Assembly (NCBI GenBank): GCA_965205505.1 | Contig: CBDBHB010000009.1 | Coordinates: 576,001 to 640,000 of the forward strand | Direction of reading: 5' to 3' | Length of the DNA stretch: 64,000 nt | Origin: Acidobacteriota bacterium | GTDB lineage: Bacteria > Acidobacteriota > UBA890 > WLXD01 | Part shown: piece after piece, positions 1 to 64,000 of the stretch | Layout: each line of letters opens with the position of its first letter | Numbering within the stretch: position 1 is the stretch's first letter | Program-made: the position numbers and the translations under genes | Notes under the pieces: generated by a model | The model's input: only the letters and a program-made list of their open reading frames with translations | The model's database searches: none | Told to the model about the DNA's origin: nothing

Positions 1-602
1 CTCGATTTGCCAGTGCCGCTGGCCCCGCCAATGTAGACGATCACCGGTCGAGGGAGCCGGTTGATGCGTCGGATCATTCGGTAGCGCAGCTTGGCCTTGA
101 CGCCGGCATGTTGCTCGAGCAGCACATCGACCCGGCGGGCGACCTCGGTGCTCGGCAAGCTGGACACGGACTCCTTGCGCAGCTGGGATTCGACTTGGGC
201 GGCGAGGCGATAGGCGCGCTCGGCCGTCACACCGCTTGCGTAGATCGTCTCGGCCAGGAGCCCCTTGGAAAAGGGATGGGTCTGCCCCTTGGTGATGACC
301 TCCATGCGCGGCTCGGCCTCGTCCGGTTCCGCCAGTTCGGAAATCACCTCAGGCCCCAACCGCTCCGCCAACGCGGATGCGATCAACACGCGCAGCTTGT
401 CCTTCCCGACCTCCTCCCGGTCCATGAGCGCGTCGCGGACATCACGCGCGGTCGCGTAGGCCTCATCGAACTCGACGCCCCGGCGCACCAGGTCGTGGGT
501 CACCATGCCGCGCAGGAAACGTGTGCGCGCGCCGGATGCCGAGACCACATGCAGCGATCCGGTTTGTTTCGCTGGCGACTCTTTGTCGGGCGGCTTGGCC
601 AT
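1..602 (-). CDS. pgk2: 2-phosphoglycerate kinase-like protein with two N-terminal ATP-cone domains (3' end runs off the window)
   Basis: Not in the ORF track because there is no stop in the window. Manual translation from ATG at 602: MAKPP...RFLRGMVTHDLVRRGVEFDEAYATARDV (cone 1)...HPFSKGLLAETIYASGVTAERAYRLA (cone 2)...RYRMIRRINRLPRPVIVYIGGASGTGKS (Walker A typical of the 2PGK family). Confidence 0.75.
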   Translation of the reverse strand, partial: MAKPPDKESPAKQTGSLHVVSASGARTRFLRGMVTHDLVRRGVEFDEAYATARDVRDALMDREEVGKDKLRVLIASALAERLGPEVISELAEPDEAEPRMEVITKGQTHPFSKGLLAETIYASGVTAERAYRLAAQVESQLRKESVSSLPSTEVARRVDVLLEQHAGVKAKLRYRMIRRINRLPRPVIVYIGGASGTGKS

Positions 603-740
603 GGGCGCGAGTGGCAGGGGCTCGAGGATCAACGGTGGCGACCCTGACAGAGTCGGTCTCTCTGTGGTCGCGAGTCGCGAACATGCGCTCATTGAGCCTA
701 TGTTCGATCACTCCACTGAGCAAACACGAGAACGCGCCCC

Positions 741-1109
741 TCAGATCGTTGGCGAGGCTCCGCTGCGCCCGATCGACCGGAACGCCATCGCAGCTACAAT
801 CAGACTCCCGAGGACCGCGGTGCCGGCAAGGCCTATGGCGTGTCCTAGATTCGTGTTGGCGGCGTCGATCCAGCTTTGGGTGTCGAGGTCCATTCCCGCC
901 CCTCCGGTCCAGCCGAGGATCATGAAGGTGGTGAATATCAGGCCGAGGCAGGTGAAGAAGCCCGGCAGGAAACGAGCCCATGGGAACTCGATCGGCGGCG
1001 GCATTTCGGCTTCCTCGCGTACCCTCTCCATCACTCGAGCGGTAAACTCGTCGGTAGGGTGCACTACCGGTTCGTTCGTGAGGATGCGGTCCAAGTCGTC
1101 CATGTTCAT
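741..1109 (-). CDS. Putative anti-sigma factor (small membrane protein)
   Basis: ATG overlaps the ECF sigma stop (ATGA) and follows a GGAGG RBS; N-terminal P..F...VM motif then two hydrophobic helices. Confidence 0.6.
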   Translation of the reverse strand: MNMDDLDRILTNEPVVHPTDEFTARVMERVREEAEMPPPIEFPWARFLPGFFTCLGLIFTTFMILGWTGGAGMDLDTQSWIDAANTNLGHAIGLAGTAVLGSLIVAAMAFRSIGRSGASPTI

Positions 1110-1645
1110 GCCTCCTCGGTTGCCAGCGATGGCCGGCACGTCATGCCAGCGAGCTTGTGTTGCAACAGCTTGCGGCCGCGAAACAGCCTCGCCTTCACCG
1201 TCCCCTCGCGCAGACGGGAAGTGCGTGCTGTCTCGGCCAGATCCATCTCATGAAAGTAGTAGAGGACGATCACGTCGCGATACTTCGGGGGCAATGTCGC
1301 TACGGCGCGCCGCACTGCGTCGGCGCGCAGGTCACTGTCCAACTCGATGTTGCGATCCCCAGCGATCAACGAGTCTAGCCCGTCGAGCGCCACGGCCGGC
1401 GGCAACCGCCGACGCATCGCGCTGCGGTACAGATTGAGGGCTACCGAGAACATCCAGGTCGAGAACCGTCCTTCTTGCCGCCATTGTGGCAGGCCCCCGA
1501 AGACCTGGAGAAACGCCTCCTGTGCCAACTCCTCTGCCTCTGCCTGATCCCGGCAGAAGCGGTACGCCATGTTGACGAGCGGCCCCTGCGAGCGCGTGAC
1601 GATACCCTCGAAAGCGTCGGTGTCGCCGGCTAGTACCCGTCGCAC
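1106..1645 (-). CDS. ECF RNA polymerase sigma-70 factor
   Basis: Region 2 (AEELAQEAFLQVF...FSTWMFSVALN) and region 4 (LPPKYRDVIVLYYFHEMDLAETA...GTVKARLFRGRKLL). Start uncertain. Confidence 0.92.
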   Translation of the reverse strand: MRRVLAGDTDAFEGIVTRSQGPLVNMAYRFCRDQAEAEELAQEAFLQVFGGLPQWRQEGRFSTWMFSVALNLYRSAMRRRLPPAVALDGLDSLIAGDRNIELDSDLRADAVRRAVATLPPKYRDVIVLYYFHEMDLAETARTSRLREGTVKARLFRGRKLLQHKLAGMTCRPSLATEEA

Positions 1646-1762
1646 GGTGCTGGCGTCGTCGTCATCGTTCTGCGCTGCTCGCCACGTGTCTATCCCAGTG
1701 GACCGCCCTCGCGCTCGCCAGACCCACGGTGGTGACCTCTCCCCGCCGGATACCGGACCGGC

Positions 1763-2203
1763 CTACTCGTCACCAGGCCGGGGGAAGGCACCAACTGGCG
1801 GCGCCGGCAGCGCCAGCTTCGGTGCGAACAGCAGCGCGTACGTCAGCATCGCCAGTCCGATGAACAGCGGAATGCTGCCGACCATCCACACGTCTGCGTC
1901 GTCGATGAATCGCAGCCCGAAGATCAGCCCCACCCCGACGCCCGAGAGGATAAAGCCTGTCGCCACCATGCCCTGCCGGCGTCGATGTTGTTCGGCCTCG
2001 TACTCGTACCGCATCAGATCCTGAACCTGCTGGGCATTCATTTCGCCAGCGTCGACAAGCTTCTTGCGAAACTCGTAGCGATAGTACGCCTCGCGCTCCT
2101 TGCGGCGCTGCTCGGCCCAACCAACGACCGCCAGGAAGCTGAACAGGGAGATCGCCCCGACGATCGGGATCATGAAGATCAGAGCCTGCGGGAACCAATC
2201 CAT
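1763..2203 (-). CDS. Small membrane protein, DUF6249-like, first gene of the ECF module
   Basis: Three predicted TM helices with a charged RRKERE linker; AGGAG RBS; directly upstream of the sigma gene. Confidence 0.65.
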   Translation of the reverse strand: MDWFPQALIFMIPIVGAISLFSFLAVVGWAEQRRKEREAYYRYEFRKKLVDAGEMNAQQVQDLMRYEYEAEQHRRRQGMVATGFILSGVGVGLIFGLRFIDDADVWMVGSIPLFIGLAMLTYALLFAPKLALPAPPVGAFPRPGDE

Positions 2204-2268
2204 CGTTCATTTCTCCTGTGCGGCGCCGCCAAATGGCGCGTCGGAAACTCTCGTCAATCTCATATTGT

Positions 2269-2298
2269 TTGACGACACTGCTGCTGCGACTGGTTGCA
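2269..2298 (-). promoter_or_regulatory. Putative ECF-sigma autoregulatory promoter
   Basis: Minus strand TGCAACC-N17-CGTCAA fits the AAC/CGTC pattern of ECF promoters, about 65 nt upstream of the module. Confidence 0.45.
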
Positions 2299-2396
2299 TT
2301 ATCTGACTCGTCCGTTCACCCTCGCGTCGCGGCGCCAACGGTATGCAGGTGGCGGTGGCCCCACGCCCGACGGCGCACGGGCCAATCTCGAGGTGG

Positions 2397-3704
2397 ATGA
2401 TGAGCGCGGAGCCCAACGACGCTGAACGTGGCCTGGTTCGTGCGATGGGCCGCTGGGACCTCACCGCGATGGGCATCAACCAGGTCATCGGCAGCGGCAT
2501 CTTCGTGCTTCCGGCGTCGGTAGCGATGCTCGTGGGCGTGCCCTCGAGCCCGTGGCCGTTTGTGCTTGCCGGCGTTGCCAACACGCTGATCGTGCTGTGC
2601 TTCGCAGAGGTATCGACGCGATTTCGCAATGCCGGCGGACCCTACTTGTATGCGCGCGAGGCGTTCGGGTCGTTCGCCGGTTTCGAGGTTGCGTGGATGC
2701 TCTGGCTCACGCGGCTGGCCTCGCTGGCGGCGCTTGCCAACGCGCTGGCACTCTATCTGGCCTACTTTCTCCCTGGCGCCTCGAGCGGCGGCGGCCGGGT
2801 CGCGGTGGTCACGGTGACCATCGGCGGGCTGGCGCTGATCAATTTTCTCGGAGTGCGCTACGGCTCATGGGCCGTGAATCTCTTCACGGTGAGCAAGCTA
2901 GTACCGCTGGTGGGCTTCGTGCTCGTCGGCGCGTTCTTCGTCGATCCCAGCCGGTTCTCCGGTTTTTCGATGTCGATCACTCCGGGCACAGGCGAAGCTG
3001 TCTTGCTGCTTATGTTCGCCTTTGGAGGCTACGAGCTTTCGACGTTGCCGGCCGGCGAAGCGCGAGCACCGAGACGCGATGTGCCGTTCGCATTGCTCAC
3101 CACGATTGCGGTCGTTTGCGCCATCTTCCTGGCCGTGCAAGTGGTTACCGTGGGAACGCTGGCCGACGTCGCTTCATCGGAGACACCGCTGGCAGACGCT
3201 GCTGCCAATTTCCTGGGGCCAGCCGCCGGGGTGCTGCTGGCGATCGGCGGGGTGATCTCGATCGCCGGATCGAACGCCGGTACGATGTTGGCGGGGCCGC
3301 GGGTAATGTATGCGATGGCCGACCGCGGCCAGCTGCCGCGGTTCCTGGCCCATATTCACGCGCGGTATCGGACGCCCGATGCCTCCATATGGCTCTATGC
3401 CGGGGTTGCCTGGGCACTGGCCGTGTCTGGGTCGTTCGAGCAGATGGCCAAGGTCAGCGCCGTGGCGCGCCTGATCTATTACGTGGCCACCTGCGCCTCG
3501 GTACCGGTTCTGCGCCGCCAGGGCGGCGACGTCGGAGGTTTTCGTCTTCCGGGTGGTGCGCTGGTGCCGGTGCTGGCGGTGTTGACGTCGATCGCCATCA
3601 TCCTCGGGGCGGATCGCATCTCGCTCGCGGCGGGGGCTGTCGCGTTGGGCGTCGGCGCGCTGCTGTATGCGGCATACGGTCGCACCGGGGCGGCAGGCGA
3701 GTAG
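2397..3704 (+). CDS. APC-family amino acid permease
   Basis: INQVIGSGIF (TM1), GGPYLYAREAFG, FAFGGYE (TM6) and about 12 TM segments. Confidence 0.92.
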   Translation: MMSAEPNDAERGLVRAMGRWDLTAMGINQVIGSGIFVLPASVAMLVGVPSSPWPFVLAGVANTLIVLCFAEVSTRFRNAGGPYLYAREAFGSFAGFEVAWMLWLTRLASLAALANALALYLAYFLPGASSGGGRVAVVTVTIGGLALINFLGVRYGSWAVNLFTVSKLVPLVGFVLVGAFFVDPSRFSGFSMSITPGTGEAVLLLMFAFGGYELSTLPAGEARAPRRDVPFALLTTIAVVCAIFLAVQVVTVGTLADVASSETPLADAAANFLGPAAGVLLAIGGVISIAGSNAGTMLAGPRVMYAMADRGQLPRFLAHIHARYRTPDASIWLYAGVAWALAVSGSFEQMAKVSAVARLIYYVATCASVPVLRRQGGDVGGFRLPGGALVPVLAVLTSIAIILGADRISLAAGAVALGVGALLYAAYGRTGAAGE

Positions 3705-3729
3705 CGCGAGTACAAACCGCCTTCACCTG

Positions 3730-5391
3730 CTAGAGATCAAACCGTCGTTGGTGTCGTAGCACCGCGCCGGGTCGGCCCGGAAGGCGCGTTCCGTCGCGGA
3801 CGACCAGCGTCCCGTTGACCAGCACCGCATGAATACCTGCCGGTTTGTGGTCTGGCTCCATCCAGGTGCGGCGCTCGCCGATCTGTCCGGGCTCGAACAA
3901 CACGATGTCCGCGGCGTAGCCCGGCGCCAACCGACCACGATCGGCCAGTCGCAGGCGCTCAGCAGGCAGCGAAGTTGCCTTTCTGATGCCCTCCGACAGA
4001 TCGAACCAACCTTCATCACGCGAGTAGTGTCCGAGCATTCGAGGGATCGCGCCATAGCCACCGGGGTGCGCCACACCCTCGCCCTTGAGGATCACGTCCA
4101 CTCCCACGGCATGATGCGGGTGGACCAGAAGCTGACGCAGAACATCGTCGTCGTCGGGGGTGCCGCTGATTCCATGGTAGCGGGCCATCACATCGCCGCC
4201 GGAGGCGACGGTGATCTCGGCGGCGCATTCAAACGGCGTCGACCGCCGGCGTCGGGCGATGTCGCTCAAGCTGCGTCCGAGCCAGCCGCTATGGGAGTCG
4301 GACGAGGCCTGCAAGAGCACGATGTTGTCCCAGCCTGTGGCGCCCACGAGGTTGTGCGCCCAGCCGTCGTCCCAGGGCGGCCAACTAGGCACACGCGTGT
4401 TGATGTCGTCGGCGACCCGGCGGCGGTACGCACCGCTGCTCAGTCTCTCGCATAGCTTCGGAACACCTTCGGCCAGCGTCCAGGGAGGATAGATCGCCAT
4501 CAGCGTGGTGTTGACGGCGTGGTAGGGGATCACATCAGATGCCACGTCGATGCCGTTTCGTCGCGCCGCATCTTCGAGCCGTATGGTCTCGCGGGTCAGA
4601 TGCCAGTGGCCTGGTCCGAACGCTTCATGGTGAGAGTGCTGCAGTCGCACTCCGGTGCGTCGACCGATCTCTAGAAGCTCGCGCTCGGCATTGATTGCGA
4701 GTTCGCTGGAGCCGCGTACATGACAGGCGAACAGTCCGTCGACGGCGGCCACCGGCGCACACAACGCCACGATCTCGTCGGTGTCTGCCCACATGCCGGG
4801 TGGGTAGATGAGGCCGGCGCTGAGACCGAAGGCGCCCGCATCGAGAGCTTCCTGAACCAGGGCTGACATGGCCGCGAGCTCGTTGTCGCGGGCCACCCCC
4901 GGCTCGTTGCCCTTCACCGCACAGCGGATGGCGCCGTGGGCCGCCAGCGCGGCGATGTTCAGCGGTGGGCCAACCGTCTCGAGGCGATGTAAGTATTCGG
5001 CAAAGCTCTCCCAGGCGAGCTCGGTTCCGCGTGGAACGATGAGCGCCATGAACGCCGTTAGGGCGTCGCGGTGGGCCGCGGGTGCCGGCGCAACGCCGAG
5101 CCCGCAGTTGCCGATCACCTGAGTCGTAATTCCCTGCTGGAGGAACGGACCGAGTAGGTCCGGCGCTTCCGGGTGAGTCAGCGCTGCATCGGAATGACCG
5201 TGGATGTCGATAAAGCCTGGGCACACCGCCAGGCCATCGGCGTCGAGCGCCGCCGCCGCCGGCGCGCTACCTGGTGGGTGGAGCGCAGCGATGCGTCCTG
5301 ATTCGATGACTATGTCGCCACGGCGCGGCGGACCACCCGACCCGTCGTAGATGACCGCATTGCGGATCGCTCGAACGTCGGTCGACGTCAT
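3730..5391 (-). CDS. N-acyl-D-amino-acid deacylase (D-aminoacylase, amidohydrolase family)
   Basis: PGFIDIHGHSD, GITTQVIGNCG, GLSAGLIYPPG, HPGGYG, RGRLAPGYAADIVLF motifs. Confidence 0.9.
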   Translation of the reverse strand: MTSTDVRAIRNAVIYDGSGGPPRRGDIVIESGRIAALHPPGSAPAAAALDADGLAVCPGFIDIHGHSDAALTHPEAPDLLGPFLQQGITTQVIGNCGLGVAPAPAAHRDALTAFMALIVPRGTELAWESFAEYLHRLETVGPPLNIAALAAHGAIRCAVKGNEPGVARDNELAAMSALVQEALDAGAFGLSAGLIYPPGMWADTDEIVALCAPVAAVDGLFACHVRGSSELAINAERELLEIGRRTGVRLQHSHHEAFGPGHWHLTRETIRLEDAARRNGIDVASDVIPYHAVNTTLMAIYPPWTLAEGVPKLCERLSSGAYRRRVADDINTRVPSWPPWDDGWAHNLVGATGWDNIVLLQASSDSHSGWLGRSLSDIARRRRSTPFECAAEITVASGGDVMARYHGISGTPDDDDVLRQLLVHPHHAVGVDVILKGEGVAHPGGYGAIPRMLGHYSRDEGWFDLSEGIRKATSLPAERLRLADRGRLAPGYAADIVLFEPGQIGERRTWMEPDHKPAGIHAVLVNGTLVVRDGTRLPGRPGAVLRHQRRFDL

Positions 5392-5469
5392 CGTCTACTC
5401 CAGGGTGCTTGCAGGCTCCGCATGGGCGCGCTTCTCCGACTCCGGGCACAGCTCACCTGCCCATGGTAT

Positions 5470-5656
5470 AAGCGTAGACAGTTCGACCTTGTGTCGGGAA
5501 GCGGGTGCGAATCCCGCGCTGCCGCGCAACTGTGATCGGGGACGAAAGCCGCCCGAGGAGCGGCCGCGTCGTGCGGTCGGCTCCGGAACGCCACTGGTAG
5601 CACCGGGAAGGTGGCGGTGAGTAGGACGATCCGAGAGCCAGGAAACCGAACCGGCC
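5470..5656 (+). ncRNA. Cobalamin (AdoCbl) riboswitch
   Basis: GGGAA-GCGGGTGCGAATCCCGC-GCTGCCGCGCAACTGTGA...GCCACTG...GGGAAGG...AGCCAGGAAACC B12-box motifs directly upstream of a btu-type ABC operon. Boundaries approximate. Confidence 0.9.
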
Positions 5657-5688
5657 ACCGGCCGGCCCTCGCGGGAAGGGATACCACG

Positions 5689-6483
5689 ATGGCGGAGGCA
5701 CGTCTGTCTAGACGGACCGCGGACCTTACCGCGAGTCGACCCGGTGTATCGCTGCGTGCCGACGGCCTCGTGTTCGGCTTCGATCGCCCCTTGCTGTGCG
5801 GCGTCGATCTCCGGGTCTCGGGCGGCGAGTGCGTCGCCCTGCTCGGCGCCAACGGTGCCGGAAAGACCACCTTGCTGCGACTTCTGGGAGGACTGATCGA
5901 GCCACAAGCCGGACAGGTCGAGGTCGACGGCATCGCGTCCCCGCTCCTGTCGCACGAGCAACGGGCCCAGCGCATCGGCTACTTGCCGCAGCGTATCCCG
6001 GTGGCGACCGGATTCGCTGTATACGAGATGGTGCTGATGGGGATGTACGCCCTGCTACCGGCGCGCGGCTGGGAGAGCCAGCGCGAGTGGTTGGCAGTAG
6101 GACGCGCGCTGCATCGGGTGGGGGCCCGACGCCTGATACGGCGTCCGTTCGACGAGCTTAGCGGCGGCGAGCAGCGCCGCGTGCTGCTTGCCCGTGCCTT
6201 GGTGGCACGACCGGCGCTGTTGCTGCTCGACGAGCCGCTCGCTGCCCTCGATCCGGGATTCGTCCTCGAGTTGACCGCGACGCTCGCCACCCTGAAGTCG
6301 TCGGGCGTGGGCATGGTGATCTCCACTCATCGGCTCTCGCTGGTGCGTCAGCTCGCCGACCGCGTGGTCGTGCTCCGTCGCGGCGAGGTTTTGGCGGCGG
6401 GGACCCCGAGTGCGACGCTGAGCCCCGTTCTGCTCGACGAAGCGTATGGTACCGACGCGTTTTCCCGTGCGGATGCCGGATGA
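5689..6483 (+). CDS. btuD: Cobalamin ABC transporter ATP-binding protein
   Basis: GANGAGKTT, LSGGEQRR, LLLLDEP; first gene after the riboswitch. Confidence 0.85.
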   Translation: MAEARLSRRTADLTASRPGVSLRADGLVFGFDRPLLCGVDLRVSGGECVALLGANGAGKTTLLRLLGGLIEPQAGQVEVDGIASPLLSHEQRAQRIGYLPQRIPVATGFAVYEMVLMGMYALLPARGWESQREWLAVGRALHRVGARRLIRRPFDELSGGEQRRVLLARALVARPALLLLDEPLAALDPGFVLELTATLATLKSSGVGMVISTHRLSLVRQLADRVVVLRRGEVLAAGTPSATLSPVLLDEAYGTDAFSRADAG

Positions 6484-7502
6484 GGCATCGTACATTGTTA
6501 CCGCGGCGTCGACGCTCGATGCTATTGGCGGGCAGCGGGGCGGCGTTGGCGATCGCCTTGTTGCTCGCCCCGACGGTGGGTTCCACGTCGGTGAGCCTGC
6601 AGCGCGTGTGGGCCGATCCGTTCAGCTGGGCCGACAACCCCGATGCGGCGGTGTTCTTCGTGGCACGACTGCCACGAGTACTACTGGCGTGCATGGTTGG
6701 AGGAACGCTGGCTCTCGCCGGAGCAACGTTCCAGTCGCTACTACGCAACCCGCTTGCCAGCCCCTACACACTCGGTGTCACTGCCGGTGCGACGCTGGCC
6801 GCATTCTTGGCCATTCGCTTCTCTCCAGTGCCCGCGTTCGCGGAGTTTTCAGTGCCGCTGATGGCGTTGGCGGGCGCCCTGGTAACCACCGGGCTGCTGC
6901 TGTTGCTGACGTCGCGGCGCGGCGATCTGCCTCCAACCGTACTGTTGCTCGCCGGTGTGACGCTCAATTTCACGATCAGCGCCGGGGTCCTTTTATTGCA
7001 GTACTTCTCGGATCACGCCGAGACGGCGCGCATGATCCGGTACCTGATGGGAGATCTGGACGCTGCCACGTACCGCATGCTGCTGCTGCTGGCGGTGGTG
7101 AGCCTGCCGGGTTGGTTGGCGCTGCTACGCGCCGGTCGCACGCTGAACCTACTGAGCCTCGGTCCCGACGAGGCGCGTGCGCAGGGAGTCAACGCCTCGG
7201 CGGCGACGCGCAGCGGCTTGCTGTGGGCATCGTGGGTCACCGGCCTGGCGGTGGCAGTGGCGGGGCCGGTGGGTTTCGTCGGGATCCTCGTGCCGCACGC
7301 CGTACGGCTGCTCGGAGGGTACGACTATCGCATCGTGTTGCCGGCCTCGATGCTCGGCGGCGCTGCGTTCCTGATCGCGTGTGACACTGCCGCCCGCCTA
7401 CTCCTGGCGCCGGTGGAGCTGCCCGTGGGCATCCTCACTGCGTCCCTCGGTGGGCCCTTCTTTCTGATGCTGCTGCTGAGCCGGAGGATCCGCTATGCGT
7501 AG
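6480..7502 (+). CDS. btuC: Cobalamin ABC transporter permease (FecCD/BtuC family)
   Basis: RLPRVLLA, FQSLLRNPLASPYTLG, GPVGFVGILVPH, ELPVGILT..GGPFF. Confidence 0.88.
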   Translation: MRHRTLLPRRRRSMLLAGSGAALAIALLLAPTVGSTSVSLQRVWADPFSWADNPDAAVFFVARLPRVLLACMVGGTLALAGATFQSLLRNPLASPYTLGVTAGATLAAFLAIRFSPVPAFAEFSVPLMALAGALVTTGLLLLLTSRRGDLPPTVLLLAGVTLNFTISAGVLLLQYFSDHAETARMIRYLMGDLDAATYRMLLLLAVVSLPGWLALLRAGRTLNLLSLGPDEARAQGVNASAATRSGLLWASWVTGLAVAVAGPVGFVGILVPHAVRLLGGYDYRIVLPASMLGGAAFLIACDTAARLLLAPVELPVGILTASLGGPFFLMLLLSRRIRYA

Positions 7503-8349
7503 GGGCAGTGCCTTCCGGTGGTTGGGGCTGCTCGGTGTCATCCCGCCGCTGTTCGCAGCGTCTTTGGAGTTGCAGGGGCCAGCTCAGCGGATTGTCTCTT
7601 TGGTGCCGGGGGCCACCGAGGTACTGTTCGCGATCGGCGCCGGCGAGCGCGTCGCCGGCGTGAGCAGCTTCGACCACTGGCCTGCCGAGGTCGAGCGGCT
7701 TCCCCGCGTAGGGGGCCTGATCGACCCGGATCTGGAGGCGATTCTGACGCTGCGCCCCGATCTGGCGATCATCGATCCGTCGCAGGGCTCGCTGCGGCGT
7801 CAGCTGGCAGGGAGCGGCATCGCTACGTACGAATACGCCACCGCCGATGTGGCTGATCTGTTGCGCAACATGCGGGCGATTGGAGACTTGCTCGGCCTCT
7901 CAAACCGAGCAGCGCAGTCTGCAGACAGGCTGCGCGCCGACCTCGACGCTGTTCGCGCCCGCTACGCTTCCGACGATCCGCCGAGCGTCCTGATGGTCTT
8001 CGGCCGGCGCGATGGTAGCTTCGCCGAGCTGTGGGTAAACGGCGGCATCGGTTTTCTCGAGGAGCTCACCGCCATCGCCGGCGGGCGCAACGTCTTCGGC
8101 GATGTGGAGCGTCCAGGGTTCAAGGCAGGGCTCGAGGCGGTCATCGCGCGTGTTCCCGACGTCGTCGTGGAGCTTCGCACCGACGGACAGGATGCCGTGC
8201 CGACGGCGATGCTCGAGATGGAGTGGCGAACCTTGCCGGGGTTCGCGAACGTCCGGGTGGTGACGCTCGCCGCAGGCTGGATGCTGGTACCGGGTCCGCG
8301 CGTTGCCGAAGCCGCACAGGTGCTGGGCGAGCGGTTGCACCGGCGTTGA
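7495..8349 (+). CDS. btuF: Cobalamin-binding periplasmic protein
   Basis: RIVSLVPGATEVLFAIG, DLEAILTLRPDL, PGPR motifs; signal-peptide-like N-terminus. Confidence 0.85.
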   Translation: MRRGSAFRWLGLLGVIPPLFAASLELQGPAQRIVSLVPGATEVLFAIGAGERVAGVSSFDHWPAEVERLPRVGGLIDPDLEAILTLRPDLAIIDPSQGSLRRQLAGSGIATYEYATADVADLLRNMRAIGDLLGLSNRAAQSADRLRADLDAVRARYASDDPPSVLMVFGRRDGSFAELWVNGGIGFLEELTAIAGGRNVFGDVERPGFKAGLEAVIARVPDVVVELRTDGQDAVPTAMLEMEWRTLPGFANVRVVTLAAGWMLVPGPRVAEAAQVLGERLHRR

Positions 8350-8384
8350 CGGACGTCAGCCACCCGGCGCGAGCGGCGACTCGT

Positions 8385-9413
8385 CTACCGCGCCGCCGCA
8401 ATGCGCTGACGAGCCCTGCGTTCCGCCAGACGGGTCGTTGACTCACCGCTGGCAAGCGATTCCTGCAACAGCTCGCGCGTCGTGTCCGCGAGCCCCTCGA
8501 GCAACGCTTCCTGGTCGCTACGTCCGTGGAAATCGCAGACCCCCAAGATCACCGCCCCCGACGAGGAAACGACGTCTGGCACGAACAGGATCTCGCGCTC
8601 CTTGAACACCGCCTCCACCGCTGGCGCCGCGAGGATGTTGTTGGCGGCACCGCACACTGCCCAGGCGCGCAGCTCTCCTGCCGCCGCGCTTGTCAGCAGG
8701 CCGCCGTCGGCGCAGGGAGCGAGAAGATCGATGTCGGCTCGCAAGAGCTCAGCCGCCGGTACGACGGTTCCTCCCACGGCCTCGGCGGTTTTCTTTGCGG
8801 CGTGCTCGTCGAGGTCGGCGATCACCAGCCGCGCTCCGGCAGCAGCGAATACCCGCGCCACCGCGTCGCCGATGCTGCCGCACCCCTGAACGCCGATGCG
8901 CAGTCCCGTCAGACCGGGGCGTCCGGCGATCTCCACGCAGGCGCTTGCGCAGCCCACGACTCCTCGGGCAACCATGACCGCCATATCCGTCTCGTCGGTG
9001 CGTACCCAGCGGCTCCGCGAGGCCATGATCTCTAGGTCGGCGCGCGATGTACCGAGGTCGCCGGCGGTCATGAACCTGCCGCCCATGTCCTCAACCCGCT
9101 GGCCCAGTATCGAGAAAGCCGCTGCTCGATCGAGCTCGGGGCGGTCCATCACCACCATCTTGGCGCCGCCGGCGTCGACCCCCGCGAGGGCGCATTTCAG
9201 GGTCATGGCGCGCGCCAGGCGTCGGGCATCGCCGGCCGCGTCCGCTGCCGATTCGTAGCTCCAGGTTCGTGTGCCGCCGGCGGCCGGGCCGAGCGTCGTG
9301 TCGTCGATCACCAGAAAAGCGCGCAGCCCCGAGCTCGCGTCGGTAAAGATCGTCAGCTGTTGCGCTCCGGTGTCTTCGAGTTGTGACAGCAGCGATTCTA
9401 TTTCTGCGCTCAT
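8385..9413 (-). CDS. Glu/Leu/Phe/Val dehydrogenase family protein
   Basis: DTTLGPAAGGTR, LARAMTLK, GGAK, QGCGSIG, CGAANN motifs. Start set at MSAEIES. Confidence 0.88.
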   Translation of the reverse strand: MSAEIESLLSQLEDTGAQQLTIFTDASSGLRAFLVIDDTTLGPAAGGTRTWSYESAADAAGDARRLARAMTLKCALAGVDAGGAKMVVMDRPELDRAAAFSILGQRVEDMGGRFMTAGDLGTSRADLEIMASRSRWVRTDETDMAVMVARGVVGCASACVEIAGRPGLTGLRIGVQGCGSIGDAVARVFAAAGARLVIADLDEHAAKKTAEAVGGTVVPAAELLRADIDLLAPCADGGLLTSAAAGELRAWAVCGAANNILAAPAVEAVFKEREILFVPDVVSSSGAVILGVCDFHGRSDQEALLEGLADTTRELLQESLASGESTTRLAERRARQRIAAAR

Positions 9414-9535
9414 GGCCGATGCCCCCGGCGACCCCAAGACCCGAGCCTGCCCCACCCACATCGCTCCGCTGTATGCTACCGTGCGCCGTCGTTCGAGAGA
9501 GATTCCGATGTTCGCCGTGGACAGGAGGACGTGCC

Positions 9536-10639
9536 ATGAAGATGCGCGCCGCGCTGCTGCAAGAGTTCGGTAAGCCGCTGGAGATCCACGACGTCGACCT
9601 CGCCCCGCCAAAGGCTGGCGAGGCGCTGGTCAAGGTGCACGCCTGCGGCGTCTGCCACACCGACATGTACACCTGGAGCGGTGCCGACCCGAGCGGGTTT
9701 GTACCCACGGTGCTCGGTCACGAGGGCGCCGGGGTGGTCGAAGAAGTCGGTGAGGGGGTCACGTCGCTGAAGCGCGGCGATCACGTTGTGTGCCTGTTTT
9801 CGCCCGAGTGCGGTGAGTGCAGTCACTGCACCAGCGGCAAGACCAACATCTGCATGGCCATCCGCGACACGCAGGGGCAGGGTTACCTGCCCGATGGAAC
9901 GCCGCGTCTTTCTGTCGACGGCACGCCGATCCGGCATTTCATGGGCACGAGCACGTTCGCCGAGTACACGGTCATGCCCGAGATCGCCCTGGCGAAGGTC
10001 AATCCCGATGCGGCGCTCGACAAGATTTGCACGCTCGCCTGCGGTGCAACCACAGGTCTTGCGGCGGCGCTGTACAAGGCGGAGGTGGAGCCGGGATCGA
10101 CCTGCGCCGTCTTCGGCTGTGGCCTCGTCGGGCTAGGCGCCGTCGCGGGCTGCCAGCTGGCCGACGCTGGGCGCATCATTGCCGTGGACATGTCCGAGGA
10201 CCGGTTGGCATCGGCGCGCCACTATGGCGCCACCGATACGATGGTCGGCGGTCCCGAGACCGTCGACAAGATCGTCGAGATAACCGGGGGCATGGGCGCT
10301 GACTACACCTTCGAGGCCACCGGAAACGTCGGCGTGATGGCGCAGGCAGTCGAGGCGGCACGCATGGGTTGGGGTCTGTGCACGGTGCTGGGAGTGGCCG
10401 GCAAGGGCGAGACTCTGGATATCATTCCGCGGTTCCTCATCACTGGCCGTCGGGTGCAGGGCGGCAGCTTCGGAGGCGCCAAAGGGCGCACCCACGTGCC
10501 GAAGTTCGTCGACATGTACATGGAGGGAAAGCTCGACCTCGACGGCCTGGTGTCGCACCACCTGACGCTCGACGAGGTCATGAAGGGCTTCGACCTCATG
10601 GAGGAGCAGGACGGGATCCGCTCGGTCATCACGTTCTGA
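9536..10639 (+). CDS. frmA: Class III Zn-dependent alcohol dehydrogenase / S-(hydroxymethyl)thiol (formaldehyde) dehydrogenase, FrmA-like
   Basis: GVCHTD..SGADP.GF.P.VLGHEGAG, structural Zn site CGECSHC..C, HFMGTSTFAEYTV; AGGAGG RBS. Confidence 0.75.
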   Translation: MKMRAALLQEFGKPLEIHDVDLAPPKAGEALVKVHACGVCHTDMYTWSGADPSGFVPTVLGHEGAGVVEEVGEGVTSLKRGDHVVCLFSPECGECSHCTSGKTNICMAIRDTQGQGYLPDGTPRLSVDGTPIRHFMGTSTFAEYTVMPEIALAKVNPDAALDKICTLACGATTGLAAALYKAEVEPGSTCAVFGCGLVGLGAVAGCQLADAGRIIAVDMSEDRLASARHYGATDTMVGGPETVDKIVEITGGMGADYTFEATGNVGVMAQAVEAARMGWGLCTVLGVAGKGETLDIIPRFLITGRRVQGGSFGGAKGRTHVPKFVDMYMEGKLDLDGLVSHHLTLDEVMKGFDLMEEQDGIRSVITF

Positions 10640-10695
10640 GCGCGGCGCCCAGACTGCGGACGCCGCCAGCGCAAGCAACCCGGTAGAGGAGAGAA

Positions 10696-11439
10696 ATGAT
10701 CATCCAGCGCAGCATGAGCGACGGCTACCTCTCGAACAGCTTCGTCGTTGCGGACAAGCCTGGTGGGCACGGGGTTCTCATTGACTCTGGTGGTCCGGTG
10801 GAACCGATTCTCGCGGCCATCGAAGACAACGACGTGACCATCACCCACCTACTGCTTACCCACCACCACGTCGATCACGTGATCAACAACTCGGTGTACG
10901 TCGACCGCTTCGGCGTCGACATCTGGGGTCATCCGACGGAGCGTGAGTTCTGCGCTGACATCCAACACGATCTCAACGATGGCGACGAGATCGTCTCCGG
11001 TGACCTGCGAATACGCGCCCTGCTGACGCCCGGACATACGGTCGGCATGTTGGCACTAGTGGTCAACGACGAACTCGTCTTCACTGGTGACACCCTGTTC
11101 GAAGGAACGATCGGTGGCACGCTGGCTCCGGGTCACGCGACCTACGCCGACATCAAGCACTCCATCATGGAGGTGCTGATGAAGCTGCCGCCGGAGACTC
11201 GCGTATGTCCCGGGCATACCAACGACACCACGATCGGTGCGGAGTGGGAGAACAACGCGTTCATTCGCATCTGGCGTGGCCTGGACCCGGAGGGCTCGAC
11301 CCCCTGCACCGCGTTCGACAAGCCGGCCACGCTGGTGTTGCGCGCCCTCGACTACGACGGCGGCACGAAGTGTTGGGTGCGCTTCGACGAAGGCGACCAC
11401 GACGAGATCGTTCCCGGCTCGAAGGTGGTCGGCGACTGA
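10696..11439 (+). CDS. MBL-fold metallohydrolase (glyoxalase II-like)
   Basis: THHHVDH, TPGHT, FTGDTLF, PGH motifs. Confidence 0.9.
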   Translation: MIIQRSMSDGYLSNSFVVADKPGGHGVLIDSGGPVEPILAAIEDNDVTITHLLLTHHHVDHVINNSVYVDRFGVDIWGHPTEREFCADIQHDLNDGDEIVSGDLRIRALLTPGHTVGMLALVVNDELVFTGDTLFEGTIGGTLAPGHATYADIKHSIMEVLMKLPPETRVCPGHTNDTTIGAEWENNAFIRIWRGLDPEGSTPCTAFDKPATLVLRALDYDGGTKCWVRFDEGDHDEIVPGSKVVGD

Positions 11440-11452
11440 CGAACTACCTCCC

Positions 11453-12682
11453 ATGACCACCACGGCGGAGGTCAAGCAGCTCGTCGCCGAATATCCGGCC
11501 GACGCGCAGCGTGTCGTGTTCTTGTCGTCGCAGTTGTTTGCCAGCGACGAAGGCCTGGACGAGGTCGCCCGCGAGATGGTGGCTCTCGCCAATCGGGCCG
11601 GCGGACGGATCGTCGTCGGCGTGGATCGCGCGGGAGTATTCGAGACCACGCTAGCGGTCGATTTCACCACCATGACCACCGCGGTGACGGAGGTCGGCCG
11701 AGTCCGCGTCGTGCCATCGATCGCCGCCAACGTGGAGCTTCTTGTCGGAGGGGAGGGTGACCTGCTGGTCGTGAAGGTGCCGCGCCGGCCGGGCAACCCG
11801 CATGCCTGCGCCCGGGTCGGGGCGCGTGGCAACGTCGGTAGCCGGGCGTACTACGTTCGTCAGGGTAATCGCACGCGTCGGGTCACCGATGCGCAGCTTG
11901 CCTGGATGTATCGTGTGGTCACCGACCCGGCGATTCGCGAGACCATGCAGCTGACGGTGCAGACGCGGCCCATGGTCCTGGAGATCAACCGGGCGATCCC
12001 GCAGCCTCGGGCCACCGATTTGTTCGCGCGTCTGCTACGAGGTTTGGACGAAGCCTCGGCACAGGTGCTGAGCTCCGACGCAGATGTGCGGTTGGGCGCG
12101 CTCGTCGAACTGGCGCCGTGGGCGTTCTTGGCCGAGATCGACACCATGCTCGGCGAACCTGAGGTCGACCTCGAGGTCGAGGAGTTTTCGATCGACGATC
12201 TGCCGGTGCCCGGGCATTCCTCGAGGTTCATCGATGCTCCGGGAGGACTACGTGGAGTGCTCGGTGGTAGGACCGGCGGCAGGTTGTCACGCCTCCTACG
12301 CCGCCCCAAGTCCGCGACCCTCCTGCTACCTGCCGGCGCGGACGTACTAGTCGACCGCCTGGCTCGGCAGGGAAAAACGCGTGTGATGATCAACCATAGT
12401 TCGTTCACCATCACGTTCTCCGCCCTGCCTGGTGGTGCCGGCGCGGGGCTCGGCTGGCCCGAGTTCGAGGGGGCGCGCTCCAGCCAGACCGTCTGGTCCC
12501 GCCTGCGCCTGGTGTTCAACTGCTCGCTGCCGTTTCCCGACCAGGACACAGGTGCGGACCGTGCTGCGGAGCAATTCCTGGAAGCGCTGGTGGAGCGTTT
12601 GCGAACGCGCTGGGACGGTACCCGTTGGCTGCAGTCGATCTCGCCCGCTTTCCTGTCCGACTTCGCCGGCGAAGTGGGCTGA
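11453..12682 (+). CDS. Schlafen/AlbA_2-domain protein with an unknown C-terminal domain
   Basis: EVAREMVALANRAGGRIVVGVD and YYVRQGNRTRR match the AlbA_2 core. Confidence 0.65.
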   Translation: MTTTAEVKQLVAEYPADAQRVVFLSSQLFASDEGLDEVAREMVALANRAGGRIVVGVDRAGVFETTLAVDFTTMTTAVTEVGRVRVVPSIAANVELLVGGEGDLLVVKVPRRPGNPHACARVGARGNVGSRAYYVRQGNRTRRVTDAQLAWMYRVVTDPAIRETMQLTVQTRPMVLEINRAIPQPRATDLFARLLRGLDEASAQVLSSDADVRLGALVELAPWAFLAEIDTMLGEPEVDLEVEEFSIDDLPVPGHSSRFIDAPGGLRGVLGGRTGGRLSRLLRRPKSATLLLPAGADVLVDRLARQGKTRVMINHSSFTITFSALPGGAGAGLGWPEFEGARSSQTVWSRLRLVFNCSLPFPDQDTGADRAAEQFLEALVERLRTRWDGTRWLQSISPAFLSDFAGEVG

Positions 12683-12712
12683 TCTCGTGGTCGGTCAGTG
12701 GGCGGCCGACCG

Positions 12713-13354
12713 TTAACGGAGGAGTCGACTCAGAACCGGTTCCAAAACGGCCCAGACATTGTCCGCGACGATGCGGTGTCCCTCGGCGTTCGGGTGGATC
12801 CCGTCGGTGCGATTGTATTCAGGCTGACCGCCCACACCGTCGAGCAGAAACGGGATGAGCTCTGTAGCGTTGGCGGCCGCGAGTGCCGGGAACATCTGGC
12901 GAAACTCGTTGCCATAGCGTTGGCCCAAGTTGGTGGGGACCATCATGCCAGCGACGACGATCTCGATGTTCGGGTGGGCTTGGCGAGCCTTGTCGATAAT
13001 TGCCTGGAGATTGGCTCGGGTGCTCTCGACCGGGGTGCCGCGCAGCCCGTCGTTGGCGCCGAGCTCGAGCACGAGCACACGGACAGGGCTACGCAGCAGC
13101 CAATCAACAGCTCGCAAGCCGCCGGCGCTGGTCTCGCCGGGTACTCCAGCGCTGACCACGCGGAATGGCCAGCCACGTTCGTCGACACGTTCTTGGATCA
13201 GCGCCGGAAACGCCTCCTGCGGACTAAGCCCCATTCCCGCCGTCAGGCTGTCGCCGAGGAACAGGACGGTGTTCTCCTGCAACGCCGTGCCGTCGTAGGC
13301 CCACAGCAGGATCGCCAGTGCAGCGGCGAGACCAACGAAACGCTTGGGCGACAC
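12713..13354 (-). CDS. tesA: Arylesterase / acyl-CoA thioesterase I (SGNH)
   Basis: LGDSLTAG, LELGANDGLRG, DGIHPN; divergent from the ybbA-like gene as in E. coli. Confidence 0.88.
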   Translation of the reverse strand: MSPKRFVGLAAALAILLWAYDGTALQENTVLFLGDSLTAGMGLSPQEAFPALIQERVDERGWPFRVVSAGVPGETSAGGLRAVDWLLRSPVRVLVLELGANDGLRGTPVESTRANLQAIIDKARQAHPNIEIVVAGMMVPTNLGQRYGNEFRQMFPALAAANATELIPFLLDGVGGQPEYNRTDGIHPNAEGHRIVADNVWAVLEPVLSRLLR

Positions 13355-13522
13355 GGCGCGACTCTCCAGCGGTGCAGGTACTGACGCTGTCCATTGTAGA
13401 TACTAGGCCACTATCGCCCTCCTCGCCGCGCCTTGATCTCACCCGCAAATCCCATCTGCGATATGCAACGATCATCTGTTACAAGCCACTAGAGATCCGC
13501 TCTCGCCGCCCCGGTACTGGTC

Positions 13523-14233
13523 ATGCCCGCAGCCCCGATACTGGAAGCTCGTCGCCTTACCAAGACTTTCACCGCATCCCACGGCAAGCTCACCGTGCTG
13601 CGCGACGTCGACTTCGCCATCGCTGCCGGGTCGACGTGTGCCGTAGTCGGGCCGTCGGGAAGCGGCAAGACGACGTTGCTGGGGCTATGCGCCGGACTCG
13701 ATCGTCCGACCTCCGGGGAGGTGTTGGTTGACGGTGAGCCGTTGAGCGGGTTCGACGAGGACGAGTTGTCGGCCCTGCGCAACCGCAAGGTCGGTTTTGT
13801 GTTCCAGAACTTCCAGCTGTTGGACACCCTGACAGCGCTCGAAAACGTCATGGTGCCGCTGGAGTTGCGCGGCGACGCCAATGCCGCGTCGCGTGCCAGA
13901 GAGCTTCTGGACCAGGTCGGGCTCGATGACCGGCTCGATCACTACCCCGTCCAGCTTTCAGGCGGTGAGCAGCAGTGCGTGTCGCTGGCGCGCGCCTTCA
14001 TGAACGAGCCGTCGCTGCTGTTCGCCGACGAGCCCACCGGGAACCTCGACGGCGAGACCGGCAATCGCGTGCAGGATCTGCTCTTCGACTTGAACGCCGC
14101 GCGCGGCACCGCGCTGATCGTAGTGACCCACGACGAGGAGCTGGCGCGACGTACCGAGCGCATCATTCGATTGCGCAACGGGGCGGTCGTTGCCGATGAA
14201 AAGACCGCGACTGCCGGAGCATCGGTAGCGTGA
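13523..14233 (+). CDS. ybbA: ABC transporter ATP-binding protein YbbA-like
   Basis: GPSGSGKTT, LSGGEQQ, LFADEPTGNLD. Confidence 0.85.
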   Translation: MPAAPILEARRLTKTFTASHGKLTVLRDVDFAIAAGSTCAVVGPSGSGKTTLLGLCAGLDRPTSGEVLVDGEPLSGFDEDELSALRNRKVGFVFQNFQLLDTLTALENVMVPLELRGDANAASRARELLDQVGLDDRLDHYPVQLSGGEQQCVSLARAFMNEPSLLFADEPTGNLDGETGNRVQDLLFDLNAARGTALIVVTHDEELARRTERIIRLRNGAVVADEKTATAGASVA

Positions 14234-16772
14234 CACGACGCACGCGATGGATCGCACGCCTGGCATGGCGCGATGCGCGGGCGACACCTCAGCGGTTGTT
14301 GCTGTTCGTGCTGACGATCGTCACCGGTGTCGCCTCCCTGGTGGCCGTGCGGTCGTTTGCCGACAACCTCGCCAGCTCCGTCGACGACGAGGCCAAGGTG
14401 CTACTCGGGGCTGATTTGGAGCTGTACGGCCGCGACCCATTCGGGCTCGAGGCGGAAGCGCTCGTAGCCAGAATTGGTGGCGATCAGGCGCGCCAGGTAG
14501 CACTCGCATCAATGGCTTACTTTCCAGGAAGCGGTGCCTCTCGGCTGGTTCGGGTCCGCGCTGTCGATAGTGGCTATCCTTTCTATGGCGCGCTCGAGAC
14601 GGAGCCGGCGGCGGCGGCACGCGACTTCCGCTCCGATCAGTCTGCGTTGGTCGATCACACACTCATGCTGCAGTTCGGCGTTGAAGTTGGCGATCCGATC
14701 CGCATCGGCGAGGTGACGTTCCGCGTGGCGGGGCGGCTCCTGCGGATCCCTGGTGAGGTGCCGACTGCCTCGCTGGTGGGCCCGCGGGTCTTCATCCCGC
14801 GACGATTTCTCGAAGAGACGCAACTCGTTCGCGGCGGTAGCCGCGCCACTTACAGCACCTTCTTCCGGCTCGATCGGACTACCGGCCAGGTCGCCGCCCT
14901 GGTCGGCGAGATCGGGCCGGAGCTTCGCGAGTTGCGGCTCGAGGTGGAGTCGGTACAGTACCGACGCGAGGCCATCGGCGAGGCGCTGGACAATCTCTAC
15001 TCCTTTCTTTACCTGGCCGGCTTCGCGGCGTTGCTGCTCGGGGGCATCGGAGTGGCCAGCGCAATCCATCTGCACGTCAAGAGCAAGGTGCGTGCGGTCG
15101 CCGTGCTGCGCTGTTTGGGGGCTCCTTCGGGCGGACCGTTGGCGGTGTTCGTGTTGCAGGCGGCGGGCTGGGGCTCGTCGGCGCCTTCGGCGGCACCGCT
15201 GCCGGGGTCGGTCTGCAGGCGCTGCTGCCGCGTGTGCTGGCGTCGCTTCTTCCGGTGCCGGTGCAATTTCGGCTGCACGTCGCGGCGCTCGCCGAGGGTC
15301 TCGTTGTCGGCGTTGTCGTGGCAATGTTGTTTGCGGCACTGCCGCTGCTCACCCTGCGGCGCGTGAGCCCGTTACTGGCGCTGAGGTTGTTTGCAGTCGA
15401 TGGTCCGAAGCCGGCTCGCGATCCAGCGCAATGGATCGGCGCGGCTGCCGTTGCCGCAGGTGTCTGCGCGGTGGCCGTGTCGCAAACTGGCAGCTGGCGC
15501 ATCGGGTTGGCTATCAGCAGGTCGTTGGCCGGCGTGCTCATGGCGCTGGCCCTCGTGGCGGCTCTCCTCAAGCTCGCAGCGCGACGCGTCCTACCGGTCT
15601 CGTGGCCTTATCCGTGGCGGCAGGGCGTAGCCAACATGTATCGCCCCAACAACCAGACCGTTGTGGTGATGCTGACGTTGGGGTTCGGAGTCTTCCTTGT
15701 CGCTACGCTCCACCTCACCCAGGTTGCGCTGTTGGAGTCGGTGGCGAGGCTCGACATGGGCGCAAATCCCAATTTGGTGCTGTTCGACATCCAGCCCGAT
15801 CAGATTGATGGTGTACGCAGCATTCTCGCCGACGAGGGACTCGAGGTGATTCAGGAAACGCCGGTGGTCCCGATGCGCCTGGCGTCGGTCAAAGGGCGCC
15901 CGGTCGCCGAGATCGACGAGTCAGAGATCAGGGCCTGGGTCTTGCGGCGCGAGTACAACTCGACCTACCGGTCAGAGATCACAACAACGGAAGAGATCGT
16001 CGCCGGTGAGTGGGTCGCGAGCGCGCCGCCGGAGCTGGGGATTGACGGCGGCCCAGTGCCGGTTTCGTTGGAAGAAGGAATTGCGGAGCGACTGAAGATC
16101 GAGGTTGGCGACCTCCTCGAGTTCGACGTTCAGGGGGTTGCAGTGATGGCGCGGGTAACTAGCCTGCGCATGGTGGATTGGGAACAGGTGAGGCCGAACT
16201 TCCTCGTGGTGTTTCCGACCGGCGTGCTGGAGCCGGCGCCGCAGCAGATCGTCGTGGTTTCACGGGCCTCGGGGCCGGAACAATCTGCGGCTGTCCAGCG
16301 TCGCATCGTGGAGCAGTACACGAACGTGGCGTTGATGGACCTCGGATTGATCCTGGCGACGATCGACGCGGTGCTAGCGCAGGTGAGCCTGGCGTTGCGC
16401 TTCATGGCGGGCCTCAGCGTCCTCAGCGGGCTGGTCGTACTCGTCGTGGCGGTGCTTTCGAGCCGCTACCAGCGACTGAGGGAGAGTGTGCTGTTGCGCA
16501 CGCTGGGTGCGTCACGATCGCAGATCTTGCGGATCCTCACCGTTGAGTACGTCACCCTGGGGCTGCTGGCCGCGCTGACCGGTCTAGTCCTGGCCCTGGG
16601 AGGAACGTGGGCGCTGTCGCGCTGGCTGTTCGAGGTGCCGTTCGAGCCCATTGTCCTGCCATTGCTCGTTCTTCTGGTCGTCGTGGTGTCTCTTACGCTG
16701 GGCGTCGGTCTGCTGGGCAGCCGAGGTGCCACGCGGCGGCCTCCGCTCGAGGTCCTGCGTGCGGAGCTCTGA
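14230..16772 (+). pseudogene. ybbP: YbbP-like FtsX-family ABC permease split by a 1-bp deletion near 15166
   Basis: ORFs 14230-15366 and 15234-16772 join as QAAG|LGLVGAFGG if one G is restored in GCGGGCTG; homopolymer context. Confidence 0.8.
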
Positions 16773-16860
16773 GGGCGGGGTTTACGCCTGCCGCCGGAGG
16801 GCGCCACGCGTGGGTCAATCCGTCGTTTCTCGACATCCGCCCGCCACCGCAACTCGACGC

Positions 16861-17616
16861 CTACTCGAGCGTGTAGCCCGGATCGCTATACAACGGTTCG
16901 GGAAGCTCGTCGTAGACGTGGATGTCCCAGTCCTCGCCCCTGCCGCGGCCGGTCGAGAGCAGGATGCTGCCAAAGCTCGTCCAGCTCTCCCACGGCAGCG
17001 TGAAGCCTGGCTCGGTCTGATCACGACTGGCGAAGTAGCTCCATTGTTCTACCAACCCCGAGTCTCGGGCGACGTAGACCAGATATCTGTTGTCTGGCGT
17101 CACGCCGACGCTCTCGAAGGTCATCTCGAGAACATCCGCCTCGCGGTCGTCGGCCATTATGTCTTCGCCAACATGACGAAGGTTCACGCCGGGATCCAGC
17201 AGCTTGTAGGGCATGAACATCCAGTAGGAGTCGTTTACCCAGGACCGCCAACCACGCTCGAGACCCTCCTGCTGCGGGGTACCGATGAGCTCCTCTCCGC
17301 CCGTCCAGACACGGCCGCTGCGGCTATTGAGGTTCATCAGGATGAGCATTTCGGGTCCGCGGTCGCTGGCCGGGATCTCGATGCGAATATCGCCCGTGTG
17401 CTTGTCCCAGTAGTGTTGGCGGCCGCCGAAGAACTTCCAGGCAACGTGCCGCGTACTATTCCAGGCGTCCCGACCACCCATGGCATCCATGACGGCTTCG
17501 GCGATTGCCCGAGCCTCTGGGTCGATCTGCATGGGAACGGCACCGCCATCGTCAGCCGCAACCGGTGTGGCGATGAGCAGCAGCAGCGCTGCAGTACTGA
17601 CAAAGCGCTTCGTCAT
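16861..17616 (-). CDS. Exported hypothetical protein (DUF6503-like)
   Basis: Signal peptide; AMGG..AW, WVNDSYW..MPYKL.DPGV, GVTP..RY motifs; GGAGG RBS. Confidence 0.7.
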   Translation of the reverse strand: MTKRFVSTAALLLLIATPVAADDGGAVPMQIDPEARAIAEAVMDAMGGRDAWNSTRHVAWKFFGGRQHYWDKHTGDIRIEIPASDRGPEMLILMNLNSRSGRVWTGGEELIGTPQQEGLERGWRSWVNDSYWMFMPYKLLDPGVNLRHVGEDIMADDREADVLEMTFESVGVTPDNRYLVYVARDSGLVEQWSYFASRDQTEPGFTLPWESWTSFGSILLSTGRGRGEDWDIHVYDELPEPLYSDPGYTLE

Positions 17617-17656
17617 GGCGAGCCTCCGGGGTTCAGCTCTGATTGAGGGGGGGTCC

Positions 17657-18901
17657 TTATTCGCCTAGCCTTAATTGGTCGAATTCTCCTTCGAGGGCTT
17701 CCCTGACGAGAGGGAGCATCTCTTCCGCGATTAGGGTATGTCCGACCCAGTTCGGATGGCACCCGTCGTTGGTGACATAGTACTGGGGTTGTCGTCGCAG
17801 CACGTTGCGACCGTAGATCGAGCGGTAGTGATCGACTTTCTCAGGGTGAAGCGTACCGTTGATCAATGCATTGCGACGTTCCTTGAACAACGGACCGACG
17901 TTGAGGATCGGGCTCTTGGTCCACTTCGATACCATGTTGATGGTGGCGACGTAGACATCGAATCTGGTGCACACCGAAATGAGGACGGTCTTCACCCCTG
18001 CCGCTTGGGCGGTCAGCACGGTATCGATCAGGTTCCGTCGGTAGTCGTCGACCGGTACAGCCCGTACCGTTTGCGGTTCCCCGATCGGCTCATCAGGATC
18101 CACTGCCAGCGGGTTTCTGAGGGTGACGACAAGCCGTCGCAACAGACGATAGGTGCGGAGGTTGAGCATCTCGAACCGCAGGGCGCCCATCCACGTATCG
18201 TCGACAGCGAGCAGCTCGTCCGTGGCAACGGGGACCACGCGAGGATCGTTGGAACCATAGCTGATGACCAGCAGGTCGGGTTCGAGCGGCAGCGCATAAT
18301 GCCGCACCATACCCAGGCCGTGACGGCTATTCTGGCCGGGGATCCCCAGGTTGATGATCTCGTACCGACCCGGTAGCTGCTCGTTGAGCTTAGCCTCCAG
18401 GATGTGCTGGAAGGTTTGCTCCGGCTCGACACCCCAACCGAAGGTGCTGGAGTCGCCGATCGTCACGATGCGAGTCACCTCGGGGCTCTTCTCCCCGATC
18501 TGGTCGCCCCGGAACCCGTAGCTGTTCGAGTGCAGACGAAAGGTGACGTTCTTCTTGACCTCGATCTCGTTGAATGGATTCACCACCCGCGTGTCGACGT
18601 TTGGCTTCATGCGGTACTGGATCCAGCGCGCCTCCTCGAAGTGATACATCCCCGCGAGGACCTCTGCCGCCACCGGCTTGCTGGCGTCGGCGAGCACTGC
18701 GGCCTGTTGCTCCATCACCCAGGCCTCGTCCGCCAACAACCAAACGGGAACGGCAATCTGGGCGTTCTCGTTGCGCGCCAGGTCGGTCTCGATGTCGAAT
18801 GCCCAGATCGTCAACTCGGCGATGACGACGAACAACAGCGGTGACGCAACCAGCAGCAGCAGGCGCTCACACCAGACAGGGCCTCGACGATCGGTCGACA
18901 A
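17657..18901 (-). CDS. Membrane-anchored SGNH/GDSL hydrolase (paralogue A)
   Basis: IGDSSTFG, NLGIPG, YGSND, DGCHP; N-terminal TM segment. Confidence 0.85.
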   Translation of the reverse strand: MSTDRRGPVWCERLLLLVASPLLFVVIAELTIWAFDIETDLARNENAQIAVPVWLLADEAWVMEQQAAVLADASKPVAAEVLAGMYHFEEARWIQYRMKPNVDTRVVNPFNEIEVKKNVTFRLHSNSYGFRGDQIGEKSPEVTRIVTIGDSSTFGWGVEPEQTFQHILEAKLNEQLPGRYEIINLGIPGQNSRHGLGMVRHYALPLEPDLLVISYGSNDPRVVPVATDELLAVDDTWMGALRFEMLNLRTYRLLRRLVVTLRNPLAVDPDEPIGEPQTVRAVPVDDYRRNLIDTVLTAQAAGVKTVLISVCTRFDVYVATINMVSKWTKSPILNVGPLFKERRNALINGTLHPEKVDHYRSIYGRNVLRRQPQYYVTNDGCHPNWVGHTLIAEEMLPLVREALEGEFDQLRLGE

Positions 18902-19123
18902 AGTTCGGTGTTCCGGGTCGCAAGGTGTTGATACTCGTAGCCAGCGTCCGTGCGCAGGAATCAGAGCTCAACACGGGAGCTGGACAGGGGTTCGAGTTTG
19001 CCACATGCTCGCGGCCGTCGCCGTTCGGCGTGGCGCTTGCGCGCCAGACGCTTCGGCTACACTGAGGCGTCCCAGTCGCCGGCGATCCCCTCCGGGCTTC
19101 TCGAGCGAGTGACATCCTCCGCC

Positions 19124-20548
19124 ATGTCCCAGCGCGAACCGACATTGTTCCAGATGTCGGCGCCACTCGTTGTTTCGTTCGTCATGCGAGCGGCGTTCAC
19201 CTTCGTCGACACGATCTACGCTGCCACCATAGGTGACTCGGCGGTCGCCGCGATCGGCCTGACGGTCCCGTTCGAGTTCCTCATGATCGCCATCTGGGTG
19301 GGCATGTCCACGGGACTCACGGCGGCGCTATCGAAAAGCATGGCAGCCGGCGAGGGAGAAAAGATAGAGCAGTACTTGAGTGCCGCCTGGCGGATGGCAT
19401 TGATCGTGTCGCCGGTGTTCGTTGCCCTGGGTGCGTTCATCTGGTTCGTGGCGCCGCAATACGGCCTCTCGGACGAGGTCTTCGGGAGCTTTCGCATCTA
19501 CGCCGCCGTGATGCTGGGAGGGTCGGCGTTCACTGCCTTCTGGTCAGTCGTGCCCGACTCCGTCGTCAAGGCGCACCAGGACACGCGCTCCACGATGTGG
19601 GCGGGAATCGCCTCCAACGTCATCAACTTGTTGCTGAACACGATCTTCCTGTTCGTATTCCACTGGGGGATTTTCGGCATCGCGTTTTCCACCGTGCTGG
19701 GCCGTGTCGGTGGCCTGGTCTATGCGCTCAACAAGGCGAAGCAGCACGAGGATCGCCGTCGCGCTGCCGGTACCCACACCGTGCCCGGGAACGACCCGAC
19801 GCCGTATTGGAGACAGCTGTCGCTGGCGCTCCCGGCCGGGCTCACCTTCGTTCTCACCGCGGTGGAGATGGCGATCATCAACGGCATGCTGGCGGGCCTC
19901 GGAACCGCCACTGCGGCGATTGCGGCGTACTCGATCTATCACCGCGTGCTGTCGTTCGCCATGAACCCGCTGATCGCGATGTCGGTGGCGATGTTGCCTT
20001 TCGCTAGCCGGCTGGTGGGCAAGCAGGATTGGGACGGTCTACGCCAGGGAATCCGACAGTCGCTGCTTGCAACGGCGGCCTACTCAGTCGTCGTAGTCGG
20101 GCCGCTGATGGTGCTCCTCGGCCCCTGGCTTGCGAGCGCGCTGGCGGAGTCCGCCGAGACCGTCGACTACGCGCGTTTCGCCCTGTTTCTGGTGCCCGCC
20201 GCGTGTCTCCTGAGCACCCCGTTTTTCCTTATGCGCCCTGTCTTCGAGGCCATGGGGCGCGGTCAACCCGGATTGATCATGGCCGTGGTGCGAACCGGTA
20301 TCCTCACGGTGCCGCTGGCGATACTCGGCATCCGGGTGGCGTCGTGGCTCGGTTACCCACAAATCTACGGTATGTTGATCGGACTCCTCGTGGTCGCGCT
20401 GCTCTCGTCGATGGCTTTCGTCCTCTGGTTGCGCAGGGCTCTCCGCGATTTCATCGATAGCCATCTGCTCTTGGAGCCAGCGCCGGCGCAACCGGGCGCC
20501 TCGGTGCTCCTTCCGGACACGGGCCTACAGCCCGAACCGCCCGAGTAG
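19124..20548 (+). CDS. MATE family efflux transporter
   Basis: VDTIY...IGDSAVAAIG, N.LLN.IFLF.FHWGIFGIA.ST, about 12 TM segments. Confidence 0.88.
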   Translation: MSQREPTLFQMSAPLVVSFVMRAAFTFVDTIYAATIGDSAVAAIGLTVPFEFLMIAIWVGMSTGLTAALSKSMAAGEGEKIEQYLSAAWRMALIVSPVFVALGAFIWFVAPQYGLSDEVFGSFRIYAAVMLGGSAFTAFWSVVPDSVVKAHQDTRSTMWAGIASNVINLLLNTIFLFVFHWGIFGIAFSTVLGRVGGLVYALNKAKQHEDRRRAAGTHTVPGNDPTPYWRQLSLALPAGLTFVLTAVEMAIINGMLAGLGTATAAIAAYSIYHRVLSFAMNPLIAMSVAMLPFASRLVGKQDWDGLRQGIRQSLLATAAYSVVVVGPLMVLLGPWLASALAESAETVDYARFALFLVPAACLLSTPFFLMRPVFEAMGRGQPGLIMAVVRTGILTVPLAILGIRVASWLGYPQIYGMLIGLLVVALLSSMAFVLWLRRALRDFIDSHLLLEPAPAQPGASVLLPDTGLQPEPPE

Positions 20549-20610
20549 CAACGCCGTTCGCCGCAAGCCACCATCGGAGCACTCTCCGACGCAAGCAGTC
20601 AGACAACCTC

Positions 20611-22350
20611 GTGCCAATCCGGGAGCAAGCCCGCGTGACCGATCTTCGCAACAAGGAATTTCCGCGTTCCTTCGTGCCGGACGACATCGACCTCGGCGAC
20701 TGGGAGGCAGTGCAGCCGTGGGTCGAAAAGCTGCTCGAGCGGCAACTGACGTCGGCCGCCGACCTGGAGCAGTGGTTGTTGGATCTTTCCGAGCTGCAGT
20801 CGTGTGTCTCCGAGGAGAGGGCTCGCCGCTATATCGCCATGACCTGCGATACAGAGGACGAGGACGCGGAGGCTCGCTACCTGGAGCTGATCGAGCACTT
20901 CATGCCGGCGGCCAAACCGTGGTTTCACAAGCTCAACGAGTACTACGTCGCCAGCCCACACCGCGTCGACCTCGACGAGAGCCGCTATGCGGTTCTGGAT
21001 CGAGGCACGGCCATGGATATCGAGCTATATCGCGAGCAAAACATCGAGCTGCAGACCCAGGCGAGCGTCCTCAGCCAACGCTACCAGAAGGTCAGCGGTG
21101 TCATGACAGTGGAGTTTCGCGGCGAGGAGCGCACCTTGCCGCAGATGGGGAAGTTTCTCGAGGAGACCGATCGCAACCTGCGCCAGGAGGCATGGGAGGC
21201 CATCTGGGATCGTCGCCTGCAGGATCGCGACGCCTTTGACGAGATCTTCGATGAGCTGGTCGAGCTACGGCATCAGACGGCGCTCAATGCCGACTGCTCC
21301 GACTATCGGGACTACACGTTCAAGTCGTACCACCGCTTCGACTACACGCCGGAGTCCTGCGAGCGATTCCACGAGGCGGTCGAAAGAAACGTCATGCCGC
21401 TCGTGCGGACTCTGGCTGATCAACGTCGCTCAGCGCTCGGCCTCGATCACTTGCGACCATGGGATTTCGGGGTCGATCCTCTCGGCCGGCCGCCGTTACG
21501 CCCGTTCGAAGACAGCACCGAGCTCGGGCAGGGCGCGCGCCGTATCTTCGCTCGCATCGATCCCGAGCTCGAGGCCCAGTTCGTCAGCATGCTCGAGGGC
21601 GGCGAGCTCGACCTGGAATCGCGTAAGGGCAAAGCGCCGGGAGGCTATCAGTCGTCGCTGGAGGAAGTCCGACGCCCGTTTATCTTCATGAACGCGGCGG
21701 GGTTGCATCGCGACGTCGAGACGTTGCTCCATGAGTCGGGCCACGCCTTCCACGCCCTTGCCGCTCGCGACGAGCCGCTAGTGGAGTATCGCCACGCCCC
21801 GATCGAGTTCGCCGAGGTAGCCTCGATGACCATGGAGCTGTTCGGCGATGACCACCTCGACGAGTTCTATAGTGCCGACGATGCGGCGCGCGCCAAGCGC
21901 AAGCACCTCGAAGGCATCATCGAGCTGCTTCCCTGGATCGCTCGTGTCGACGCCTTCCAGCACTGGATCTACACGAACCCGCAGCACACACGCGAGGACC
22001 GTACGGCAGCTTGGCTACAGCTGGGCGAGCGCTTCGAAGTACCGATCGAGTGGGCCGGGCACGATGACCAACGTCAAGCCGGGTGGCAGCGGCAACTCCA
22101 CATCTTCTGCTACCCGTTCTACTACATCGAATACGGCATCGCCCAGCTTGGCGCCTTGCAGATCTGGAACACGTTCAAGCGCGATTCGGCTCGCGGACTG
22201 TCCGACTATCGAGCGGCGCTGGCTCTTGGTGGCTCGCTTCCGCTACCGAAGTTGTTCGAGGCTGCCGGTGCGAAGCTCGCGTTCGATGAGAGCACCATCG
22301 CGCCGCTGATGGACCGAGTTGGTAGGGAGCTGGCGACGTTACCTGCCTAG
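20611..22350 (+). CDS. M3-family oligoendopeptidase (PepF-like)
   Basis: KAPGGY, LLHESGHAFH (HExxH), EFAEVASM, PFYYIEY. Confidence 0.92.
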   Translation: MPIREQARVTDLRNKEFPRSFVPDDIDLGDWEAVQPWVEKLLERQLTSAADLEQWLLDLSELQSCVSEERARRYIAMTCDTEDEDAEARYLELIEHFMPAAKPWFHKLNEYYVASPHRVDLDESRYAVLDRGTAMDIELYREQNIELQTQASVLSQRYQKVSGVMTVEFRGEERTLPQMGKFLEETDRNLRQEAWEAIWDRRLQDRDAFDEIFDELVELRHQTALNADCSDYRDYTFKSYHRFDYTPESCERFHEAVERNVMPLVRTLADQRRSALGLDHLRPWDFGVDPLGRPPLRPFEDSTELGQGARRIFARIDPELEAQFVSMLEGGELDLESRKGKAPGGYQSSLEEVRRPFIFMNAAGLHRDVETLLHESGHAFHALAARDEPLVEYRHAPIEFAEVASMTMELFGDDHLDEFYSADDAARAKRKHLEGIIELLPWIARVDAFQHWIYTNPQHTREDRTAAWLQLGERFEVPIEWAGHDDQRQAGWQRQLHIFCYPFYYIEYGIAQLGALQIWNTFKRDSARGLSDYRAALALGGSLPLPKLFEAAGAKLAFDESTIAPLMDRVGRELATLPA

Positions 22351-22499
22351 CAGGCCGTGGTGAAAGTGTGGTGGGTCTGGCGACAGGGTCTTGCGAGGCG
22401 GAGGCAAGGAGAGAGGAGGAGGCGATGGTTACCCCATCGTTGACGAGGAACGACGCAGCACGTAACCAGACCCACCACACTTTCACCACGGCCTGCTAG
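22347..22499. mobile_element. MITE-like element, short copy (153 bp)
   Basis: Perfect 34-bp terminal inverted repeats CTAGCAGGCCGTGGTGAAAGTGTGGTGGGTCTGG at 22347-22380 and 22466-22499; no coding capacity. Confidence 0.85.
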
Positions 22500-22506
22500 T
22501 ACTGGC

Positions 22507-23172
22507 TCAACGTTCGCGCAGGAACTCCCGTATCATCGCCAGCACTGTACCCACCGCGCCGATGTTGTAGCCCTCCGGAATCACCAAGTCGGCATATGCC
22601 CTGGAAGGCTCGACAAACTCCACGTGCATGGGCTGCACCGTCGTGAGGTACTGATCGAAGACCGACTCCACCGTGCGTCCGCGGTCGCGGATGTCGCGCT
22701 CGACGCGCCGCATGAGCCGCACGTCGGCGTCGGTGTCGACGAAGATCTTCAGGTCCATCATCTGGCGCAACTGTGGCTCCGCCAGCACCAGCACTCCCTC
22801 GACCAGGATCACCGATCGCGGCTCGACCCGCTCAGTCTCGACGCGTCGCGTGTGGGTCGTAAACTCATACAACGGCTTGTCTATGGCAGCACGATGCACC
22901 AGTGCGCTCAGGTGCTCGACCAGCAACTCGGTCTCGAGTGAGTCGGGATGATCGTAGTTCTGCTGGCTGCGCTCCGCCGCCGGCAGGTGTCCGAGGTCGC
23001 GGTAGTAGGAGTCGTGCAGGATCAGCGCGCAGTGATCCTTGCCGATTTCCTCGGCCATGGCGTCGGCGATCGTTGTCTTGCCGGAGCCGGAGCCGCCCGC
23101 GATGCCGATGATCAGCGCTCTTCCGTCGGCCGAGGACCAGCGCGGCTTGCGTTCAAGATCGAGGAGCGTCAC
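22507..23172 (-). CDS. udk: Uridine kinase
   Basis: IIGIAGGSGSGKTT, HDSYY, NYDHPDS, KIFVDTDADVRLMRR.ERD..RGR, PMH.EFVEPS. Start uncertain. Confidence 0.92.
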   Translation of the reverse strand: MTLLDLERKPRWSSADGRALIIGIAGGSGSGKTTIADAMAEEIGKDHCALILHDSYYRDLGHLPAAERSQQNYDHPDSLETELLVEHLSALVHRAAIDKPLYEFTTHTRRVETERVEPRSVILVEGVLVLAEPQLRQMMDLKIFVDTDADVRLMRRVERDIRDRGRTVESVFDQYLTTVQPMHVEFVEPSRAYADLVIPEGYNIGAVGTVLAMIREFLRER

Positions 23173-23331
23173 TGCGGGGCGGCCTTTCGCTGACGGAACG
23201 TGTAGTGCCGGAATCTCGCTTGGCTTTTCGGCTCGGGAGCCCGACAGTAGACGCCAGGAGCGAGAATACAACCGCCCGGGCGAAGGGACCGACCTCGGGT
23301 TGGATCTGCTGCCGTAGCGGGATGTATCGCG

Positions 23332-23610
23332 CGAGCAGGCCGTGGTGAAAGTGTGGTGGGTCTGGCGACAGGGTGTTGCGAAGTGGAGGCAAGGAGAGAG
23401 GAGGAGGCGATGGTTACGCCATCGTTGACGAGGAACGACGCAGCATACGCGCGCAACCCCCTGTCGACCAAAGGGTTACGGTGATTTGGGGCCATCTGCA
23501 GCGTTGGCCTTCCTCGACGATGGCTAGGGCATCGCCAGTGTCAGGCCGCCTTCCATCTGGCCCCAACTCGCCGTAACCAGACCCACCACACTTTCACCAC
23601 GGCCTGCTAG
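23332..23610. mobile_element. MITE-like element, long copy (279 bp)
   Basis: Same TIRs as the 22347 copy (left CTAG reads CGAG) and the same internal left module, plus a 126-bp second hairpin module. Confidence 0.85.
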
Positions 23611-23669
23611 AGGCTCGAGTGGGTGCAGACGCCCTACGGAATCCGAGCCCTCGAACGTGCGCAGCTCGA

Positions 23670-23867
23670 TCAATCTGTTTCTTCAGAGGTCATGCCGGTT
23701 GCCCTGTGTCCGACGCATTCGCGAACTGGGAGCTGCGGGTAACGCGGAAACTCTGGTGCTGTTTTCGCCTTGGCACACAGCAGGAACTCGGAGCCGCGAT
23801 CGTTGCGCAAGCGTCGCGAGTGAACGCAATCCGTGCACAATCCTAGCTCCGGTCGCGAGACCATCAT
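23670..23867 (-). CDS. Small Cys-rich hypothetical protein
   Basis: GLCTDC.H.R...DRGSEF.LC......F.RYP.LPV..C.G pattern with four Cys, possibly metal-binding; fits the intergenic gap. Confidence 0.6.
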   Translation of the reverse strand: MMVSRPELGLCTDCVHSRRLRNDRGSEFLLCAKAKTAPEFPRYPQLPVRECVGHRATGMTSEETD

Positions 23868-24077
23868 GACCCCCTGATCCTCCGCCCTGCGATCGGCTCC
23901 ACCGTGCAGCTGTAAGATCCAGATCCAGGCAGCAGCATTGACAGGCCGCCCAAGAACTGGCGCTAGCCGCGAGCATATGTAAGGTTAGGCTCCCATCTCG
24001 GCCCCGTGCAGGACGGTAGTCTGCGTCCAGGCACCGGCCGTTAGCGTCAACACCGCGCGCACTCGGGGCACCGAACC

Positions 24078-25332
24078 GTGTCGACCGAACGTGGAATCCC
24101 AGTCTGGCTCCGGCGCTTGCCGTTGCTGGTCGGCGCGCCGTTGCTGTTCCTCGCTGTCACCGAGTTGGCGATCTGGGCGATTGGCCTCGAGACTGACTTG
24201 GTGCGCATCGAGAATGCCCCGATTCCTGTTCCCGTATGGCTGCTGGCAGATGAGGCCTGGGTGATGGAGCGCCAGGCCGATGCACTCGCCGGCGGCAGAA
24301 CTCTCTTGACGGCGCAGAACTTCGCCGCGATGTACCCGTTCGAGGAGGCGCGCTGGATTGAGTACCGCATGAAGCCGAACATCGATACGCGGGTGGTGAA
24401 TCCGTGGAACAAGTTCGAGGTGGAGAAGAAGATCACCTTTCGCCTGTACTCCAACAGCGACGGGTTCCGGGGCAAGGAGATTCCGCCCAAGCAGGCCAGC
24501 GTCACCCGTAATCGTGACGATCGGTGACTCCAGCACATTCGGTTGGGGTGTCGAGCCTGAGCATATGTTCCAGCATATTTTGGAGGCGAAGCTCAACGAG
24601 CAGCTACCGGGTCGGTACGAGATCATCAACCTGGGGATCTCGGGGCAGACCAGCCGCCACGGCCTGGGCTCGTTGCGGCACTTCGCGCTGCCACTCGAAC
24701 CCGACTTGCTGGTGATCAGCTATGGCGCCAACGACCCCCACCTGGTACCTGTTCCCACGGGCGAGCTGCTTGACGCTGACGATACATGGGCCGGCGCCCT
24801 ACGGTTCGAGATGCTCAAATTCCGCACCTATCGCCTGTTGCGACGCCTGGTTTTCACGCTCTGGAACCCGCTGGCGGTGGATCCGAAGCAAATGCCAGCG
24901 CCGCCGCCTCGGGTACGCGCCGTTTCGGTCGACGACTATCGGCAGAACATGATCGAGATCGTGCAGACCGCCCAACAGGCGGGAGTGCGGACCCTCCTCT
25001 TGTCCGTGTGCACGCGCAACGAGCTATACGTTTCCAACATCAACGGCGTTGCGAGGTGGACCAACACCCCGATCGTCAACGCCCGCGCGTTGTTCAGGGA
25101 ACGATCCGATGCCTTGGCGGACGGCACTCTTCATCCTGAGAAGGTCGATCATTACCGCTCGATATATGGTCAGCAGGCGCTGCGGTCGCAACCGGTGCTG
25201 TATGTCACCAGTGACGGGTGCCATCCGCACTGGGTCGGACATTCCCTGATCGCGGAAGAGATGTTTCCTTTGGTCAAGAGAGCCCTCGCAACTCGGCCCC
25301 AACCCGAGCGGAATTCTGGAAGCTCGCCGTAA
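24078..25332 (+). pseudogene. SGNH/GDSL hydrolase paralogue B with a 1-bp insertion at 24510/24511
   Basis: ORFs 24078-24527 and 24514-25332 align with paralogue A. GTCACCCGT-A-ATCGTGACG has one extra A relative to the paralogue's VTRIVT. Confidence 0.85.
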
Positions 25333-25561
25333 CGAAGTGCCAGCCGACCTCAGGTCATGCACCCGCCGAAGGTTAATCTGTACCCGGACGCACTCCGCTC
25401 AAACCCTGAAGCAACAGAGCTTTTTAGCTCAGTCGGTTGGGGAGAAACTCTGCAAACGACGGAGTCTTGCGCTCCGGGACGAGATTCGAACAGTGGTTCG
25501 TCCCTATAATGGATTGTAGGGTGAGTGCTCCTGACCCTGCGGAGGCGGGCGGACGACAACC

Positions 25562-26248
25562 ATGAGAACGCACATATGGCGAGCGATTTTGGCGGCACTG
25601 GTGCTGGCGCTGCTGGTCCCGACGGCTGCTGAAGCGCAAAAGAAAAAGAAGAAGAAGAAAAGCACCGACACGACCGCACAGAAGACAGTCTCTGTCGAGG
25701 TGTTGCCGCTGTTCGATCGCGGCGCATACTCTGCGGTCGTCGATGCGGTGGACATGGCAGCCGGTCCGGAGGTCCTCGTCAGCCCTGACGCGGTGTTCGT
25801 CGCGGGCATGAGCCAGGAGGCGATGAGCGCCTCGGGCAAGGCAAGCAGGGCATACGCAGGACTCGACAAGCTCGCCAGCAACGACCCCTGGCATCACCTG
25901 GGCGGATCCGCGGCGGCGTTGGTCGCCGGGAATCTCGATCAAGCGTTGAACGCCGCGGTACGTGGCGTCGAGCTAGCCAACGGTGACAAGCTGGCGCACA
26001 AGTACGCGCATTTCCAGCACGGCCGGGTATTGATGGCGCGCGAGGATTTCGTCGCATCGAGCGACGCCTTCATCCGCACTCTACAGATAGACGGTAGTTT
26101 CGCCTATGCGCACTATTGGGCCGGATTCAGCTACAACAAGACCGGCAACCTGGTGTCGATGACCAATCATTTCGAGCGCTTCCTGGAGCTGGCACCGGAG
26201 GCTCCGGAGCGCCAACAGGTCATGGCGATCCTGGCGGCGATGCGCTGA
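25562..26248 (+). CDS. Exported tetratricopeptide-repeat protein
   Basis: Signal peptide (AEA-Q), poly-Lys tract, TPR-like helices (YAHYWAGFSY...FERFLELAPEAPE). Confidence 0.75.
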   Translation: MRTHIWRAILAALVLALLVPTAAEAQKKKKKKKSTDTTAQKTVSVEVLPLFDRGAYSAVVDAVDMAAGPEVLVSPDAVFVAGMSQEAMSASGKASRAYAGLDKLASNDPWHHLGGSAAALVAGNLDQALNAAVRGVELANGDKLAHKYAHFQHGRVLMAREDFVASSDAFIRTLQIDGSFAYAHYWAGFSYNKTGNLVSMTNHFERFLELAPEAPERQQVMAILAAMR

Positions 26249-26257
26249 CGACGCCGA

Positions 26258-29200
26258 TCAGAAGATGTGGCCGATGCCGAAATGGAAGCGCCCGCCGGGG
26301 GCGTCGGGCAAGTGCGACAGATCGCTGAGGCGCACGCCGTAGTCGAATCGCAGCGTCAGGTATGGGGTTACCAACCGTAGCCCCAGCCCGGTCGAGAGCT
26401 TCAGCCGTCCCAGGCGTAGGTCAGACGCCGTAGCGAAGGCGCTGCCTGCGTCCAGGAAGCCCACGCCGCGAATCCAGTGCCAGATCGGAAACCGCACCTC
26501 CTGATTGAGCACCAACACGGCGTTGCCGCCGGGGACGAAGCTGCCGAAGAACTCTGTTCCGCCAACGGCGTCATCCGGGTAGCCGCGGAGAGAGGTCGAG
26601 CCACCGGCTACGAAGCGCTCGCTGCGTGGTAGTTGCGTCGATGTGGGATCGAGGCTGGCGCCGCTGCCGAAGCGAATCGCGCTGGCGAAAGTCAGTCGGC
26701 CCAGGCTGAAGAACGCATATTGCTGCAAGTGCAGCTTGCGAAACAGTAGCTCCGACTCGAGCGCGGCCGGCGCCCACTCGAGGGTGGCGCTCTGGAACAG
26801 CCCGCGGCTGGGCTCGAGCCGATCGTCGCGGGTATCGTGGATGATCGTCGGCACCAGGCGGGCGGAGGTTACGGGCTCGAGTTGAAAGTCCTGGCCGATC
26901 AACGTCGAGCGAGCACGCTTGAAGTTGTAGCTGTAGCCGACCGTCAGCGACGACGACAGGCGGAGACGCTGCTCCAGGGTGAACCGGGTGTCGTCGACGC
27001 GGGTGGTGAAGAAGCCCTCGGTCTCGCTGCGGGAGAGCTCGCCGATCAGCGATGTGCGTACCGGTGCTCCAAAGAAGCCGCGGAAACCGAGCACACCGCG
27101 TACCAGTCTGTCCTTGCCGCGATAGCGGGCTGTCGCGCTGAGCTCGGCGGGCAGGCCGAGCAGGGCGCTGTGGCTCAGTGTGGCGGCAATGCCCGGCCGT
27201 GTCTGGCGCTGATCCTCCAGGGTTTCGTCGCTGAACAGCTGAACTCCGTAGCGTAACCGCAGGCGCGGCTGTTCCTCGACCTCTACAAGCAGGAATACCG
27301 GTTGGCGCCCGTTCCTGGAAGGGCCATTCGACTGGACTTCCAACTTGATGCGCTCGAACACGCCCGTGGCATAGAGGCGTTGCCTCGCCGCCTGAACATC
27401 GCGCAAGACAAGAGGCGCGCCGCGTTGGGCCCTGACCGCGCCGCTGACCACCGAGCGTCGCACACGCTCGAGGCCATCGATACGCACGTCCGTGAGGATC
27501 TGCTGCGGCGCTTCGTCGATATGCATTACCACATCGACGCGGGAAGTCTCCGCGTTAGCCTCGATGGTCGCTCTTACGGTGGTGCCGTTGTGGCCCCGTT
27601 GAAGGTAGGCCTCGAGCACGGCGTCGACGGCCATGGCCAGCTCGCCGCGGTCGTAGGCGCCGTCGAGCCGCGTTGCCAATACTTCGCGCAACGTCGCCTC
27701 GCCGACTGCGGCATTGCCAGTGAAGCTCACTTGGCCGAGCCGATAGCGATTCCCTTCCTCGATCTCGATGCGCATGCGCGCATCGTCGCCGTCGATCTCG
27801 GGCCCGGAGGCCTGTACGATGGCGTCAACCCAACCTCGCTCGACGTAGAGGGCGCGCACGGCAGACGCGAGCTCGTCCCCTTGTGTCCAATCGGTTGCCG
27901 CGAGCTCTTGCTCGCGCAAGCGGCGGCGAATGGCCTCCGTGTCCAGGAAGGCGTTGCCGACTATCGAAGATTCACGTCGACGGTACCGCTCGCCCGGGTC
28001 GAAGCGCAGCAGGATCTCCTTGCGGGCTCCGTCCCCGATCAACTCGACAGCCACCGCGGGTCGCACGTGACCGCGCTTGGCGAGGTAAGCACGCACGATC
28101 TGCCGCATGTCTTCGAGAAGGAACTCGGTCAGGACGCTGTCTCCCCACGTCTCGAGCAACTCCTGACGCACGCCGTTCGGGAGGTCGCCCTCCACCGTGA
28201 GCACGGTTTCAGGGCCGCGATCGATGGCGTACGTCAGGTCGATGCCGGTGATCTCGCTCCGGTCCGTGCCGGCTGGCGGCGAGCGGCGGGCGCTGATGTC
28301 GGCTTCCAGATACCCCCGCTGGTGATATAGCCGCAACAAGCGGTCACGGTCTTCCTGCCAGCGGAGGAAGTCGAAGCGATCGCCCAAGCCGACTCGTAAC
28401 TCCCGCCGTAGGACGTCCTCCGTGTACCCTGAGCTTCCCTCGAATTGCACCGAGCGTACTCGCGGAGCCGGGCGGCGGGCGCTCGCGCCACGTGCGTCAC
28501 CGCCCAGGACCAGCCGATGCTGGAGCTCGACCGAGCGCGTGCCGTCGTCGAATGTGCCGCCGCGCAGCGCCAGACCGAAGGGAAGGCGCACGGTTCCGAT
28601 CCAGCTACGCTCGTCGGCGTTGGTGAGGTTCTGCGAGAACACCAGGTCGAACGTATTCTTGATTCTCCTGGTAAGCGTGAGACGCGCGGCCAGGTCGGTG
28701 TCGCGTGGAAACAATTCGCTCTGGGCTGCCGCGGGTACGCCGCCGCGCTCGAACCGCACCGACTCGAAGCCCAGCTGGCGAACCGCGCCCGCCAGATACT
28801 GGCCGGTGAGCAAATCGAACGCTTGCTCCGCCAGTACCTCGCGGCCGGCGTCGCCTGCGGCCGCCAAAGTGCGGCCGGTGGCCATGAGCGACAGCACGTC
28901 TCCGGAGTCCAGACCGGACTCGGCGCTGGCCTCGACAGTGGGGTTGAAGGCGCTGCCGGTCAGCACAACGCTGATCTGCTCGCCACCGATCTCGGCACGT
29001 GCGGCGATGTTGAGCGTCGGCGCGACGCGGTTCGTCTCGGCGAACTCGATGACCCCCAGATCGACACTGTAGGCGTTGCCGGCGAGGCGTACGATGCCGC
29101 CCTCGCGCACCGTCAGTCGGCCAACCACACCAGGGCGTGCGAACGTGCCGACGATCTGGAGGTCTGCTGCCAGGCCGAGCTCTGCGTAGGGGGTGTCGAT

Positions 29201-32200
29201 ACGGAGGTCGTCAACGGTGTTGACGCGTATGTCGTAGCTCAGATCGTCAAGCGGCGTGGGAACGGCGGACGCGCGCACCTGGGTCGCGGCCGAGGCCCCT
29301 AGCAGGTCGGCCGCAAGCGAGGCGTCGGTGCGATAGCCACCCGCGAGCAGGCGAATTTCTCCGAAGGCCCGGAGGCCGCCCTGCGGCGGCGCGCTGATGG
29401 TCACGTCCACATCGCCGAGCGCCCGACCGCCGCCGCCCTCGACCACGATCGAGCGCGCAGTGATTCCGGCGAGCCCGGTGGGGCTCATGGGGTCGGCCAG
29501 GTCGAAGTCGAGAAACAGTGTCGCCGTGCCACCGTTGACGATGCCGCGTAGCCCGTCGGTGTGGATCTCCGTGTTGGTGATCGTCAGCGTACCGTTGACG
29601 TCGCTCACCACAATCTGCGGATCAGCGCTGATGAAGCCGACGTCGGTGAGCTCGATACGTCCGTCGAAGCTGGGCCGCGTCGCCGTGCCGGTGATTTCGA
29701 GTGTGGCGTGTGCGCCCCCTTCGACTACCCCGGCCTCGATCATCGGCGCGATCCAGTCGAGCTGCAAATGTGACTCGAGCTGCAAATCGAGCTGCTGTCG
29801 ATCACCGAGCTCGATTGCGCCCGCTACGACCAAGCTGACGTCGTCCTTACCCGGCTGCGTCCATATCCAGTCGACGATACGCACTGCTCCGTCTTCCAGG
29901 CGCACTCGTGTCGGTCGGAGCTGGGACACCGTGACGCCGTTGCTGCTGAGTCTCAAAGAGTCCAGTTGAAGATCTGCACGGGCGTCGGCGAGCTCCAATG
30001 TAGGCATAGCCACCTGCAGCGACAACGTGGCCTCGCCGTCAAACTCGGCGGTCAGCTCAGGACCGAGGAGCGGCGCTAACTCGGCCGCGAGTACCGGGCC
30101 GAGCCGAGCCCGCAATACTGCCGGCTCGGCTGTTGGCCGTTCGGTGTCTCCCAAGATCAGGGCCAGCGGGACCTCGGCATCGGCCTCCAGCTCGGCACCC
30201 CGCCAGCGCCCCCGCAGCTCTCCCACATGCAAACCGCGCCCGTCGACCGAGGCTTGCAGCTGCAAGCTTTCCAGCGTCGCTGTGTCGTTGAGCTCTACCT
30301 CGCCGTCGATGATTCGAACTGACCCCGCAGGCTGCGGCTCCAACAGCGTGCCGCCGACGTGCAGGTCGGCGTCAAGATCTCCGGACAACACGACCCGTCG
30401 CGTGTCGGGCGCACCGGTGGCGAGCGCTAGCCCCATCGTGGCCAGGTCAGAGAGCCGCGAAAGGTCTCCGCGCAGGCGGCCATGGAGGCCCGGCAGGGAC
30501 GGGTCGCTGCCCAGCGCGCCGGCAACCGACAGGTCGAGGTCGCCGACGCGTAGTACAAGGTCCTCGACGCTCACCTCGGTCGGACTCCAGGTCACCCGTC
30601 CGGGAATCACGCTGCGAACCGGGAATCGTGGTAGGTCCACATGCAACGACCAAAGGTCGACCACCACAGTCGATGTTGCAAGATCGACGCCGACAGCGAC
30701 TTCGGCGCGGGCCGATTCTATGTAGGCTAGCTCCGGTCGGTCGCCGAGGTTGCCGGGCGCCGTCAGATCGAGCTCCCCCAGAAGGTCGATGTGCTCGCCG
30801 CCCGGGTTGATTACACCGCGGACTCTCAGCTGGTTGCTGCCGGCGCTGGCGGTCAGCTCGTCGATGCGAATGCCGTGCGTGGTGGGCGACAAGCGAGCCT
30901 GCGCATCGATGGATATGCCGTCGGCGACACGAATGGCGTGCGCGTCAACAGTGCCCTCGATTCCCGGCAGAGGTAGCGGCCCCGCGAGCGTCAGATCCCA
31001 ATCGAGCGATCCGCTGACGCCACCGCTGGCGGCCAGCCGCTCGCCGAGTCGCACAGCGTCGAGGGCGGCTTCGAGATCAGTCACGCTCCCACGTACCCGT
31101 CCTGCGACGTGACCACCGGCGTTCAGCTCCAGGTCGGCTTTCATGGTGCCGCCAGGGAACTGCAACGACGCATCATGCAGGGCGATCGAATCGCCGCTTG
31201 TCACGATGTCGGCCGCCGCCGTCAACCAACCCGTCGCGCCGAAACGAAGCTGCTCAACATCTGCGTGTCCGGAGATCCGCGGTTCGAGCACGCTTCCCGT
31301 GATAGCGAGGTCCGCCGTTGCTTGCCCGTCTGCCCTGGCAAGCACGCCCAGGAGATCAGGTGCAACGTCGATGAGACGGCGCGCCACCGAGCCCACGTTG
31401 TCGACGGTGAGGTGCGCTGTGCCGTCGAGGGTGCGGCCTTCGACGGCACCCGTCAGCTCGGCCCCGATCCGCAGCCCCGCGGCTACGTCAGCGTCGACGC
31501 TGGTGCGCCACACACCAGCGGACAGGTCGGCCTCCAGGCGCCCATCGACTGCTACCGCGCCGGCATCCGGCGAGCTTCCGTCAAAGCTCATCAGCACGGA
31601 CGCCGTGATGTCGGCGATCGCCGGCGCCGGCCCGGGCCACTCGGCGTGCACCTCGCCGCTCAGCCGTGTGGCGGGAACAATCCAGCCGGAGCTCAGCGCT
31701 GCGGCGAGCAGCGGTGCGGGGTCGACGTTCTCCCACCTCATTAGCAAGCGGCTCACCGCGCCCGCCGCGAGACCGATGTGCAGGTCACCGGTCAGGTCGC
31801 CGCCGCCGAGCTCGGCGCGCAGCGCGTCGATGCGGATCGCCTGTTGATCGGCCTGGATGTGGCCGTGGAGTCGTCGCAACGACACACCCCTCGACAACGC
31901 CGTTTCGATATCCAGCGTCATATCTACAGTCGGCGTCATCGCCGGACCGCTTAGCCGCCCCGCCACCGACAGCGCGCCGCCTGCCACGTCGAGCCCGCCA
32001 AGCTCGGCCAGTGTGCCCAGCAGGGCCTGCGTCCGGACGTCGAGCGTCAGCTCGCGGTCGGCAAGCAACCGTTCGACGGTGCCGTCGATCTCCAGCTGGG
32101 CTGCGGTGCTGTCGAAGCGCAGCTGGTCGATGCCGAGGTTGCGCCCATCCCAGCTAAGCGGGCCTCCGGAGAGTTCGATCTCCGCCTGGCGATGGCCGAC

Positions 32201-32746
32201 GCGCAGACTTGCCGTACCCGGCATCTCGAGCCGTGGCTCTATCGCATCTCCGAGATCGAGCCGGATGTCGCCGGCGTCGAATTCATAGCCCACCGCCGCA
32301 TCGCGCCACTCGATCTGGAGCTCGGAGATACGCAATCGCTCGACCGGCACTGTCGCGTCGACACGCATTCCGCCACCCTCGAAGTTGCTGGAACCGTCTG
32401 CGGCCACGAAGACGGTGAGGCGTGGCTTTCTCAGCTCGACGTGTTGAAAGGCCAATCCCCGCCAGGCGGAGCTCCACGGCAGGTCGAGGGTGAGCTCGTC
32501 GACATCGAAATACGAACGCTCTTGGCCCGGAGTACGCAGTTGCAGCCCGTGCAATCGAAACCACAGCGTCGGCAGCCGGTAGTCGAGCCGATCAACATGC
32601 ACGCTCCCTTCGGGGACGATCCGTGCCAGCACGGCGGCGAGTACGCGTGCCCGCGCCCACGGCGTGTGCAGGGCGGCGATTCCGGCGACCGCCGCTAGAG
32701 CTGCCAGAGCACAGAAGACCAACAACCGGCGGCGCCGACTCGACAT
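26258..32746 (-). CDS. AsmA/TamB-like domain fused to POTRA repeats and an Omp85 (TamA/BamA) beta-barrel, about 2160 aa
   Basis: N-terminal TM anchor; long beta-rich AsmA/TamB region; POTRA starts (VQFEG, IVGN, SFTGN, RIDG); barrel motifs ERFVAGGSTSLRGY and C-terminal FHFGIGHIF. Start set at MSSRRRR. Confidence 0.85.
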   Translation of the reverse strand: MSSRRRRLLVFCALAALAAVAGIAALHTPWARARVLAAVLARIVPEGSVHVDRLDYRLPTLWFRLHGLQLRTPGQERSYFDVDELTLDLPWSSAWRGLAFQHVELRKPRLTVFVAADGSSNFEGGGMRVDATVPVERLRISELQIEWRDAAVGYEFDAGDIRLDLGDAIEPRLEMPGTASLRVGHRQAEIELSGGPLSWDGRNLGIDQLRFDSTAAQLEIDGTVERLLADRELTLDVRTQALLGTLAELGGLDVAGGALSVAGRLSGPAMTPTVDMTLDIETALSRGVSLRRLHGHIQADQQAIRIDALRAELGGGDLTGDLHIGLAAGAVSRLLMRWENVDPAPLLAAALSSGWIVPATRLSGEVHAEWPGPAPAIADITASVLMSFDGSSPDAGAVAVDGRLEADLSAGVWRTSVDADVAAGLRIGAELTGAVEGRTLDGTAHLTVDNVGSVARRLIDVAPDLLGVLARADGQATADLAITGSVLEPRISGHADVEQLRFGATGWLTAAADIVTSGDSIALHDASLQFPGGTMKADLELNAGGHVAGRVRGSVTDLEAALDAVRLGERLAASGGVSGSLDWDLTLAGPLPLPGIEGTVDAHAIRVADGISIDAQARLSPTTHGIRIDELTASAGSNQLRVRGVINPGGEHIDLLGELDLTAPGNLGDRPELAYIESARAEVAVGVDLATSTVVVDLWSLHVDLPRFPVRSVIPGRVTWSPTEVSVEDLVLRVGDLDLSVAGALGSDPSLPGLHGRLRGDLSRLSDLATMGLALATGAPDTRRVVLSGDLDADLHVGGTLLEPQPAGSVRIIDGEVELNDTATLESLQLQASVDGRGLHVGELRGRWRGAELEADAEVPLALILGDTERPTAEPAVLRARLGPVLAAELAPLLGPELTAEFDGEATLSLQVAMPTLELADARADLQLDSLRLSSNGVTVSQLRPTRVRLEDGAVRIVDWIWTQPGKDDVSLVVAGAIELGDRQQLDLQLESHLQLDWIAPMIEAGVVEGGAHATLEITGTATRPSFDGRIELTDVGFISADPQIVVSDVNGTLTITNTEIHTDGLRGIVNGGTATLFLDFDLADPMSPTGLAGITARSIVVEGGGGRALGDVDVTISAPPQGGLRAFGEIRLLAGGYRTDASLAADLLGASAATQVRASAVPTPLDDLSYDIRVNTVDDLRIDTPYAELGLAADLQIVGTFARPGVVGRLTVREGGIVRLAGNAYSVDLGVIEFAETNRVAPTLNIAARAEIGGEQISVVLTGSAFNPTVEASAESGLDSGDVLSLMATGRTLAAAGDAGREVLAEQAFDLLTGQYLAGAVRQLGFESVRFERGGVPAAAQSELFPRDTDLAARLTLTRRIKNTFDLVFSQNLTNADERSWIGTVRLPFGLALRGGTFDDGTRSVELQHRLVLGGDARGASARRPAPRVRSVQFEGSSGYTEDVLRRELRVGLGDRFDFLRWQEDRDRLLRLYHQRGYLEADISARRSPPAGTDRSEITGIDLTYAIDRGPETVLTVEGDLPNGVRQELLETWGDSVLTEFLLEDMRQIVRAYLAKRGHVRPAVAVELIGDGARKEILLRFDPGERYRRRESSIVGNAFLDTEAIRRRLREQELAATDWTQGDELASAVRALYVERGWVDAIVQASGPEIDGDDARMRIEIEEGNRYRLGQVSFTGNAAVGEATLREVLATRLDGAYDRGELAMAVDAVLEAYLQRGHNGTTVRATIEANAETSRVDVVMHIDEAPQQILTDVRIDGLERVRRSVVSGAVRAQRGAPLVLRDVQAARQRLYATGVFERIKLEVQSNGPSRNGRQPVFLLVEVEEQPRLRLRYGVQLFSDETLEDQRQTRPGIAATLSHSALLGLPAELSATARYRGKDRLVRGVLGFRGFFGAPVRTSLIGELSRSETEGFFTTRVDDTRFTLEQRLRLSSSLTVGYSYNFKRARSTLIGQDFQLEPVTSARLVPTIIHDTRDDRLEPSRGLFQSATLEWAPAALESELLFRKLHLQQYAFFSLGRLTFASAIRFGSGASLDPTSTQLPRSERFVAGGSTSLRGYPDDAVGGTEFFGSFVPGGNAVLVLNQEVRFPIWHWIRGVGFLDAGSAFATASDLRLGRLKLSTGLGLRLVTPYLTLRFDYGVRLSDLSHLPDAPGGRFHFGIGHIF

Positions 32747-32786
32747 GCGTATCATTCTGCCAAATCCTCGTTTGCGGAGTCTGACC

Positions 32787-33329
32787 ATGGAAACGGCCTG
32801 GATCGACACCATCAGCGACGAAAGCGCCTCTCCGGAGCTCGCCAAGCTGTACGATCGTGCGCTCGACCCTGTCTCCGGCGAGCTCGACAACGTTCTCCGG
32901 GTGCACTCGCTGCACGCCGCTGGACTCAGCGCCCACCTCGAGCTCTATACCGCGGTGATGCGCGGTACACCGGGGTTGCGCACCGTCGAGCGCGAGATGA
33001 TCGCGCTCCTGGTGTCGCAATTGAACGGCTGCGGCTACTGAATCACCCATCACCGGCGTGGTTTACGCCGGCTGCTGCGTGACGACGAGCTCGCTGGTCG
33101 CATCGAGTCGAACTACCAGAATGCGGATCTCGGCGGCCGTCGCCTGGCTATGCTGCGCTTTACGGAGAAGCTCACGCTGCGCCCCTCAGAGATGCAACGC
33201 GCCGACGTGCTCACCTTGCGTGCGGCCGGCTTCGGCGACCCGGACATTCTGGGCATCGTCGAGGTAGTCTCCTACTATGCCTACGTGAACCGCATCGCTG
33301 ACGGTCTGGGAGTTGCACTTGAAGGCTGA
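32787..33329 (+). CDS. AhpD/carboxymuconolactone-decarboxylase-like peroxidase-related selenoprotein (CxxU)
   Basis: EREMIALLVSQLNGCGY-TGA-ITHH continues in frame to ...GFGDPDILGIVEVVSYYAYVNRIADGLG. UGA at 33039-33041 takes the position of the second Cys of CxxC, and a SECIS-like hairpin follows. Confidence 0.85.
33042..33075 (+). promoter_or_regulatory. Bacterial SECIS-like hairpin
   Basis: Perfect 7-bp stem CCGGCGT/ACGCCGG (33053-33059 / 33065-33071) with loop GGTTT starting 18 nt after the UGA. Confidence 0.7.
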
Positions 33330-33891
33330 TCCCCCTCTGCTGACGATGGTGCCGGAATGGCGCCACGAAGATGATTCGGTGATCGCCGAGACCCGGATCT
33401 TCACGCTGCGGCGCCGACTGGGCGTGTCGCCAAGCCGGCCGCAGCAGCCTGGCGAATTCTTCTATATCGACTCCGCTGACTGGGTGAACGTGATCGCCTT
33501 GACGGCGGCGAACGAAGTGGTAGCGATCGAGCAGTTCCGGCATGGCAACGGCGAGGTCACGCTGGAGATTCCCGGCGGCATGGTCGACCCCGGTGAGGAG
33601 CCGCTGGTGGCGGGGGTGCGCGAGCTGGCCGAGGAAACCGGCTACGTTGGCCATGAGGCGCGCCTGATAGGTAAGGCGACCCCGAACCCGGCGATCTTCA
33701 ACAATCACTGCCATACGGTGCTGGTGCGCGACGCGGTCGTAGCACATAAGCCGACCCCCGAGCTACACGAGGAGATCGGCATCCGGTTGCTGCCGTTGGC
33801 GCAGATTCCCGAGCTGATCACCGCCGGCGTAATCCATCACGCGATGGTGGTCGTCGCGTTCCACTTCCTCGCCCTCCAGGGGACCAAGTGA
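33313..33891 (+). CDS. NUDIX hydrolase (ADP-ribose pyrophosphatase-like)
   Basis: Nudix box GGMVDPGEEPLVAGVRELAEETGY. Start uncertain (33313, 33319 or 33346). Confidence 0.9.
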   Translation: MHLKADPPLLTMVPEWRHEDDSVIAETRIFTLRRRLGVSPSRPQQPGEFFYIDSADWVNVIALTAANEVVAIEQFRHGNGEVTLEIPGGMVDPGEEPLVAGVRELAEETGYVGHEARLIGKATPNPAIFNNHCHTVLVRDAVVAHKPTPELHEEIGIRLLPLAQIPELITAGVIHHAMVVVAFHFLALQGTK

Positions 33892-34841
33892 CGCCGCTGG
33901 GCCGGCACTCGAAGAGCGTGGCTTTCAGTGTCGTGACGATCAGCGCCATGGTTCTGGCGTGCCAGCCACCCCCTGGCGACCTGCGCATTGCTTGGGCGCC
34001 GGTGGAGTCGTTCAACCGCGAGTTGCCGGACCGAATTCGTGTGTATGCTGGCGCCGATCCCAGCATCCCGTTACGCGCTTGGTACGTAAGGGTGCAGCGA
34101 CACAGCGGCGGCCAGCTCGCCCGGGTATCGATCTCCACCGACGACGACGGCGTGGAGACGATTTCGGAGTTCGCGGCCCGGACATCGGCGCGTGTGGCCA
34201 TTAATGCGGGATTCTTCCGCACCGACACCGAGCTACCGCAACACATCGGCCTCTTGCTGATCGATCAAGTGCTCCTACAGTCGCCGCTGACGTCGGTCAT
34301 CTACGACGAGCAGCGCTACTACGTGGCACGTGCGGCGCTCGGTTTGATGCTTGACGGTTCGGCTGACGTTGCCTGGGTCACCGGACATGAAGGCTTGCTT
34401 TACGAACAATCGGAGCCACCGCAGAATGTGCCGAACGCGCCGGCGGCGGAACCGCAGGCTGATTCCTTGGTCGAGTGGCCGGTGCGCGACGCGGTAGCCG
34501 GGGGGCCGGTCCTGGTTGACGCTGGTGAAGTGCGAGTCACGAGTCATCAAGAAGTTTTCTTTGGCACCGCTAGCGATGAGGCGCATCCGCGGTCAGCGGC
34601 GGGCGTAACCGCCGCGGGAGAGTTGATCGTCATGGTGGTCGATGGTCGCCAACGGGAGAGCCGTGGGGTAGATCTGCGGGAACTGGCCGAGCTGATGCGC
34701 GACGTCGGCTGCGTCGAGGCGCTCAATCTCGACGGCGGTGGCTCGTCGACGCTGGTCGTTGACGGCGCACTGGTAAACCGGCCGCTAGGGAGTGAGTCGC
34801 AGCGCGAGGTCATGTCGGCGCTGATGGTCATGGAACCTTAA
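33888..34841 (+). CDS. Phosphodiester glycosidase (NAGPA) family protein
   Basis: INAGFF, GGPVLV, HPRSAAG, VVDGRQ..SRG, ALNLDGGGSS. Confidence 0.88.
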   Translation: MTPLGRHSKSVAFSVVTISAMVLACQPPPGDLRIAWAPVESFNRELPDRIRVYAGADPSIPLRAWYVRVQRHSGGQLARVSISTDDDGVETISEFAARTSARVAINAGFFRTDTELPQHIGLLLIDQVLLQSPLTSVIYDEQRYYVARAALGLMLDGSADVAWVTGHEGLLYEQSEPPQNVPNAPAAEPQADSLVEWPVRDAVAGGPVLVDAGEVRVTSHQEVFFGTASDEAHPRSAAGVTAAGELIVMVVDGRQRESRGVDLRELAELMRDVGCVEALNLDGGGSSTLVVDGALVNRPLGSESQREVMSALMVMEP

Positions 34842-34878
34842 GGCCTGCCGGGCTGCTGAAGATGGAGGGGATCAGACA

Positions 34879-36180
34879 ATGTCGAGGGGTTTTTGGTCGG
34901 TGGCGGTGTCGGGGTGGCTCGTGGTCGTTGCGGGGTGCTCCGCCCCTGAGCCGATCGAGGTTACTGAAGCCGATTTCGGGGCTGTGGCGCGTGGCATCCA
35001 CGAGCGCGTCATAACAATCGATACTCACGACGACATCCCCGCGAACTTTGCCACCGCCGAGGTCGATCCGGGCGTTCGTGGCGATCGGCAGGTCGACCTG
35101 CCCAAGATGCGCGAGGGCGGGCTCGATGTGGCGTTCTTCGTCGTCTTCGTGGGTCAAGGCAACAACGACGCCGCCGGATACACCGGCGCCTACGAACAGG
35201 CGATGACGAAGTTCGAAGCGATCCACCGGCTGACCGAGCAGATGCACCCGGACTTGATCGAGTTGGCGACCAGCGCCGCTGATGTGGAGCGCATCGTCGG
35301 CGAGGGCAAGCTGGTGGCGGCAATCGGTATCGAGAACGGCTGGCCGGTAGGCGAGGACCTGACGAACGTCGCCAAGTTCCACGAGCTGGGTGGAGGCTAT
35401 TTTGGATTGGTACACAACGGGCACAACCAGATCGCCGACTCCACCAATCCGCGCGACGGCGAGCCCGCCGAGCTGCACGGTGGTGTGAGCGATTATGGCG
35501 CCGAGGTGATCGCCGAGGTCAACCGCGTGGGCATGATGATCGACGTGTCGCACGCCTCCAAGGCAGCCATGCTCGAGGCCCTAGAGCTGTCTCAGGCGCC
35601 AGTGATCGGGTCGCACTCGGGATGCAGCGCCCTGTGCGACGTGAGCCGCAACATGGATGACGAGCAGCTGCTGGCACTGAGGGAGAACGGCGGGGTGATT
35701 CAGATGGTTGCGCTGGGCGACTTCGTGAAGGTCACGTCGGAGCGTGAGGCGGCGATCAACGAGCTGGCGCGCGAGATCGCCGGCATGGACAGCATGCGGG
35801 CGGTATCCCGTAGCCGTTTCTCCGCCCCCAAGGAGGAGCGTGCCGCGATCGAGGAGCAGCTGGCCGAGATTCAGGCGAGAGTGGCGGCGGAGGTCGATCC
35901 CGTGCATCCAGCGGCGGGCGTGGCCGATTTCGTCGACCACATCGACCACGCGGTGAATTTGATCGGCCTAGAGCATGTCGGTATCAGCTCCGACTTCGAC
36001 GGCGGCGGCGGCGTGGTCGGCTGGAACGATGCCAGCGAGACCTTGAACGTGACGCTGGAACTTGTCCAACGTGGTTATAGCGAGGACGAGATCCGCGCTC
36101 TCTGGGGCGGCAACCTGCTGCGCGTTTGGCGGGAGGTAGAGGAGGTGGCGTGGAGCATGCAGGCGTCAGGAGCCAGCTGA
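34879..36180 (+). CDS. Membrane dipeptidase (peptidase M19), lipoprotein
   Basis: IDTHDD, VDLPKMREGG, GIENG, IDVSH, SHSG, SSDFDGG; lipobox VAGC. Confidence 0.92.
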   Translation: MSRGFWSVAVSGWLVVVAGCSAPEPIEVTEADFGAVARGIHERVITIDTHDDIPANFATAEVDPGVRGDRQVDLPKMREGGLDVAFFVVFVGQGNNDAAGYTGAYEQAMTKFEAIHRLTEQMHPDLIELATSAADVERIVGEGKLVAAIGIENGWPVGEDLTNVAKFHELGGGYFGLVHNGHNQIADSTNPRDGEPAELHGGVSDYGAEVIAEVNRVGMMIDVSHASKAAMLEALELSQAPVIGSHSGCSALCDVSRNMDDEQLLALRENGGVIQMVALGDFVKVTSEREAAINELAREIAGMDSMRAVSRSRFSAPKEERAAIEEQLAEIQARVAAEVDPVHPAAGVADFVDHIDHAVNLIGLEHVGISSDFDGGGGVVGWNDASETLNVTLELVQRGYSEDEIRALWGGNLLRVWREVEEVAWSMQASGAS

Positions 36181-36362
36181 GGCAAGACCCGTGCAGTCGC
36201 GTCGGCCCGTTTCGCCCGATTTGCACGACTGCTGGTGGCGGCGGACACTGGTGCGGTTGGACTCAACGTCGAGCTGCCGAATGGTGGCGGCTCCATGCTC
36301 CTGAACAGGTCGAGTCGCAGGTAGCTTGACGGCCCCGCGTCTCCGGTAACCGAGGACGAGAC

Positions 36363-36761
36363 ATGCGTGGCTTTGTGTTCATGGCCCATTCGGGCGTTCG
36401 CTATCTGGTGCTGTTGGCAGCGATCGTTGCCATCGCCTATTTGCTGATGGCCGTAATGCAGCGCCGGCCATTCGGCAAGGCATCACGCACGCTCAGCGCG
36501 ATCTACACTGGCCTGCTTGATTTGCAGACACTGCTCGGCCTGATCAACATGATGGTGGTGCCGATCTACCCGCAGCTACTCGGCCACATCTTCGTCATGT
36601 TCGGGGCGGTCTTCGCGGCCCACGGCTTCGTGATGACCAATAAGCGCAAGCCGGAAGCCGAGCAGACCAACCTCGCCCCGCTACTTGGTGTGGTGGTATC
36701 GGTTGGTCTTATCATCCTGGGCATCATGGCGATTGGTCGGCCGATCTTCGGCTCGTCCTGA
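36363..36761 (+). CDS. Four-TM hypothetical membrane protein
   Basis: AHSGVRY and H..M..A motifs in hydrophobic helices; stop overlaps the next start. Confidence 0.7.
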   Translation: MRGFVFMAHSGVRYLVLLAAIVAIAYLLMAVMQRRPFGKASRTLSAIYTGLLDLQTLLGLINMMVVPIYPQLLGHIFVMFGAVFAAHGFVMTNKRKPEAEQTNLAPLLGVVVSVGLIILGIMAIGRPIFGSS

Positions 36762-38260
36762 TGGAGGCGTTCGACCAGCTGCGCGAGCTGCTCGGACAGG
36801 TCGTCGACCTCAACGCTGCTCAGGCATTGCTCTCCTGGGATCAAGAGACCTACATGCCGCCCGGTGGCCTGAACGCTCGTGCGCAGCAGCTGGCCACCCT
36901 CGGGAAGCTGGCACACGAACGCTTCGTCTCCGACGAGGTCGGCCGATTGCTCGAGGAGCTAGAGCCTCTGGCCGCGGAGCTTGACGCCGATTCCGACCAG
37001 GCTCGGATGATCAGCGTCGTCCGTCGCGATTTCGACAAGGCTACCCGGCTTCCGGCGACGCTGGTCGCCGAGCTGGCGCGAAGCAGGGCAATGTCGCAAC
37101 AGGCCTGGAAGGGTGCCCGCGAGGACTCGGATTTCGCACGACTCCGACCACATCTGGAGCACGTGGTAGACCTCCTGCGCCGCAAGGCCGAGGCGCTGGG
37201 CTACGAGGATGTCCCCTACGATGCGCTGCTCGACGAATACGAGCCCGAGATGCGTACCGCGCGCCTGCGGGTCGTCTTCGCGGCCCTCCGCAAGGAGCTC
37301 GTGCCGATCGTTCAGGCGATCGCCGAGAGCCCGGTTGCCGATGACAGCTTTCTTCATCAGGAGTTCGACGAGCAGCTGCAGTGGGAATTCGGCCTGCGTG
37401 TAGCACGCGATTTCGGTTTCGACCTCGAGCGCGGACGCCAGGACAGATCGGCACATCCCTTCTCGACGAGCTTCTCAATCAACGACGTTCGCATAACCAC
37501 GCGTGTGCAGTTGAACTTCCTGCCATCGTGCCTGTTCGGAACCCTGCACGAGGCCGGACACGCGATGTACGAACAGGGCGTCGACGCGACGCTCGAGCGC
37601 ACCCTGCTCGCCAGCGGTACTTCGCTCGGCGTGCACGAATCGCAGTCGCGGCTGTGGGAGAATCTCGTTGGGCGCTCGCGACCGTTCTGGTCGTTCTACT
37701 ACGAGCTGTTGCAACGAGCGTTCCCTGCTCAGCTCGGCGGCGTCTCCGTCGACCAGTTCTACCGCGGTATCAACAAGGTGGAGCCTTCGCTGATTCGGGT
37801 GGAGGCAGATGAGGTGACCTACAACCTTCACATCATGCTGCGCTTCGAGCTCGAGACGGCACTGTTGGCGGGTGATCTGACGGTACGCGATCTGCCGGAG
37901 GCGTGGAACGAGAAGAGCCGCGAGTACCTTGGTCTGGCGCCTGCCGACGACGCCAGCGGCGTGCTCCAAGACATCCACTGGTCAGCGGGTCTGATCGGTT
38001 ACTTCCCGACCTATGCCCTTGGCAATCTGATCTCCGCGCAGCTGTTCGAGCGCGCCACGCTGGAGATCACGGACCTGGAGGATCAGATCGCCTCGGGCAA
38101 CTTTGCTGAGCTCCTCGGCTGGTTGCGCGAGCACATCCATCGACCCGGTCGAAAGTTCACCGCCAGCGAGCTCCTGCGGCGCATTACCGACTCGGACATC
38201 GACGCTGGCGCTTGGCTCGGGTACGTGCGCGCCAAGTTTGGCCGCCTGTACGATCTCTAG
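36761..38260 (+). CDS. Carboxypeptidase Taq (peptidase M32)
   Basis: LSWDQETYMP, HPF, DVRITTR, HEAGH, HESQ, IRVEAD, GVLQDIHW, GYFPTY. Confidence 0.95.
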   Translation: MEAFDQLRELLGQVVDLNAAQALLSWDQETYMPPGGLNARAQQLATLGKLAHERFVSDEVGRLLEELEPLAAELDADSDQARMISVVRRDFDKATRLPATLVAELARSRAMSQQAWKGAREDSDFARLRPHLEHVVDLLRRKAEALGYEDVPYDALLDEYEPEMRTARLRVVFAALRKELVPIVQAIAESPVADDSFLHQEFDEQLQWEFGLRVARDFGFDLERGRQDRSAHPFSTSFSINDVRITTRVQLNFLPSCLFGTLHEAGHAMYEQGVDATLERTLLASGTSLGVHESQSRLWENLVGRSRPFWSFYYELLQRAFPAQLGGVSVDQFYRGINKVEPSLIRVEADEVTYNLHIMLRFELETALLAGDLTVRDLPEAWNEKSREYLGLAPADDASGVLQDIHWSAGLIGYFPTYALGNLISAQLFERATLEITDLEDQIASGNFAELLGWLREHIHRPGRKFTASELLRRITDSDIDAGAWLGYVRAKFGRLYDL

Positions 38261-38292
38261 CAGGGTGCTGAAGAACTCTGGTGGGTCTGGCG
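38257..38292 (+). repeat. Isolated left end of a MITE subfamily
   Basis: CTAGCAGGGTGCTGAAGAACTCTGGTGGGTCTGGCG, a variant of the 22347 TIR; starts at the M32 stop codon. Confidence 0.7.
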
Positions 38293-38448
38293 CGTGGGTC
38301 TTGCTGGCGAGATCAAGAAAGAGCGGTGGCGCCACGCTCTCACGGCGTGGGCTCGAGCCTGCCACCCTACACCCGACCGCATGGCTCCGATAAGGTTCGA
38401 GCCTGAATCCCTATCACCAATAAGCACCGTCGTACCCGGAGGTCTGCC

Positions 38449-40593
38449 ATGCATCGACGCGCACTCACGCTGTTGACGCTCATCCTCAGCCTGGGGGTGA
38501 CCCTGGATCCTGCCTCGAGTCTGGCTCAGGAGGCGGCGTCCGCAGCAACGGAGCCCGGCCGTCTGGCTGCCGAAGACACCCTGCGGATCAGCAACGTCGG
38601 CAACCCGCGCATCTCGCCGGACGGCGAGTGGGTGCTTTACACGGTGGCGAGCCGCGATATGGATGACGACGAGCTGTCGCGCCACACGCACTTGTATCGC
38701 GTACGTGTTGACGGCACCGGGGGGAGGCAACTCACCCGGGGAGACAGCTCCGCCAGCTCGCCACAGTGGTTTCCGTCGGGCGACAAGTTCGCCTTCCTTC
38801 GCGAGGTCGACGAGGAAAGTCAGGTATTTGCCATGCACACCGATGGCGGGGAGGCCTGGCAGGTGACGGATTCCGAGGAAGGGGCTGGCAGCTACGGGCT
38901 CTCTCCGGACGGCAGCAAGATCTGGTTCGTGGCGCGTGACCCCGAGACCGCTGAGCAGAAGCGGCGCGCCAAACAGCACGACGATGCCGTCGTCGTCGAT
39001 GCCGAGTTCCGCTTCAGTCACCTCTGGTTGCACGATATGGAGGCGGGCGAGTCGACGCGGCTGACGGACGGCGACTTTACCGTCAGCGACCCACGCTGGT
39101 CGCCTGATTCCAGCCGTATCGCCTTTGTTACGCGACCGACGACCAAGGTGAACGACGGCTGGAACAGCGACATCCGCGTGGCCGACGTTGCTTCGGGCGA
39201 GTCGCGGGTGTTGTTCCAGAACCCAGGGCCCGATACCTCTCCGCGCTGGTCGCCGGACGGCGACAAGATCGCGTTCACCGCCAACACCCACTCCGGAACA
39301 ACCGTCTGGCACAGCAAGCTCTACCTGCTGCCGGCGGATGGCGGTGGCGAACCCAAGATCTTGCTCGAGGACTTCGACCTGAACGCCGGCGCGCCGATCT
39401 GGGCTCCCAACGGCGCCGATATCTATTGGGCCACCGGTGAGCGCACCGACGTGGCGCTCTACTCGGTGCAGCTAGCTACCGACGAAGTTCTGCGGCACGG
39501 TGTGCCCTCGGGCGCCAACTTCCAGTTCCAGCTGTCGCACGACGGCGGTCGCTGGGTATGGGTGCACTCCAACCCGGCGCATCCGTCCGAGCTCTACACC
39601 GCGCCGTCGAACGATCTTTCGCAGCTCACTCGTCTCACCACCCACAATGCCTGGTTGGCGGAGTCGTTCGAGCTCGCCGCCGCCCGCCCCATCACCTGGA
39701 CCAACTCCGACGGTCAGGAGATCGAGGGCGTGGTGCACTTTCCGATCGGGTATCGGGAGGGGACGGCGTACCCGCTTATCGTCCACCCGCACGGTGGTCC
39801 CAGCGGCGCGGTGATGACGTCGTTCAACTCCACCAACCAGATGCTCGCCGCCAACGGCTTCCTGGTGTTGCAGCCCAACTTCCGCGGCAGCTCCAACTAC
39901 GGTCAGGAGTTCCTCAACGCCAACCGTGACAACTGGGGCACACGCGACTACGACGACATCATGACCGGGGTCGACGACCTCATCGCGCGCGGCTGGGCCG
40001 ATGCCGATCGGATGGTCGCGTACGGTTGGAGCTACGGTGGCTACATGACCTTTTGGATGTCCACCCAGACCGATCGCTTCAAGCTGATCTCACCGGGTGC
40101 CGGGCTCACCAACTTGTACTCGATGTACAGCACGACCGACATTCCGGGATACATGGGGTGGTTCTTCGGCACGCCGTGGGACGACGAGGACGCGTACCGA
40201 CGCCACTCGCCCATTCGCCACGTGAAGAACGTCACCGCCAAGATGCTGATCATGCACGGCGCGAACGATGCCCGCGTGCCACCGGAGCAGGCGGTGGAGT
40301 TCTACCAGGCGCTGCGCGACCTGGGTAAGGACGTCACGTACATTTCCTATCCGCGCCAGGGACACGGCATCGGTGAGCCGCGACTGCAAGTGGACCGCCT
40401 GCGTCGTTATGTGTGCGCGTTCACCGATGCTGTAGGGATGGACGCTACCACCGAGGATTGCGACGGCGGCGTGCCGGCGGTGCCTGCCGAGCCTGCCGAA
40501 GAGAGCGAGGACACGGCAGCGGGCAGCAGCGCCGACGATGACAACGATGCGCTGGGAGACGGTACTTTCCGTGTCGTCGAGGCGCACGAATAG
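38449..40593 (+). CDS. S9-family (acylaminoacyl/dipeptidyl) peptidase with PD40 beta-propeller
   Basis: Signal peptide; SPDG/WSPD repeats; HGGP, GWSYGG nucleophile, HGANDARV, QGHG. Confidence 0.93.
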   Translation: MHRRALTLLTLILSLGVTLDPASSLAQEAASAATEPGRLAAEDTLRISNVGNPRISPDGEWVLYTVASRDMDDDELSRHTHLYRVRVDGTGGRQLTRGDSSASSPQWFPSGDKFAFLREVDEESQVFAMHTDGGEAWQVTDSEEGAGSYGLSPDGSKIWFVARDPETAEQKRRAKQHDDAVVVDAEFRFSHLWLHDMEAGESTRLTDGDFTVSDPRWSPDSSRIAFVTRPTTKVNDGWNSDIRVADVASGESRVLFQNPGPDTSPRWSPDGDKIAFTANTHSGTTVWHSKLYLLPADGGGEPKILLEDFDLNAGAPIWAPNGADIYWATGERTDVALYSVQLATDEVLRHGVPSGANFQFQLSHDGGRWVWVHSNPAHPSELYTAPSNDLSQLTRLTTHNAWLAESFELAAARPITWTNSDGQEIEGVVHFPIGYREGTAYPLIVHPHGGPSGAVMTSFNSTNQMLAANGFLVLQPNFRGSSNYGQEFLNANRDNWGTRDYDDIMTGVDDLIARGWADADRMVAYGWSYGGYMTFWMSTQTDRFKLISPGAGLTNLYSMYSTTDIPGYMGWFFGTPWDDEDAYRRHSPIRHVKNVTAKMLIMHGANDARVPPEQAVEFYQALRDLGKDVTYISYPRQGHGIGEPRLQVDRLRRYVCAFTDAVGMDATTEDCDGGVPAVPAEPAEESEDTAAGSSADDDNDALGDGTFRVVEAHE

Positions 40594-40693
40594 CTGATCC
40601 GATGGTCGGCGCCCACGACGGCGGTGTACCCGAGCGCGCTGTGGACGCCGCCATGCTCCACGAGCGGCTGGGACCCGTGTCTTCTGGCCCCCC

Positions 40694-40753
40694 GAAAAAT
40701 CCGTACCGAACTGGCTTTCAGTGACTTTTATAATGGGACACTATCCAGAAGTG
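40694..40753 (+). repeat. Left 60-bp direct repeat (att/dif-like)
   Basis: Aligns without gaps to 42923-42982 (51/60; core 36/38, TTTCAGTGACTTTYATAATGGGACACTAYCCAGAAGTG). Confidence 0.85.
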
Positions 40754-40982
40754 GGTGGTGTCATAATATCGTTTTCTTTCATCTGTTCTGATGTTGAAGT
40801 TTAGTCACCATGGTGAAATAATCCAAATCAACTTCAGAAGCATAGCCCGGCGGAAGCTCCGGTAGACACCTGTTTGGCCCGAAACAACTCAGGCCGGACG
40901 GTCGGCGCACCCGCCGGGCGTTCCTGTGTCTTAACGTGAATCGATTCGCGTCATATGATCTTTCTGTCTGCCGGAGATCATC

Positions 40983-41522
40983 ATGAGCACCGACAAAGAG
41001 TTCGCGTCCACGCTGGTGGAGCAGTACCACCAGCTCACCAGTCGCGCCGACGAAATCAAAGTCGAGCGGTCGAACCTACACGAGCAGCAGGAAGCGCTCT
41101 CCACCGAGCTAACCAAGGTCGAGAACCTGCTACTCGGGATCTGGGACCTACTCGATGAGATCGGCGACTCCAGCAAGCTCCTCGGAGCGGATCTTCCGTT
41201 CAAAATCCCCGAAGAGGACGTGTCGGCCGACGAAGCGATTCTGACGCACCTTGCCAAGCGCTCGGAGCCTCGCGCCGTGCAGAAGGTCGCCATACTCATC
41301 TCCGCGAAGGGACTCCTCGGGCTGGGCGAGTACACGGATTCCGGTATTCGGTCAGCCATCGCCCGCGCTTGCAAGCGTGGCGATCTAGAACGTGTGGGGC
41401 GGGGCAGGGTCCGATTATCAGAAGAGGCGGTTGAGAAGTACGAGCCCAAGTCAAGTGGCGGTGGTGCTGGTGTTGTCATTCATGGAGGCGCCCTCGTGAA
41501 TGACGACGACATTCCGTTCTAG
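40983..41522 (+). CDS. Coiled-coil plus winged-helix protein with an SSB-type C-terminal DDDIPF tail
   Basis: GGAG RBS; N-terminal heptads; DSGIRSAIARACKRGDLERVGRGRVRL wHTH-like segment; Gly-rich linker ending NDDDIPF. Confidence 0.7.
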   Translation: MSTDKEFASTLVEQYHQLTSRADEIKVERSNLHEQQEALSTELTKVENLLLGIWDLLDEIGDSSKLLGADLPFKIPEEDVSADEAILTHLAKRSEPRAVQKVAILISAKGLLGLGEYTDSGIRSAIARACKRGDLERVGRGRVRLSEEAVEKYEPKSSGGGAGVVIHGGALVNDDDIPF

Positions 41523-41559
41523 AAAAAGAGCCCGCCGCTGCGGTAACAGCGACGGGCTC
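41521..41559 (-). terminator. Intrinsic terminator-like hairpin for minus-strand transcripts
   Basis: GAGCCCGCCGCTG-CGGTAA-CAGCGACGGGCTC preceded by AGAAAAA (U-tract on the minus strand). Confidence 0.6.
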
Positions 41560-41573
41560 CAACTACTCATGAT

Positions 41574-41647
41574 GGCACCGTAGACAAACTGGCAAAGTCG
41601 CCCGGCTAGCAAACTGGGAGATCCGGGTCCGAATCCCGGCGGTGCCT
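41574..41647 (+). tRNA. tRNA-Cys-like RNA or pseudo-tRNA with an 8-nt anticodon loop
   Basis: Acceptor GGCACCG/CGGTGCC with U73; D arm GAC-AAACTGGCAAA-GTC; anticodon arm CCCGG-CTAGCAAA-CTGGG; T arm CCGGG-TCCGAAT-CCCGG; no encoded CCA. Confidence 0.7.
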
Positions 41648-41685
41648 CACTTGTTTCACTCCCGCTAGCAAACAGGAGGTAGCTC

Positions 41686-41730
41686 ATGAGCTACACGCGG
41701 ATTCTACCGCGTGGCCCGCCAGCCGCGTAA
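41686..41730 (+). CDS. Possible 14-aa peptide MSYTRILPRGPPAA
   Basis: Strong AGGAGGT RBS 5 nt upstream; the ATG sits inside the perfect palindrome GTAGCTCATGAGCTAC. Confidence 0.3.
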   Translation: MSYTRILPRGPPAA

Positions 41731-41885
41731 CCCTGAAACGCGCAAGGGGCCGGGGTTGCGTCTCGCGATTGCGCCCCGGCCACCTAAAAGTCGCCCGGCC
41801 CGCTGCCGTTAAGGTTGCGGCGACCGAGTGGGCGCTTGACGACCTGCTCGTGTGGGAAGCGCCTTACTGAGTAGCGTGGCCAGAC

Positions 41886-42443
41886 CTAGCAGCACTGCCG
41901 CGCAGCGCGACTATACGAGCTGTAGATTTCGACCTGTGGCGGCCGAGGGCGATTTATCCAATTGGCTAGACGCCGCAGTAGTCTGCGCAGCCAGGCATGA
42001 TCAGCGAGCAAACGGATCAGCACGCTGTTATCGTAGATGATCTTCAAAATCGCGTCGAAATACGAGGAGACAACCCTCTCCACCCGTTCATCTCCCAGAG
42101 ACCTGATCTGGTGTCGTAGCTCAGCGAGCCTCTTCTGCTCCGCAGGGTCTTTTCCGGAGCGCCGCCCCTCTTCGATTACGGCTACGAAGTTCCGAAAGTT
42201 CAGGTGATCTACGTTTCTTACTAGCTTGTTGGTGGTCCCATAGAACGTCGTAAAGATCATGTTGTCTTCTGACAGGCGCTTTTCTGCGACCAGTTGCACC
42301 AGCTCATCACGTACCGCATACAACCCATATGCTCTTATCTCTCGATCAACGCGGCGTAAGCGCCACCGCGCAACCACGAGTGACGCCGCTAGGACGAAAG
42401 CGACCACCGTCAAAACTGCGATGTCAGCCAGACTCATCGTCAT
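41886..42443 (-). CDS. Hypothetical protein with N-terminal TM anchor (island)
   Basis: TM helix then LYAVRDELVQLVAE...NKLVRN.DHL; overlaps the upstream gene; GGAG RBS. Confidence 0.7.
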   Translation of the reverse strand: MTMSLADIAVLTVVAFVLAASLVVARWRLRRVDREIRAYGLYAVRDELVQLVAEKRLSEDNMIFTTFYGTTNKLVRNVDHLNFRNFVAVIEEGRRSGKDPAEQKRLAELRHQIRSLGDERVERVVSSYFDAILKIIYDNSVLIRLLADHAWLRRLLRRLANWINRPRPPQVEIYSSYSRAARQCC

Positions 42444-42714
42444 CTCCCTCGCTAAGGGGAAGGTCGCTCTGGTACCTAGAGTCGCTCGACAGCCTCTCTC
42501 TTAGTATGACGTCCTGGAGCTTGTTCCGGTTCTCCACGAGGCGCGTGATTTCCGCGTTTTTGTCTTCCAATCGCCGCTCATACATTCGATGAAACTGGTA
42601 GACGTACAACGCCAACAGGAGAAAGAGCAGTGCTGCGAAAGGCTCGTATTGGGTCCAAACATCCTCGATGATTCGGCGCAACAAGTCTGCCCAGCCGGAT
42701 GAAACTTGCTGCAT
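42424..42714 (-). CDS. Small single-TM plus coiled-coil hypothetical protein (island)
   Basis: FAALLFLLLALYVY TM followed by YERRLEDKNAEITRLVENRNKLQD coiled coil; coupled to the next gene. Confidence 0.65.
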   Translation of the reverse strand: MQQVSSGWADLLRRIIEDVWTQYEPFAALLFLLLALYVYQFHRMYERRLEDKNAEITRLVENRNKLQDVILRERLSSDSRYQSDLPLSEGDDDESG

Positions 42715-42922
42715 CGAGAGTCCGAGACTTGGTGACTGGAGACGGTCGATAGCGCGCCGCTTGCCGGCCTACCATCGGTCACGGTCAGCATCGGAGTGGG
42801 CGATTCTCCTCGGAAATGGATCACGCGAACTGTTGCATCGATTTTCGCAGCCCGCAAGGTGCGGAGTGTCTGTAGTTTGAACAGAAGAGGCACGAAATTG
42901 TCTCCTTCCGTATCTGAGCCGA

Positions 42923-42982
42923 GAAAAATCCATGCCGGTCTACGTTTCAGTGACTTTCATAATGGGACACTACCCAGAAGTG
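42923..42982 (+). repeat. Right 60-bp direct repeat (att/dif-like)
   Basis: Partner of 40694-40753. Confidence 0.85.
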
Positions 42983-42984
42983 AC

Positions 42985-43014
42985 TTGACATTAACGTTTG
43001 ATTTGTCGTACAAT
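42985..43014 (+). promoter_or_regulatory. Near-consensus sigma70 promoter
   Basis: TTGACA-N18-TACAAT. Confidence 0.65.
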
Positions 43015-43019
43015 CTTCT

Positions 43020-43069
43020 GATTGATGCTGTAAACGCTCCGTCCGGGCAGCCGCCGGGCGGTTTTTTTT
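43020..43069 (+). ncRNA. Candidate small RNA of about 50 nt
   Basis: Lies between the promoter and a terminator, with no convincing plus-strand gene downstream. Confidence 0.4.
43039..43069 (+). terminator. Rho-independent terminator
   Basis: CCGTCCGG-GCAGCCG-CCGGGCGG followed by T8. Confidence 0.8.
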
Positions 43070-43333
43070 GTCCCACGGACGGACGTCGCCGGCACGCGCG
43101 TAACCCGGATCTGATCGTCGTTCTCTTCCAGGGACCAGACTCGTGACGCGATGGACTTCTGTGGATCCTTCTCGGGTGTTGCCATTGCTATGGCGCTGAG
43201 CACGCCCCCGAGCGGCCGCTTCAGCCGCGGATCATCACGAATCCGTCGCCGTGAAGGGGGGCGCGGACTCTAGCATGCTCGGTCTCGCCGCCTGCCAGCC
43301 CGGCTGGTAGACGAGCATTGCCGCGGATGCCGG

Positions 43334-45163
43334 CTAGCTGAGTGAGAGCACACGTTCGACCTCTGCCGCGACCTCGGTGGCGAGCTCGGCGCACTCGGCC
43401 AGCGCGTTCCCGATGTCGCTCCGCATCTCGGCGCCGAATTCAGCGTCGTCGATGTGCCGCAGGTTGATGCGCACGTTGTAGGCCGCCGCCTGCGCCCCTG
43501 CGTGTGCCAGCAGCGCACCGGTGCCGGCGTCGCTGATCATCTCGGGGTCGGCCATCGCGGCGATCTCACGGCAAACGCGAAGCGCATCGCGACACTGCTG
43601 CACGGTGGCCAGCGGTACGCGGGTGGCAGCCTTGTAGCCCTCCTGCATGGATTCGGCGCGCTCTGCCTGCTGGGCTTCGGTGTCGCGCGGCATACGCATG
43701 GCGTCGAGCACCTTGTCGAAGGCGCTGGTGTCGGCGTCGACGCCACGCAGCAGGGCGTCCTTGACGGCCTGGCCGCGCTCGGCGATCGAGCAGAGCTCGT
43801 CGTACCGGTCGCTAAACTCTCCCTTGCCGACGCTGAGGTTGGCCACCATGGCGGCGAGGGCGCCGCCCAGCGCGCCTGCCAGTGCAGCGACCGAGCCGCC
43901 GCCCGGCGCCGGCGTGTCGCGCGATACCTCGTCGACGAAGTCAAAGGTGGTGCGGTTCACGAGCGGGCCGTCGATCAGCGGCATCGCCAACACCTTTTCG
44001 CCGGCCTCGAACGGCGCCACGTCGCGCAGCCCCATCGATTGAATCGCCGTCTCCATCAGGTCGGGCACCGGCGCGCCGGTCGATTTGCGCATGCGGCGCA
44101 CGTAGAACAGCGCCGCCTCGCGCATGACCTCGTAGGGCACCACGCCGACGATCTCGGAGCCGGTGATCACGATGCCCCGCTCACCGGCCACTTCACGCGT
44201 TGCCTCGAACACCTCGTGCAGCGGCGCCTCCTTGGTGTTGGTGAGGTTCATGCTCACCTGGGCGCGCTTGAACTCCTCGATCACCCAGCCGATGCCCTTG
44301 ACGTGGGTGAACAGTCCGTCCGTGTAGACCGGACCGGTCGGGTTGTCGGGATCGATGCCCAGGTCGTCGTAGCGCTGGCGCAGATCGCCACCGTGCTCCT
44401 TGCAATAGTGGGCCGCGAGCTCATCGAACGACTTGCCGACGAAGTCGCAAGGGCCGCACGGGTAGGTGCCATCTTCGGGAAACTTCACCACCGTGCCCTT
44501 GTAGTAGAAGGGCTCGATGTTGCCGGTGCGCTTCCAACGTCCGCGCTCACGCACCGCGTAGGCAATCTCATTGGCATAGCGCCGGTCGGTGGTGTTCAGA
44601 TCGACGTTGTAGGCGACGAGGAACTCGCGCGCTCCGACCGCGGTGGCGCCGGCACCGGCGTTGAGCTCGGAGGGACCGAAGTCGGGCGCCCACTCCGGGT
44701 CGGCCAGCTTGTCTTCGAGTCCCTCGTACTCTCCCGCTCGCACCCGCGACAGGTTGCGCCGCTGCGGACGGCTGGCGGCGTTCTCGTACAAGTACACGGG
44801 GATTCCCAGCTCGGTACCGATGCGCTCGCCCACCTGCCGCGCGATCTCGGCGCAATCCTCCATGGTGACACCGGAAACCGGCACGAACGGCAACACGTCG
44901 GTGGCGCCGAAGCGCGGATGGGCGCCGGAGTGCTGGCGCATGTCGATCAGCTCGGCGGCGCGCCGCACCGACTGGAACGCGGCCTCGGCAACGGCTTCCG
45001 GCTCGCCGACGAAGGTCACCACCGTGCGGTTGGTATCGGCGCCGGGGTCGACGTCGATCAGCCGCACGCCGGAAACGCTCTGGATGGCGGAGGTGATCTC
45101 CTGGATAACGCTCTCGTCCCGACCCTCCGAGAAGTTGGGGACACACTCGACGATGCGATCCAT
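43334..45163 (-). CDS. ftcD: Glutamate formiminotransferase-cyclodeaminase fusion with an internal insertion
   Basis: IVECVPNFSEGR, HPRFGATDV.PFVP, AQVSMNL; C-terminal TPAPGGGSVAAL and NVRINL cyclodeaminase motifs. Confidence 0.93.
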   Translation of the reverse strand: MDRIVECVPNFSEGRDESVIQEITSAIQSVSGVRLIDVDPGADTNRTVVTFVGEPEAVAEAAFQSVRRAAELIDMRQHSGAHPRFGATDVLPFVPVSGVTMEDCAEIARQVGERIGTELGIPVYLYENAASRPQRRNLSRVRAGEYEGLEDKLADPEWAPDFGPSELNAGAGATAVGAREFLVAYNVDLNTTDRRYANEIAYAVRERGRWKRTGNIEPFYYKGTVVKFPEDGTYPCGPCDFVGKSFDELAAHYCKEHGGDLRQRYDDLGIDPDNPTGPVYTDGLFTHVKGIGWVIEEFKRAQVSMNLTNTKEAPLHEVFEATREVAGERGIVITGSEIVGVVPYEVMREAALFYVRRMRKSTGAPVPDLMETAIQSMGLRDVAPFEAGEKVLAMPLIDGPLVNRTTFDFVDEVSRDTPAPGGGSVAALAGALGGALAAMVANLSVGKGEFSDRYDELCSIAERGQAVKDALLRGVDADTSAFDKVLDAMRMPRDTEAQQAERAESMQEGYKAATRVPLATVQQCRDALRVCREIAAMADPEMISDAGTGALLAHAGAQAAAYNVRINLRHIDDAEFGAEMRSDIGNALAECAELATEVAAEVERVLSLS

Positions 45164-45283
45164 TTGAAGCCTCGTATTCACTGGGCTGGTTGGCGTTTCG
45201 GTCGGCCCATGATGCCCATGGAAACTCGAGGGCACAAACACCGCGTCCGACTAAATGGTGCCGGCTACGATATCAACCGGGTG

Positions 45284-45712
45284 CTAGCCCCCGGGAGGGT
45301 GGGGGAGTGAGAATTCCAGGCTCGGCCCGGCCAAACGGCGCGACGCTGGCATCGAGCCCGACAGGGCTTCACCGATAAGCGGCATCAGCTCGGGTGCCGC
45401 GAAGAAGATGAAACCCTCGTGGCCGACCTGCTCCACGACGATGTGGGCGCTATTCGGAAACCCTTGCATCACCTCTTCGGCGTTGGTGATCGGCGTTCGA
45501 CCGTCGAGATCGCCACTGACGAACAGCACGGGTATCGGCGATTCGATCGGCGCGCGGAACGCTTCACCGAGATCTTCAACACCCCATGCCGCACAGACAT
45601 CGGGATAGGGGAAGTCCGCGAGCGTTCCCAGCAGCGATGACTCCGATTCCTGCTGAATGCGTCGAGCGCGCTCTGCGGAAACCCCGGATGCACAGTCCAT
45701 CGCCCAGCGCAT
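45284..45712 (-). pseudogene. C-terminal fragment of a TAP-like alpha/beta hydrolase
   Basis: C..W, PVLFVSGDLDGRTP (Asp) and VGH (His) are present, but the nucleophile-bearing N-terminal domain is absent; the fragment begins right at a MITE end. Confidence 0.7.
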
Positions 45713-45713
45713 G

Positions 45714-45770
45714 CATCTGGCCCCACGACACCGTAACCAGACCCGCCAGAGTCCTTCAGCACCCTGCTAG
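45714..45770 (+). repeat. Isolated right end of a MITE subfamily
   Basis: CATCTGGCCCC...CCGTAACCAGACCCGCCAGAGTCCTTCAGCACCCTGCTAG is homologous to the right end of the 23332 copy and nearly the reverse complement of 38257-38290. Confidence 0.75.
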
Positions 45771-46399
45771 GGCGCGGTTGGAGCGTACCGTTGCTCGTAC
45801 CGTCCCACGGTGACCTCACGATCTGGCAGCGTATCCCGGATTGCCTCGGTCTCGAGGGTGCGTTGCAGCCAGGCACGCAGGTCGGGCCGCTCGTCGACCA
45901 GCTCCGCCAGACTGGTAAGCTAGCGTAACCAGTCCATGCGCGCCCAGTGCGGTGCGCAATGAAACGCGAGCAACGTGTGGACGCGCCCCTCGTCGGCGTC
46001 GACTGTGATCGCCAGCTGATCGAGCTCGCGCCCGATACGATCACGACGCTCGGGGTCGACCATTCCACCCGCCCGCATCGAATCGTAGAAGGTCTCGACG
46101 ACGATCTCGTCCCATTGCTTCATCGCCAGTCGTTGGCGGGCGCGAAGCCGCGCGTCGGATGCAAGGGCGCCCGTCCACCCACGCGTCTCGGCCAGGTACT
46201 CGTTGATCACCTGCGACTCGTACAGCGTGAAGTCGTCGTCGACCAGCATGGGCACGCGGCCGGTCGGGCTCAGAGCAAGGAACTCGGGGTCGCGATTATG
46301 CAGATCGATCTCGTGCAGCTCGAAGGGGATGTCGAGGTGGGCCAGCAGCGCCCGGATACGCTGTGCGAACGGGCACACCTGAGCGCTGTAGTGCTTCAA
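45767..46399 (-). pseudogene. Glutathione S-transferase family protein with an in-frame TAG at 45920-45922
   Basis: CPFAQR, P.GRVP.L, LYESQVINEYL. The frame continues after the TAG as LTSLAELVDERPDLRAWLQR... (typical GST C-terminal helix) to a TAG at 45767. Confidence 0.75.
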
Positions 46400-46447
46400 C
46401 GCGCGGCGACTCCGAGTGCGCTGCCCTGAGGCCGCCGGGCCGGCATC

Positions 46448-48220
46448 CTACTGCCCTCCCAGCCAGGCCCGGTCGGCGCCAGTCGGAGCGCGTTCTTCGA
46501 GGTACTCGGCCACGACTTGCACGAACTCCGAGTTGGTCAGGTCGTCGCCGGAGCCCGAGGGGCTGTAGCCGATCCAACAATGCGGCTTACGCCACCCGTA
46601 CTCGAACGACGCCTCGGCCGGCGGGTTGTCGACCCGATCGAGGAAGTCTTGCAGCAGGAACACCGCTTCCTCGAGGTAGTAGGTGTCCATGTCGCCGGTT
46701 GCCACATGCAGCTTGCCGCGCAGCGACGGGCCGATGCTCGGCCATTGCTCGCGAAGGTAGCGGTGTAGGTCGAAGTTCTCGCGCCAATACTCGGCAACCT
46801 CGCGGTCGATCACGCCGCTGACCGGGTCCCAGATTGGAGCCGGGTAGCCGTCGTCGCCGACGGGGCCGAAGACTGCTTCCCAGATCGCCCACTGGCCACC
46901 CGAGCGGCTGTTGGGTCCGCGCGCCTGCTCCATGGTGTTTTCCATGCGCACGGTCGACCTGATGTTGCCGTCCGGCCGGCGCGCGTTGGGTCGCTCTATT
47001 CGATGCCATTCGTTGCCCGTGGTATAGGCGTTGTCGTCTTCGTAGATGCCGACGATCTGGTAATAGTTGAAGTCGACCGGATCGGGGCACCAGCCCCAGG
47101 TTCCGCCGAAGACCTCAGGGTAGAAGATCTGCGCCGCAAGAGCCTCCCAGCCTCCCGTGGAGCCCCCGGCGGTGACCCGTGCCCAGGTCTCTGGAATCAT
47201 CCGGAACTGACGCTCGAGGTACGGCATCAGCTCCTCGGTTATCGCTGTGCCGTAGGGGCCGACGTTGGCGGAGTCGACGGAGTACGAGGTGTCGTAGTAC
47301 GGGTTGGCGTCGCGCAGTGTGACGGCGAACATGCGCGGGGTATCGTCGGAATCCCATAGCTCGGTGAAGCCCGCCGCCCGAGCGCGCGGAGCCTCGTCGC
47401 CATAGCCGAGCGGTGCGGCGCGCCCCGGAAAGTGACCTTGCAAGTAAAGGGTCGGGTAGCGGGTTCCCGAGCTCGCGTCATAGCCGTACGGCAGCAGCAC
47501 GTTGGCGCCGATGTACATATCGCGGCCCCAGAACTTGCTCAGCACCTCGCTACGCATCTTGACGAACTTCACGCGATCGCTGTCGCGCGGGTTGCCCTGC
47601 TGCAGCACCTCGCCGTCGCGCAATGGCTCGATCGGCGGAATGACCTGGTCGATCACCAGTTCGATGCTGCCGCCCGCCGCCGCGTCGATCCGTACACGGG
47701 TCGGTGTGCCGTAGGCGTTGCCGGGGGCGCGAAACGCCTGCTGTCCGGCTCCGGAATTCAGATGCATCTCAACAACGTGTCCGTCGTGGCGTTCGAGTCG
47801 CGTGTACACGCTCAGGAACGGCTGAACGACGTATTCTCCAGGCGGGATGGCGTCGAAGCTCGCCAGCGGATAGCCGATAACGCCACCCTCGGACATCGTG
47901 CCCGATAGGCGCGCTCCACTGGTATCGAGCGTCACCGCGTCGTTGTCGCCGAAGCCCCGCACGTCCATGCCCCAGAGCGGCACCCCGGTGACCCCTATCT
48001 GCAGGCGTGGCTCGGTGCTGGCGTCGCGCGAGAGGATCAAGAACACGCGCCCGGTGACCGGTACCGCCAAGCCGAGGGCGGCGATCCCTGTTGCCGCGTC
48101 GGTGGACAGCCGAATCTGAACGCGCAGCGCCGCGTTGGCCGGCACAGACATCGACAGGCCGGTCAGTGCCAGGACTACGGCCACCGACACCATTGCTACA
48201 ATCCAGGTCGATCGTCGCAT
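46448..48220 (-). CDS. Exported putative esterase (alpha/beta hydrolase, Fes-like family)
   Basis: Signal peptide; VLLP.GY..YP..Y, DSANVGPYG, GGSTGGW nucleophile elbow. Confidence 0.8.
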   Translation of the reverse strand: MRRSTWIVAMVSVAVVLALTGLSMSVPANAALRVQIRLSTDAATGIAALGLAVPVTGRVFLILSRDASTEPRLQIGVTGVPLWGMDVRGFGDNDAVTLDTSGARLSGTMSEGGVIGYPLASFDAIPPGEYVVQPFLSVYTRLERHDGHVVEMHLNSGAGQQAFRAPGNAYGTPTRVRIDAAAGGSIELVIDQVIPPIEPLRDGEVLQQGNPRDSDRVKFVKMRSEVLSKFWGRDMYIGANVLLPYGYDASSGTRYPTLYLQGHFPGRAAPLGYGDEAPRARAAGFTELWDSDDTPRMFAVTLRDANPYYDTSYSVDSANVGPYGTAITEELMPYLERQFRMIPETWARVTAGGSTGGWEALAAQIFYPEVFGGTWGWCPDPVDFNYYQIVGIYEDDNAYTTGNEWHRIERPNARRPDGNIRSTVRMENTMEQARGPNSRSGGQWAIWEAVFGPVGDDGYPAPIWDPVSGVIDREVAEYWRENFDLHRYLREQWPSIGPSLRGKLHVATGDMDTYYLEEAVFLLQDFLDRVDNPPAEASFEYGWRKPHCWIGYSPSGSGDDLTNSEFVQVVAEYLEERAPTGADRAWLGGQ

Positions 48221-48317
48221 GGGGGGATCTTACAGTGGTCGACGGGATCGTTCCGGAACCCCGCCACTGATTCATGACCGCCAACTGACCACGGTGTAAC
48301 GGGAGAGTGATCGGCAG

Positions 48318-48833
48318 ATGGGTAGCTACGCAGAAGTGTTCTTCGATATCACCATCGACGGCGAGCCCGCCGGGCGCGTGGTCATGGAGCTGAGCGACGA
48401 GACTCCCAAGACCTCGGAGAACTTCCGTGCCCTGTGCACCGGCGAGAAGGGATTCGGATACGAAGGATCGGGCTTTCACCGCATCATCCCCAACTTCATG
48501 TGCCAGGCTGGCGACTTCACCAACCACAACGGTACCGGCGGCAAGTCGATATACGGCGACCGGTTCGACGACGAGAACTTCACGCTCGCGCACACTGGCC
48601 CGGGTATCCTTTCGATGGCCAACGCCGGTCCCAACACCAATGGCTCGCAATTCTTCATTTGCACCGGGGACACGGCATGGCTGGATGGCAAACACTGCGT
48701 CTTCGGGCGGGTGACCGAGGGAATGGACGTGGTCCGCGCCTGTGAGGCGGTCGGCAGTGGATCGGGGAGTGTGTCGGTGCCGGTGGTCATTGAGGCCTGT
48801 GGAGAGGTAGAGGCCTGCGGAGAGGTCTCGTAA
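48318..48833 (+). CDS. ppiA: Cyclophilin-type peptidyl-prolyl isomerase
   Basis: [55 protein letters not shown]. Confidence 0.93.
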
Positions 48834-48847
48834 ACCCGGCCTGAAAA

Positions 48848-49636
48848 ATGTACGAGCGCATCGTCTGTATGACGGAGGAGACCACCGAGTCTCTGTATCT
48901 CATGCAGGAGGACTGGCGCATCGTGGGCATCTCCGGATTCACCGTACGACCGCCACGCGCCCGCCAGGAGAAGCCCAAGGTCTCGGCTTTCACCAGCGCC
49001 AAGATCGACAAGATTCTCGAGCTCGCACCCGACCTGGTGCTCGGCTTCTCCGACCTCCAAGCCGATATCGCCGCCAGCCTGATCAGGGCTGGGGTCGAGG
49101 TGCATGTGTTCAACCACCGCAGCGTTGCCGGCATCCTGCGTATGGTGCGCGCCCTGGGCGGCTTGATCGGCTGTGCCGACAAGGGCGAGGAGCTAGCGGC
49201 GGAGCTGCAGTCGGGGGTCGACGAGATTCGCTGTCGGGCCGCCAGGCTACCGGCCCGGCCGCGTGTGTACTTCGAGGAGTGGGACGATCCCATGATCTCG
49301 GGAATTCGCTGGGTGTCTGAGCTCATCGGCATCGCCGGGGGCGACGAATGCTTCCCCGAACTGAGCCGCGAGTCGCTCGCCACCAACCGTATCGTTGCTG
49401 ACATGTCGGAGGTCGTGGCGCGCGCCCCCGACGTGATCCTGGGCTCTTGGTGCGGCAAGAAGTTCCGCCCCGAACGGGTCGCCGCCCGCGACGGTTGGGA
49501 CGCCCTGCCGGCGGTGCGCGACGGGCACGTGTACGAGATCAAGTCGGCGGTGATCCTGCAACCGGGGCCAGCGGCGCTGACCGACGGCGTGCACCAGATA
49601 CACGAGATCATCGCGAATTGGGCGGAGTCGCGCTGA
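48848..49636 (+). CDS. Orphan BtuF-like (helical-backbone) binding protein without a signal peptide
   Basis: RIVC.TEETTE, KPKVSAF, PRVYFEEW..P, ILQPGPA. Confidence 0.8.
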   Translation: MYERIVCMTEETTESLYLMQEDWRIVGISGFTVRPPRARQEKPKVSAFTSAKIDKILELAPDLVLGFSDLQADIAASLIRAGVEVHVFNHRSVAGILRMVRALGGLIGCADKGEELAAELQSGVDEIRCRAARLPARPRVYFEEWDDPMISGIRWVSELIGIAGGDECFPELSRESLATNRIVADMSEVVARAPDVILGSWCGKKFRPERVAARDGWDALPAVRDGHVYEIKSAVILQPGPAALTDGVHQIHEIIANWAESR

Positions 49637-49850
49637 TGTGCCGTCGTCGCCGCTCCGCGGACTCTCCCCGTCCCGCTCGCTACAAAGTTCAAGCCTTCGG
49701 AGACAGGACGCTAGTAGGACACTAGTTGGCGCGACCGCCCGCATCTCGGTACCCTCTGGCGCGGCGCGCCGTGTGCATCCGCGGCGCGCGCCGCCCGAAT
49801 CCAAGTCGACCCATGCGACGCACCCGTGCCGTCGCTCCCCGGAGCTGCCG

Positions 49851-52490
49851 ATGAACCGTCGCCCTTGGCCGGCCCGCAGGCTGGTGCCGATCGTCGCCCT
49901 GTCCCTCGCCGCCGTCATCGTTGCCGCCAGCGCCCAGGCGGCGTGGCCTCAGCGGTCGATCGTGTCGCCGGAGGAGTACTTCGGCTTTCAGATGGGCGCC
50001 GATCGAAAGCTAGCGCGTTGGGACAAGCTGGTGACGTACTACGAGCAGTTAGCTAGTGCCAGCCCGCGGATGCTGGCGATGAATGTCGGCCCGTCGACGC
50101 TGGGCAACCCGTTCCTGATCCTCTTCATCTCGGCGCCGGAGAACCTCGAGCGCGACAGGTTCATGGAGTTGCAACGGTTCAACGCCACGCTCAGCGACCC
50201 TCGCGATGCAACCGAGGCGGCGATTGAGCAGGCGATCGCCGATGGCAAGGCGGTGGTCGTGCAGTCGATGGGGCTGCATTCGACGGAGGTGGGTGCGAGC
50301 CAGATGGCCGCCGAGCTCACCTATGACCTCGTTACGCGAAACGACGACGAGGTCATGCGCATCCTCGACAACACCATCTCGATCATCATTCCTTGCTTCA
50401 ATCCTGACGGCGAGATCATGGTGACCGATTGGTACAATCAGACTCTCGGCACCGAGTACGAGGGTGTCTCACCGCCCGGCCTCTACCACCACTACATCGG
50501 TCACGACAACAATCGCGACGCCTTTCAGACCAACACCGTCGAGTCGGTATACGGAGCCCAGCTGCTGTTTCGTGACTGGATTCCGCAGGCGTACATCGAT
50601 CACCACCAGATGGGATCGTACGGGGCGCGTATCTACGTGCCTCCCTACGCCGAGCCTATCCGCCCGGCCGCGGACCCGCTGGTGTGGCGCGAGATGAGCT
50701 GGTACGGCGGTCACATCGCCTACAAGGAGGAGGAGGCCGGTGTGGCGGGCGTGGTCAACGCCGCCGTGTATTCCGGCTGGGGACACTTCGGGTTCCACTG
50801 GATCACGCCGTTCCACAACATTGCCGGGATGCTCACCGAATCGGCGAGCGCGCGGCTGGCAACGCCGCTGTTCTTGCATCCCGAACAGCTCAACGGCGGC
50901 ACCCGTGGGCTGCCTGAGTACGAGGCGCAGACGACCTTCCCGAACCCGTGGACTGGCGGATGGTGGCGGGTGCGCGACATTGTCGTGCAGCAGAAGATCT
51001 CCGCCCTGGCGGCGCTCGATCTGGCGGCGCGCAATCGCGAGACGGTGCTCCGCAGCGCCTATCTGAAAGCGAGTCGTCAGACCAAGCGCGGCGCCGAGGG
51101 CAAGCCGGCAGCGTTCGTGATCCCGGCCGCCCAGCACGATCCGCTCACCGCGGTCAAGATGATCAACAAGTTGCGGGTGCAAGGGATCGAAGTTCATCGC
51201 TCTGATCGCCAATTCACCCACGAAGGCCGAGCCTACGACGCCGGTAGCTACGTCGTCTCGATGGCGCAACCCAAGCGCGGCGTGATCCGTTGGCTCCTCG
51301 GTCGCACCTTCTATCCCGACAACACGTACACGCGAACGCGTGACGGCGACCCCATCCGCCCCTACGACATGTCGACCGACAACATGTCGGAGTTCATGGG
51401 CGTGCGCGTAGATGCCATCGATACGCCAGTGGAGTCGGATCTATCGGTTGTCACATCCGACGTCGAGCTTGGCGGCACTGCGGTGCGGGGCCGCCGTGGC
51501 TACGTGATCGATGGCCGGCTGAACGACGCGTTCAAGGCGTTGAACCTGTTGTTGGATAACGGAATCGCTGTGCGTCGCGCCGTCGAGGACATGGCCGGCG
51601 GAGTGCACGCCGGCGACTTCGTCGTATCAGCGGATGCTGCCGAAGACACCGTGAGCGAGATTGCGCAGCGTACCGGCGTGGAGTTCGCCGCCCTGGAAGT
51701 GGACACGACCAGCAGTAGTTATGCGCTCGAGCGCCAGCGCATCGGCATGTACCAGCGCTATTACGGTGGCAACATGGACGAGGGCTGGACGCGACTGCTG
51801 CTCGAGATGTTCGGGTTCCCGTACACCACTCTCATGGACTCCGACGTTACTGGCGGCACCCTGCGCGACAACTACGACGTCATCATCTTGCCGGCTGACT
51901 CTACGAGCGTCATGACCGGCGATGACGAGGACGAGGACGAGGGCGGCTTCCGTGGACGACGCGATGAGTGGCCAGTCGAGTATCGGAGCGGCTTCGGGCA
52001 GGAGGGCGTCGACGCCCTCGAGGCGTTCGTTCAGGCCGGCGGCACGCTGCTCACCTTCGCGCAGGCGGGTGAGTTGGCGATCGAGGAATTCGATCTCCCC
52101 ATCCGCAATGTGGTTGCCGAGCTGCCCTCGCGGCAGTTCTGGTCGCCCGGCTCGACGCTGCGCGTCGAAGTCGACCGCACCAACGCCCTCGCCTATGGCA
52201 TGCCGGCGGCGGCGTTGGCAACTTTCCTGCAAGGCAACCACGTCTATCGTGTGGTGCCGAGCAATCGGAACCATCATGTCGAGCGTATCGTGACCTTCGT
52301 CGACCGCGACATCCTGCAGAGCGGCTGGCTGCTGGGCGAGGAGGTCATCGCCAACAAGGCGGCCATGGTGTCGGTGGGTCATGGAGAAGGCAGGGTCGTG
52401 CTGATCGGCTTTCGGGCGCAGCACCGCGCCCAGACACACGGTACGTTCAAGCTCGTGTTCAACGCGCTGATCAGCGCCCCGTCAGATTGA
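49851..52490 (+). CDS. M14-family zinc carboxypeptidase-like protein, exported
   Basis: LHSTE, NPDG, DNNRD, DHHQMG; C-terminal DEGWTR domain. Confidence 0.88.
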   Translation: MNRRPWPARRLVPIVALSLAAVIVAASAQAAWPQRSIVSPEEYFGFQMGADRKLARWDKLVTYYEQLASASPRMLAMNVGPSTLGNPFLILFISAPENLERDRFMELQRFNATLSDPRDATEAAIEQAIADGKAVVVQSMGLHSTEVGASQMAAELTYDLVTRNDDEVMRILDNTISIIIPCFNPDGEIMVTDWYNQTLGTEYEGVSPPGLYHHYIGHDNNRDAFQTNTVESVYGAQLLFRDWIPQAYIDHHQMGSYGARIYVPPYAEPIRPAADPLVWREMSWYGGHIAYKEEEAGVAGVVNAAVYSGWGHFGFHWITPFHNIAGMLTESASARLATPLFLHPEQLNGGTRGLPEYEAQTTFPNPWTGGWWRVRDIVVQQKISALAALDLAARNRETVLRSAYLKASRQTKRGAEGKPAAFVIPAAQHDPLTAVKMINKLRVQGIEVHRSDRQFTHEGRAYDAGSYVVSMAQPKRGVIRWLLGRTFYPDNTYTRTRDGDPIRPYDMSTDNMSEFMGVRVDAIDTPVESDLSVVTSDVELGGTAVRGRRGYVIDGRLNDAFKALNLLLDNGIAVRRAVEDMAGGVHAGDFVVSADAAEDTVSEIAQRTGVEFAALEVDTTSSSYALERQRIGMYQRYYGGNMDEGWTRLLLEMFGFPYTTLMDSDVTGGTLRDNYDVIILPADSTSVMTGDDEDEDEGGFRGRRDEWPVEYRSGFGQEGVDALEAFVQAGGTLLTFAQAGELAIEEFDLPIRNVVAELPSRQFWSPGSTLRVEVDRTNALAYGMPAAALATFLQGNHVYRVVPSNRNHHVERIVTFVDRDILQSGWLLGEEVIANKAAMVSVGHGEGRVVLIGFRAQHRAQTHGTFKLVFNALISAPSD

Positions 52491-52564
52491 ACAGCAGCGG
52501 AGAAGCCGAACAAGCGCGCCGGGCCCGGCGCCTGTGACGGTTTCCGTATCGCGGAGAAGAACAG

Positions 52565-53416
52565 ATGAACGGAAGAAACTTGATGGTCGTGATGACCGTC
52601 GCCGCCAGCGTGCTCATGGGGTCGGCGACCCACGTCGCTATCGCGCAGGTGGGTGTCCAACGATACGTCCGATATAGCTACCAAGGCTCCACGGCCTACG
52701 GCGTCGTCCGCGATGAGGTTGTCCAGCAGCTCGATGGGCCGCCCTACGAATCCCCCATGGCCACGGGCGTCGAGGTTCCTCTCGCCGACGTTACGCTGCT
52801 GGCGCCGGCCGAGCCATCCAAGGTCATCGCGGTGGGGCTGAACTATTTGAGCCACCTCGGGAGCCAGCCGCCCTCCGAGTACCCTGGGCTGTTCGCCAAG
52901 CTACCGACCTCGATCGTCGGCCCCGATGCGGCAATCGAGATACCCGCAGATGCCCACAACGTGCATTACGAGGGCGAGCTCGTGATCGTCATCGGCCAGA
53001 AGGCCCGCGACGTGTCGCCCGAAGACGCTCGCGACTTCATCTTCGGAGTTACGGCGGGAAACGATATCAGCGAGCGTGATTGGCAGGGCGATGACCTGCA
53101 GTGGTTTCGCGCCAAGGCATCGGACACGTTCGGGCCCATCGGACCAGCGATTGTTACCGGGCTCGACTATAACGATCTGCGCGTTCAGACTCGGGTCAAC
53201 GGCGAGTTACGTCAGTCCGAAAGCTCCTCCGACCTGCTGTTCGGGGTCGACGAGATCGTCAGCTACGTTAGTCGCTACGTGACTTTGTTGCCTGGCGACC
53301 TGATCTTCACCGGGACGCCGGGGAGCACGCAGGCGATGCAGCCCGGGGACGTTGTGGAGATCGAAGTTACCGGCGTCGGCGTGCTGCGCAACACCGTAGT
53401 CCGCAAGGGCAGCTGA
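52565..53416 (+). CDS. Fumarylacetoacetate hydrolase family protein with signal-peptide-like N-terminus
   Basis: KVIAVGLNY..H, HYEGEL, ND.SER, AK..DTF.P.GP, LLPGD.IFTGTP. Confidence 0.9.
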   Translation: MNGRNLMVVMTVAASVLMGSATHVAIAQVGVQRYVRYSYQGSTAYGVVRDEVVQQLDGPPYESPMATGVEVPLADVTLLAPAEPSKVIAVGLNYLSHLGSQPPSEYPGLFAKLPTSIVGPDAAIEIPADAHNVHYEGELVIVIGQKARDVSPEDARDFIFGVTAGNDISERDWQGDDLQWFRAKASDTFGPIGPAIVTGLDYNDLRVQTRVNGELRQSESSSDLLFGVDEIVSYVSRYVTLLPGDLIFTGTPGSTQAMQPGDVVEIEVTGVGVLRNTVVRKGS

Positions 53417-53429
53417 GAGAGAGGTCGCT

Positions 53430-54182
53430 CTGAGATACGTCCGCTACAGTCACGACGATGCGATCGCGTACGGGCTTCTGCACGGAGATGTCATCGAGGA
53501 GCTCGCCGGCTCACCGTTCGATTCACCGGAGCCTACCGGTCGGACCGTGGACGCGCGGGAGGCCCGTCTGTTGGCCCCGTGTGAGCCGTCGAAGGTGCTG
53601 GCGGTGGGACTCAATTACCGCAGCCACCTGGACGGCCGCCCGTTGCCGGATCCGCCGGGCATCTTCATCAAGCTGCCGACATCAATCGTCGGACCCGGAG
53701 ACCCGATCGTGCTCCCGGCCGACGCCGACAACGTGCACTACGAAGGCGAGTTGGTGATCGTCATGGGACGCCGCGCTCATGAGGTCTCCGCCGCGGCGGC
53801 GGGCGACTATGTCTTCGGCGTTACGGTCGGCAATGACGTGAGCGAGCGCGATTGGCAGCGCGACGATCTGCAGTGGTTCCGCGCCAAGGGCTGCGACACC
53901 TTCGGTCCAATCGGACCGGTCATCGCTACCGACCTCGACTACGACAACCTGCATCTCCAGACGCGCGTTAACGGCGAGGTGCGCCAAGAGCAGAACACCA
54001 ACGATCTCGTCTGCGGAGTCAACGACATCGTCAGTTACATCAGCAGCTACGCGACGCTGTTGCCGGGAGACGTCATCTTCACCGGAACGCCGGGAAGCAC
54101 GCAGGCGATGCAGAATGGCGATGTAGTGGAGGTCGAGATCGATGGCATCGGCGTGTTGAGAAACACTGTCTTGCGGCTCTGA
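53430..54182 (+). CDS. Fumarylacetoacetate hydrolase family protein (tandem paralogue, probable CTG start)
   Basis: Same motifs; homology to the upstream paralogue (RYVRYS) extends back to a CTG at 53430 that follows a GAGAGG RBS. Confidence 0.85.
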   Translation: MRYVRYSHDDAIAYGLLHGDVIEELAGSPFDSPEPTGRTVDAREARLLAPCEPSKVLAVGLNYRSHLDGRPLPDPPGIFIKLPTSIVGPGDPIVLPADADNVHYEGELVIVMGRRAHEVSAAAAGDYVFGVTVGNDVSERDWQRDDLQWFRAKGCDTFGPIGPVIATDLDYDNLHLQTRVNGEVRQEQNTNDLVCGVNDIVSYISSYATLLPGDVIFTGTPGSTQAMQNGDVVEVEIDGIGVLRNTVLRL

Positions 54183-54237
54183 TGTCGCTGGCTCGGATGG
54201 ATAGTGTCTTGGCTGGTGTGCGCCAGGAGGCCGCCTG

Positions 54238-54786
54238 ATGTCCCGCCCGCAAGCGAATCGAAGGGGAGCGATGCTACTCGGCGCGCTGCCGTTGCTGCTG
54301 ATCCTGGCCGGATCGGCTTGGCCAGCGCAGTCAGGCGAGCAAGCATCGGTGGTGTACGTGCTACGTCACGCCGAGCGTGCCGATACCGCGCAGCCCGAGC
54401 GCGATCCGCATCTCAGCGCTGCCGGTCATGCCCGTGCCGAACAGCTGGCCGAGCTCCTGGTCGCGGAGCACATCGCCACCATCTTCAGCTCTGACTATCA
54501 TCGCACCCGCGAAACGGCTCGACCGCTGGCGAGCCGCCTCGGCTTGTCGGTGCAGACCTACGATCCGAGCGCCTTGGCCGAGCTTGCTGCCGAGCTCAGC
54601 GAGCTGCCGGGGCGACATGTGGTCGTCGGCCACAGCAACACGACACCGCAGCTCGTTGAGCTGCTGGGCGGCGATCCAGGCGAGCCGATCGACGATGCGG
54701 TGGAGTTTGATCGTCTCTACATCGTGGTCCGGGACGCCGATCGAGTCACCACAGTGCACCTGCGCTATGGAGCACCGTCACGCTGA
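54238..54786 (+). CDS. Histidine phosphatase (phosphoglycerate mutase/SixA-like), exported
   Basis: VLRHAE, SS...RT.ETA, VVGHSNT. Confidence 0.85.
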   Translation: MSRPQANRRGAMLLGALPLLLILAGSAWPAQSGEQASVVYVLRHAERADTAQPERDPHLSAAGHARAEQLAELLVAEHIATIFSSDYHRTRETARPLASRLGLSVQTYDPSALAELAAELSELPGRHVVVGHSNTTPQLVELLGGDPGEPIDDAVEFDRLYIVVRDADRVTTVHLRYGAPSR

Positions 54787-54793
54787 GCTCGAG

Positions 54794-54811
54794 TTCACCA
54801 CGGCCTGCTAG
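54794..54811 (+). repeat. 18-bp remnant of a MITE right end
   Basis: TTCACCACGGCCTGCTAG is identical to the TIR tip and overlaps the stop codon of the convergent gene. Confidence 0.7.
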
Positions 54812-56115
54812 GCGCCGGCCGCCGCATCGTCCCGGGGGAGGCTCAAACGCACCAGCCGCGCGCGGCCTTTTCGCACCTCGAGTACCTCCGCGGTGGCGTC
54901 GTCGAACTCGTCAATGTCCCCTGCGTCGACGACTCGAAGCAGCTTCTCGCGCAGCAACCCGGCCAGCGTATCGGCGACGCGTGAGTGCAGCTCCAGGCCG
55001 GTCCATCGATTTACCACCTGCAGGAGCGCACCCCCCTGCACCAGGAACCGGCCGGCGCCGTCGGGCACGACGTCCGGCTCCTCCTGATCGAACTCGTCCT
55101 GCACCGGGCCGACGATCTGCTCGAGCACGTTCTCCAGCGTTACGAGGCCCGAGACGGTGCCGAACTCATCGAGCACGAAGGCCATGTGCTGACGCGTCGC
55201 CTGGAACACGCGTAGCAGTCGTGCAATGCGCAGCGTGTCGGGCACGAACCGCGGTGGCCGCATCAGCGACTCCACGCGGGTCTTGCTGTCGGCCGAGATC
55301 CCGGGTAGGTCGCGCGTATGGAGCACCCCCACCAGCTCGTCCAGCGACCCCCGGCACACCGGATAGCGACCGTGCTTGGTGGCGCGCACCTTGCGGATGA
55401 TCTCGCCGATCGAATCGTCTACGTCGACATAGGCGATCTCGCGCCGCGGCACCATGACCTGCCGGCAGGTGATCTCGTCGAACTCGAACACCGCGTCGAT
55501 CAGCCGATGCTCCGCCTTGGTGAGCTCACCGTGGGCGTGAGCGTGGCTGAGCAGCCGGCGGATCTCCTCCTCGCTGTGCAGCTCATCGTGCTCGGCGCCA
55601 CCCTCCACGCCGAGTCGCTTGAGCAGGGACGACGTAATCGAATCGAGCACCACCAGTAGCGGATAGGCGAGAATATAGAAAGCTCTCAGTGGCAGCGCAC
55701 ACCACAGCGCCATTTGCTCGGGGCGCCGGATCGCGAAGATCTTCGGGGCCTGTTCGCCGATTACCAGGTGCAGCGCGGTGATCACGCTGAACGCGATCGT
55801 GAACGAGGTCGTGTGGAGAACCGCCGACGAGGTGATCCCGACGGCGTGCAGCCATGGCTCCAGGAGCCGCGCGATCGCCGGCTCACCCACCCAACCGAGC
55901 CCAAGCGATGCCATCGTGATGCCCAGCTGACACGCCGACAACGACCGGTCCATGCGGGAGAACAGCCACTGGGTGGTCGTTGATAGCAAGCTATCACGGC
56001 CGGCAATCTCGCTCAGCCGACTGGGCCGCATCTTCACGAGCGCGAACTCGGCCGCCACGAAGAAGCCGTTCAGGACTACTAGAATCGCTGTCAGAAAGAC
56101 GAGAAAGAGATCCAC
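54808..56115 (-). CDS. HlyC/CorC family (DUF21-CBS-CorC) membrane protein
   Basis: LNGFFVAAEFALV, CQLGIT.ASLGLG.VGEP, VMVPR, DEFG..SGLVTLE..LEQIVG...DEFD. Confidence 0.92.
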   Translation of the reverse strand: MDLFLVFLTAILVVLNGFFVAAEFALVKMRPSRLSEIAGRDSLLSTTTQWLFSRMDRSLSACQLGITMASLGLGWVGEPAIARLLEPWLHAVGITSSAVLHTTSFTIAFSVITALHLVIGEQAPKIFAIRRPEQMALWCALPLRAFYILAYPLLVVLDSITSSLLKRLGVEGGAEHDELHSEEEIRRLLSHAHAHGELTKAEHRLIDAVFEFDEITCRQVMVPRREIAYVDVDDSIGEIIRKVRATKHGRYPVCRGSLDELVGVLHTRDLPGISADSKTRVESLMRPPRFVPDTLRIARLLRVFQATRQHMAFVLDEFGTVSGLVTLENVLEQIVGPVQDEFDQEEPDVVPDGAGRFLVQGGALLQVVNRWTGLELHSRVADTLAGLLREKLLRVVDAGDIDEFDDATAEVLEVRKGRARLVRLSLPRDDAAAGA

Positions 56116-56301
56116 GCGGCCCACCTTCGGCGCGTATCCATCGCTGCGCGATCGCAACGGCGGCCACCCATCGAGAGCTTACAAGATCGCACGCCGAAGT
56201 GGTCCTCGACGACCACCCCACCCAGCCAGGGTCGCAAAGCGCTACGATCTGCGGTCGGGCTCGGCGAATTCGAAACGTTGATCGACAGGAGATGAACTTC
56301 C

Positions 56302-56910
56302 GTGATCACCTCGCGTACGAGATTTCTGATCATCGCAACGCTCGCCATGACGACCCATCAGGTGGCAGCTGCTGCGCCGCAGCCAGCCGCGCCCGGTCGC
56401 TTGCGGCTCACCGAATCGGCGATTGAGGCGCTACTGACGCGCATGGTGTTCAATCAGGAGGGGCGCTGGAACTTGAAGGAGCCGAGCGACTGCGGCTATG
56501 CCATCGTGCAGAATCACTCCGTCGAGTTGGCGGGCGGGCTGATCGGAATCCGCGCCAAGCTGTACTGGAGCGAGGCAAAACGGATCTTCGGTGAGTGCCG
56601 CGGCCCGAGCACCAACTTCGAGGTCCTTGCCACCGCCACCCCGGTCGCCGGCGGTCCCACGCTTGGCTTGCGCGACATCCAGGTGAGCGCGCCGGATGGC
56701 GACGTGGTTGCCGTTGCCGCGCTGACGCTGCTCAGGAGCAGGATCCCGAGCTCCTACGACGTCGACGTGTCGCTGATGTTGAGCGAGGCGCTGGCGAGCT
56801 CGGAGATGACCGATTTGCTGGCGATCGCCGACTTTCAGGCGACCGACGCGCGGGTTGGCGACGGGACGCTTGATCTCGGCCTGGGATTCACGCTGACGAG
56901 CCGCTACTGA
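56302..56910 (+). CDS. Exported hypothetical protein
   Basis: AGGAG RBS region, signal peptide, two Cys; no recognised family. Confidence 0.6.
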   Translation: MITSRTRFLIIATLAMTTHQVAAAAPQPAAPGRLRLTESAIEALLTRMVFNQEGRWNLKEPSDCGYAIVQNHSVELAGGLIGIRAKLYWSEAKRIFGECRGPSTNFEVLATATPVAGGPTLGLRDIQVSAPDGDVVAVAALTLLRSRIPSSYDVDVSLMLSEALASSEMTDLLAIADFQATDARVGDGTLDLGLGFTLTSRY

Positions 56911-56930
56911 GCCGGCCAGCCCGGAGGCGC

Positions 56931-57573
56931 TCAGAATCCTTCGAGCCAATCCTCGGGGATACCGTATTCACGTGCCCGCGCCATGATGTCGGCGCGTGAA
57001 ACTCCCACTTCCGATAGGCTGCTCAGAAGCTCGTCGAGCATCTTTCGAGCCCCGTCCGGCGATGAAACCGGCTGCTGGAACGCGGCGATCAAACGCGGCA
57101 ACATGGGTAACAGCTGCTCGAGGCCCGCAATCTCCGTTCCTGCGTTGCTGAGCAGTCCGACCATGGAGCCGGGGTCCGAGCCGAGGAGCTCAGAGAGCGC
57201 GCCGAGCGATTCCGGTGCGATCAGGCCGGCAGCGCCCTTCGGCAGGGTCGACTGCGGCTCTGGGGCTTCATGCTCCGCGAGCGTCTCCTCGCGAGCAGGC
57301 GGAACGCGGACTCTGATCGCCCGCGGGGACCCTCGCGAGCTGCGCCGGGCCGAGGCGGTCGTCGACCACGACTCGCTCGACCACAGAGAGCGGGATCGAA
57401 TGCTCCCCGCCGTACTGAGTGAACACGACGTGCTGGCCGTCGACGTGGGCGCGCGCGGTACGAATCACTCGTCCGTTCTTCAGATAGACGCTGTCGGCGG
57501 AGGCGTTCGAGGCGCCGGCCAACGCGCCCATCAGGAACACGACGAGCAGCGGGGACGGTCTGAGCATAGTCAT
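56931..57573 (-). pseudogene. Exported hypothetical protein with a probable frameshift near 57330
   Basis: N-terminal part has a signal peptide and ADSVYLKNGR motif; a second frame continues AIRVRVPP...GSMVGLL...IPEDWLEGF to 56931. Confidence 0.55.
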
Positions 57574-57727
57574 GCGGTGATGCTCTCCGTGGGGGCGCGT
57601 GAGTGCAAGGTGGGGCGCGCCGTTGACCGCGATTGGCGGTATACGTCCGAAGATTCAGGGGGTGGCTCCGTCGAGCTCGTCGCCGTAGCGGCTTGTCCTC
57701 CAGAACGATTACCGGGACCATGGCGTC

Positions 57728-58225
57728 ATGTCCGAGCATCGGGTTCACCTCGTGCAGTTGAATATCGCCCGCATGCGAGCGCCCCTCGACGATCCGCTCA
57801 TGAAAGAGTTTGTCGATCGGCTCGAGCCGCTCAACGCGATCGCCGACGAGGCGCCCGGTTTCGTCTGGCGCCTGCAGGGCGAGGAGGGCAACGCCATCGC
57901 GATCCGCGCTTTCGAGGACGACCGATTGCTCATCAACATGTCCGTATGGACGTCGATCGAGTCACTGCGCGACTACGTCTATCGCGGTGTCCACACCGAG
58001 CCGCTCAAGCGGCGTCAGGAATGGTTCGAGACCATGGATGGACCCACCAGCGTGCTGTGGTGGGTGCCCGCGGGGCATGTTCCGACCGCCGCGGAGGCGC
58101 GCGAGACGCTCGATCGCCTGCGTCGCAACGGCCCGACAGCGACGGCGTTCACCTTCAAGGACTCGTTCGCGCCGCCCGAGACGACACTGACGGCGCACCC
58201 GATTGGCCTGGTTGGGTGTCAGTGA
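57728..58225 (+). CDS. DUF3291 domain protein
   Basis: HL.QLNIAR, N.IAD.APGFVWRL, INMSVW.S.E.L..YVY, VLWWV..GH.P, GPT..AF.F. Confidence 0.88.
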   Translation: MSEHRVHLVQLNIARMRAPLDDPLMKEFVDRLEPLNAIADEAPGFVWRLQGEEGNAIAIRAFEDDRLLINMSVWTSIESLRDYVYRGVHTEPLKRRQEWFETMDGPTSVLWWVPAGHVPTAAEARETLDRLRRNGPTATAFTFKDSFAPPETTLTAHPIGLVGCQ

Positions 58226-58271
58226 GCTAAGGTCTGCCTGTTTTCATCAGCTCTCAACCCCAGGGTCGATC

Positions 58272-59084
58272 ATGCGTCGCAACTCTCTGCTGATTGCGTT
58301 GTGCCTGCTGGCGCCGCCCTCGCTGCTGGCCCAGGAGCCCACGGCGTCGCCGGATGTGCACGCCGACCTTGCACGAGGACGCACGCTCTACGTCACCTAC
58401 TGCGCCCGCTGCCACGGGATGACCGGCGGTGGGGGAGAGGGCCCGAGCCTGGCCCGGCGCGAGCTGCCCCGGGCGCCGGATGACGAGGCGCTGATCGCCC
58501 TCATAAGAGACGGGATCCCGGGCACGGCGATGTCGCCCACCTGGTGGCTGGGCGATCGTGAATACGAGCCCCTGACGGGGTACGTGCGGTCGCTGGCCCC
58601 GGCCACGGCGGCGGTCGACGATAGCGTGCGTGGCGATGCCGTGCGTGGTCAGCAGTTGTTCGAAGGCAGCGGCGGGTGTGCGAGCTGCCACACCGTCGGC
58701 GGCTTCGGTACGAACCATGGTCCTGATCTCACCACCGTCGGTTCTCGCCGTGGCACCGCATTCATCCGCGAGGCCATCCTCGACCCCGAGGCGGCGCTAC
58801 CGCGCGGCCTCACCGAGGTCGGTCTCAACTTCATCGACTACCTCGTGGTTCGGGTGGTCGACCGTGACGGTCGCGAGCTGGTGGGGACGCGGCTGAACGA
58901 GGACTCCTACACCATTCAGGTTCGCGATCTGCTCGGGCAGCTGCACTCGTTCTACAAGCCACGCCTTCAGACGCTCGAGAAGCAGTTCGATCAAAGCCTC
59001 ATGCAGAGCTATCGCGAACAGTTCTCCGATGCGGAGATCGACGACCTTGTTGCTTACCTGACCACGCTGGGAGGTGCGGGATGA
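58272..59084 (+). CDS. Diheme c-type cytochrome (quinoprotein partner)
   Basis: Signal peptide; CARCH and CASCH; GIPGTAM, GPDL, S.M...DLVAYL. Confidence 0.88.
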   Translation: MRRNSLLIALCLLAPPSLLAQEPTASPDVHADLARGRTLYVTYCARCHGMTGGGGEGPSLARRELPRAPDDEALIALIRDGIPGTAMSPTWWLGDREYEPLTGYVRSLAPATAAVDDSVRGDAVRGQQLFEGSGGCASCHTVGGFGTNHGPDLTTVGSRRGTAFIREAILDPEAALPRGLTEVGLNFIDYLVVRVVDRDGRELVGTRLNEDSYTIQVRDLLGQLHSFYKPRLQTLEKQFDQSLMQSYREQFSDAEIDDLVAYLTTLGGAG

Positions 59085-60721
59085 GCCTGCAGTGCGTGTC
59101 TCGAGGCGGTTCGGCGGCTCACGTCAGACGAGCAGCCCTGATTGTCGCCGCCGCGCAGCTGCTGACGGTCGGTTCGCTGTCAGCCCAGCAGGTGCCCTAC
59201 GAGCGACTCAAGCGTGCCGCAGAGGAGCCGCACAACTGGCTCACCTATTCGGGAACCTACAACTCCGAGCGCTTCTCTCTGTTGAACGAGATCACGCCGG
59301 CCAACGTGACCGGCTTGGGCGTCGTTTGGGTCTATCAGACCAGCCCCGGGTTGGTGGAAACGACTCCGCTAGTGGTGGACGGCGTCATGTACCTGACCGA
59401 GCCACCGAGCACGGTCACGGCGCTCGACGTGCGCACCGGTCGGCGTATCTGGCGCTGGAGGGCGTCTGTCCCGGCGGAGGTCAAGCACATCGGCTTTCCG
59501 GCGGTGAATCGCGGCGTGGGGATCCTCGACGAGACCGTGTACGTGGGCACGCTCGATGGTCGAACGGTGGCCCTCGACGCGGCCTCCGGGGTTGAGCGCT
59601 GGAGCGCCCAGGTTGCCGACAACGACCTCGGTTTCTCGGTCACGGCGGCGCCGCTGGCGATCGACGGCAAGGTGATCATCGGCGTGAGCGGCGCCGAGGC
59701 CGGCATCCGTGGCTTCATCGACGCCTACTCCACCGAGGACGGCTCGTTGCTGTGGCGCACCCATACAGTGCCGGCGGTCGGAGAAGCAGGGAGTGAGACT
59801 TGGGGTGGCGACAGCTGGATGACCGGTGGTGGCTCCACCTGGCTGACAGGCTCCTACGATCCCGACCTGAACCTGCTGTACTGGGGGATCGGCAACCCTG
59901 CACCCGACTGGAACGGCGACGACCGGCCCGGCGACAACCTCTACACCTGCTCGTTGCTGGCGCTCGACGCCGACACCGGCGAGATTCGCTGGCACTTCCA
60001 GTTCACCCCACACGACACGCACGACTGGGACGCCAACGAGATCCCGGTGCTCGTCGATCTGGAGTGGGACGGGGAAATGCGGAAGGTGGTGACGATGGCC
60101 AACCGCAACGCCTTCTACTACGTGCTCGACCGAGAGACCGGGGAGTTTCTCCACGGCAGCGAGTACTCCAAGCAGACCTGGGCCGAGGGGCTCGACGATG
60201 CCGGCCGTCCGATCGTCATTCCCAATACCGAGCCGACCGAGGAAGGGACTCTCGTATGGCCCAGCCTGCAGGGCGCGACCAACTGGTTCAGCCCCAGCTA
60301 CAGTCCGCTTACCGAGCTCTTCTACGTGGCCGTGCGGCATATGGGCGCCGTCTACTACAAGGGCGAGGCCGAGTACGAGCCCGGCATGCCGTTCATGGGC
60401 GGCGGCGAGCAGGCGCTCAGCGGCGACGATGCTGGCGGCTTCGTCAAAGCGCTCGACGTGCGTACCGGGGAGCTGCGCTGGGAGTTTCCGTTGTTGACGC
60501 CTCCCTGGGCGGGCGTCATGGCGACCGCCGGCGGGCTGGTGTTTGGCGGATCCGAAGAGGGCAACTTCTTTGCTCTCGATGCCAGCACCGGCAAGACGCT
60601 ATGGGATTTCCAGGCCGGGGCGGCGGTGCGGTCCAACCCGATGGCCTTCGAGGTCGACGGCAAGCAGCGAATTGCGATGTCGGCGGGTGACGCTGTCTTC
60701 GTGTTCGGACTTCGTGACTGA
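59081..60721 (+). CDS. PQQ-type dehydrogenase, methanol/ethanol-family fold
   Basis: ETTPLVVDGVMY, VNRG, SGAE.GIRG, GNP.P, RPGDNLY, HFQFTPHDTHDWD, ANRN.F.YVLDR. Confidence 0.88.
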   Translation: MSLQCVSRGGSAAHVRRAALIVAAAQLLTVGSLSAQQVPYERLKRAAEEPHNWLTYSGTYNSERFSLLNEITPANVTGLGVVWVYQTSPGLVETTPLVVDGVMYLTEPPSTVTALDVRTGRRIWRWRASVPAEVKHIGFPAVNRGVGILDETVYVGTLDGRTVALDAASGVERWSAQVADNDLGFSVTAAPLAIDGKVIIGVSGAEAGIRGFIDAYSTEDGSLLWRTHTVPAVGEAGSETWGGDSWMTGGGSTWLTGSYDPDLNLLYWGIGNPAPDWNGDDRPGDNLYTCSLLALDADTGEIRWHFQFTPHDTHDWDANEIPVLVDLEWDGEMRKVVTMANRNAFYYVLDRETGEFLHGSEYSKQTWAEGLDDAGRPIVIPNTEPTEEGTLVWPSLQGATNWFSPSYSPLTELFYVAVRHMGAVYYKGEAEYEPGMPFMGGGEQALSGDDAGGFVKALDVRTGELRWEFPLLTPPWAGVMATAGGLVFGGSEEGNFFALDASTGKTLWDFQAGAAVRSNPMAFEVDGKQRIAMSAGDAVFVFGLRD

Positions 60722-61529
60722 TCTCGCCGACTACTACGGCGCCGGTTACGCGGAGTTCGCCTCCGATCTCTACACCGCCATTCGCGCCGAGGCGTTCGAC
60801 GATGACATTGGCCAGCACAGCTGGCTCACCGCGGCGGAGCAGGACCTGTTCATCGCGTGGCTCGAGGTCGACGCGAGCTCGCGGCTGCTCGACGTCGCCT
60901 GCGGGTCGGGCGGACCGACCCTGCGAATCGCCCACCGAAGCGGTTGCCGTGTGCATGGAATCGACATCGAAGGCGCTGCTGTGCGGGCGGCGAATCGACA
61001 GTCGGAGGACGCCGGCCTGGCCGAGCGCGTCCGCTTCGATACCCAAGATGCGGGTGAGCAGCTGCCGTTCGCGAACGAGGCGTTCGATGCGCTGATCTGT
61101 ATCGACGCGGTCACGCACCTGCCCGATCGGAGCCGTGTGTTCTGCGATTGGGCGCGTGTCCTGCGCCCTGGCGGGCGCCTTGTCTTCACCGACGCCGTCA
61201 CCGTCAGCGGTGTGCTCAGCGCGGAGGAAATACGGGTGCGAGCATCCATTGGCAGCGTGTTCTTCGCACCTCCGGGGCTCGACGGCGACCTGCTCGACGC
61301 GGCCGGGTTCGAGGTCGATCGTGTCGAGGACCGCACGGAGAACGTGGCGAGCACAGCGGCACGGCGACACACGGCGCGCGCCGCGCACGAGGCGGACCTG
61401 CGACAGATCGAGGGCGGCGCGACGTTCGAAAGCCAGCAGGAGTTCCTGGCCATGGCGGCAAAGCTGGCTGCCGAGCGACGGCTGTCGCGTTTCGCGTTTC
61501 GCTGCCTGCTTCGACGGACCGACGCCTGA
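60714..61529 (+). CDS. Class I SAM-dependent methyltransferase
   Basis: LLDVACGSGG, VHGIDI, LPF...FD, RVLRPGG.LVFTD; GTG start overlaps the upstream gene. Confidence 0.85.
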   Translation: MTDLADYYGAGYAEFASDLYTAIRAEAFDDDIGQHSWLTAAEQDLFIAWLEVDASSRLLDVACGSGGPTLRIAHRSGCRVHGIDIEGAAVRAANRQSEDAGLAERVRFDTQDAGEQLPFANEAFDALICIDAVTHLPDRSRVFCDWARVLRPGGRLVFTDAVTVSGVLSAEEIRVRASIGSVFFAPPGLDGDLLDAAGFEVDRVEDRTENVASTAARRHTARAAHEADLRQIEGGATFESQQEFLAMAAKLAAERRLSRFAFRCLLRRTDA

Positions 61530-61569
61530 TCGCTGGCTCGCCCAGCGTTATTGTTAGCGATGCGCGAGA

Positions 61570-62421
61570 CTACTGGAAAAACTGCAAGCCGTGCCACACC
61601 GATGCCAGGATGGCGATGGCGTTCAGCCCCAAGCACACGAACGCGGCGACGAAGTGGCCGGCGTGCTCGTCGCTTCTCGGATCGAGGAGCCGCGCCGCCA
61701 GATAGCCGCCGCCGAAGCCGCCCAGATGCGCCCAGTTGTCGATGAACGGCACGATCAGCCCGATCACCACGAAGATGCCCACCCAGCGCCACACTTGCTG
61801 CCCGATGCTGCTGGGACCGCCGAGCCGGCTGTAGACGACGAGCGCTCCGAACAGGCCGAACAGCGGCGCCGACGCACCGATGGTAAAGCCGGCGCCGGCG
61901 AGCGGGCCGAGGAAGGGGAACAGGCCCATGATCGAGGTGGCTGCGAAGCCGGCGGCGGCCGACGCGGTGTAGATGATCACCAGTCGGCCGACGCCGTAGA
62001 ACTCGCTGACCGCCGGCATGAGCTGGCGTAGCCACATCATGTTCATGACGATGTGTAGCAACCCGCCATGCAGCCACGCTGCGCTCAGCACGGTCCACCA
62101 ACGGCCGTAGCCGAAGACCGGCAAGGCACCGCTGGCCCCGAACAGGAAAAGCGGCCGCTGGCCGGGCGACAACATCGACAGCAAGCCGCCGCGGCCGATC
62201 GCCGACGGATCGCCCAGCAGCGTGATGACGAACAGAGCGGCGCAAACGAAGAGCACGATCTCGGTGAAGCCGAGGCCGTGACCGAGCTTGTTGAGTAGCG
62301 GAGCGAACCCCCACAGGCCGGGGTTGAAGCGGCCGCAGCGGAAGCAGCGATCGTCGCGCACCCCGACCAGGCTGCCGCAGCTGGGGCAGACGACGGAACC
62401 GCTAGTCGGTCGGTTGAACAA
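61570..62421 (-). CDS. Rhomboid intramembrane serine protease with an N-terminal zinc ribbon
   Basis: CPSCG...CFRCG; WLHGGLLHI..N, IGAS, DNWAHLGG. Confidence 0.92.
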   Translation of the reverse strand: MFNRPTSGSVVCPSCGSLVGVRDDRCFRCGRFNPGLWGFAPLLNKLGHGLGFTEIVLFVCAALFVITLLGDPSAIGRGGLLSMLSPGQRPLFLFGASGALPVFGYGRWWTVLSAAWLHGGLLHIVMNMMWLRQLMPAVSEFYGVGRLVIIYTASAAAGFAATSIMGLFPFLGPLAGAGFTIGASAPLFGLFGALVVYSRLGGPSSIGQQVWRWVGIFVVIGLIVPFIDNWAHLGGFGGGYLAARLLDPRSDEHAGHFVAAFVCLGLNAIAILASVWHGLQFFQ

Positions 62422-62443
62422 TCGTGGGTGTCCTAGTTGGGCG

Positions 62444-64000
62444 CTATCGATCGCTCCATGAGCAGGCGGCGCTTGCGGGGAAGAGTGAATCGAGCATCGA
62501 GCCGACGGGCGGTAGGTCGGCGCTCATCAGCGAGGGGTCGAGCCACGAAGGTGCGGGCTGTCCGATCGGCGCGCCAGGTGGGGCGGTTTGCTGACGAGAC
62601 TGCGAGTAGGCTGCGGCCGGGCGGGTCAGAAACCGTTCGACGTCGCGCTCCAGCAGCGCGAAGTGTGCCTGGCTGGGTCCGATCATCTCGTCGGCTTGCC
62701 CAATCCGGGCGGCAATGCGCAAGCTCATCGTGGCCAACTGGGAGGTGGCGATCGCCCGCACCTGAGGCATGGGCGCGTTGGCGGCCAACGACATCACCTG
62801 TTCGACGACGGCGCGCTGAACGGCGCGAACAATCTCCTGCTCATAGCCGTCGTCGGTCTCCATGGTGAACACCGTCTGGAAGGTGTGGGCGAGCACCTCG
62901 ACGAGGCCCGGCAGCGAGCTGTCGAGCGCGTGCTGCTGCACCATTCGCGCAGCGCGGGCCGGGTTGAAGATGTTCGCGGCCACGTGCTGAGCTGCCACCA
63001 CCGCTGGTGTGATGGCGTCGAACGTCATCCCGGTGTAGCGCGGAAACAGCTCGCGGTGGCGGCCGTAGCCCGATGGCCTGGGTGGTAGCTGTGCCAGGAC
63101 CGAGCGCGGCACGGCCAACTCAGCGGGTTGCAGCGTCGCCAGCAGGGCTTCGAGTGCCGCCATCTGCTCGATGCCGGGCACGGCCCCGGTGGCGTTGCCG
63201 TGGCCGTCACCGCGTAGTGCGTAGTGGTAGTTCGAGCCGCCGATGGCGGAGGCCGTCGCCTCTATCTGATAGCGATGATGCAGGTACAGCGGCACCAGCG
63301 CCTCTTCGATGGTCGCCAGCGGCGCTCCGAGCGTGATGGCGTTGTCGCCCAAGCGATCGAGCGCGTGCCGGCGAACCGCCATCATGCGGTTGAGCTCGGC
63401 GGCCGGATCATCGCCGTTGGCCCACTGGTGTACGCGCGGCTGCGCCGACATGTCCTGGTTGGTCATGTAGATGACGTCGCGCTCCCAGGCCTCGTCGAGG
63501 ATGGCGCGGAGCTCCTCTGCCTCGTCGGCCCCAGGCGGGAAGTCCTGGTAGGCGTACGTCACCGCAACCTTGTCCCATTCGCCTATCTTGTCGTCGTAGA
63601 CGGCCGAGTAGTCGAGCTCGCCGTCGTCGGTGAGCTCGATCAGCGGATGCGGGTAGTCCATCACCGAGATGCGGCCCAGGCTGCTGGCGTAGTAGTTGTG
63701 GCCGAAGCCAAGCGTGTGGCCGACCTCGTGCGCCGACAGCTGCCGTAGTCGGGCAAGCGCCCACTCAGCCAACTCGGGAGGGGTCTCGGTGCCGTTCTCG
63801 TAGGGCGACAGCAGCCCCTCGGCGATCAGGTAGTCCTGGCGCACACGCAGCGACCCGAGCGTTACCCGACCCTTGATGATCTCGCCGGTGCGCGGATCGC
63901 TGACCGATCCACCGTAGCTCCAGCCGCGCGTAGAGCGATGCACCCACTGGATGATGTTGTAGCGCACGTCCATGTTGTCGGCGCCCTCGGGCAGCATCTC
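62444..64000 (-). CDS. Zinc-dependent metalloprotease (DUF5117/DUF4953 family), 5' end outside the window
   Basis: DPRTGEIIKG, AHEVGHTLGFGHN, SVMDY Met-turn. Confidence 0.9.
   Translation of the reverse strand, partial: EMLPEGADNMDVRYNIIQWVHRSTRGWSYGGSVSDPRTGEIIKGRVTLGSLRVRQDYLIAEGLLSPYENGTETPPELAEWALARLRQLSAHEVGHTLGFGHNYYASSLGRISVMDYPHPLIELTDDGELDYSAVYDDKIGEWDKVAVTYAYQDFPPGADEAEELRAILDEAWERDVIYMTNQDMSAQPRVHQWANGDDPAAELNRMMAVRRHALDRLGDNAITLGAPLATIEEALVPLYLHHRYQIEATASAIGGSNYHYALRGDGHGNATGAVPGIEQMAALEALLATLQPAELAVPRSVLAQLPPRPSGYGRHRELFPRYTGMTFDAITPAVVAAQHVAANIFNPARAARMVQQHALDSSLPGLVEVLAHTFQTVFTMETDDGYEQEIVRAVQRAVVEQVMSLAANAPMPQVRAIATSQLATMSLRIAARIGQADEMIGPSQAHFALLERDVERFLTRPAAAYSQSRQQTAPPGAPIGQPAPSWLDPSLMSADLPPVGSMLDSLFPASAACSWSDR

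Follow-up and report, generated by a model that had tools for sequence, protein, structure and literature searches.

The segment at 40754-42974 is most probably (at a probability of about 0.85) a transposase-less derivative of a cargo-carrying insertion sequence of the IS1 family, lying beside the stump of an older copy. It is located in the window, a stretch of 64,000 nt from an Acidobacteriota genome (G000). An earlier note on this DNA had described the locus as a mini-island bounded by dif/att-like repeats and mobilised in trans by XerCD or a helper integrase. Our analysis retains the repeats and the foreign character of the insert, and assigns both to transposition.

The direct repeats and the map of the element

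The two ungapped 60-nt direct repeats (40694-40753 and 42923-42982) are present as first described: they lie 2229 bp apart, are 85% identical (51/60) and have a nearly identical core of 38 nt in common. A search with blastn-short against the genome recovered the second copy at E 1e-9. The further copies that the earlier note had proposed to look for did not turn up, as the 5.98-Mb genome contains only these two at up to 8 mismatches of a 39-mer. Each repeat consists of the terminal 52 nt from the right end of an IS1-family element, followed by an 8-bp target duplication, CAGAAGTG, and this composition exactly explains where the 60-nt repeat starts and stops. The repeat is hence an IS end, which is what the earlier note had itself named as speaking against its reading. 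The features of the locus are as follows.

38449..40593, plus strand: S9 family peptidase, left flanking gene outside the element (Pfam Peptidase_S9, E 1e-57; PD40; DPPIV_N)
40694..40745, plus strand: right-end stump (52 nt) of an older IS1-family copy, the start of repeat 1
40746..40753, no strand: left copy of the 8-bp target duplication, CAGAAGTG, the final 8 nt of repeat 1 (identical 8 bp at both element ends)
40754..40771, plus strand: left terminal inverted repeat, GGTGGTGTCATAATATCG, degenerate (13/18 match to the family consensus end)
40983..41522, plus strand: ORF_A, 179 aa, the conserved first gene of the element subfamily
41527..41560, no strand: G+C-rich hairpin of 15 bp after ORF_A (terminator scan, reported on the minus strand; nearly identical in G003 locus L012)
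41574..41648, plus strand: tRNA-shaped RNA gene, 75 nt (ARAGORN; Rfam tRNA)
41661..41730, plus strand: hairpin covering a ribosome-binding site, then a 14-codon leader frame, MSYTRILPRGPPAA (ATG at 41686, stop at 41728-41730)
41808..42922, no strand: genome-specific segment, at the position that holds the transposase gene and separate cargo in the sister elements
41886..42443, minus strand: ORF185, an orphan with one N-terminal membrane helix
42424..42714, minus strand: ORF96, a small membrane protein whose stop overlaps the start of ORF185 by 20 nt (ORF list and translation)
42923..42974, plus strand: right end of the element, the first 52 nt of repeat 2, with the right terminal inverted repeat at 42957-42974
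42975..42982, no strand: right copy of the 8-bp target duplication, CAGAAGTG, the final 8 nt of repeat 2
42985..43069, plus strand: small-RNA gene outside the element, with a TTGACA-18-TACAAT promoter (11/12), an RNA of ~50 nt and an intrinsic terminator
43334..45241, minus strand: formiminotransferase-cyclodeaminase (ftcD), right flanking gene outside the element (Pfam FTCD_N, FTCD, FTCD_C)

The element itself is 2,221 bp long, has inverted ends (GGTGGTGTC at 40754 and GACACTACC at 42974) and lacks a transposase. Its left inverted repeat, which aligns with the left ends of elements in the related genomes G003 and G005, fits the family consensus at 8 of the first 9 nt. Over its 52 nt, the stump to its left shares 92% identity with the right end of a transposase-bearing element of G003 (L012, 10439-10490), and the same right-end sequence also terminates elements in loci L016 and L017. 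The description of the insert as AT-richer holds for much of the enclosed DNA, which has a G+C content of 0.51-0.58 versus 0.62-0.71 in the flanks, and fails for the middle (41550-41999), which reaches 0.64-0.65. The claim that no recombinase is enclosed is borne out: none of the 35 PF00589 matches of the genome falls within the window, the nearest being 133 kb and 298 kb away, and Pfam finds no recombinase or transposase domain in the four ORFs scanned (179, 185, 96 and 130 aa).

With regard to the 29-bp dyad reported within each repeat, the claim does not hold, since the arms, read directly, agree at only 6/10 positions. The real dyad, GACACTATC-(8 bp)-GGTGGTGTC, is confined to repeat 1, whose 3' boundary it crosses, and is formed by the right end of one transposon and the left end of the next; the junction reads GACACTACC-8 bp-GGTAGTGTC. 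The Xer-type 11-6-11 core (~28 bp) is absent from the repeats, the spacer of the real dyad being 8 bp and not 6, and a scan of the whole genome with a dif-type pattern matched 0 sites.

It is very unlikely that the segment is a cassette moved by site-specific recombination between the repeats as attL and attR, whether by host XerCD at a dif-like site or by a tyrosine integrase from a helper. Direct repeats that enclose a foreign segment without a recombinase would be expected from such a process, as would the dyad with an 8-bp spacer in repeat 1, the use of the same chromosomal position in three genomes and the single 8-mer found at every junction of a tandem array in G005, which resembles a crossover core. 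Nevertheless, the arms of the dyad are the two ends of transposons whose complete members bear a DDE transposase and not a tyrosine recombinase, and family members at unrelated sites are flanked by different perfect 8-bp duplications, which a core-specific recombinase would not give. The weak dyad within each repeat, the absence of the repeat from the rest of the genome and the absence of any tyrosine recombinase within 130 kb argue in the same direction. A site-specific recombinase whose crossover overlap is 8 bp would likewise produce identical 8 bp on both sides. IMEX elements, pdif modules and dif sites resemble this locus in that a recombinase-less insert lies between short direct repeats, but they differ from it in their 11-6-11 core; here the repeats are transposon ends and the family inserts at unrelated sites. 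What remains of the mobilised cassette initially proposed is a foreign, non-autonomous insert with orphan cargo, movable only in trans; the XerCD or integrase mechanism is not retained.

Sister elements and the insertion site

The window element and its sisters in G003 and G005 have the left end, ORF_A, the hairpin, the tRNA-shaped RNA, the leader frame and the 52-nt right end in common. The sister transposase genes (G003 L012, 8717-9574; G005 L017, 5355-6230) are 92% identical to each other. In G003, the gene has the tRNA-shaped RNA on one side and the conserved right end on the other, and the homology of L012 to the window breaks at ~41806 and restarts at 42922, which exactly brackets the place of the transposase. 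The DDE transposase of the sisters scores best as IS1 family in NCBIfam (E 1.6e-17, 64 bits, under the curated cut-off of 100), and its plasmid homologues, at 40-43% identity, are named 'IS1 family transposase' by PGAP. The ends of the family elements begin with GGT.GTG and the target duplication is 8 bp; for IS1, ISfinder gives ends beginning with GG...TG and duplications of 8-9 bp.

Compared with IS1 of E. coli, the sisters exhibit one 276-aa frame (the sister transposases being single frames of 276-291 aa) instead of insA/insB' with its -1 frameshift, and they measure 1.9-3 kb, passenger genes included, where IS1 has 768 bp. They also add, upstream, ORF_A, the tRNA-shaped RNA and a leader with an arrest motif, and the window copy is without the transposase. 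Terminal inverted repeats and the 8-bp duplication are present in the window element and the transposase is absent from 40754-42974, so that it is classed as a derivative and not as a complete IS1 member; its putative place in the family is based on its ends and on the homology of its non-transposase parts to the sisters. Mobile insertion cassettes (MICs), such as MIC231 of Bacillus cereus, are transposase-less IS derivatives moved in trans. The window element has their features, namely IS-type inverted ends, a target duplication, passenger genes and no transposase, but, with one copy, it looks like a one-off decay product and not like a propagated family.

The family is large, with hundreds of matches in genomes and metagenomes, and its flanks vary. 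Perfect 8-bp duplications are observed at unrelated sites, AGGTCCCG in G003 (L112) and AGACAGGC in G005 (L114), while an element on contig C4 of G000 is flanked by GCCCAGTC/GCCCGGTC and the G003 sister in L012 has no target duplication (GGCAAACG vs CATACGAG). At the same S9/ftcD site, G003 carries an 8.8-kb version (L011) whose flanks, TAGAAGTC/TAGAAGTG, differ at 1/8 positions. In G005 (L017), CACCAGTG flanks three ends, in the order element 1, element 2, small-RNA promoter. Junctions of the type right end-8 bp-left end also occur on C4 of G000, in L016 of G003 and twice in L017 of G005, and G004 contains an array of three copies with a spacing of 2555 bp, 100% identical where they overlap. 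Among 160 distant loci of the wider family, one possible tandem junction was found.

Such junctions recall IS30, IS21 and IS911, which are tandem or end-targeting insertion sequences with abutted-end junctions. The likeness lies in right and left ends abutted a few bp apart and in head-to-tail arrays, the difference in the spacer, which is here the 8-bp duplication. As the abutted elements are often different family members, the junctions speak for insertion beside an end already in place and against dimers of a single element.

The insertion point is located 3 nt upstream of the -35 box of the small-RNA gene. This gene is conserved in G001-G005, with two copies in G005, and has no match in Rfam at E up to 1. 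The site upstream of its promoter is occupied in three genomes. The earlier note had suggested searching relatives for an allele with a single repeat, and this search was successful: G001 and G004 carry a single degenerate copy before the small-RNA promoter, and an unoccupied form was found in a 379-nt contig of metagenome run X16, in which a stump of the G005 type, from a G005-like organism, is joined directly to that promoter. The single-copy and unoccupied forms fit a transposon target and not a recombinase core. For the lineage of the window itself, no empty-site allele was found in four metagenome runs. An antisense role of the small RNA against the element was also considered and set aside; the best predicted duplex has -28 kcal/mol, the best of 20 shuffles -24.3 kcal/mol, and G003 shows no counterpart.

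That the repeat arose by duplication of a regulatory region (promoter or operator) belonging to the small RNA next to it, with ordinary chromosomal genes enclosed, is extremely unlikely. The repeat does contain a TATAAT/CATAAT hexamer, its second copy lies directly upstream of the -35 box of the small RNA, and the degenerate copy stands at this place in genomes without the insert. However, elements with a transposase also terminate in these 52 nt at places far from any small-RNA gene (G003 L012 and L016), and copy 1 leads into the left end of a transposon, not into a promoter and a small RNA.

The segment is unlikely to be a non-autonomous cassette that is still active through the two IS1-family transposases encoded in trans on C4 of the same genome. 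The first 9-10 nt of its ends are common to the C4 elements, and both ends and the 8-bp duplication are intact; however, the identity of the C4 transposases to the cognate transposase is only 51% and 43% for the G005 copy, and 52% and 45% for the G003 copy, and the left end is degenerate past nt 9. In addition, the element has one copy in the genome, and IS1 transposase works mainly in cis. In near-identical strains, one contig spans the entire insert in 2/4 metagenome runs (X4 and X10); the remaining two runs have it in fragments, and no joint bypasses it. The window element is probably inert now, given its degenerate left end and the fact that the only family transposases detected in the genome share 43-51% identity with the cognate one.

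Based on these observations, the history of the preferred transposon derivative can be outlined. A DDE transposase from a complete copy would have inserted the element into the 8 bp adjoining the outer end of an older copy that was already there, and repeat 1 would owe its right end-8 bp-left end junction to this event. Deletion would later have reduced the older copy to about its last 52 nt, and a 1.1-kb segment that encodes two small membrane proteins would either have displaced the transposase gene or lain beside it when it was lost. This order, with the older copy first and the truncation after, is suggested by the arrangement of the elements in G005.

Passenger genes

ORF_A comprises a coiled-coil N-terminal part and an AbiEi-like winged helix. 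It is 31% identical over 156 aa to the first gene of the G003 element and 26% identical (E 5e-8) to the first gene of element 2 of G005. Its profile matches are to AbiEi in PADLOC (E 3e-5) and to AbiEi_4 in Pfam (E 0.0024, below the cut-off). The idea that ORF_A is a gene of the whole family was discarded, as tblastn over 101 loci returned only the 3 that make up the close subfamily.

ORF185 has 3 relatives among 5.8 billion clusters and 0 homologues in 400 other genomes of the phylum; PHROGs, Pfam and NCBIfam return nothing, and its Atlas matches are unnamed hypothetical clusters only. An AlphaFold model built from 4 sequences is all-helical, with a pLDDT of 50, and is too poor for a fold search. 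A role of the cargo in defence was considered and rejected. The PADLOC match of ORF185 to '1TM-TIR' (E 3.6e-6) covers the non-TIR part. ORF96 belongs to no family in Pfam, NCBIfam or PADLOC, and has one weak match in PHROGs (E 0.0034), to a family of unknown function.

The tRNA-shaped RNA and the RGPP/RAPP leader

The kind of element is ordinary; the tRNA-shaped RNA upstream of the transposase and the RGPP/RAPP leader are less so. The presence of a tRNA-like RNA at 41574-41648 is confirmed by ARAGORN and by Rfam, where it scores 47.6 bits as tRNA against a gathering score of 29, and the cloverleaf is present. The anticodon loop, however, has 8 nt (CUAGCAAA), and the T loop exhibits a C where the near-universal U55 stands, so the features of a canonical elongator tRNA, a 7-nt anticodon loop and a U54-U55-C56 T loop, are lacking. 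The copy in the window is probably decayed. The homologues in G003 and G005 occupy the same position and have 7-nt loops and normal T loops. Their anticodons are of the serine type but their variable arm is short; by contrast, the tRNA-Ser genes of the genome itself measure 90-98 nt. In a subset of the IS1 lineage, a tRNA-shaped RNA has a constant position ahead of the transposase, and the subfamily of the window element adds the leader. The notion that the RNA acts as a guide, with its anticodon loop pairing with the 8-bp target, was dropped, as no complementarity was seen by eye in three elements.

The leader motif is RGPP in G000 and G005, and RAPP at the matching place in G003. Motif and strong ribosome-binding site occur in 3/3 members of the subfamily, and stalling is predicted from the motif, after which 2 to ~30 further codons follow in the different members. 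Between the window and G005, the ILPRGPP part of the leader has accumulated 5 synonymous and 0 replacement changes (simulation, p ~0.001). Among distant family loci, 1/160 has an RGPP/RAPP motif upstream. A search for a leader codon readable solely by the element's own tRNA-shaped RNA found no consistent one.

Both parts can be compared with known systems. Regulatory arrest peptides with RAPP or RGPP include ApdA, ApdP and Streptomyces upstream ORFs (PMC12992588). The putative leader resembles them in being a short frame with a strong ribosome-binding site and RGPP/RAPP upstream of a gene, and differs in the 2 to ~30 codons that come after the motif and in that the downstream gene, in the sisters, encodes a transposase; a term search of PMC12992588 for 'transpos', 'insertion sequence' and 'mobile' gave 0 matches. 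Irregular tRNAs of Acidobacteria have been tied to toxin-antitoxin loci and transposable elements by Mukai et al. (PMC5389517). As in those cases, odd tRNA-shaped genes with unexpected anticodons are found in mobile DNA; in contrast, the RNAs that Mukai et al. describe there are 8/4 or 9/3 allo-tRNAs with long variable arms, whereas the present ones are 7/5 cloverleaves of 75-76 nt at a fixed place before the transposase. Literature searches, mostly at summary level, returned no paper on IS1 elements that describes either an arrest leader or an RNA of tRNA shape.

It is possible, albeit doubtful, that complete relatives control their transposase by a two-part RNA device undescribed for insertion sequences. 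The tRNA-shaped RNA would keep its fixed position, and a ribosome parked at the RGPP/RAPP motif of the leader behind it would open or close the structured 5' region of the transposase message; transposition would be tied to the tRNA-processing or translation state of the host. The window would then hold a decayed copy of the device without the transposase; it keeps the tRNA-shaped RNA and the leader frame as relics.

The candidate for a new integrase-less island is in all likelihood an ordinary decayed cargo-carrying insertion sequence, and apparent 'att sites' that arise when a transposon lands against the stump of another are a trap in scans for IMEX-like elements or satellites. The IS1 lineage to which it would belong is very large, poorly described and variable in its cargo, and in this bacterial order it stacks head to tail beside resident ends. 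If functional, the tRNA-shaped RNA and the RGPP/RAPP leader would give a transposon a new means of sensing the cell.

Repeat anatomy and the ends of the element

The two 60-nt direct repeats at 40694-40753 and 42923-42982 (spacing 2229), which the earlier note had taken for dif/att-like sites, are present and identical at 51 of 60 positions, with no third copy in the 5.98-Mb genome. They lie between the S9 peptidase gene and ftcD and enclose a tRNA-shaped gene (41574-41648) called by both ARAGORN and Rfam. Compared with the flanks, much of the enclosed DNA, but not all of it, has a lower G+C content. The genome has 35 tyrosine-recombinase matches, none of which falls in the window, and the imperfect dyad reported inside each repeat is weak, with 6 of 10 positions matching in direct reading.

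The anatomy of the repeats was read from motif copies of related genomes, compared side by side. Repeat 1 reads ...GGGACACTATC, CAGAAGTG, GGTGGTGTCATAAT... and repeat 2 reads ...GGGACACTACC, CAGAAGTG, ACTTGACA..., and GGTAGTGTC is GACACTACC in inverted orientation. The main features of the element are as follows.

40754-40771: left end of the element, found by scanning for the 18-nt consensus end
40983-41522: ORF_A, AbiEi-like winged helix; its homologues are the first gene of the elements in G003 and G005
42957-42974: right end of the element, from the same scan

As both ends are bordered by one identical 8-bp sequence, the 60-nt repeat consists of an 8-bp target duplication preceded by 52 nt from the right end of a transposon. 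Repeat 1 is a right-end stump abutted by the left end of a newer element. On sequence comparison, we consider it highly probable (about 85%) that the insert is an IS1-family cargo element which lacks a transposase and sits directly against the stump left by an older copy. Mobilisation by XerCD or a helper integrase is unsupported, given this composition of the repeats and the IS1-type transposase carried by the sister elements.

Sister elements, insertion site and stacking

In G005, a genome of another genus of the same family, the matching place reads CACCAGTG, element 1, CACCAGTG, element 2, CACCAGTG, small-RNA promoter. Element 2 (1.9 kb) codes for a 291-aa protein with weak Pfam matches to IS1 and other DDE domains; its top NCBIfam match is the IS1 family (E 1.6e-17), where its 64 bits fall short of the cut-off of 100. 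G003, of the window's genus, has a transposase 92% identical to it, with a homologue of 41514-41806 on one side and, on the other, a right end that shares 92% identity with repeat 1. Plasmid homologues with 40-43% identity are annotated 'IS1 family transposase'. The family is very large: relatives are encoded in 525 of 567 candidate stretches from genomes and 581 of 599 from metagenomes.

The insertion point lies 3 nt 5' of a -35 box. The promoter to which this box belongs (TTGACA-18-TACAAT) is strongly conserved and precedes a predicted ~50-nt RNA with an intrinsic terminator, beside ftcD. This stand-alone, strongly conserved small-RNA gene (42985-43069) occurs in the five related genomes G001-G005, with two copies in G005, and has no match in Rfam. 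Its -35 TTGAC is invariant, its -10 is TACAAT or TATAAT, its 5' part (CUUCUGAUUGUUGCUG) is conserved and its terminator shows compensatory changes.

The elements of the window's genome (G000), G003 and G005 all lie at exactly this point, with lineage-specific 8-mers, and G001 and G004 carry just a degenerate stump there. A 379-nt contig of metagenome run X16 joins a G005-type stump straight to the promoter and is an unoccupied allele; for the window lineage, no joint skipping the insert was found in runs X4, X10, X16 and X19. In X4 and X10, single contigs span the whole insert of the window lineage, with 12 differences in the former and 18, plus 2 gaps, in the latter; X16 and X19 carry it in pieces. 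The G003 element at the S9/ftcD site spans 8.8 kb and is broken up by IS3, IS256 and IS1595 copies. This wreck (locus L011, G003 C2 1391500-1407500, at 1824-10585) is an IS1-family shell invaded by IS3, two IS256 and IS1595. A tRNA-shaped gene with anticodon CGA lies near the left end of the wreck, and its right end holds a 32-nt mini-palindrome in which two ends abut.

At unrelated sites, family copies stand between 8-bp duplications, which are perfect for copies in G003 (AGGTCCCG) and G005 (AGACAGGC) and match at 7 of 8 positions for a copy on G000 contig C4. The family thus transposes in the manner of a DDE element. Junctions of right end, 8 bp and left end occur repeatedly: on G000 C4, in locus L016 of G003, at two places in L017 of G005 and in a three-copy array of G004. 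On C4 (77909-82205; L102, L111), two differing IS1-family elements at a contig end follow each other head to tail, 8 bp apart; the second has a tRNA-shaped gene of 76 nt (anticodon GGA) that runs in the opposite direction to its transposase. The G004 array (C2 ~1-8400; L105, L110, L113) holds three head-to-tail copies of another family member with a spacing of 2555 bp and 100% identity in the overlap, joined by such junctions. Since the 160 distant loci yielded one possible junction, stacking may be restricted to the window's bacterial order.

Cargo, tRNA-shaped RNA and leader

After ORF_A come a first hairpin and the tRNA-shaped RNA, then a second hairpin that covers a ribosome-binding site, and a short leader frame, a stretch shared with G003 (73% over 293 nt). 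Homology to G003 ends near 41806, where the sisters run on into the transposase 5' region, and restarts at 42922. On its minus strand, the intervening 1.1 kb encodes two small membrane proteins in overlapping genes. One of them, ORF185, has three relatives among 5.8 billion clusters, and 400 other genomes of the phylum yielded none; its PADLOC match as '1TM-TIR' finds no backing in the predicted model, which is all-helical and of low confidence. In the sisters, the corresponding slot is filled by a Panacea-domain gene (G005 element 1) and by a 153-aa frame with no family assignment (G003); it behaves as a variable cargo slot. In element 1 (L017 4546-5133), the SocA/Panacea-domain antitoxin-like gene and a small frame behind it lie between a broken transposase and the right end.

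Homologues of the tRNA-shaped RNA (75-76 nt) lie 5' of the transposase, on its strand, in G003 and G005, and similar genes occur in other arrangements in one C4 element and in G003 L115. The homologues have a 7/5 cloverleaf, a 3-bp D stem, U73 and the anticodon loop CUGGAAA (three copies) or CUUGAAA, that is, serine anticodons without a long arm, whereas the genome's real tRNA-Ser genes measure 90-98 nt. Compensatory changes affect 12 of 16 consensus pairs, as would be seen in any tRNA set. The closest of the genome's tRNA genes to the C4 copy is tRNA-Cys, which is absent from the five closest to the window copy. With an 8-nt anticodon loop and C at position 55, the window copy is probably decaying.

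Two further observations concern this copy. At 41615 it has T where all four metagenome strains have C, which changes an anticodon-stem G-U to G-C. Its anticodon loop with flanks (GCTAGCAAAC, 41602-41620) recurs identically 59 nt downstream (41661-41679), in the loop of the hairpin covering the leader ribosome-binding site; the resemblance is looser in G005 and absent in G003. Mimicry of the anticodon arm or a repair footprint may explain this recurrence.

Among distant family loci, 143 had sufficient sequence upstream; in 7 of these, ARAGORN called a same-strand tRNA-shaped gene no more than 450 nt upstream. A covariance model found one upstream in 14 of 160 loci, 3 of them in the training set and 4 at just 20-22 bits; 15 of all 32 matches fell in this upstream interval, about 4% of the sequence searched. 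Several have odd anticodons (four-base, ochre, serine on a short frame). These genes agree with a remark by Mukai et al. (PMC5389517) that irregular acidobacterial tRNAs may be linked to transposable elements. On metagenome contigs, 86-92-nt tRNA-shaped genes in L120 (1357-1448) and L158 (2134-2219) have the anticodon UUA, which reads ochre, and precede IS1-family transposases by 280-490 nt. Elsewhere in the window's genome, on C9, ARAGORN called two 88-nt 'tRNA-Ala' genes (2680513-2680600, 2962668-2962755) and an 83-nt 'tRNA-Val' gene (2045152-2045234), overlong for these identities, which may be irregular tRNAs or false calls.

The leaders of three subfamily members, each behind AGGAGG, read MSYTRILPRGPPAA (window), MRFHIGHLPILPRGPPCL... 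(G005) and MIARAPPSAHP (G003). ILPRGPP is retained between G000 and G005 with five synonymous and no replacement differences (simulation p ~0.001). Among the known ribosome-arrest cores, none is stronger than RAPP and RGPP (PMC12992588); transposons are not mentioned in that paper. By this motif, the leader is a putative ribosome-stalling frame. Such a motif lies upstream in just 1 of the 160 distant loci, and a search for a codon tying the leader to the neighbouring tRNA-shaped RNA found none.

The window element is ordinary in kind, a newly seen member of a poorly catalogued lineage. The parts worth following are the tRNA-shaped RNA and the arrest-motif leader, best studied in the intact elements of G003 and G005 rather than in the window relic.

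What the first reader, a model, noticed from the sequence alone, without database searches (positions are those of the whole stretch)
41574..41799. tRNA-Cys-derived RNA with an 8-nt, self-complementary anticodon loop echoed at a downstream RBS
Seen: a full cloverleaf with G1-C72, U73 and an A13-A22 mismatch (tRNA-Cys hallmarks), but with loop CU-A-GCA-AA (one extra A), T-loop UCCGAAU and no CCA. Its GCTAGCAAAC (41605-41614) recurs at 41664-41673 immediately before an AGGAGGT RBS, and AAAGTCGCCCGGC (41594-41606) recurs at 41787-41799. GCUAGC is palindromic, so the loop could pair with the copy next to the RBS. Established: P1 c4 and P4 CI are cloverleaf-like RNAs processed by RNase P that control downstream expression through loop pairing; 8-nt anticodon loops can cause +1 frameshift suppression. 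Inference: a tRNA repurposed as an antisense or immunity regulator, a quadruplet decoder, or a decoy for anticodon nucleases.
Basis: partly seen in the sequence, partly recalled or inferred. Interest (0 to 1): 0.72.

Follow-up and report, generated by a model that had tools for sequence, protein, structure and literature searches.

The report
Island-borne cysteine tRNA with 8-base loop
A real cysteine-type transfer RNA gene with one extra base in its anticodon loop sits on a tiny mobile island; it may misread the code, but there is little sign that it acts as an antisense regulator.

Summary
ARAGORN and Rfam both call a tRNA at 41574-41648. It has Cys hallmarks, an 8-nt loop CUAGCAAA and T-loop UCCGAAU, and it is the only 8-nt loop among 55 tRNA calls in the genome. 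The extra A is no assembly slip: contigs of three DNA runs and one RNA-library run from four studies show no indel there.

The gene lies on a ~2.2-kb island without an integrase, flanked by 60-bp direct repeats. It follows a coiled-coil/wHTH gene.

A same-genus genome carries the homologous module. Its tRNA keeps the cloverleaf through 5 compensatory pair changes but has a 7-nt GGA loop. "No CCA" is ordinary here: only 10 of 55 tRNAs encode it.

The loop echo at the RBS is real, but the homologue shows no loop-target complementarity and Rfam's c4 models do not match. A c4/CI-type regulator is therefore unlikely.

Best reading: an accessory Cys-type tRNA with altered decoding, of the irregular mobile-element tRNA kind. 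A decaying relic is not excluded.

Loop CUAGCA is the exact complement of UGC-UAG, the last codon plus stop of the convergent neighbour. That match was found post hoc.

The parts
41574..41648 (+). tRNA-Cys-type gene with an 8-nt anticodon loop. Loop 41606-41613 = CUAGCAAA, extra A at 41608. T-loop 41628-41634 = UCCGAAU. Discriminator U at 41647.
   Evidence: ARAGORN. Rfam RF00005 at 47.6 bits. No loop indel in contigs of 4 runs. Against the G003 homologue, 5 both-sided and 2 one-sided pair changes and 0 broken among 17 pairs of the acceptor, anticodon and T stems.
40983..41522 (+). orf179: an N-terminal coiled-coil-like half (my reading of the translation) followed by a winged-HTH. It lies directly upstream of the tRNA and is probably co-transcribed with it.
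   Evidence: Pfam AbiEi_4 at E 0.0024, below cut-off. PADLOC AbiEi at E 3.1e-5, residues 99-152. The G003 ORF in the same position is 31% identical, E 8e-16. Only 2 clusters found among 5.8 billion proteins. Promoter-like site at 40931-40959, and none listed between the ORF and the tRNA.
41527..41560 (.). Hairpin HP-A between orf179 and the tRNA. On the minus strand it is followed by TTTTT, which is terminator-like. It is identical in G003.
   Evidence: Terminator scan: 15 pairs, minus strand. Every column of the hairpin is identical in the alignment. Single copy in the genome.
41659..41678 (+). Predicted hairpin CUCC...GGAG. Its loop shows the second GCUAGCAAAC (41664-41673) and its 3' arm is part of the AGGAGG Shine-Dalgarno sequence (41674-41679).
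   Evidence: Minimum-free-energy fold. Repeat D2. The sequence is poorly conserved in G003.
41686..41730 (+). 14-codon sORF (MSYTRILPRGPPAA) after the Shine-Dalgarno sequence. Its ATG sits in the loop of a perfect 16-nt palindrome at 41679-41694.
   Evidence: Read from the sequence. Palindrome I4. G003 has an 11-codon sORF (MIARAPPSAHP, read from the alignment) and lacks the palindrome. Translation is not shown.
41745..41785 (.). Hairpin HP-B (GGGGCCGGGG...CCCCGGCC), conserved in G003.
   Evidence: Folds. Single copy in the genome.
41782..41824 (.). Conserved box ACCTAAAAGTCGCCCGGCCCGCTGC (41782-41806) with hairpin HP-A' (41790-41824). It contains the second copy of the 13-mer. On the minus strand the hairpin is followed by TTTT, so it probably terminates orf185.
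   Evidence: Repeats D3 and D4. In G003 this box resembles HP-A, 15 of 18 (D1 of L020). Alignment. Fold. Minus-strand sequence.
41886..42443 (-). orf185: a convergent neighbour with an N-terminal hydrophobic helix. Its only two Cys are its last two residues. The mRNA ends CAG UGC UGC UAG.
   Evidence: ORF list. Sequence. A 63%-identical homologue, P0002, also ends QCC. PADLOC 1TM-TIR at E 3.6e-6 is a weak lead only. Not found in 25 other genomes of the class or in 400 other genomes of the phylum.
42424..42714 (-). orf96: a small predicted membrane protein that overlaps the start of orf185.
   Evidence: ORF list. No family in Pfam-style libraries. Its reality as a gene is not shown.
40694..40753 (+). 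Left 60-bp direct repeat bounding the island.
   Evidence: 85% identical to the right copy and the only other copy in the genome. Alignment.
42923..42982 (+). Right 60-bp direct repeat bounding the island. The flank beyond it is syntenic with G003.
   Evidence: Window 42957-43072 matches G003:C2:1393207-1393323 beside the FTCD gene at 85%.

Best explanation
This is an accessory tRNA gene of cysteine type carried as cargo on a ~2.2-kb non-autonomous island (40694-42982).

Proposed pathway, all steps inferred:
1. It is transcribed with the upstream coiled-coil/wHTH gene orf179.
2. It is released by the ordinary tRNA-processing enzymes.
3. It receives CCA after transcription, as most tRNAs of this genome must.
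4. The single CysRS recognises it through U73, the A13.A22 core and the GCA triplet.

Its decoding end is not standard. An A inserted between U33 and G34 gives the loop CU-AGCA-AA, which is the layout of +1 frameshift-suppressor and quadruplet tRNAs.

On the ribosome it would therefore compete poorly with the normal tRNA-Cys at UGC codons. Where it wins, above all at UGCU, it would insert Cys with a +1 slip.

It belongs to a small set of Cys-type tRNAs associated with islands or IS elements. In these the anticodon arm alone has been remodelled: GGA in G003 and on G000 contig C4. They are of the same kind as the irregular, identity/anticodon-mismatched tRNAs reported near toxin-antitoxin genes and transposons in presumed acidobacteria.

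Shown: the gene, its fold, its Cys hallmarks, the reality of the 8-nt loop, the island, and conservation of the fold.

Inferred: processing, charging, and any decoding.
For: - Two tRNA detectors agree.
- A13.A22 plus U73 occurs in only 3 of 55 tRNA calls, one of them the canonical tRNA-Cys.
- The nearest tRNA of the host by identity is tRNA-Cys at 0.69. The margin is small, since the next is 0.68.
- The G003 homologue is 71% identical. It keeps 17 of 17 pairs of the acceptor, anticodon and T stems, with 5 changed on both sides, 2 on one side and 0 broken. It also keeps U73 and the GACA/AGUC D stem. Selection has therefore acted on a tRNA shape and on the acceptor-end identity, not only on a hairpin.
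- The extra A is present in contigs from four studies.
- An RNA-library contig of 204 nt covers 41480-41683, that is the orf179 end, HP-A, the tRNA and 35 nt beyond. This fits a co-transcript.
- No promoter-like site lies between orf179 and the tRNA.
- CCA is encoded in only 10 of 55 tRNAs.
- There is one full-length CysRS gene and no paralogue.
- Mobile context: 60-bp direct repeats occur only at the island's ends, the flanks are syntenic with G003, and none of the 35 integrase-family hits of the genome lies in the window.
- In G003 the module sits beside an IS-type transposase. It occurs on two contigs at 99.96% identity over 2559 bp.
- The C4 tRNA(GGA) lies among IS3- and IS1-type transposase genes. 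Its best hit in a relative is a canonical tRNA-Cys.
- Literature, 8-nt loops: an 8-nt loop with the insertion between U33 and position 34 decodes in frame in yeast mitochondrial tRNA-Thr1 (PMC4267643, passages).
- Literature, quadruplet tRNAs: single-base insertions convert tRNAs of all 20 classes into quadruplet decoders in E. coli (PMC9094753, abstract and passages).
- Literature, irregular tRNAs: such tRNAs near toxin-antitoxin genes and transposons are reported in PMC5389517 (abstract and section 16).
Against: - No charging, processing or decoding datum exists.
- The window copy carries two departures that its G003 homologue lacks: the 8-nt loop and C at position 55. The window strain also has a G.U that 4 of 4 other runs lack. 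This looks like relaxed constraint.
- In E. coli the Cys quadruplet tRNA gave too little protein to characterise (PMC9094753, passage).
- A purine at 33a lowered charging of the yeast 8-nt-loop tRNA to about 10% (PMC4267643, Table 1).
- CysRS of E. coli depends strongly on the anticodon. This is recalled, not checked here.
- UGCU is common: 2506 of 14935 Cys codons in a crude set of 4067 ORFs. An efficient UGCU shifter would be harmful.
- No island gene needs a +1 shift to be read.
- Only one diverged homologue exists. The strain-level data are too shallow to show selection on the extra A.
- The contigs cannot give the strand or the ends of the RNA.
Confidence: 0.4

Rival explanations
1. It is a recently disabled relic. 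An island-borne spare tRNA of Cys type suffered a one-base insertion in its loop and a U55C change. It is now a transcribed but useless passenger. The local repeats are by-products of short templated repair or slippage.
For: - The window copy has two non-canonical features that its G003 homologue lacks. The window strain adds a G.U.
- Its Rfam score of 47.6 is lower than the 50.2-58.2 of the other odd tRNAs scored.
- The canonical tRNA-Cys makes it dispensable.
- The island has no integrase and looks like a remnant.
- Another assembly has a rearranged orf185, protein P0003.
- Strain divergence is about 0.6%: 17 other letters in the 2901 nt of X11. Shared presence of the extra A can therefore be simple descent.
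Against: - All stems are intact.
- The conserved tertiary positions other than 55 are present: U8, A14, G18-G19, A21, G53-C61, C56 and A58, read.
- Long-term compensatory evolution shows the fold was under selection until recently.
- A 13-mer plus a 14-of-16 echo is hard to get by chance.
- The locus appears in an RNA library.
Confidence: 0.27
2. It is a tRNA-shaped RNA with a job outside decoding. It could be a decoy or nuclease-resistant stand-in for tRNA-Cys in a conflict between mobile elements. It could be a partner of the island's proteins (wHTH orf179, membrane proteins orf185 and orf96) in a toxin-antitoxin-like or defence module. It could also be a processing or stability signal for the orf179 mRNA.
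For: - Weak defence-type leads: AbiEi-like wHTH at E 3.1e-5 and a 1TM-TIR model at E 3.6e-6.
- Irregular tRNAs near toxin-antitoxin genes that are charged but not used in translation are described (PMC5389517, section 16).
- Phage tRNAs with anticodon-loop changes that escape anticodon nucleases are described (PMC10264068, title and start of the abstract only).
- Relatives carry GGA on a Cys body, which CysRS would be expected to charge poorly. That expectation is recalled.
- The non-coding module is far better conserved than the adjoining protein: 73% overall with a 100%-identical hairpin, against 31%.
Against: - No nuclease, toxin or nucleotidyltransferase gene was found on the island.
- The family hits are below or near threshold.
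- Retention of U73 and A13.A22 in all three Cys-type odd tRNAs argues that charging matters.
- Nothing links orf185 or orf96 to tRNA.
Confidence: 0.2
3. It is a c4/CI-type antisense regulator. After processing, the loop GCUAGC kisses the identical palindrome displayed in the loop of the hairpin that sequesters the Shine-Dalgarno sequence. This controls the sORF or whatever follows it.
For: - Both copies of GCUAGCAAAC sit in predicted hairpin loops.
- The window loop gives the best duplex with the 52 nt downstream among 55 tRNA loops, at -11.4 kcal/mol.
- A Shine-Dalgarno sequence plus ATG at proper spacing is kept in G003.
Against: - The margin is trivial, since the next loops reach -11.1 and -10.0.
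- In G003 the loop-target duplex is -3.0 kcal/mol and ranks 53 of 56, so there is no covariation.
- Rfam's c4 families are not matched.
- There is no phage context.
- No plausible regulated gene lies downstream on the plus strand.
- The sORF differs in length and sequence, and its palindrome is absent in G003.
- The repeats are direct, so only the 6-nt palindrome can pair.
Confidence: 0.06
4. The tRNA-like sequence is recombination scar tissue: an attachment-site copy or a captured fragment of tRNA-Cys left by integration. The 13-nt and 10-nt repeats would be att cores.
For: - The island is flanked by direct repeats.
- tRNA genes are common integration targets. That is established knowledge, recalled.
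- The two repeats together tile the 5' half of the anticodon arm.
Against: - The island's own repeats are a different 60-bp sequence.
- The tRNA is complete rather than a 3' fragment, and is only 69% identical to the host tRNA-Cys.
- Similarity around the repeats stops at 13 and 16 nt, and no tRNA halves flank them.
- The order of the copies does not fit attL-element-attR. This is my reasoning.
- No integrase lies in the window.
Confidence: 0.04

Closest known systems
+1 frameshift-suppressor and quadruplet tRNAs (sufD, SufA6/SufB2, SufJ; engineered qtRNAs)
   Same: Both have an 8-nt anticodon loop made by one extra nucleotide next to the anticodon of an otherwise normal tRNA. The layout here is two bases, four bases, two bases (CU-AGCA-AA), so the predicted quadruplet is UGCU.
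   Different: Those are laboratory mutants or engineered tRNAs selected against a frameshift. This one is a wild gene shared by several environmental strains, sits on a mobile island, and has no known frameshifted target. The Cys qtRNA of E. coli worked too poorly to characterise (PMC9094753, passage). The SufJ and SufB2 papers were seen only as search listings. sufD and SufA6 are recalled.
Irregular tRNAs of presumed acidobacteria near toxin-antitoxin genes and transposons (allo-tRNAs and polycistronic tRNA0/1/2; Mukai et al., PMC5389517)
   Same: Both are extra tRNA genes whose identity elements and anticodon do not agree. Both lie next to mobile or toxin-antitoxin-type genes in soil-type bacteria. 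Some of the reported ones are charged but not used in translation. The look-alikes of orf179 are commonest in Acidobacteriota, which is an Atlas lead only.
   Different: Allo-tRNAs have 8/4 or 9/3 acceptor/T arms and a long variable arm. This one is a plain 7/5 class-I cloverleaf with an enlarged loop. No Cys-type 7/5 tRNA with an 8-nt loop is mentioned in the text I read (abstract, passages and section 16). The supplementary figures S5-S7 could not be seen and may list similar sequences.
Yeast mitochondrial tRNA-Thr1(UAG)
   Same: It is a natural 8-nt anticodon loop with the extra nucleotide between U33 and position 34. It shows that such a loop can decode triplets in frame (PMC4267643, passages; PMC7609411, passage).
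   Different: There the extra base is U and purines at 33a cut charging about tenfold. A co-evolved ThrRS recognises the loop and the tRNA reassigns CUN. Here the extra base is A, there is one ordinary CysRS, and a normal tRNA-Cys coexists.
P1 c4 and P4 CI antisense RNAs
   Same: Both are small structured RNAs lying upstream of a ribosome-binding site that carries a sequence related to a loop of the RNA. RNase P processing is plausible. The biology of c4 and CI is recalled, and no paper was read.
   Different: c4 and CI are not true tRNAs, and their loops are complementary to their targets. Here the sequences are direct repeats sharing only a 6-nt palindrome. Rfam's c4 models do not match. The homologue shows no loop-target match. 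The context is not a prophage.
Phage tRNAs with anticodon-loop changes that escape anticodon nucleases (PMC10264068)
   Same: Both are tRNAs carried by a mobile element whose anticodon loop departs from the host's version.
   Different: Those keep 7-nt loops and normal decoding and sit in phage tRNA arrays. No nuclease is known or seen here. Only the title and the start of the abstract were seen.

Membership tests
Canonical bacterial elongator tRNA-Cys | Class-I 7/5 cloverleaf with the conserved tertiary nucleotides | tested here: met
   ARAGORN drawing. Rfam tRNA at 47.6 bits. U8, A14, G18-G19, A21, G53-C61, C56 and A58 are present by reading.
Canonical bacterial elongator tRNA-Cys | Cys identity set: U73, a GCA triplet, and the A13.A22 core mismatch | tested here: met
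   All three are present. U73 plus A13.A22 is shared by only 3 of 55 tRNA calls, one of them the canonical tRNA-Cys. That these are CysRS identity elements is recalled from E. coli work.
Canonical bacterial elongator tRNA-Cys | Seven-nucleotide anticodon loop with GCA at positions 34-36 | tested here: not met
   The loop is CUAGCAAA, 8 nt. The same is seen in contigs of 4 runs.
Canonical bacterial elongator tRNA-Cys | T-loop T54-U55(psi)-C56 | tested here: not met
   The T-loop is UCCGAAU, so position 55 is C. 53 of 55 calls in the genome have TTC.
Canonical bacterial elongator tRNA-Cys | Aminoacylation by CysRS | not testable with these tools
   One full CysRS gene at C9:2745754-2746653 and no paralogue. 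No biochemical data.
+1 frameshift-suppressor / quadruplet tRNA | One extra nucleotide in the anticodon loop adjacent to the anticodon | tested here: met
   An extra A lies between U33 and G34, judged against the host tRNA-Cys loop CUGCAAA.
+1 frameshift-suppressor / quadruplet tRNA | Measured +1 or four-base decoding | not testable with these tools
   No reporter or proteome data.
+1 frameshift-suppressor / quadruplet tRNA | A gene whose expression needs the shift | tested here: inconclusive
   No island ORF is interrupted. orf185 ends UGC UGC UAG, so both Cys codons are UGCU and a shift would skip the stop. 16 of 4067 crude ORFs end TGC-TAG, so this could be chance.
P1 c4 / P4 CI antisense RNA | Match to the Rfam c4 covariance models | tested here: not met
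   No c4 match at gathering. At E<=10 there is only c4-a1b1 at 11.3 bits against 46.7, on the minus-strand hairpin.
P1 c4 / P4 CI antisense RNA | Loop sequences complementary to targets at a downstream RBS, kept across relatives | tested here: not met
   In the window only the 6-nt palindrome can pair. In G003 the duplex is -3.0 kcal/mol and ranks 53 of 56.
P1 c4 / P4 CI antisense RNA | Prophage or satellite immunity context | tested here: not met
   PHROGs gave 0 matches for orf179 and orf185, the two island ORFs tested. No match to 50,697 phage records.
Allo-tRNA (Mukai et al. 2017) | 8/4 or 9/3 acceptor/T branch and a long variable arm | tested here: not met
   7-bp acceptor, 5-bp T stem and a 4-nt variable loop.
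Irregular mobile-element tRNAs (looser class in the same paper) | Extra tRNA with non-standard decoding end, next to transposon or toxin-antitoxin-type genes | tested here: met
   Island with direct repeats. IS-type transposase beside the G003 homologue. IS genes around the C4 tRNA(GGA). The class has no formal definition.

The most novel reading that the evidence does not exclude
The island carries its own gene-specific recoding device. The six loop bases C32-A36 (CUAGCA) are the exact complement of UGC-UAG, the last sense codon plus amber stop of the convergent neighbour orf185. The only two cysteine codons of orf185 are its last two, and both are UGCU quadruplets. The tRNA would insert Cys there with a +1 slip, skip the stop and add RSGHATQ, ending at the UAA at 41866-41864. 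A membrane protein would then be made in two C-terminal forms. That would be a natural, dedicated four-base decoding pair in a wild bacterium.
Probability: 0.07. Interest if true: 0.85.

Novelty: new variant of a known kind. Interest (0 to 1): 0.5.

Why it matters
Expanded-loop tRNAs that read four bases are known mainly as laboratory suppressor mutants and engineered parts. The passage I read in PMC9094753 expects natural instances to be rare.

Here a wild tRNA gene has that layout. It is shared by strains seen in several studies, appears in an RNA library, and sits on a mobile island. That offers a concrete natural case to test.

With its GGA-bearing relatives, it also extends the little-understood class of mobile-element tRNAs whose identity and anticodon disagree. 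The extension is to plain 7/5 Cys-type bodies.

If it is active, it bears on how mobile DNA tampers with decoding. If it is inactive, it shows how a spare tRNA decays while still looking perfect to gene finders.

Tried and rejected
Searches for more relatives of the module found none beyond G003:
- Exact-pattern scans for the upstream hairpin, the downstream box and a tRNA-body pattern gave 0 in viral contigs, 0 in genome contigs and 0 in metagenome contigs. These tools may leave out records very near the window's genome, and G003 itself was not returned.
- BLAST of the 297-nt module found only G003 among 60 relatives, plus a 27-nt piece in G009.
- Among 400 other genomes of the phylum, 14 'match' at E<=0.01. 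Thirteen of these are pieces of 20-61 nt with E of 9e-5 or weaker.
- Phage and plasmid records gave no match.

Searches on the island proteins:
- Homologues of orf185 were sought in viral contigs, in the class (26 genomes) and in the phylum (401 genomes). None was found beyond G000. The DNA behind P0002 and P0005 could therefore not be examined.
- orf185 is not homologous to the G003 ORF in the corresponding place.
- orf179, orf185 and orf96 have no paralogues in the genome.

From the laid reads:
- In the RNA-library run X19, no contig lay on the rest of the 2.9-kb stretch. The tool states that a part without cover is no evidence, so I do not use it as a sign of enrichment.
- An X4 contig joins 40672 to 42167, skipping 1494 nt, but with only 27 letters on one side. 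This is too weak to claim an island-less or tRNA-less variant.

ARAGORN calls 'tRNA-Ala(cgc)' of 88 nt and 'tRNA-Val(gac)' of 83 nt look like false positives. I kept them in the count of 55.

Readings considered and dropped:
- A tandem-duplication or att-site reading of the two repeats, because the order of the copies and the lack of flanking similarity do not fit.
- The 78-aa minus-strand ORF 41451-41687 across the tRNA as a gene. It runs through the hairpin and the 3' end of orf179.
- A dif-like reading of the 60-bp repeat, which has no right arm. The dif consensus is recalled.

Full report
**What is there**

The window is G000:C9:576001-640000. ARAGORN finds exactly one tRNA in the 64 kb, at 41574-41648 on the plus strand. 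It reports 'tRNA-?(Ala|Cys)' with a four-base anticodon agca in an 8-nt loop. Rfam's tRNA model matches 41574-41647 at 47.6 bits, against a gathering score of 29.

Read against the drawing, the gene has:
- a 7-bp acceptor stem with G1-C72, and discriminator U73
- a D stem GACA/AGUC with an A13.A22 mismatch
- a 5-bp anticodon stem with one G.U
- the loop CUAGCAAA at 41606-41613
- a 4-nt variable loop and a 5-bp T stem
- the T-loop UCCGAAU

A free-energy fold of the 75 nt reproduces the acceptor, anticodon and T arms with the 8-nt loop.

**How unusual it is within its own genome**

ARAGORN tRNAs and one tmRNA in the 5.98-Mb assembly. They include a canonical tRNA-Cys(GCA) at C9:2748722-2748795 next to tRNA-Gly(GCC). 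Among the 55:
- 1 has an 8-nt loop.
- 53 have a T-loop beginning TTC. The exceptions are this gene and a dubious 83-nt call.
- Only 10 encode CCA.

The 8-nt loop and C55 are real departures.

A13.A22 together with U73 occurs in 3 of 55 calls. These are the canonical tRNA-Cys, this gene, and a 76-nt 'tRNA-Ser(GGA)' without a long variable arm on contig C4. By plain identity the nearest host tRNA is tRNA-Cys at 0.69, but the next is 0.68. The Cys assignment therefore rests on the hallmarks, not on overall similarity. The host's Cys loop is CUGCAAA, so the odd loop equals it plus an A between U33 and G34.

**Is the extra A real?**

Eighteen public runs from 11 studies hold at least half of the sampled words of 41300-42100. 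I laid four of them on 40400-43300. Contigs of X4, X11 and X17 cover the tRNA. So does a contig of X19, an RNA library.
- No inserted or missing letter is listed anywhere in the tRNA.
- The only difference is 41615 T>C, in all four runs. It converts G30.U40 to G30-C40.

These are Logan contigs, not reads, so rare variants cannot be excluded. An assembly slip peculiar to this genome is ruled out.

The X19 contig is 204 nt and covers 41480-41683. That span is the last 43 nt of orf179, the hairpin, the tRNA and 35 nt beyond. This fits a transcript that runs from orf179 through the tRNA. Contigs give neither strand nor ends, however, and DNA can contaminate RNA libraries.

**The repeats**

Both are present: the 13-mer at 41594-41606 and 41787-41799, and the 10-mer at 41605-41614 and 41664-41673, extendable to 14 of 16.

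The null used 3000 random 75-nt windows of this genome against their +-300-nt flanks:

| Longest shared exact word | Share of random windows |
|---|---|
| 13 nt or more | 0.8% |
| 10 nt or more | 12.6% |

Together the two repeats tile the 3' D-stem strand, the 5' anticodon-stem strand and the loop.

The second 10-mer sits in the loop of a predicted hairpin CUCC/GGAG whose 3' arm is part of the Shine-Dalgarno sequence AGGAGG.

**Surroundings**

The flanks are housekeeping genes:
- M19, M32 and S9 peptidases upstream, the S9 gene at 38449-40593
- formiminotransferase-cyclodeaminase at 43334-45241 on the minus strand

Between them, G+C drops to about 0.605, against about 0.65 on either side.

A 60-bp direct repeat lies at 40694-40753 and 42923-42982. 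The copies are 85% identical, and they are the only two in the genome. They bound a ~2.2-kb island.

In the same-genus genome G003, the S9 and FTCD genes and the sequence just right of the island are syntenic, but the island is not there. None of the genome's 35 integrase-family hits lies in the window.

The island holds, in order:
- a promoter-like site at 40931-40959
- orf179, with a weak AbiEi-type winged helix at residues 99-152
- hairpin HP-A at 41527-41560, terminator-like on the minus strand
- the tRNA
- the Shine-Dalgarno hairpin and a 14-codon sORF
- hairpin HP-B and a box with hairpin HP-A'
- on the minus strand, orf185 and orf96, both with hydrophobic helices

orf179 and orf185 are near-orphans, with 2 and 3 clusters among 5.8 billion proteins.

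**The homologue**

G003 has a 270-bp stretch that is 73% identical to 41514-41806. It occurs on two contigs, as part of a 2559-bp segment that is 99.96% identical between them. Nothing comparable was found in the other searches:
- 59 further relatives
- 400 other genomes of the phylum
- viral, genome and metagenome contig collections by pattern
- phage and plasmid records

In G003 the order is the same: an orf179 homologue (31% identity), an identical HP-A, a tRNA, a Shine-Dalgarno sequence with an 11-codon sORF, HP-B and the box. An IS-type transposase follows, and a copy of the 60-bp repeat lies 1.8 kb further on.

The G003 tRNA is 71% identical to the window's. It has a canonical T-loop and a 7-nt loop CUGGAAA. 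The 17 pairs of the acceptor, anticodon and T stems compare as follows:

| Change between the two copies | Pairs |
|---|---|
| Changed on both sides, still paired | 5 |
| Changed on one side to or from a wobble pair | 2 |
| Broken | 0 |

The D stem with its A.A and the discriminator U73 are unchanged. The tRNA shape and the acceptor-end identity have therefore been under selection, while the anticodon arm was rewritten.

The C4 tRNA(GGA) of G000 is a third Cys-type body. It has U73 and A13.A22, and it is 0.74 identical to the host tRNA-Cys. It lies among IS3- and IS1-type transposase genes and an HNH gene. It was not found in 30 relatives, where its only hit is a canonical tRNA-Cys.

**Testing the antisense idea**

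- Rfam's c4 families are not matched.
- There are no phage-type genes.
- With ViennaRNA duplexfold, the window's loop pairs with the 52 nt downstream at -11.4 kcal/mol. This is the best of 55 tRNA loops, but unrelated loops reach -11.1 and -10.0.
- In G003 the tRNA's own loop gives -3.0 kcal/mol against its own downstream region, rank 53 of 56.
- G003 shows no repeats between its anticodon arm and its surroundings.
- The 13-mer's downstream copy lies in a box that is conserved in G003, although the G003 tRNA lacks it. In G003 that box visibly resembles HP-A, 15 of 18.

The echo is therefore specific to the window's lineage. It is not a conserved loop-target pair. Why the anticodon arm matches two nearby sequences remains unexplained. 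Short templated repair is one possibility, and I cannot tell which copy was the template.

**Most likely mechanism**

I favour an accessory Cys-type tRNA with non-standard decoding (confidence 0.4). The steps are:
1. It is co-transcribed with orf179. This is inferred from the promoter scan and the RNA-library contig.
2. It is processed and given CCA like most tRNAs here. This is inferred from the 10 of 55 figure.
3. It is charged by the one CysRS. This is inferred from the retained hallmarks.
4. It reads UGC poorly, or UGCU with a +1 slip. This is inferred by analogy.

The analogies come from passages I read:
- Yeast mitochondrial tRNA-Thr1 has its extra base at the same place and decodes in frame (PMC4267643; PMC7609411).
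- Single insertions make quadruplet tRNAs from all 20 classes in E. coli, though the Cys one performed poorly (PMC9094753).
- Irregular tRNAs with mismatched identity and anticodon lie near toxin-antitoxin genes and transposons in presumed acidobacteria. Some are charged but unused (PMC5389517, section 16).

The look-alikes of orf179 in the ESM Atlas are commonest in Acidobacteriota, which is a lead only.

**Rivals**

- A recent relic (0.27). The window copy alone carries the extra A and C55, and the strain data are too shallow to show selection.
- A non-decoding role, such as a decoy or a partner in a defence or toxin-antitoxin module (0.2). This rests on weak family hits and on the far better conservation of the RNA module than of orf179.
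- The c4-like model (0.06).
- A recombination scar (0.04).

**A post hoc observation**

orf185 ends …R-Q-C-C, and these are its only cysteines. Its mRNA ends CAG UGC UGC UAG.
- Both Cys codons are UGCU, the quadruplet complementary to AGCA.
- The six loop bases CUAGCA are the exact complement of UGC-UAG.
- A +1 slip at the last UGCU would skip the stop and add RSGHATQ; a slip at the first would add ARSGHATQ in place of the second Cys.
- The 63%-identical homologue P0002 also ends QCC. Its DNA could not be fetched.

In a crude set of 4067 high-GC3 ORFs of 100 codons or more, which includes some spurious ones, 4 end in CC and 16 end TGC-TAG. For three island genes the chance is roughly 1%. I found this after looking, so I give it 0.07 as the novel case.

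**Literature limits**

Full-text searches listed no wild bacterial Cys-type tRNA with an 8-nt loop. That claim covers only those four searches. Figures S5-S7 of PMC5389517 and the supplementary tables of PMC9094753 may hold relevant sequences or data. The biology of P1 c4 and P4 CI, and the anticodon dependence of CysRS, are recalled and were not read here.

**Verdict**

The favoured regulatory interpretation is not supported. The object is a real and odd tRNA on a small mobile island, a new variant of the irregular mobile-element tRNAs. Its activity is undecided.

Noticed in passing
window 5495-5648 (+): Cobalamin riboswitch aptamer, Rfam RF00174 at 59.9 bits. It is unrelated to the finding.
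   Followed up: no
window 42985-43070 (+): Just right of the island lies a near-consensus promoter (TTGACA-18-TACAAT, 11 of 12) followed about 25 nt later by a strong terminator (43039-43061 plus T8). This could be a roughly 50-nt small RNA unit. The stretch 42957-43072 is 85% conserved at the syntenic site in G003. No Rfam family matched, the best being 20 bits against 81. The 60-bp island repeat abuts it, so it may mark the integration site.
   Followed up: partly
G000:C4:81188-81263 (-) = L022:11189-11264: A 76-nt tRNA with a Cys-type body (U73, A13.A22, no long variable arm) but a GGA (Ser) anticodon. Rfam scores it 57.3 bits. It lies among IS3- and IS1-type transposase genes and an HNH gene. 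It was not found in 30 relatives. With the G003 tRNA(GGA), this makes two diverged Cys-type bodies (67% identical) sharing the loop CUGGAAA, which hints at a maintained Ser-codon/Cys-identity class.
   Followed up: partly
L020 (G003:C2:5210000-5229999) 7565-8810: About 2-3 kb upstream of the G003 module lie two more odd tRNA calls. One is a 72-nt 'tRNA-Arg(CCT)' called by ARAGORN only. The other is an 87-nt 'tRNA-Ala(UGC)' with a long variable arm (Rfam 58.2 bits). By my own reading of the sequence, unchecked by any family search, an XRE-type HTH-like frame lies on the minus strand between them; a separate ORF at L020:6109-6783 matches Pfam HTH_3. G000 has a similar 88-nt tRNA(UGC) at C9:2962668-2962755, about 3 kb from an integrase-family hit at C9:2965980.
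   Followed up: no
window 41886-41894 (-): orf185 ends Cys-Cys-stop as UGC UGC UAG. These are its only cysteines, and the C-terminal QCC is kept in a 63%-identical homologue. Terminal CC is rare: 4 of 4067 crude ORFs.
   Followed up: partly
window about 42167-42236: Other assemblies seem to carry a rearranged island. Protein P0003 shares its first 69 residues with orf185, which are P0003 residues 1-69 and orf185 residues 3-71, and then diverges. An X4 contig has loose ends at 42195 and a weak joint from 40672 to 42167.
   Followed up: no
window 41679-41694: A perfect 16-nt palindrome GTAGCTCATGAGCTAC places the sORF's ATG in a 4-nt hairpin loop. It is absent from G003, where the alignment shows a 19-nt gap.
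   Followed up: no
window 41563-41576 and 41861-41874: Imperfect inverted repeats (79% complementary over 14 nt, with a perfect 7-nt core CTACTCA/TGAGTAG) bracket the whole tRNA-sORF-hairpin module (I3). Their meaning is unknown.
   Followed up: no
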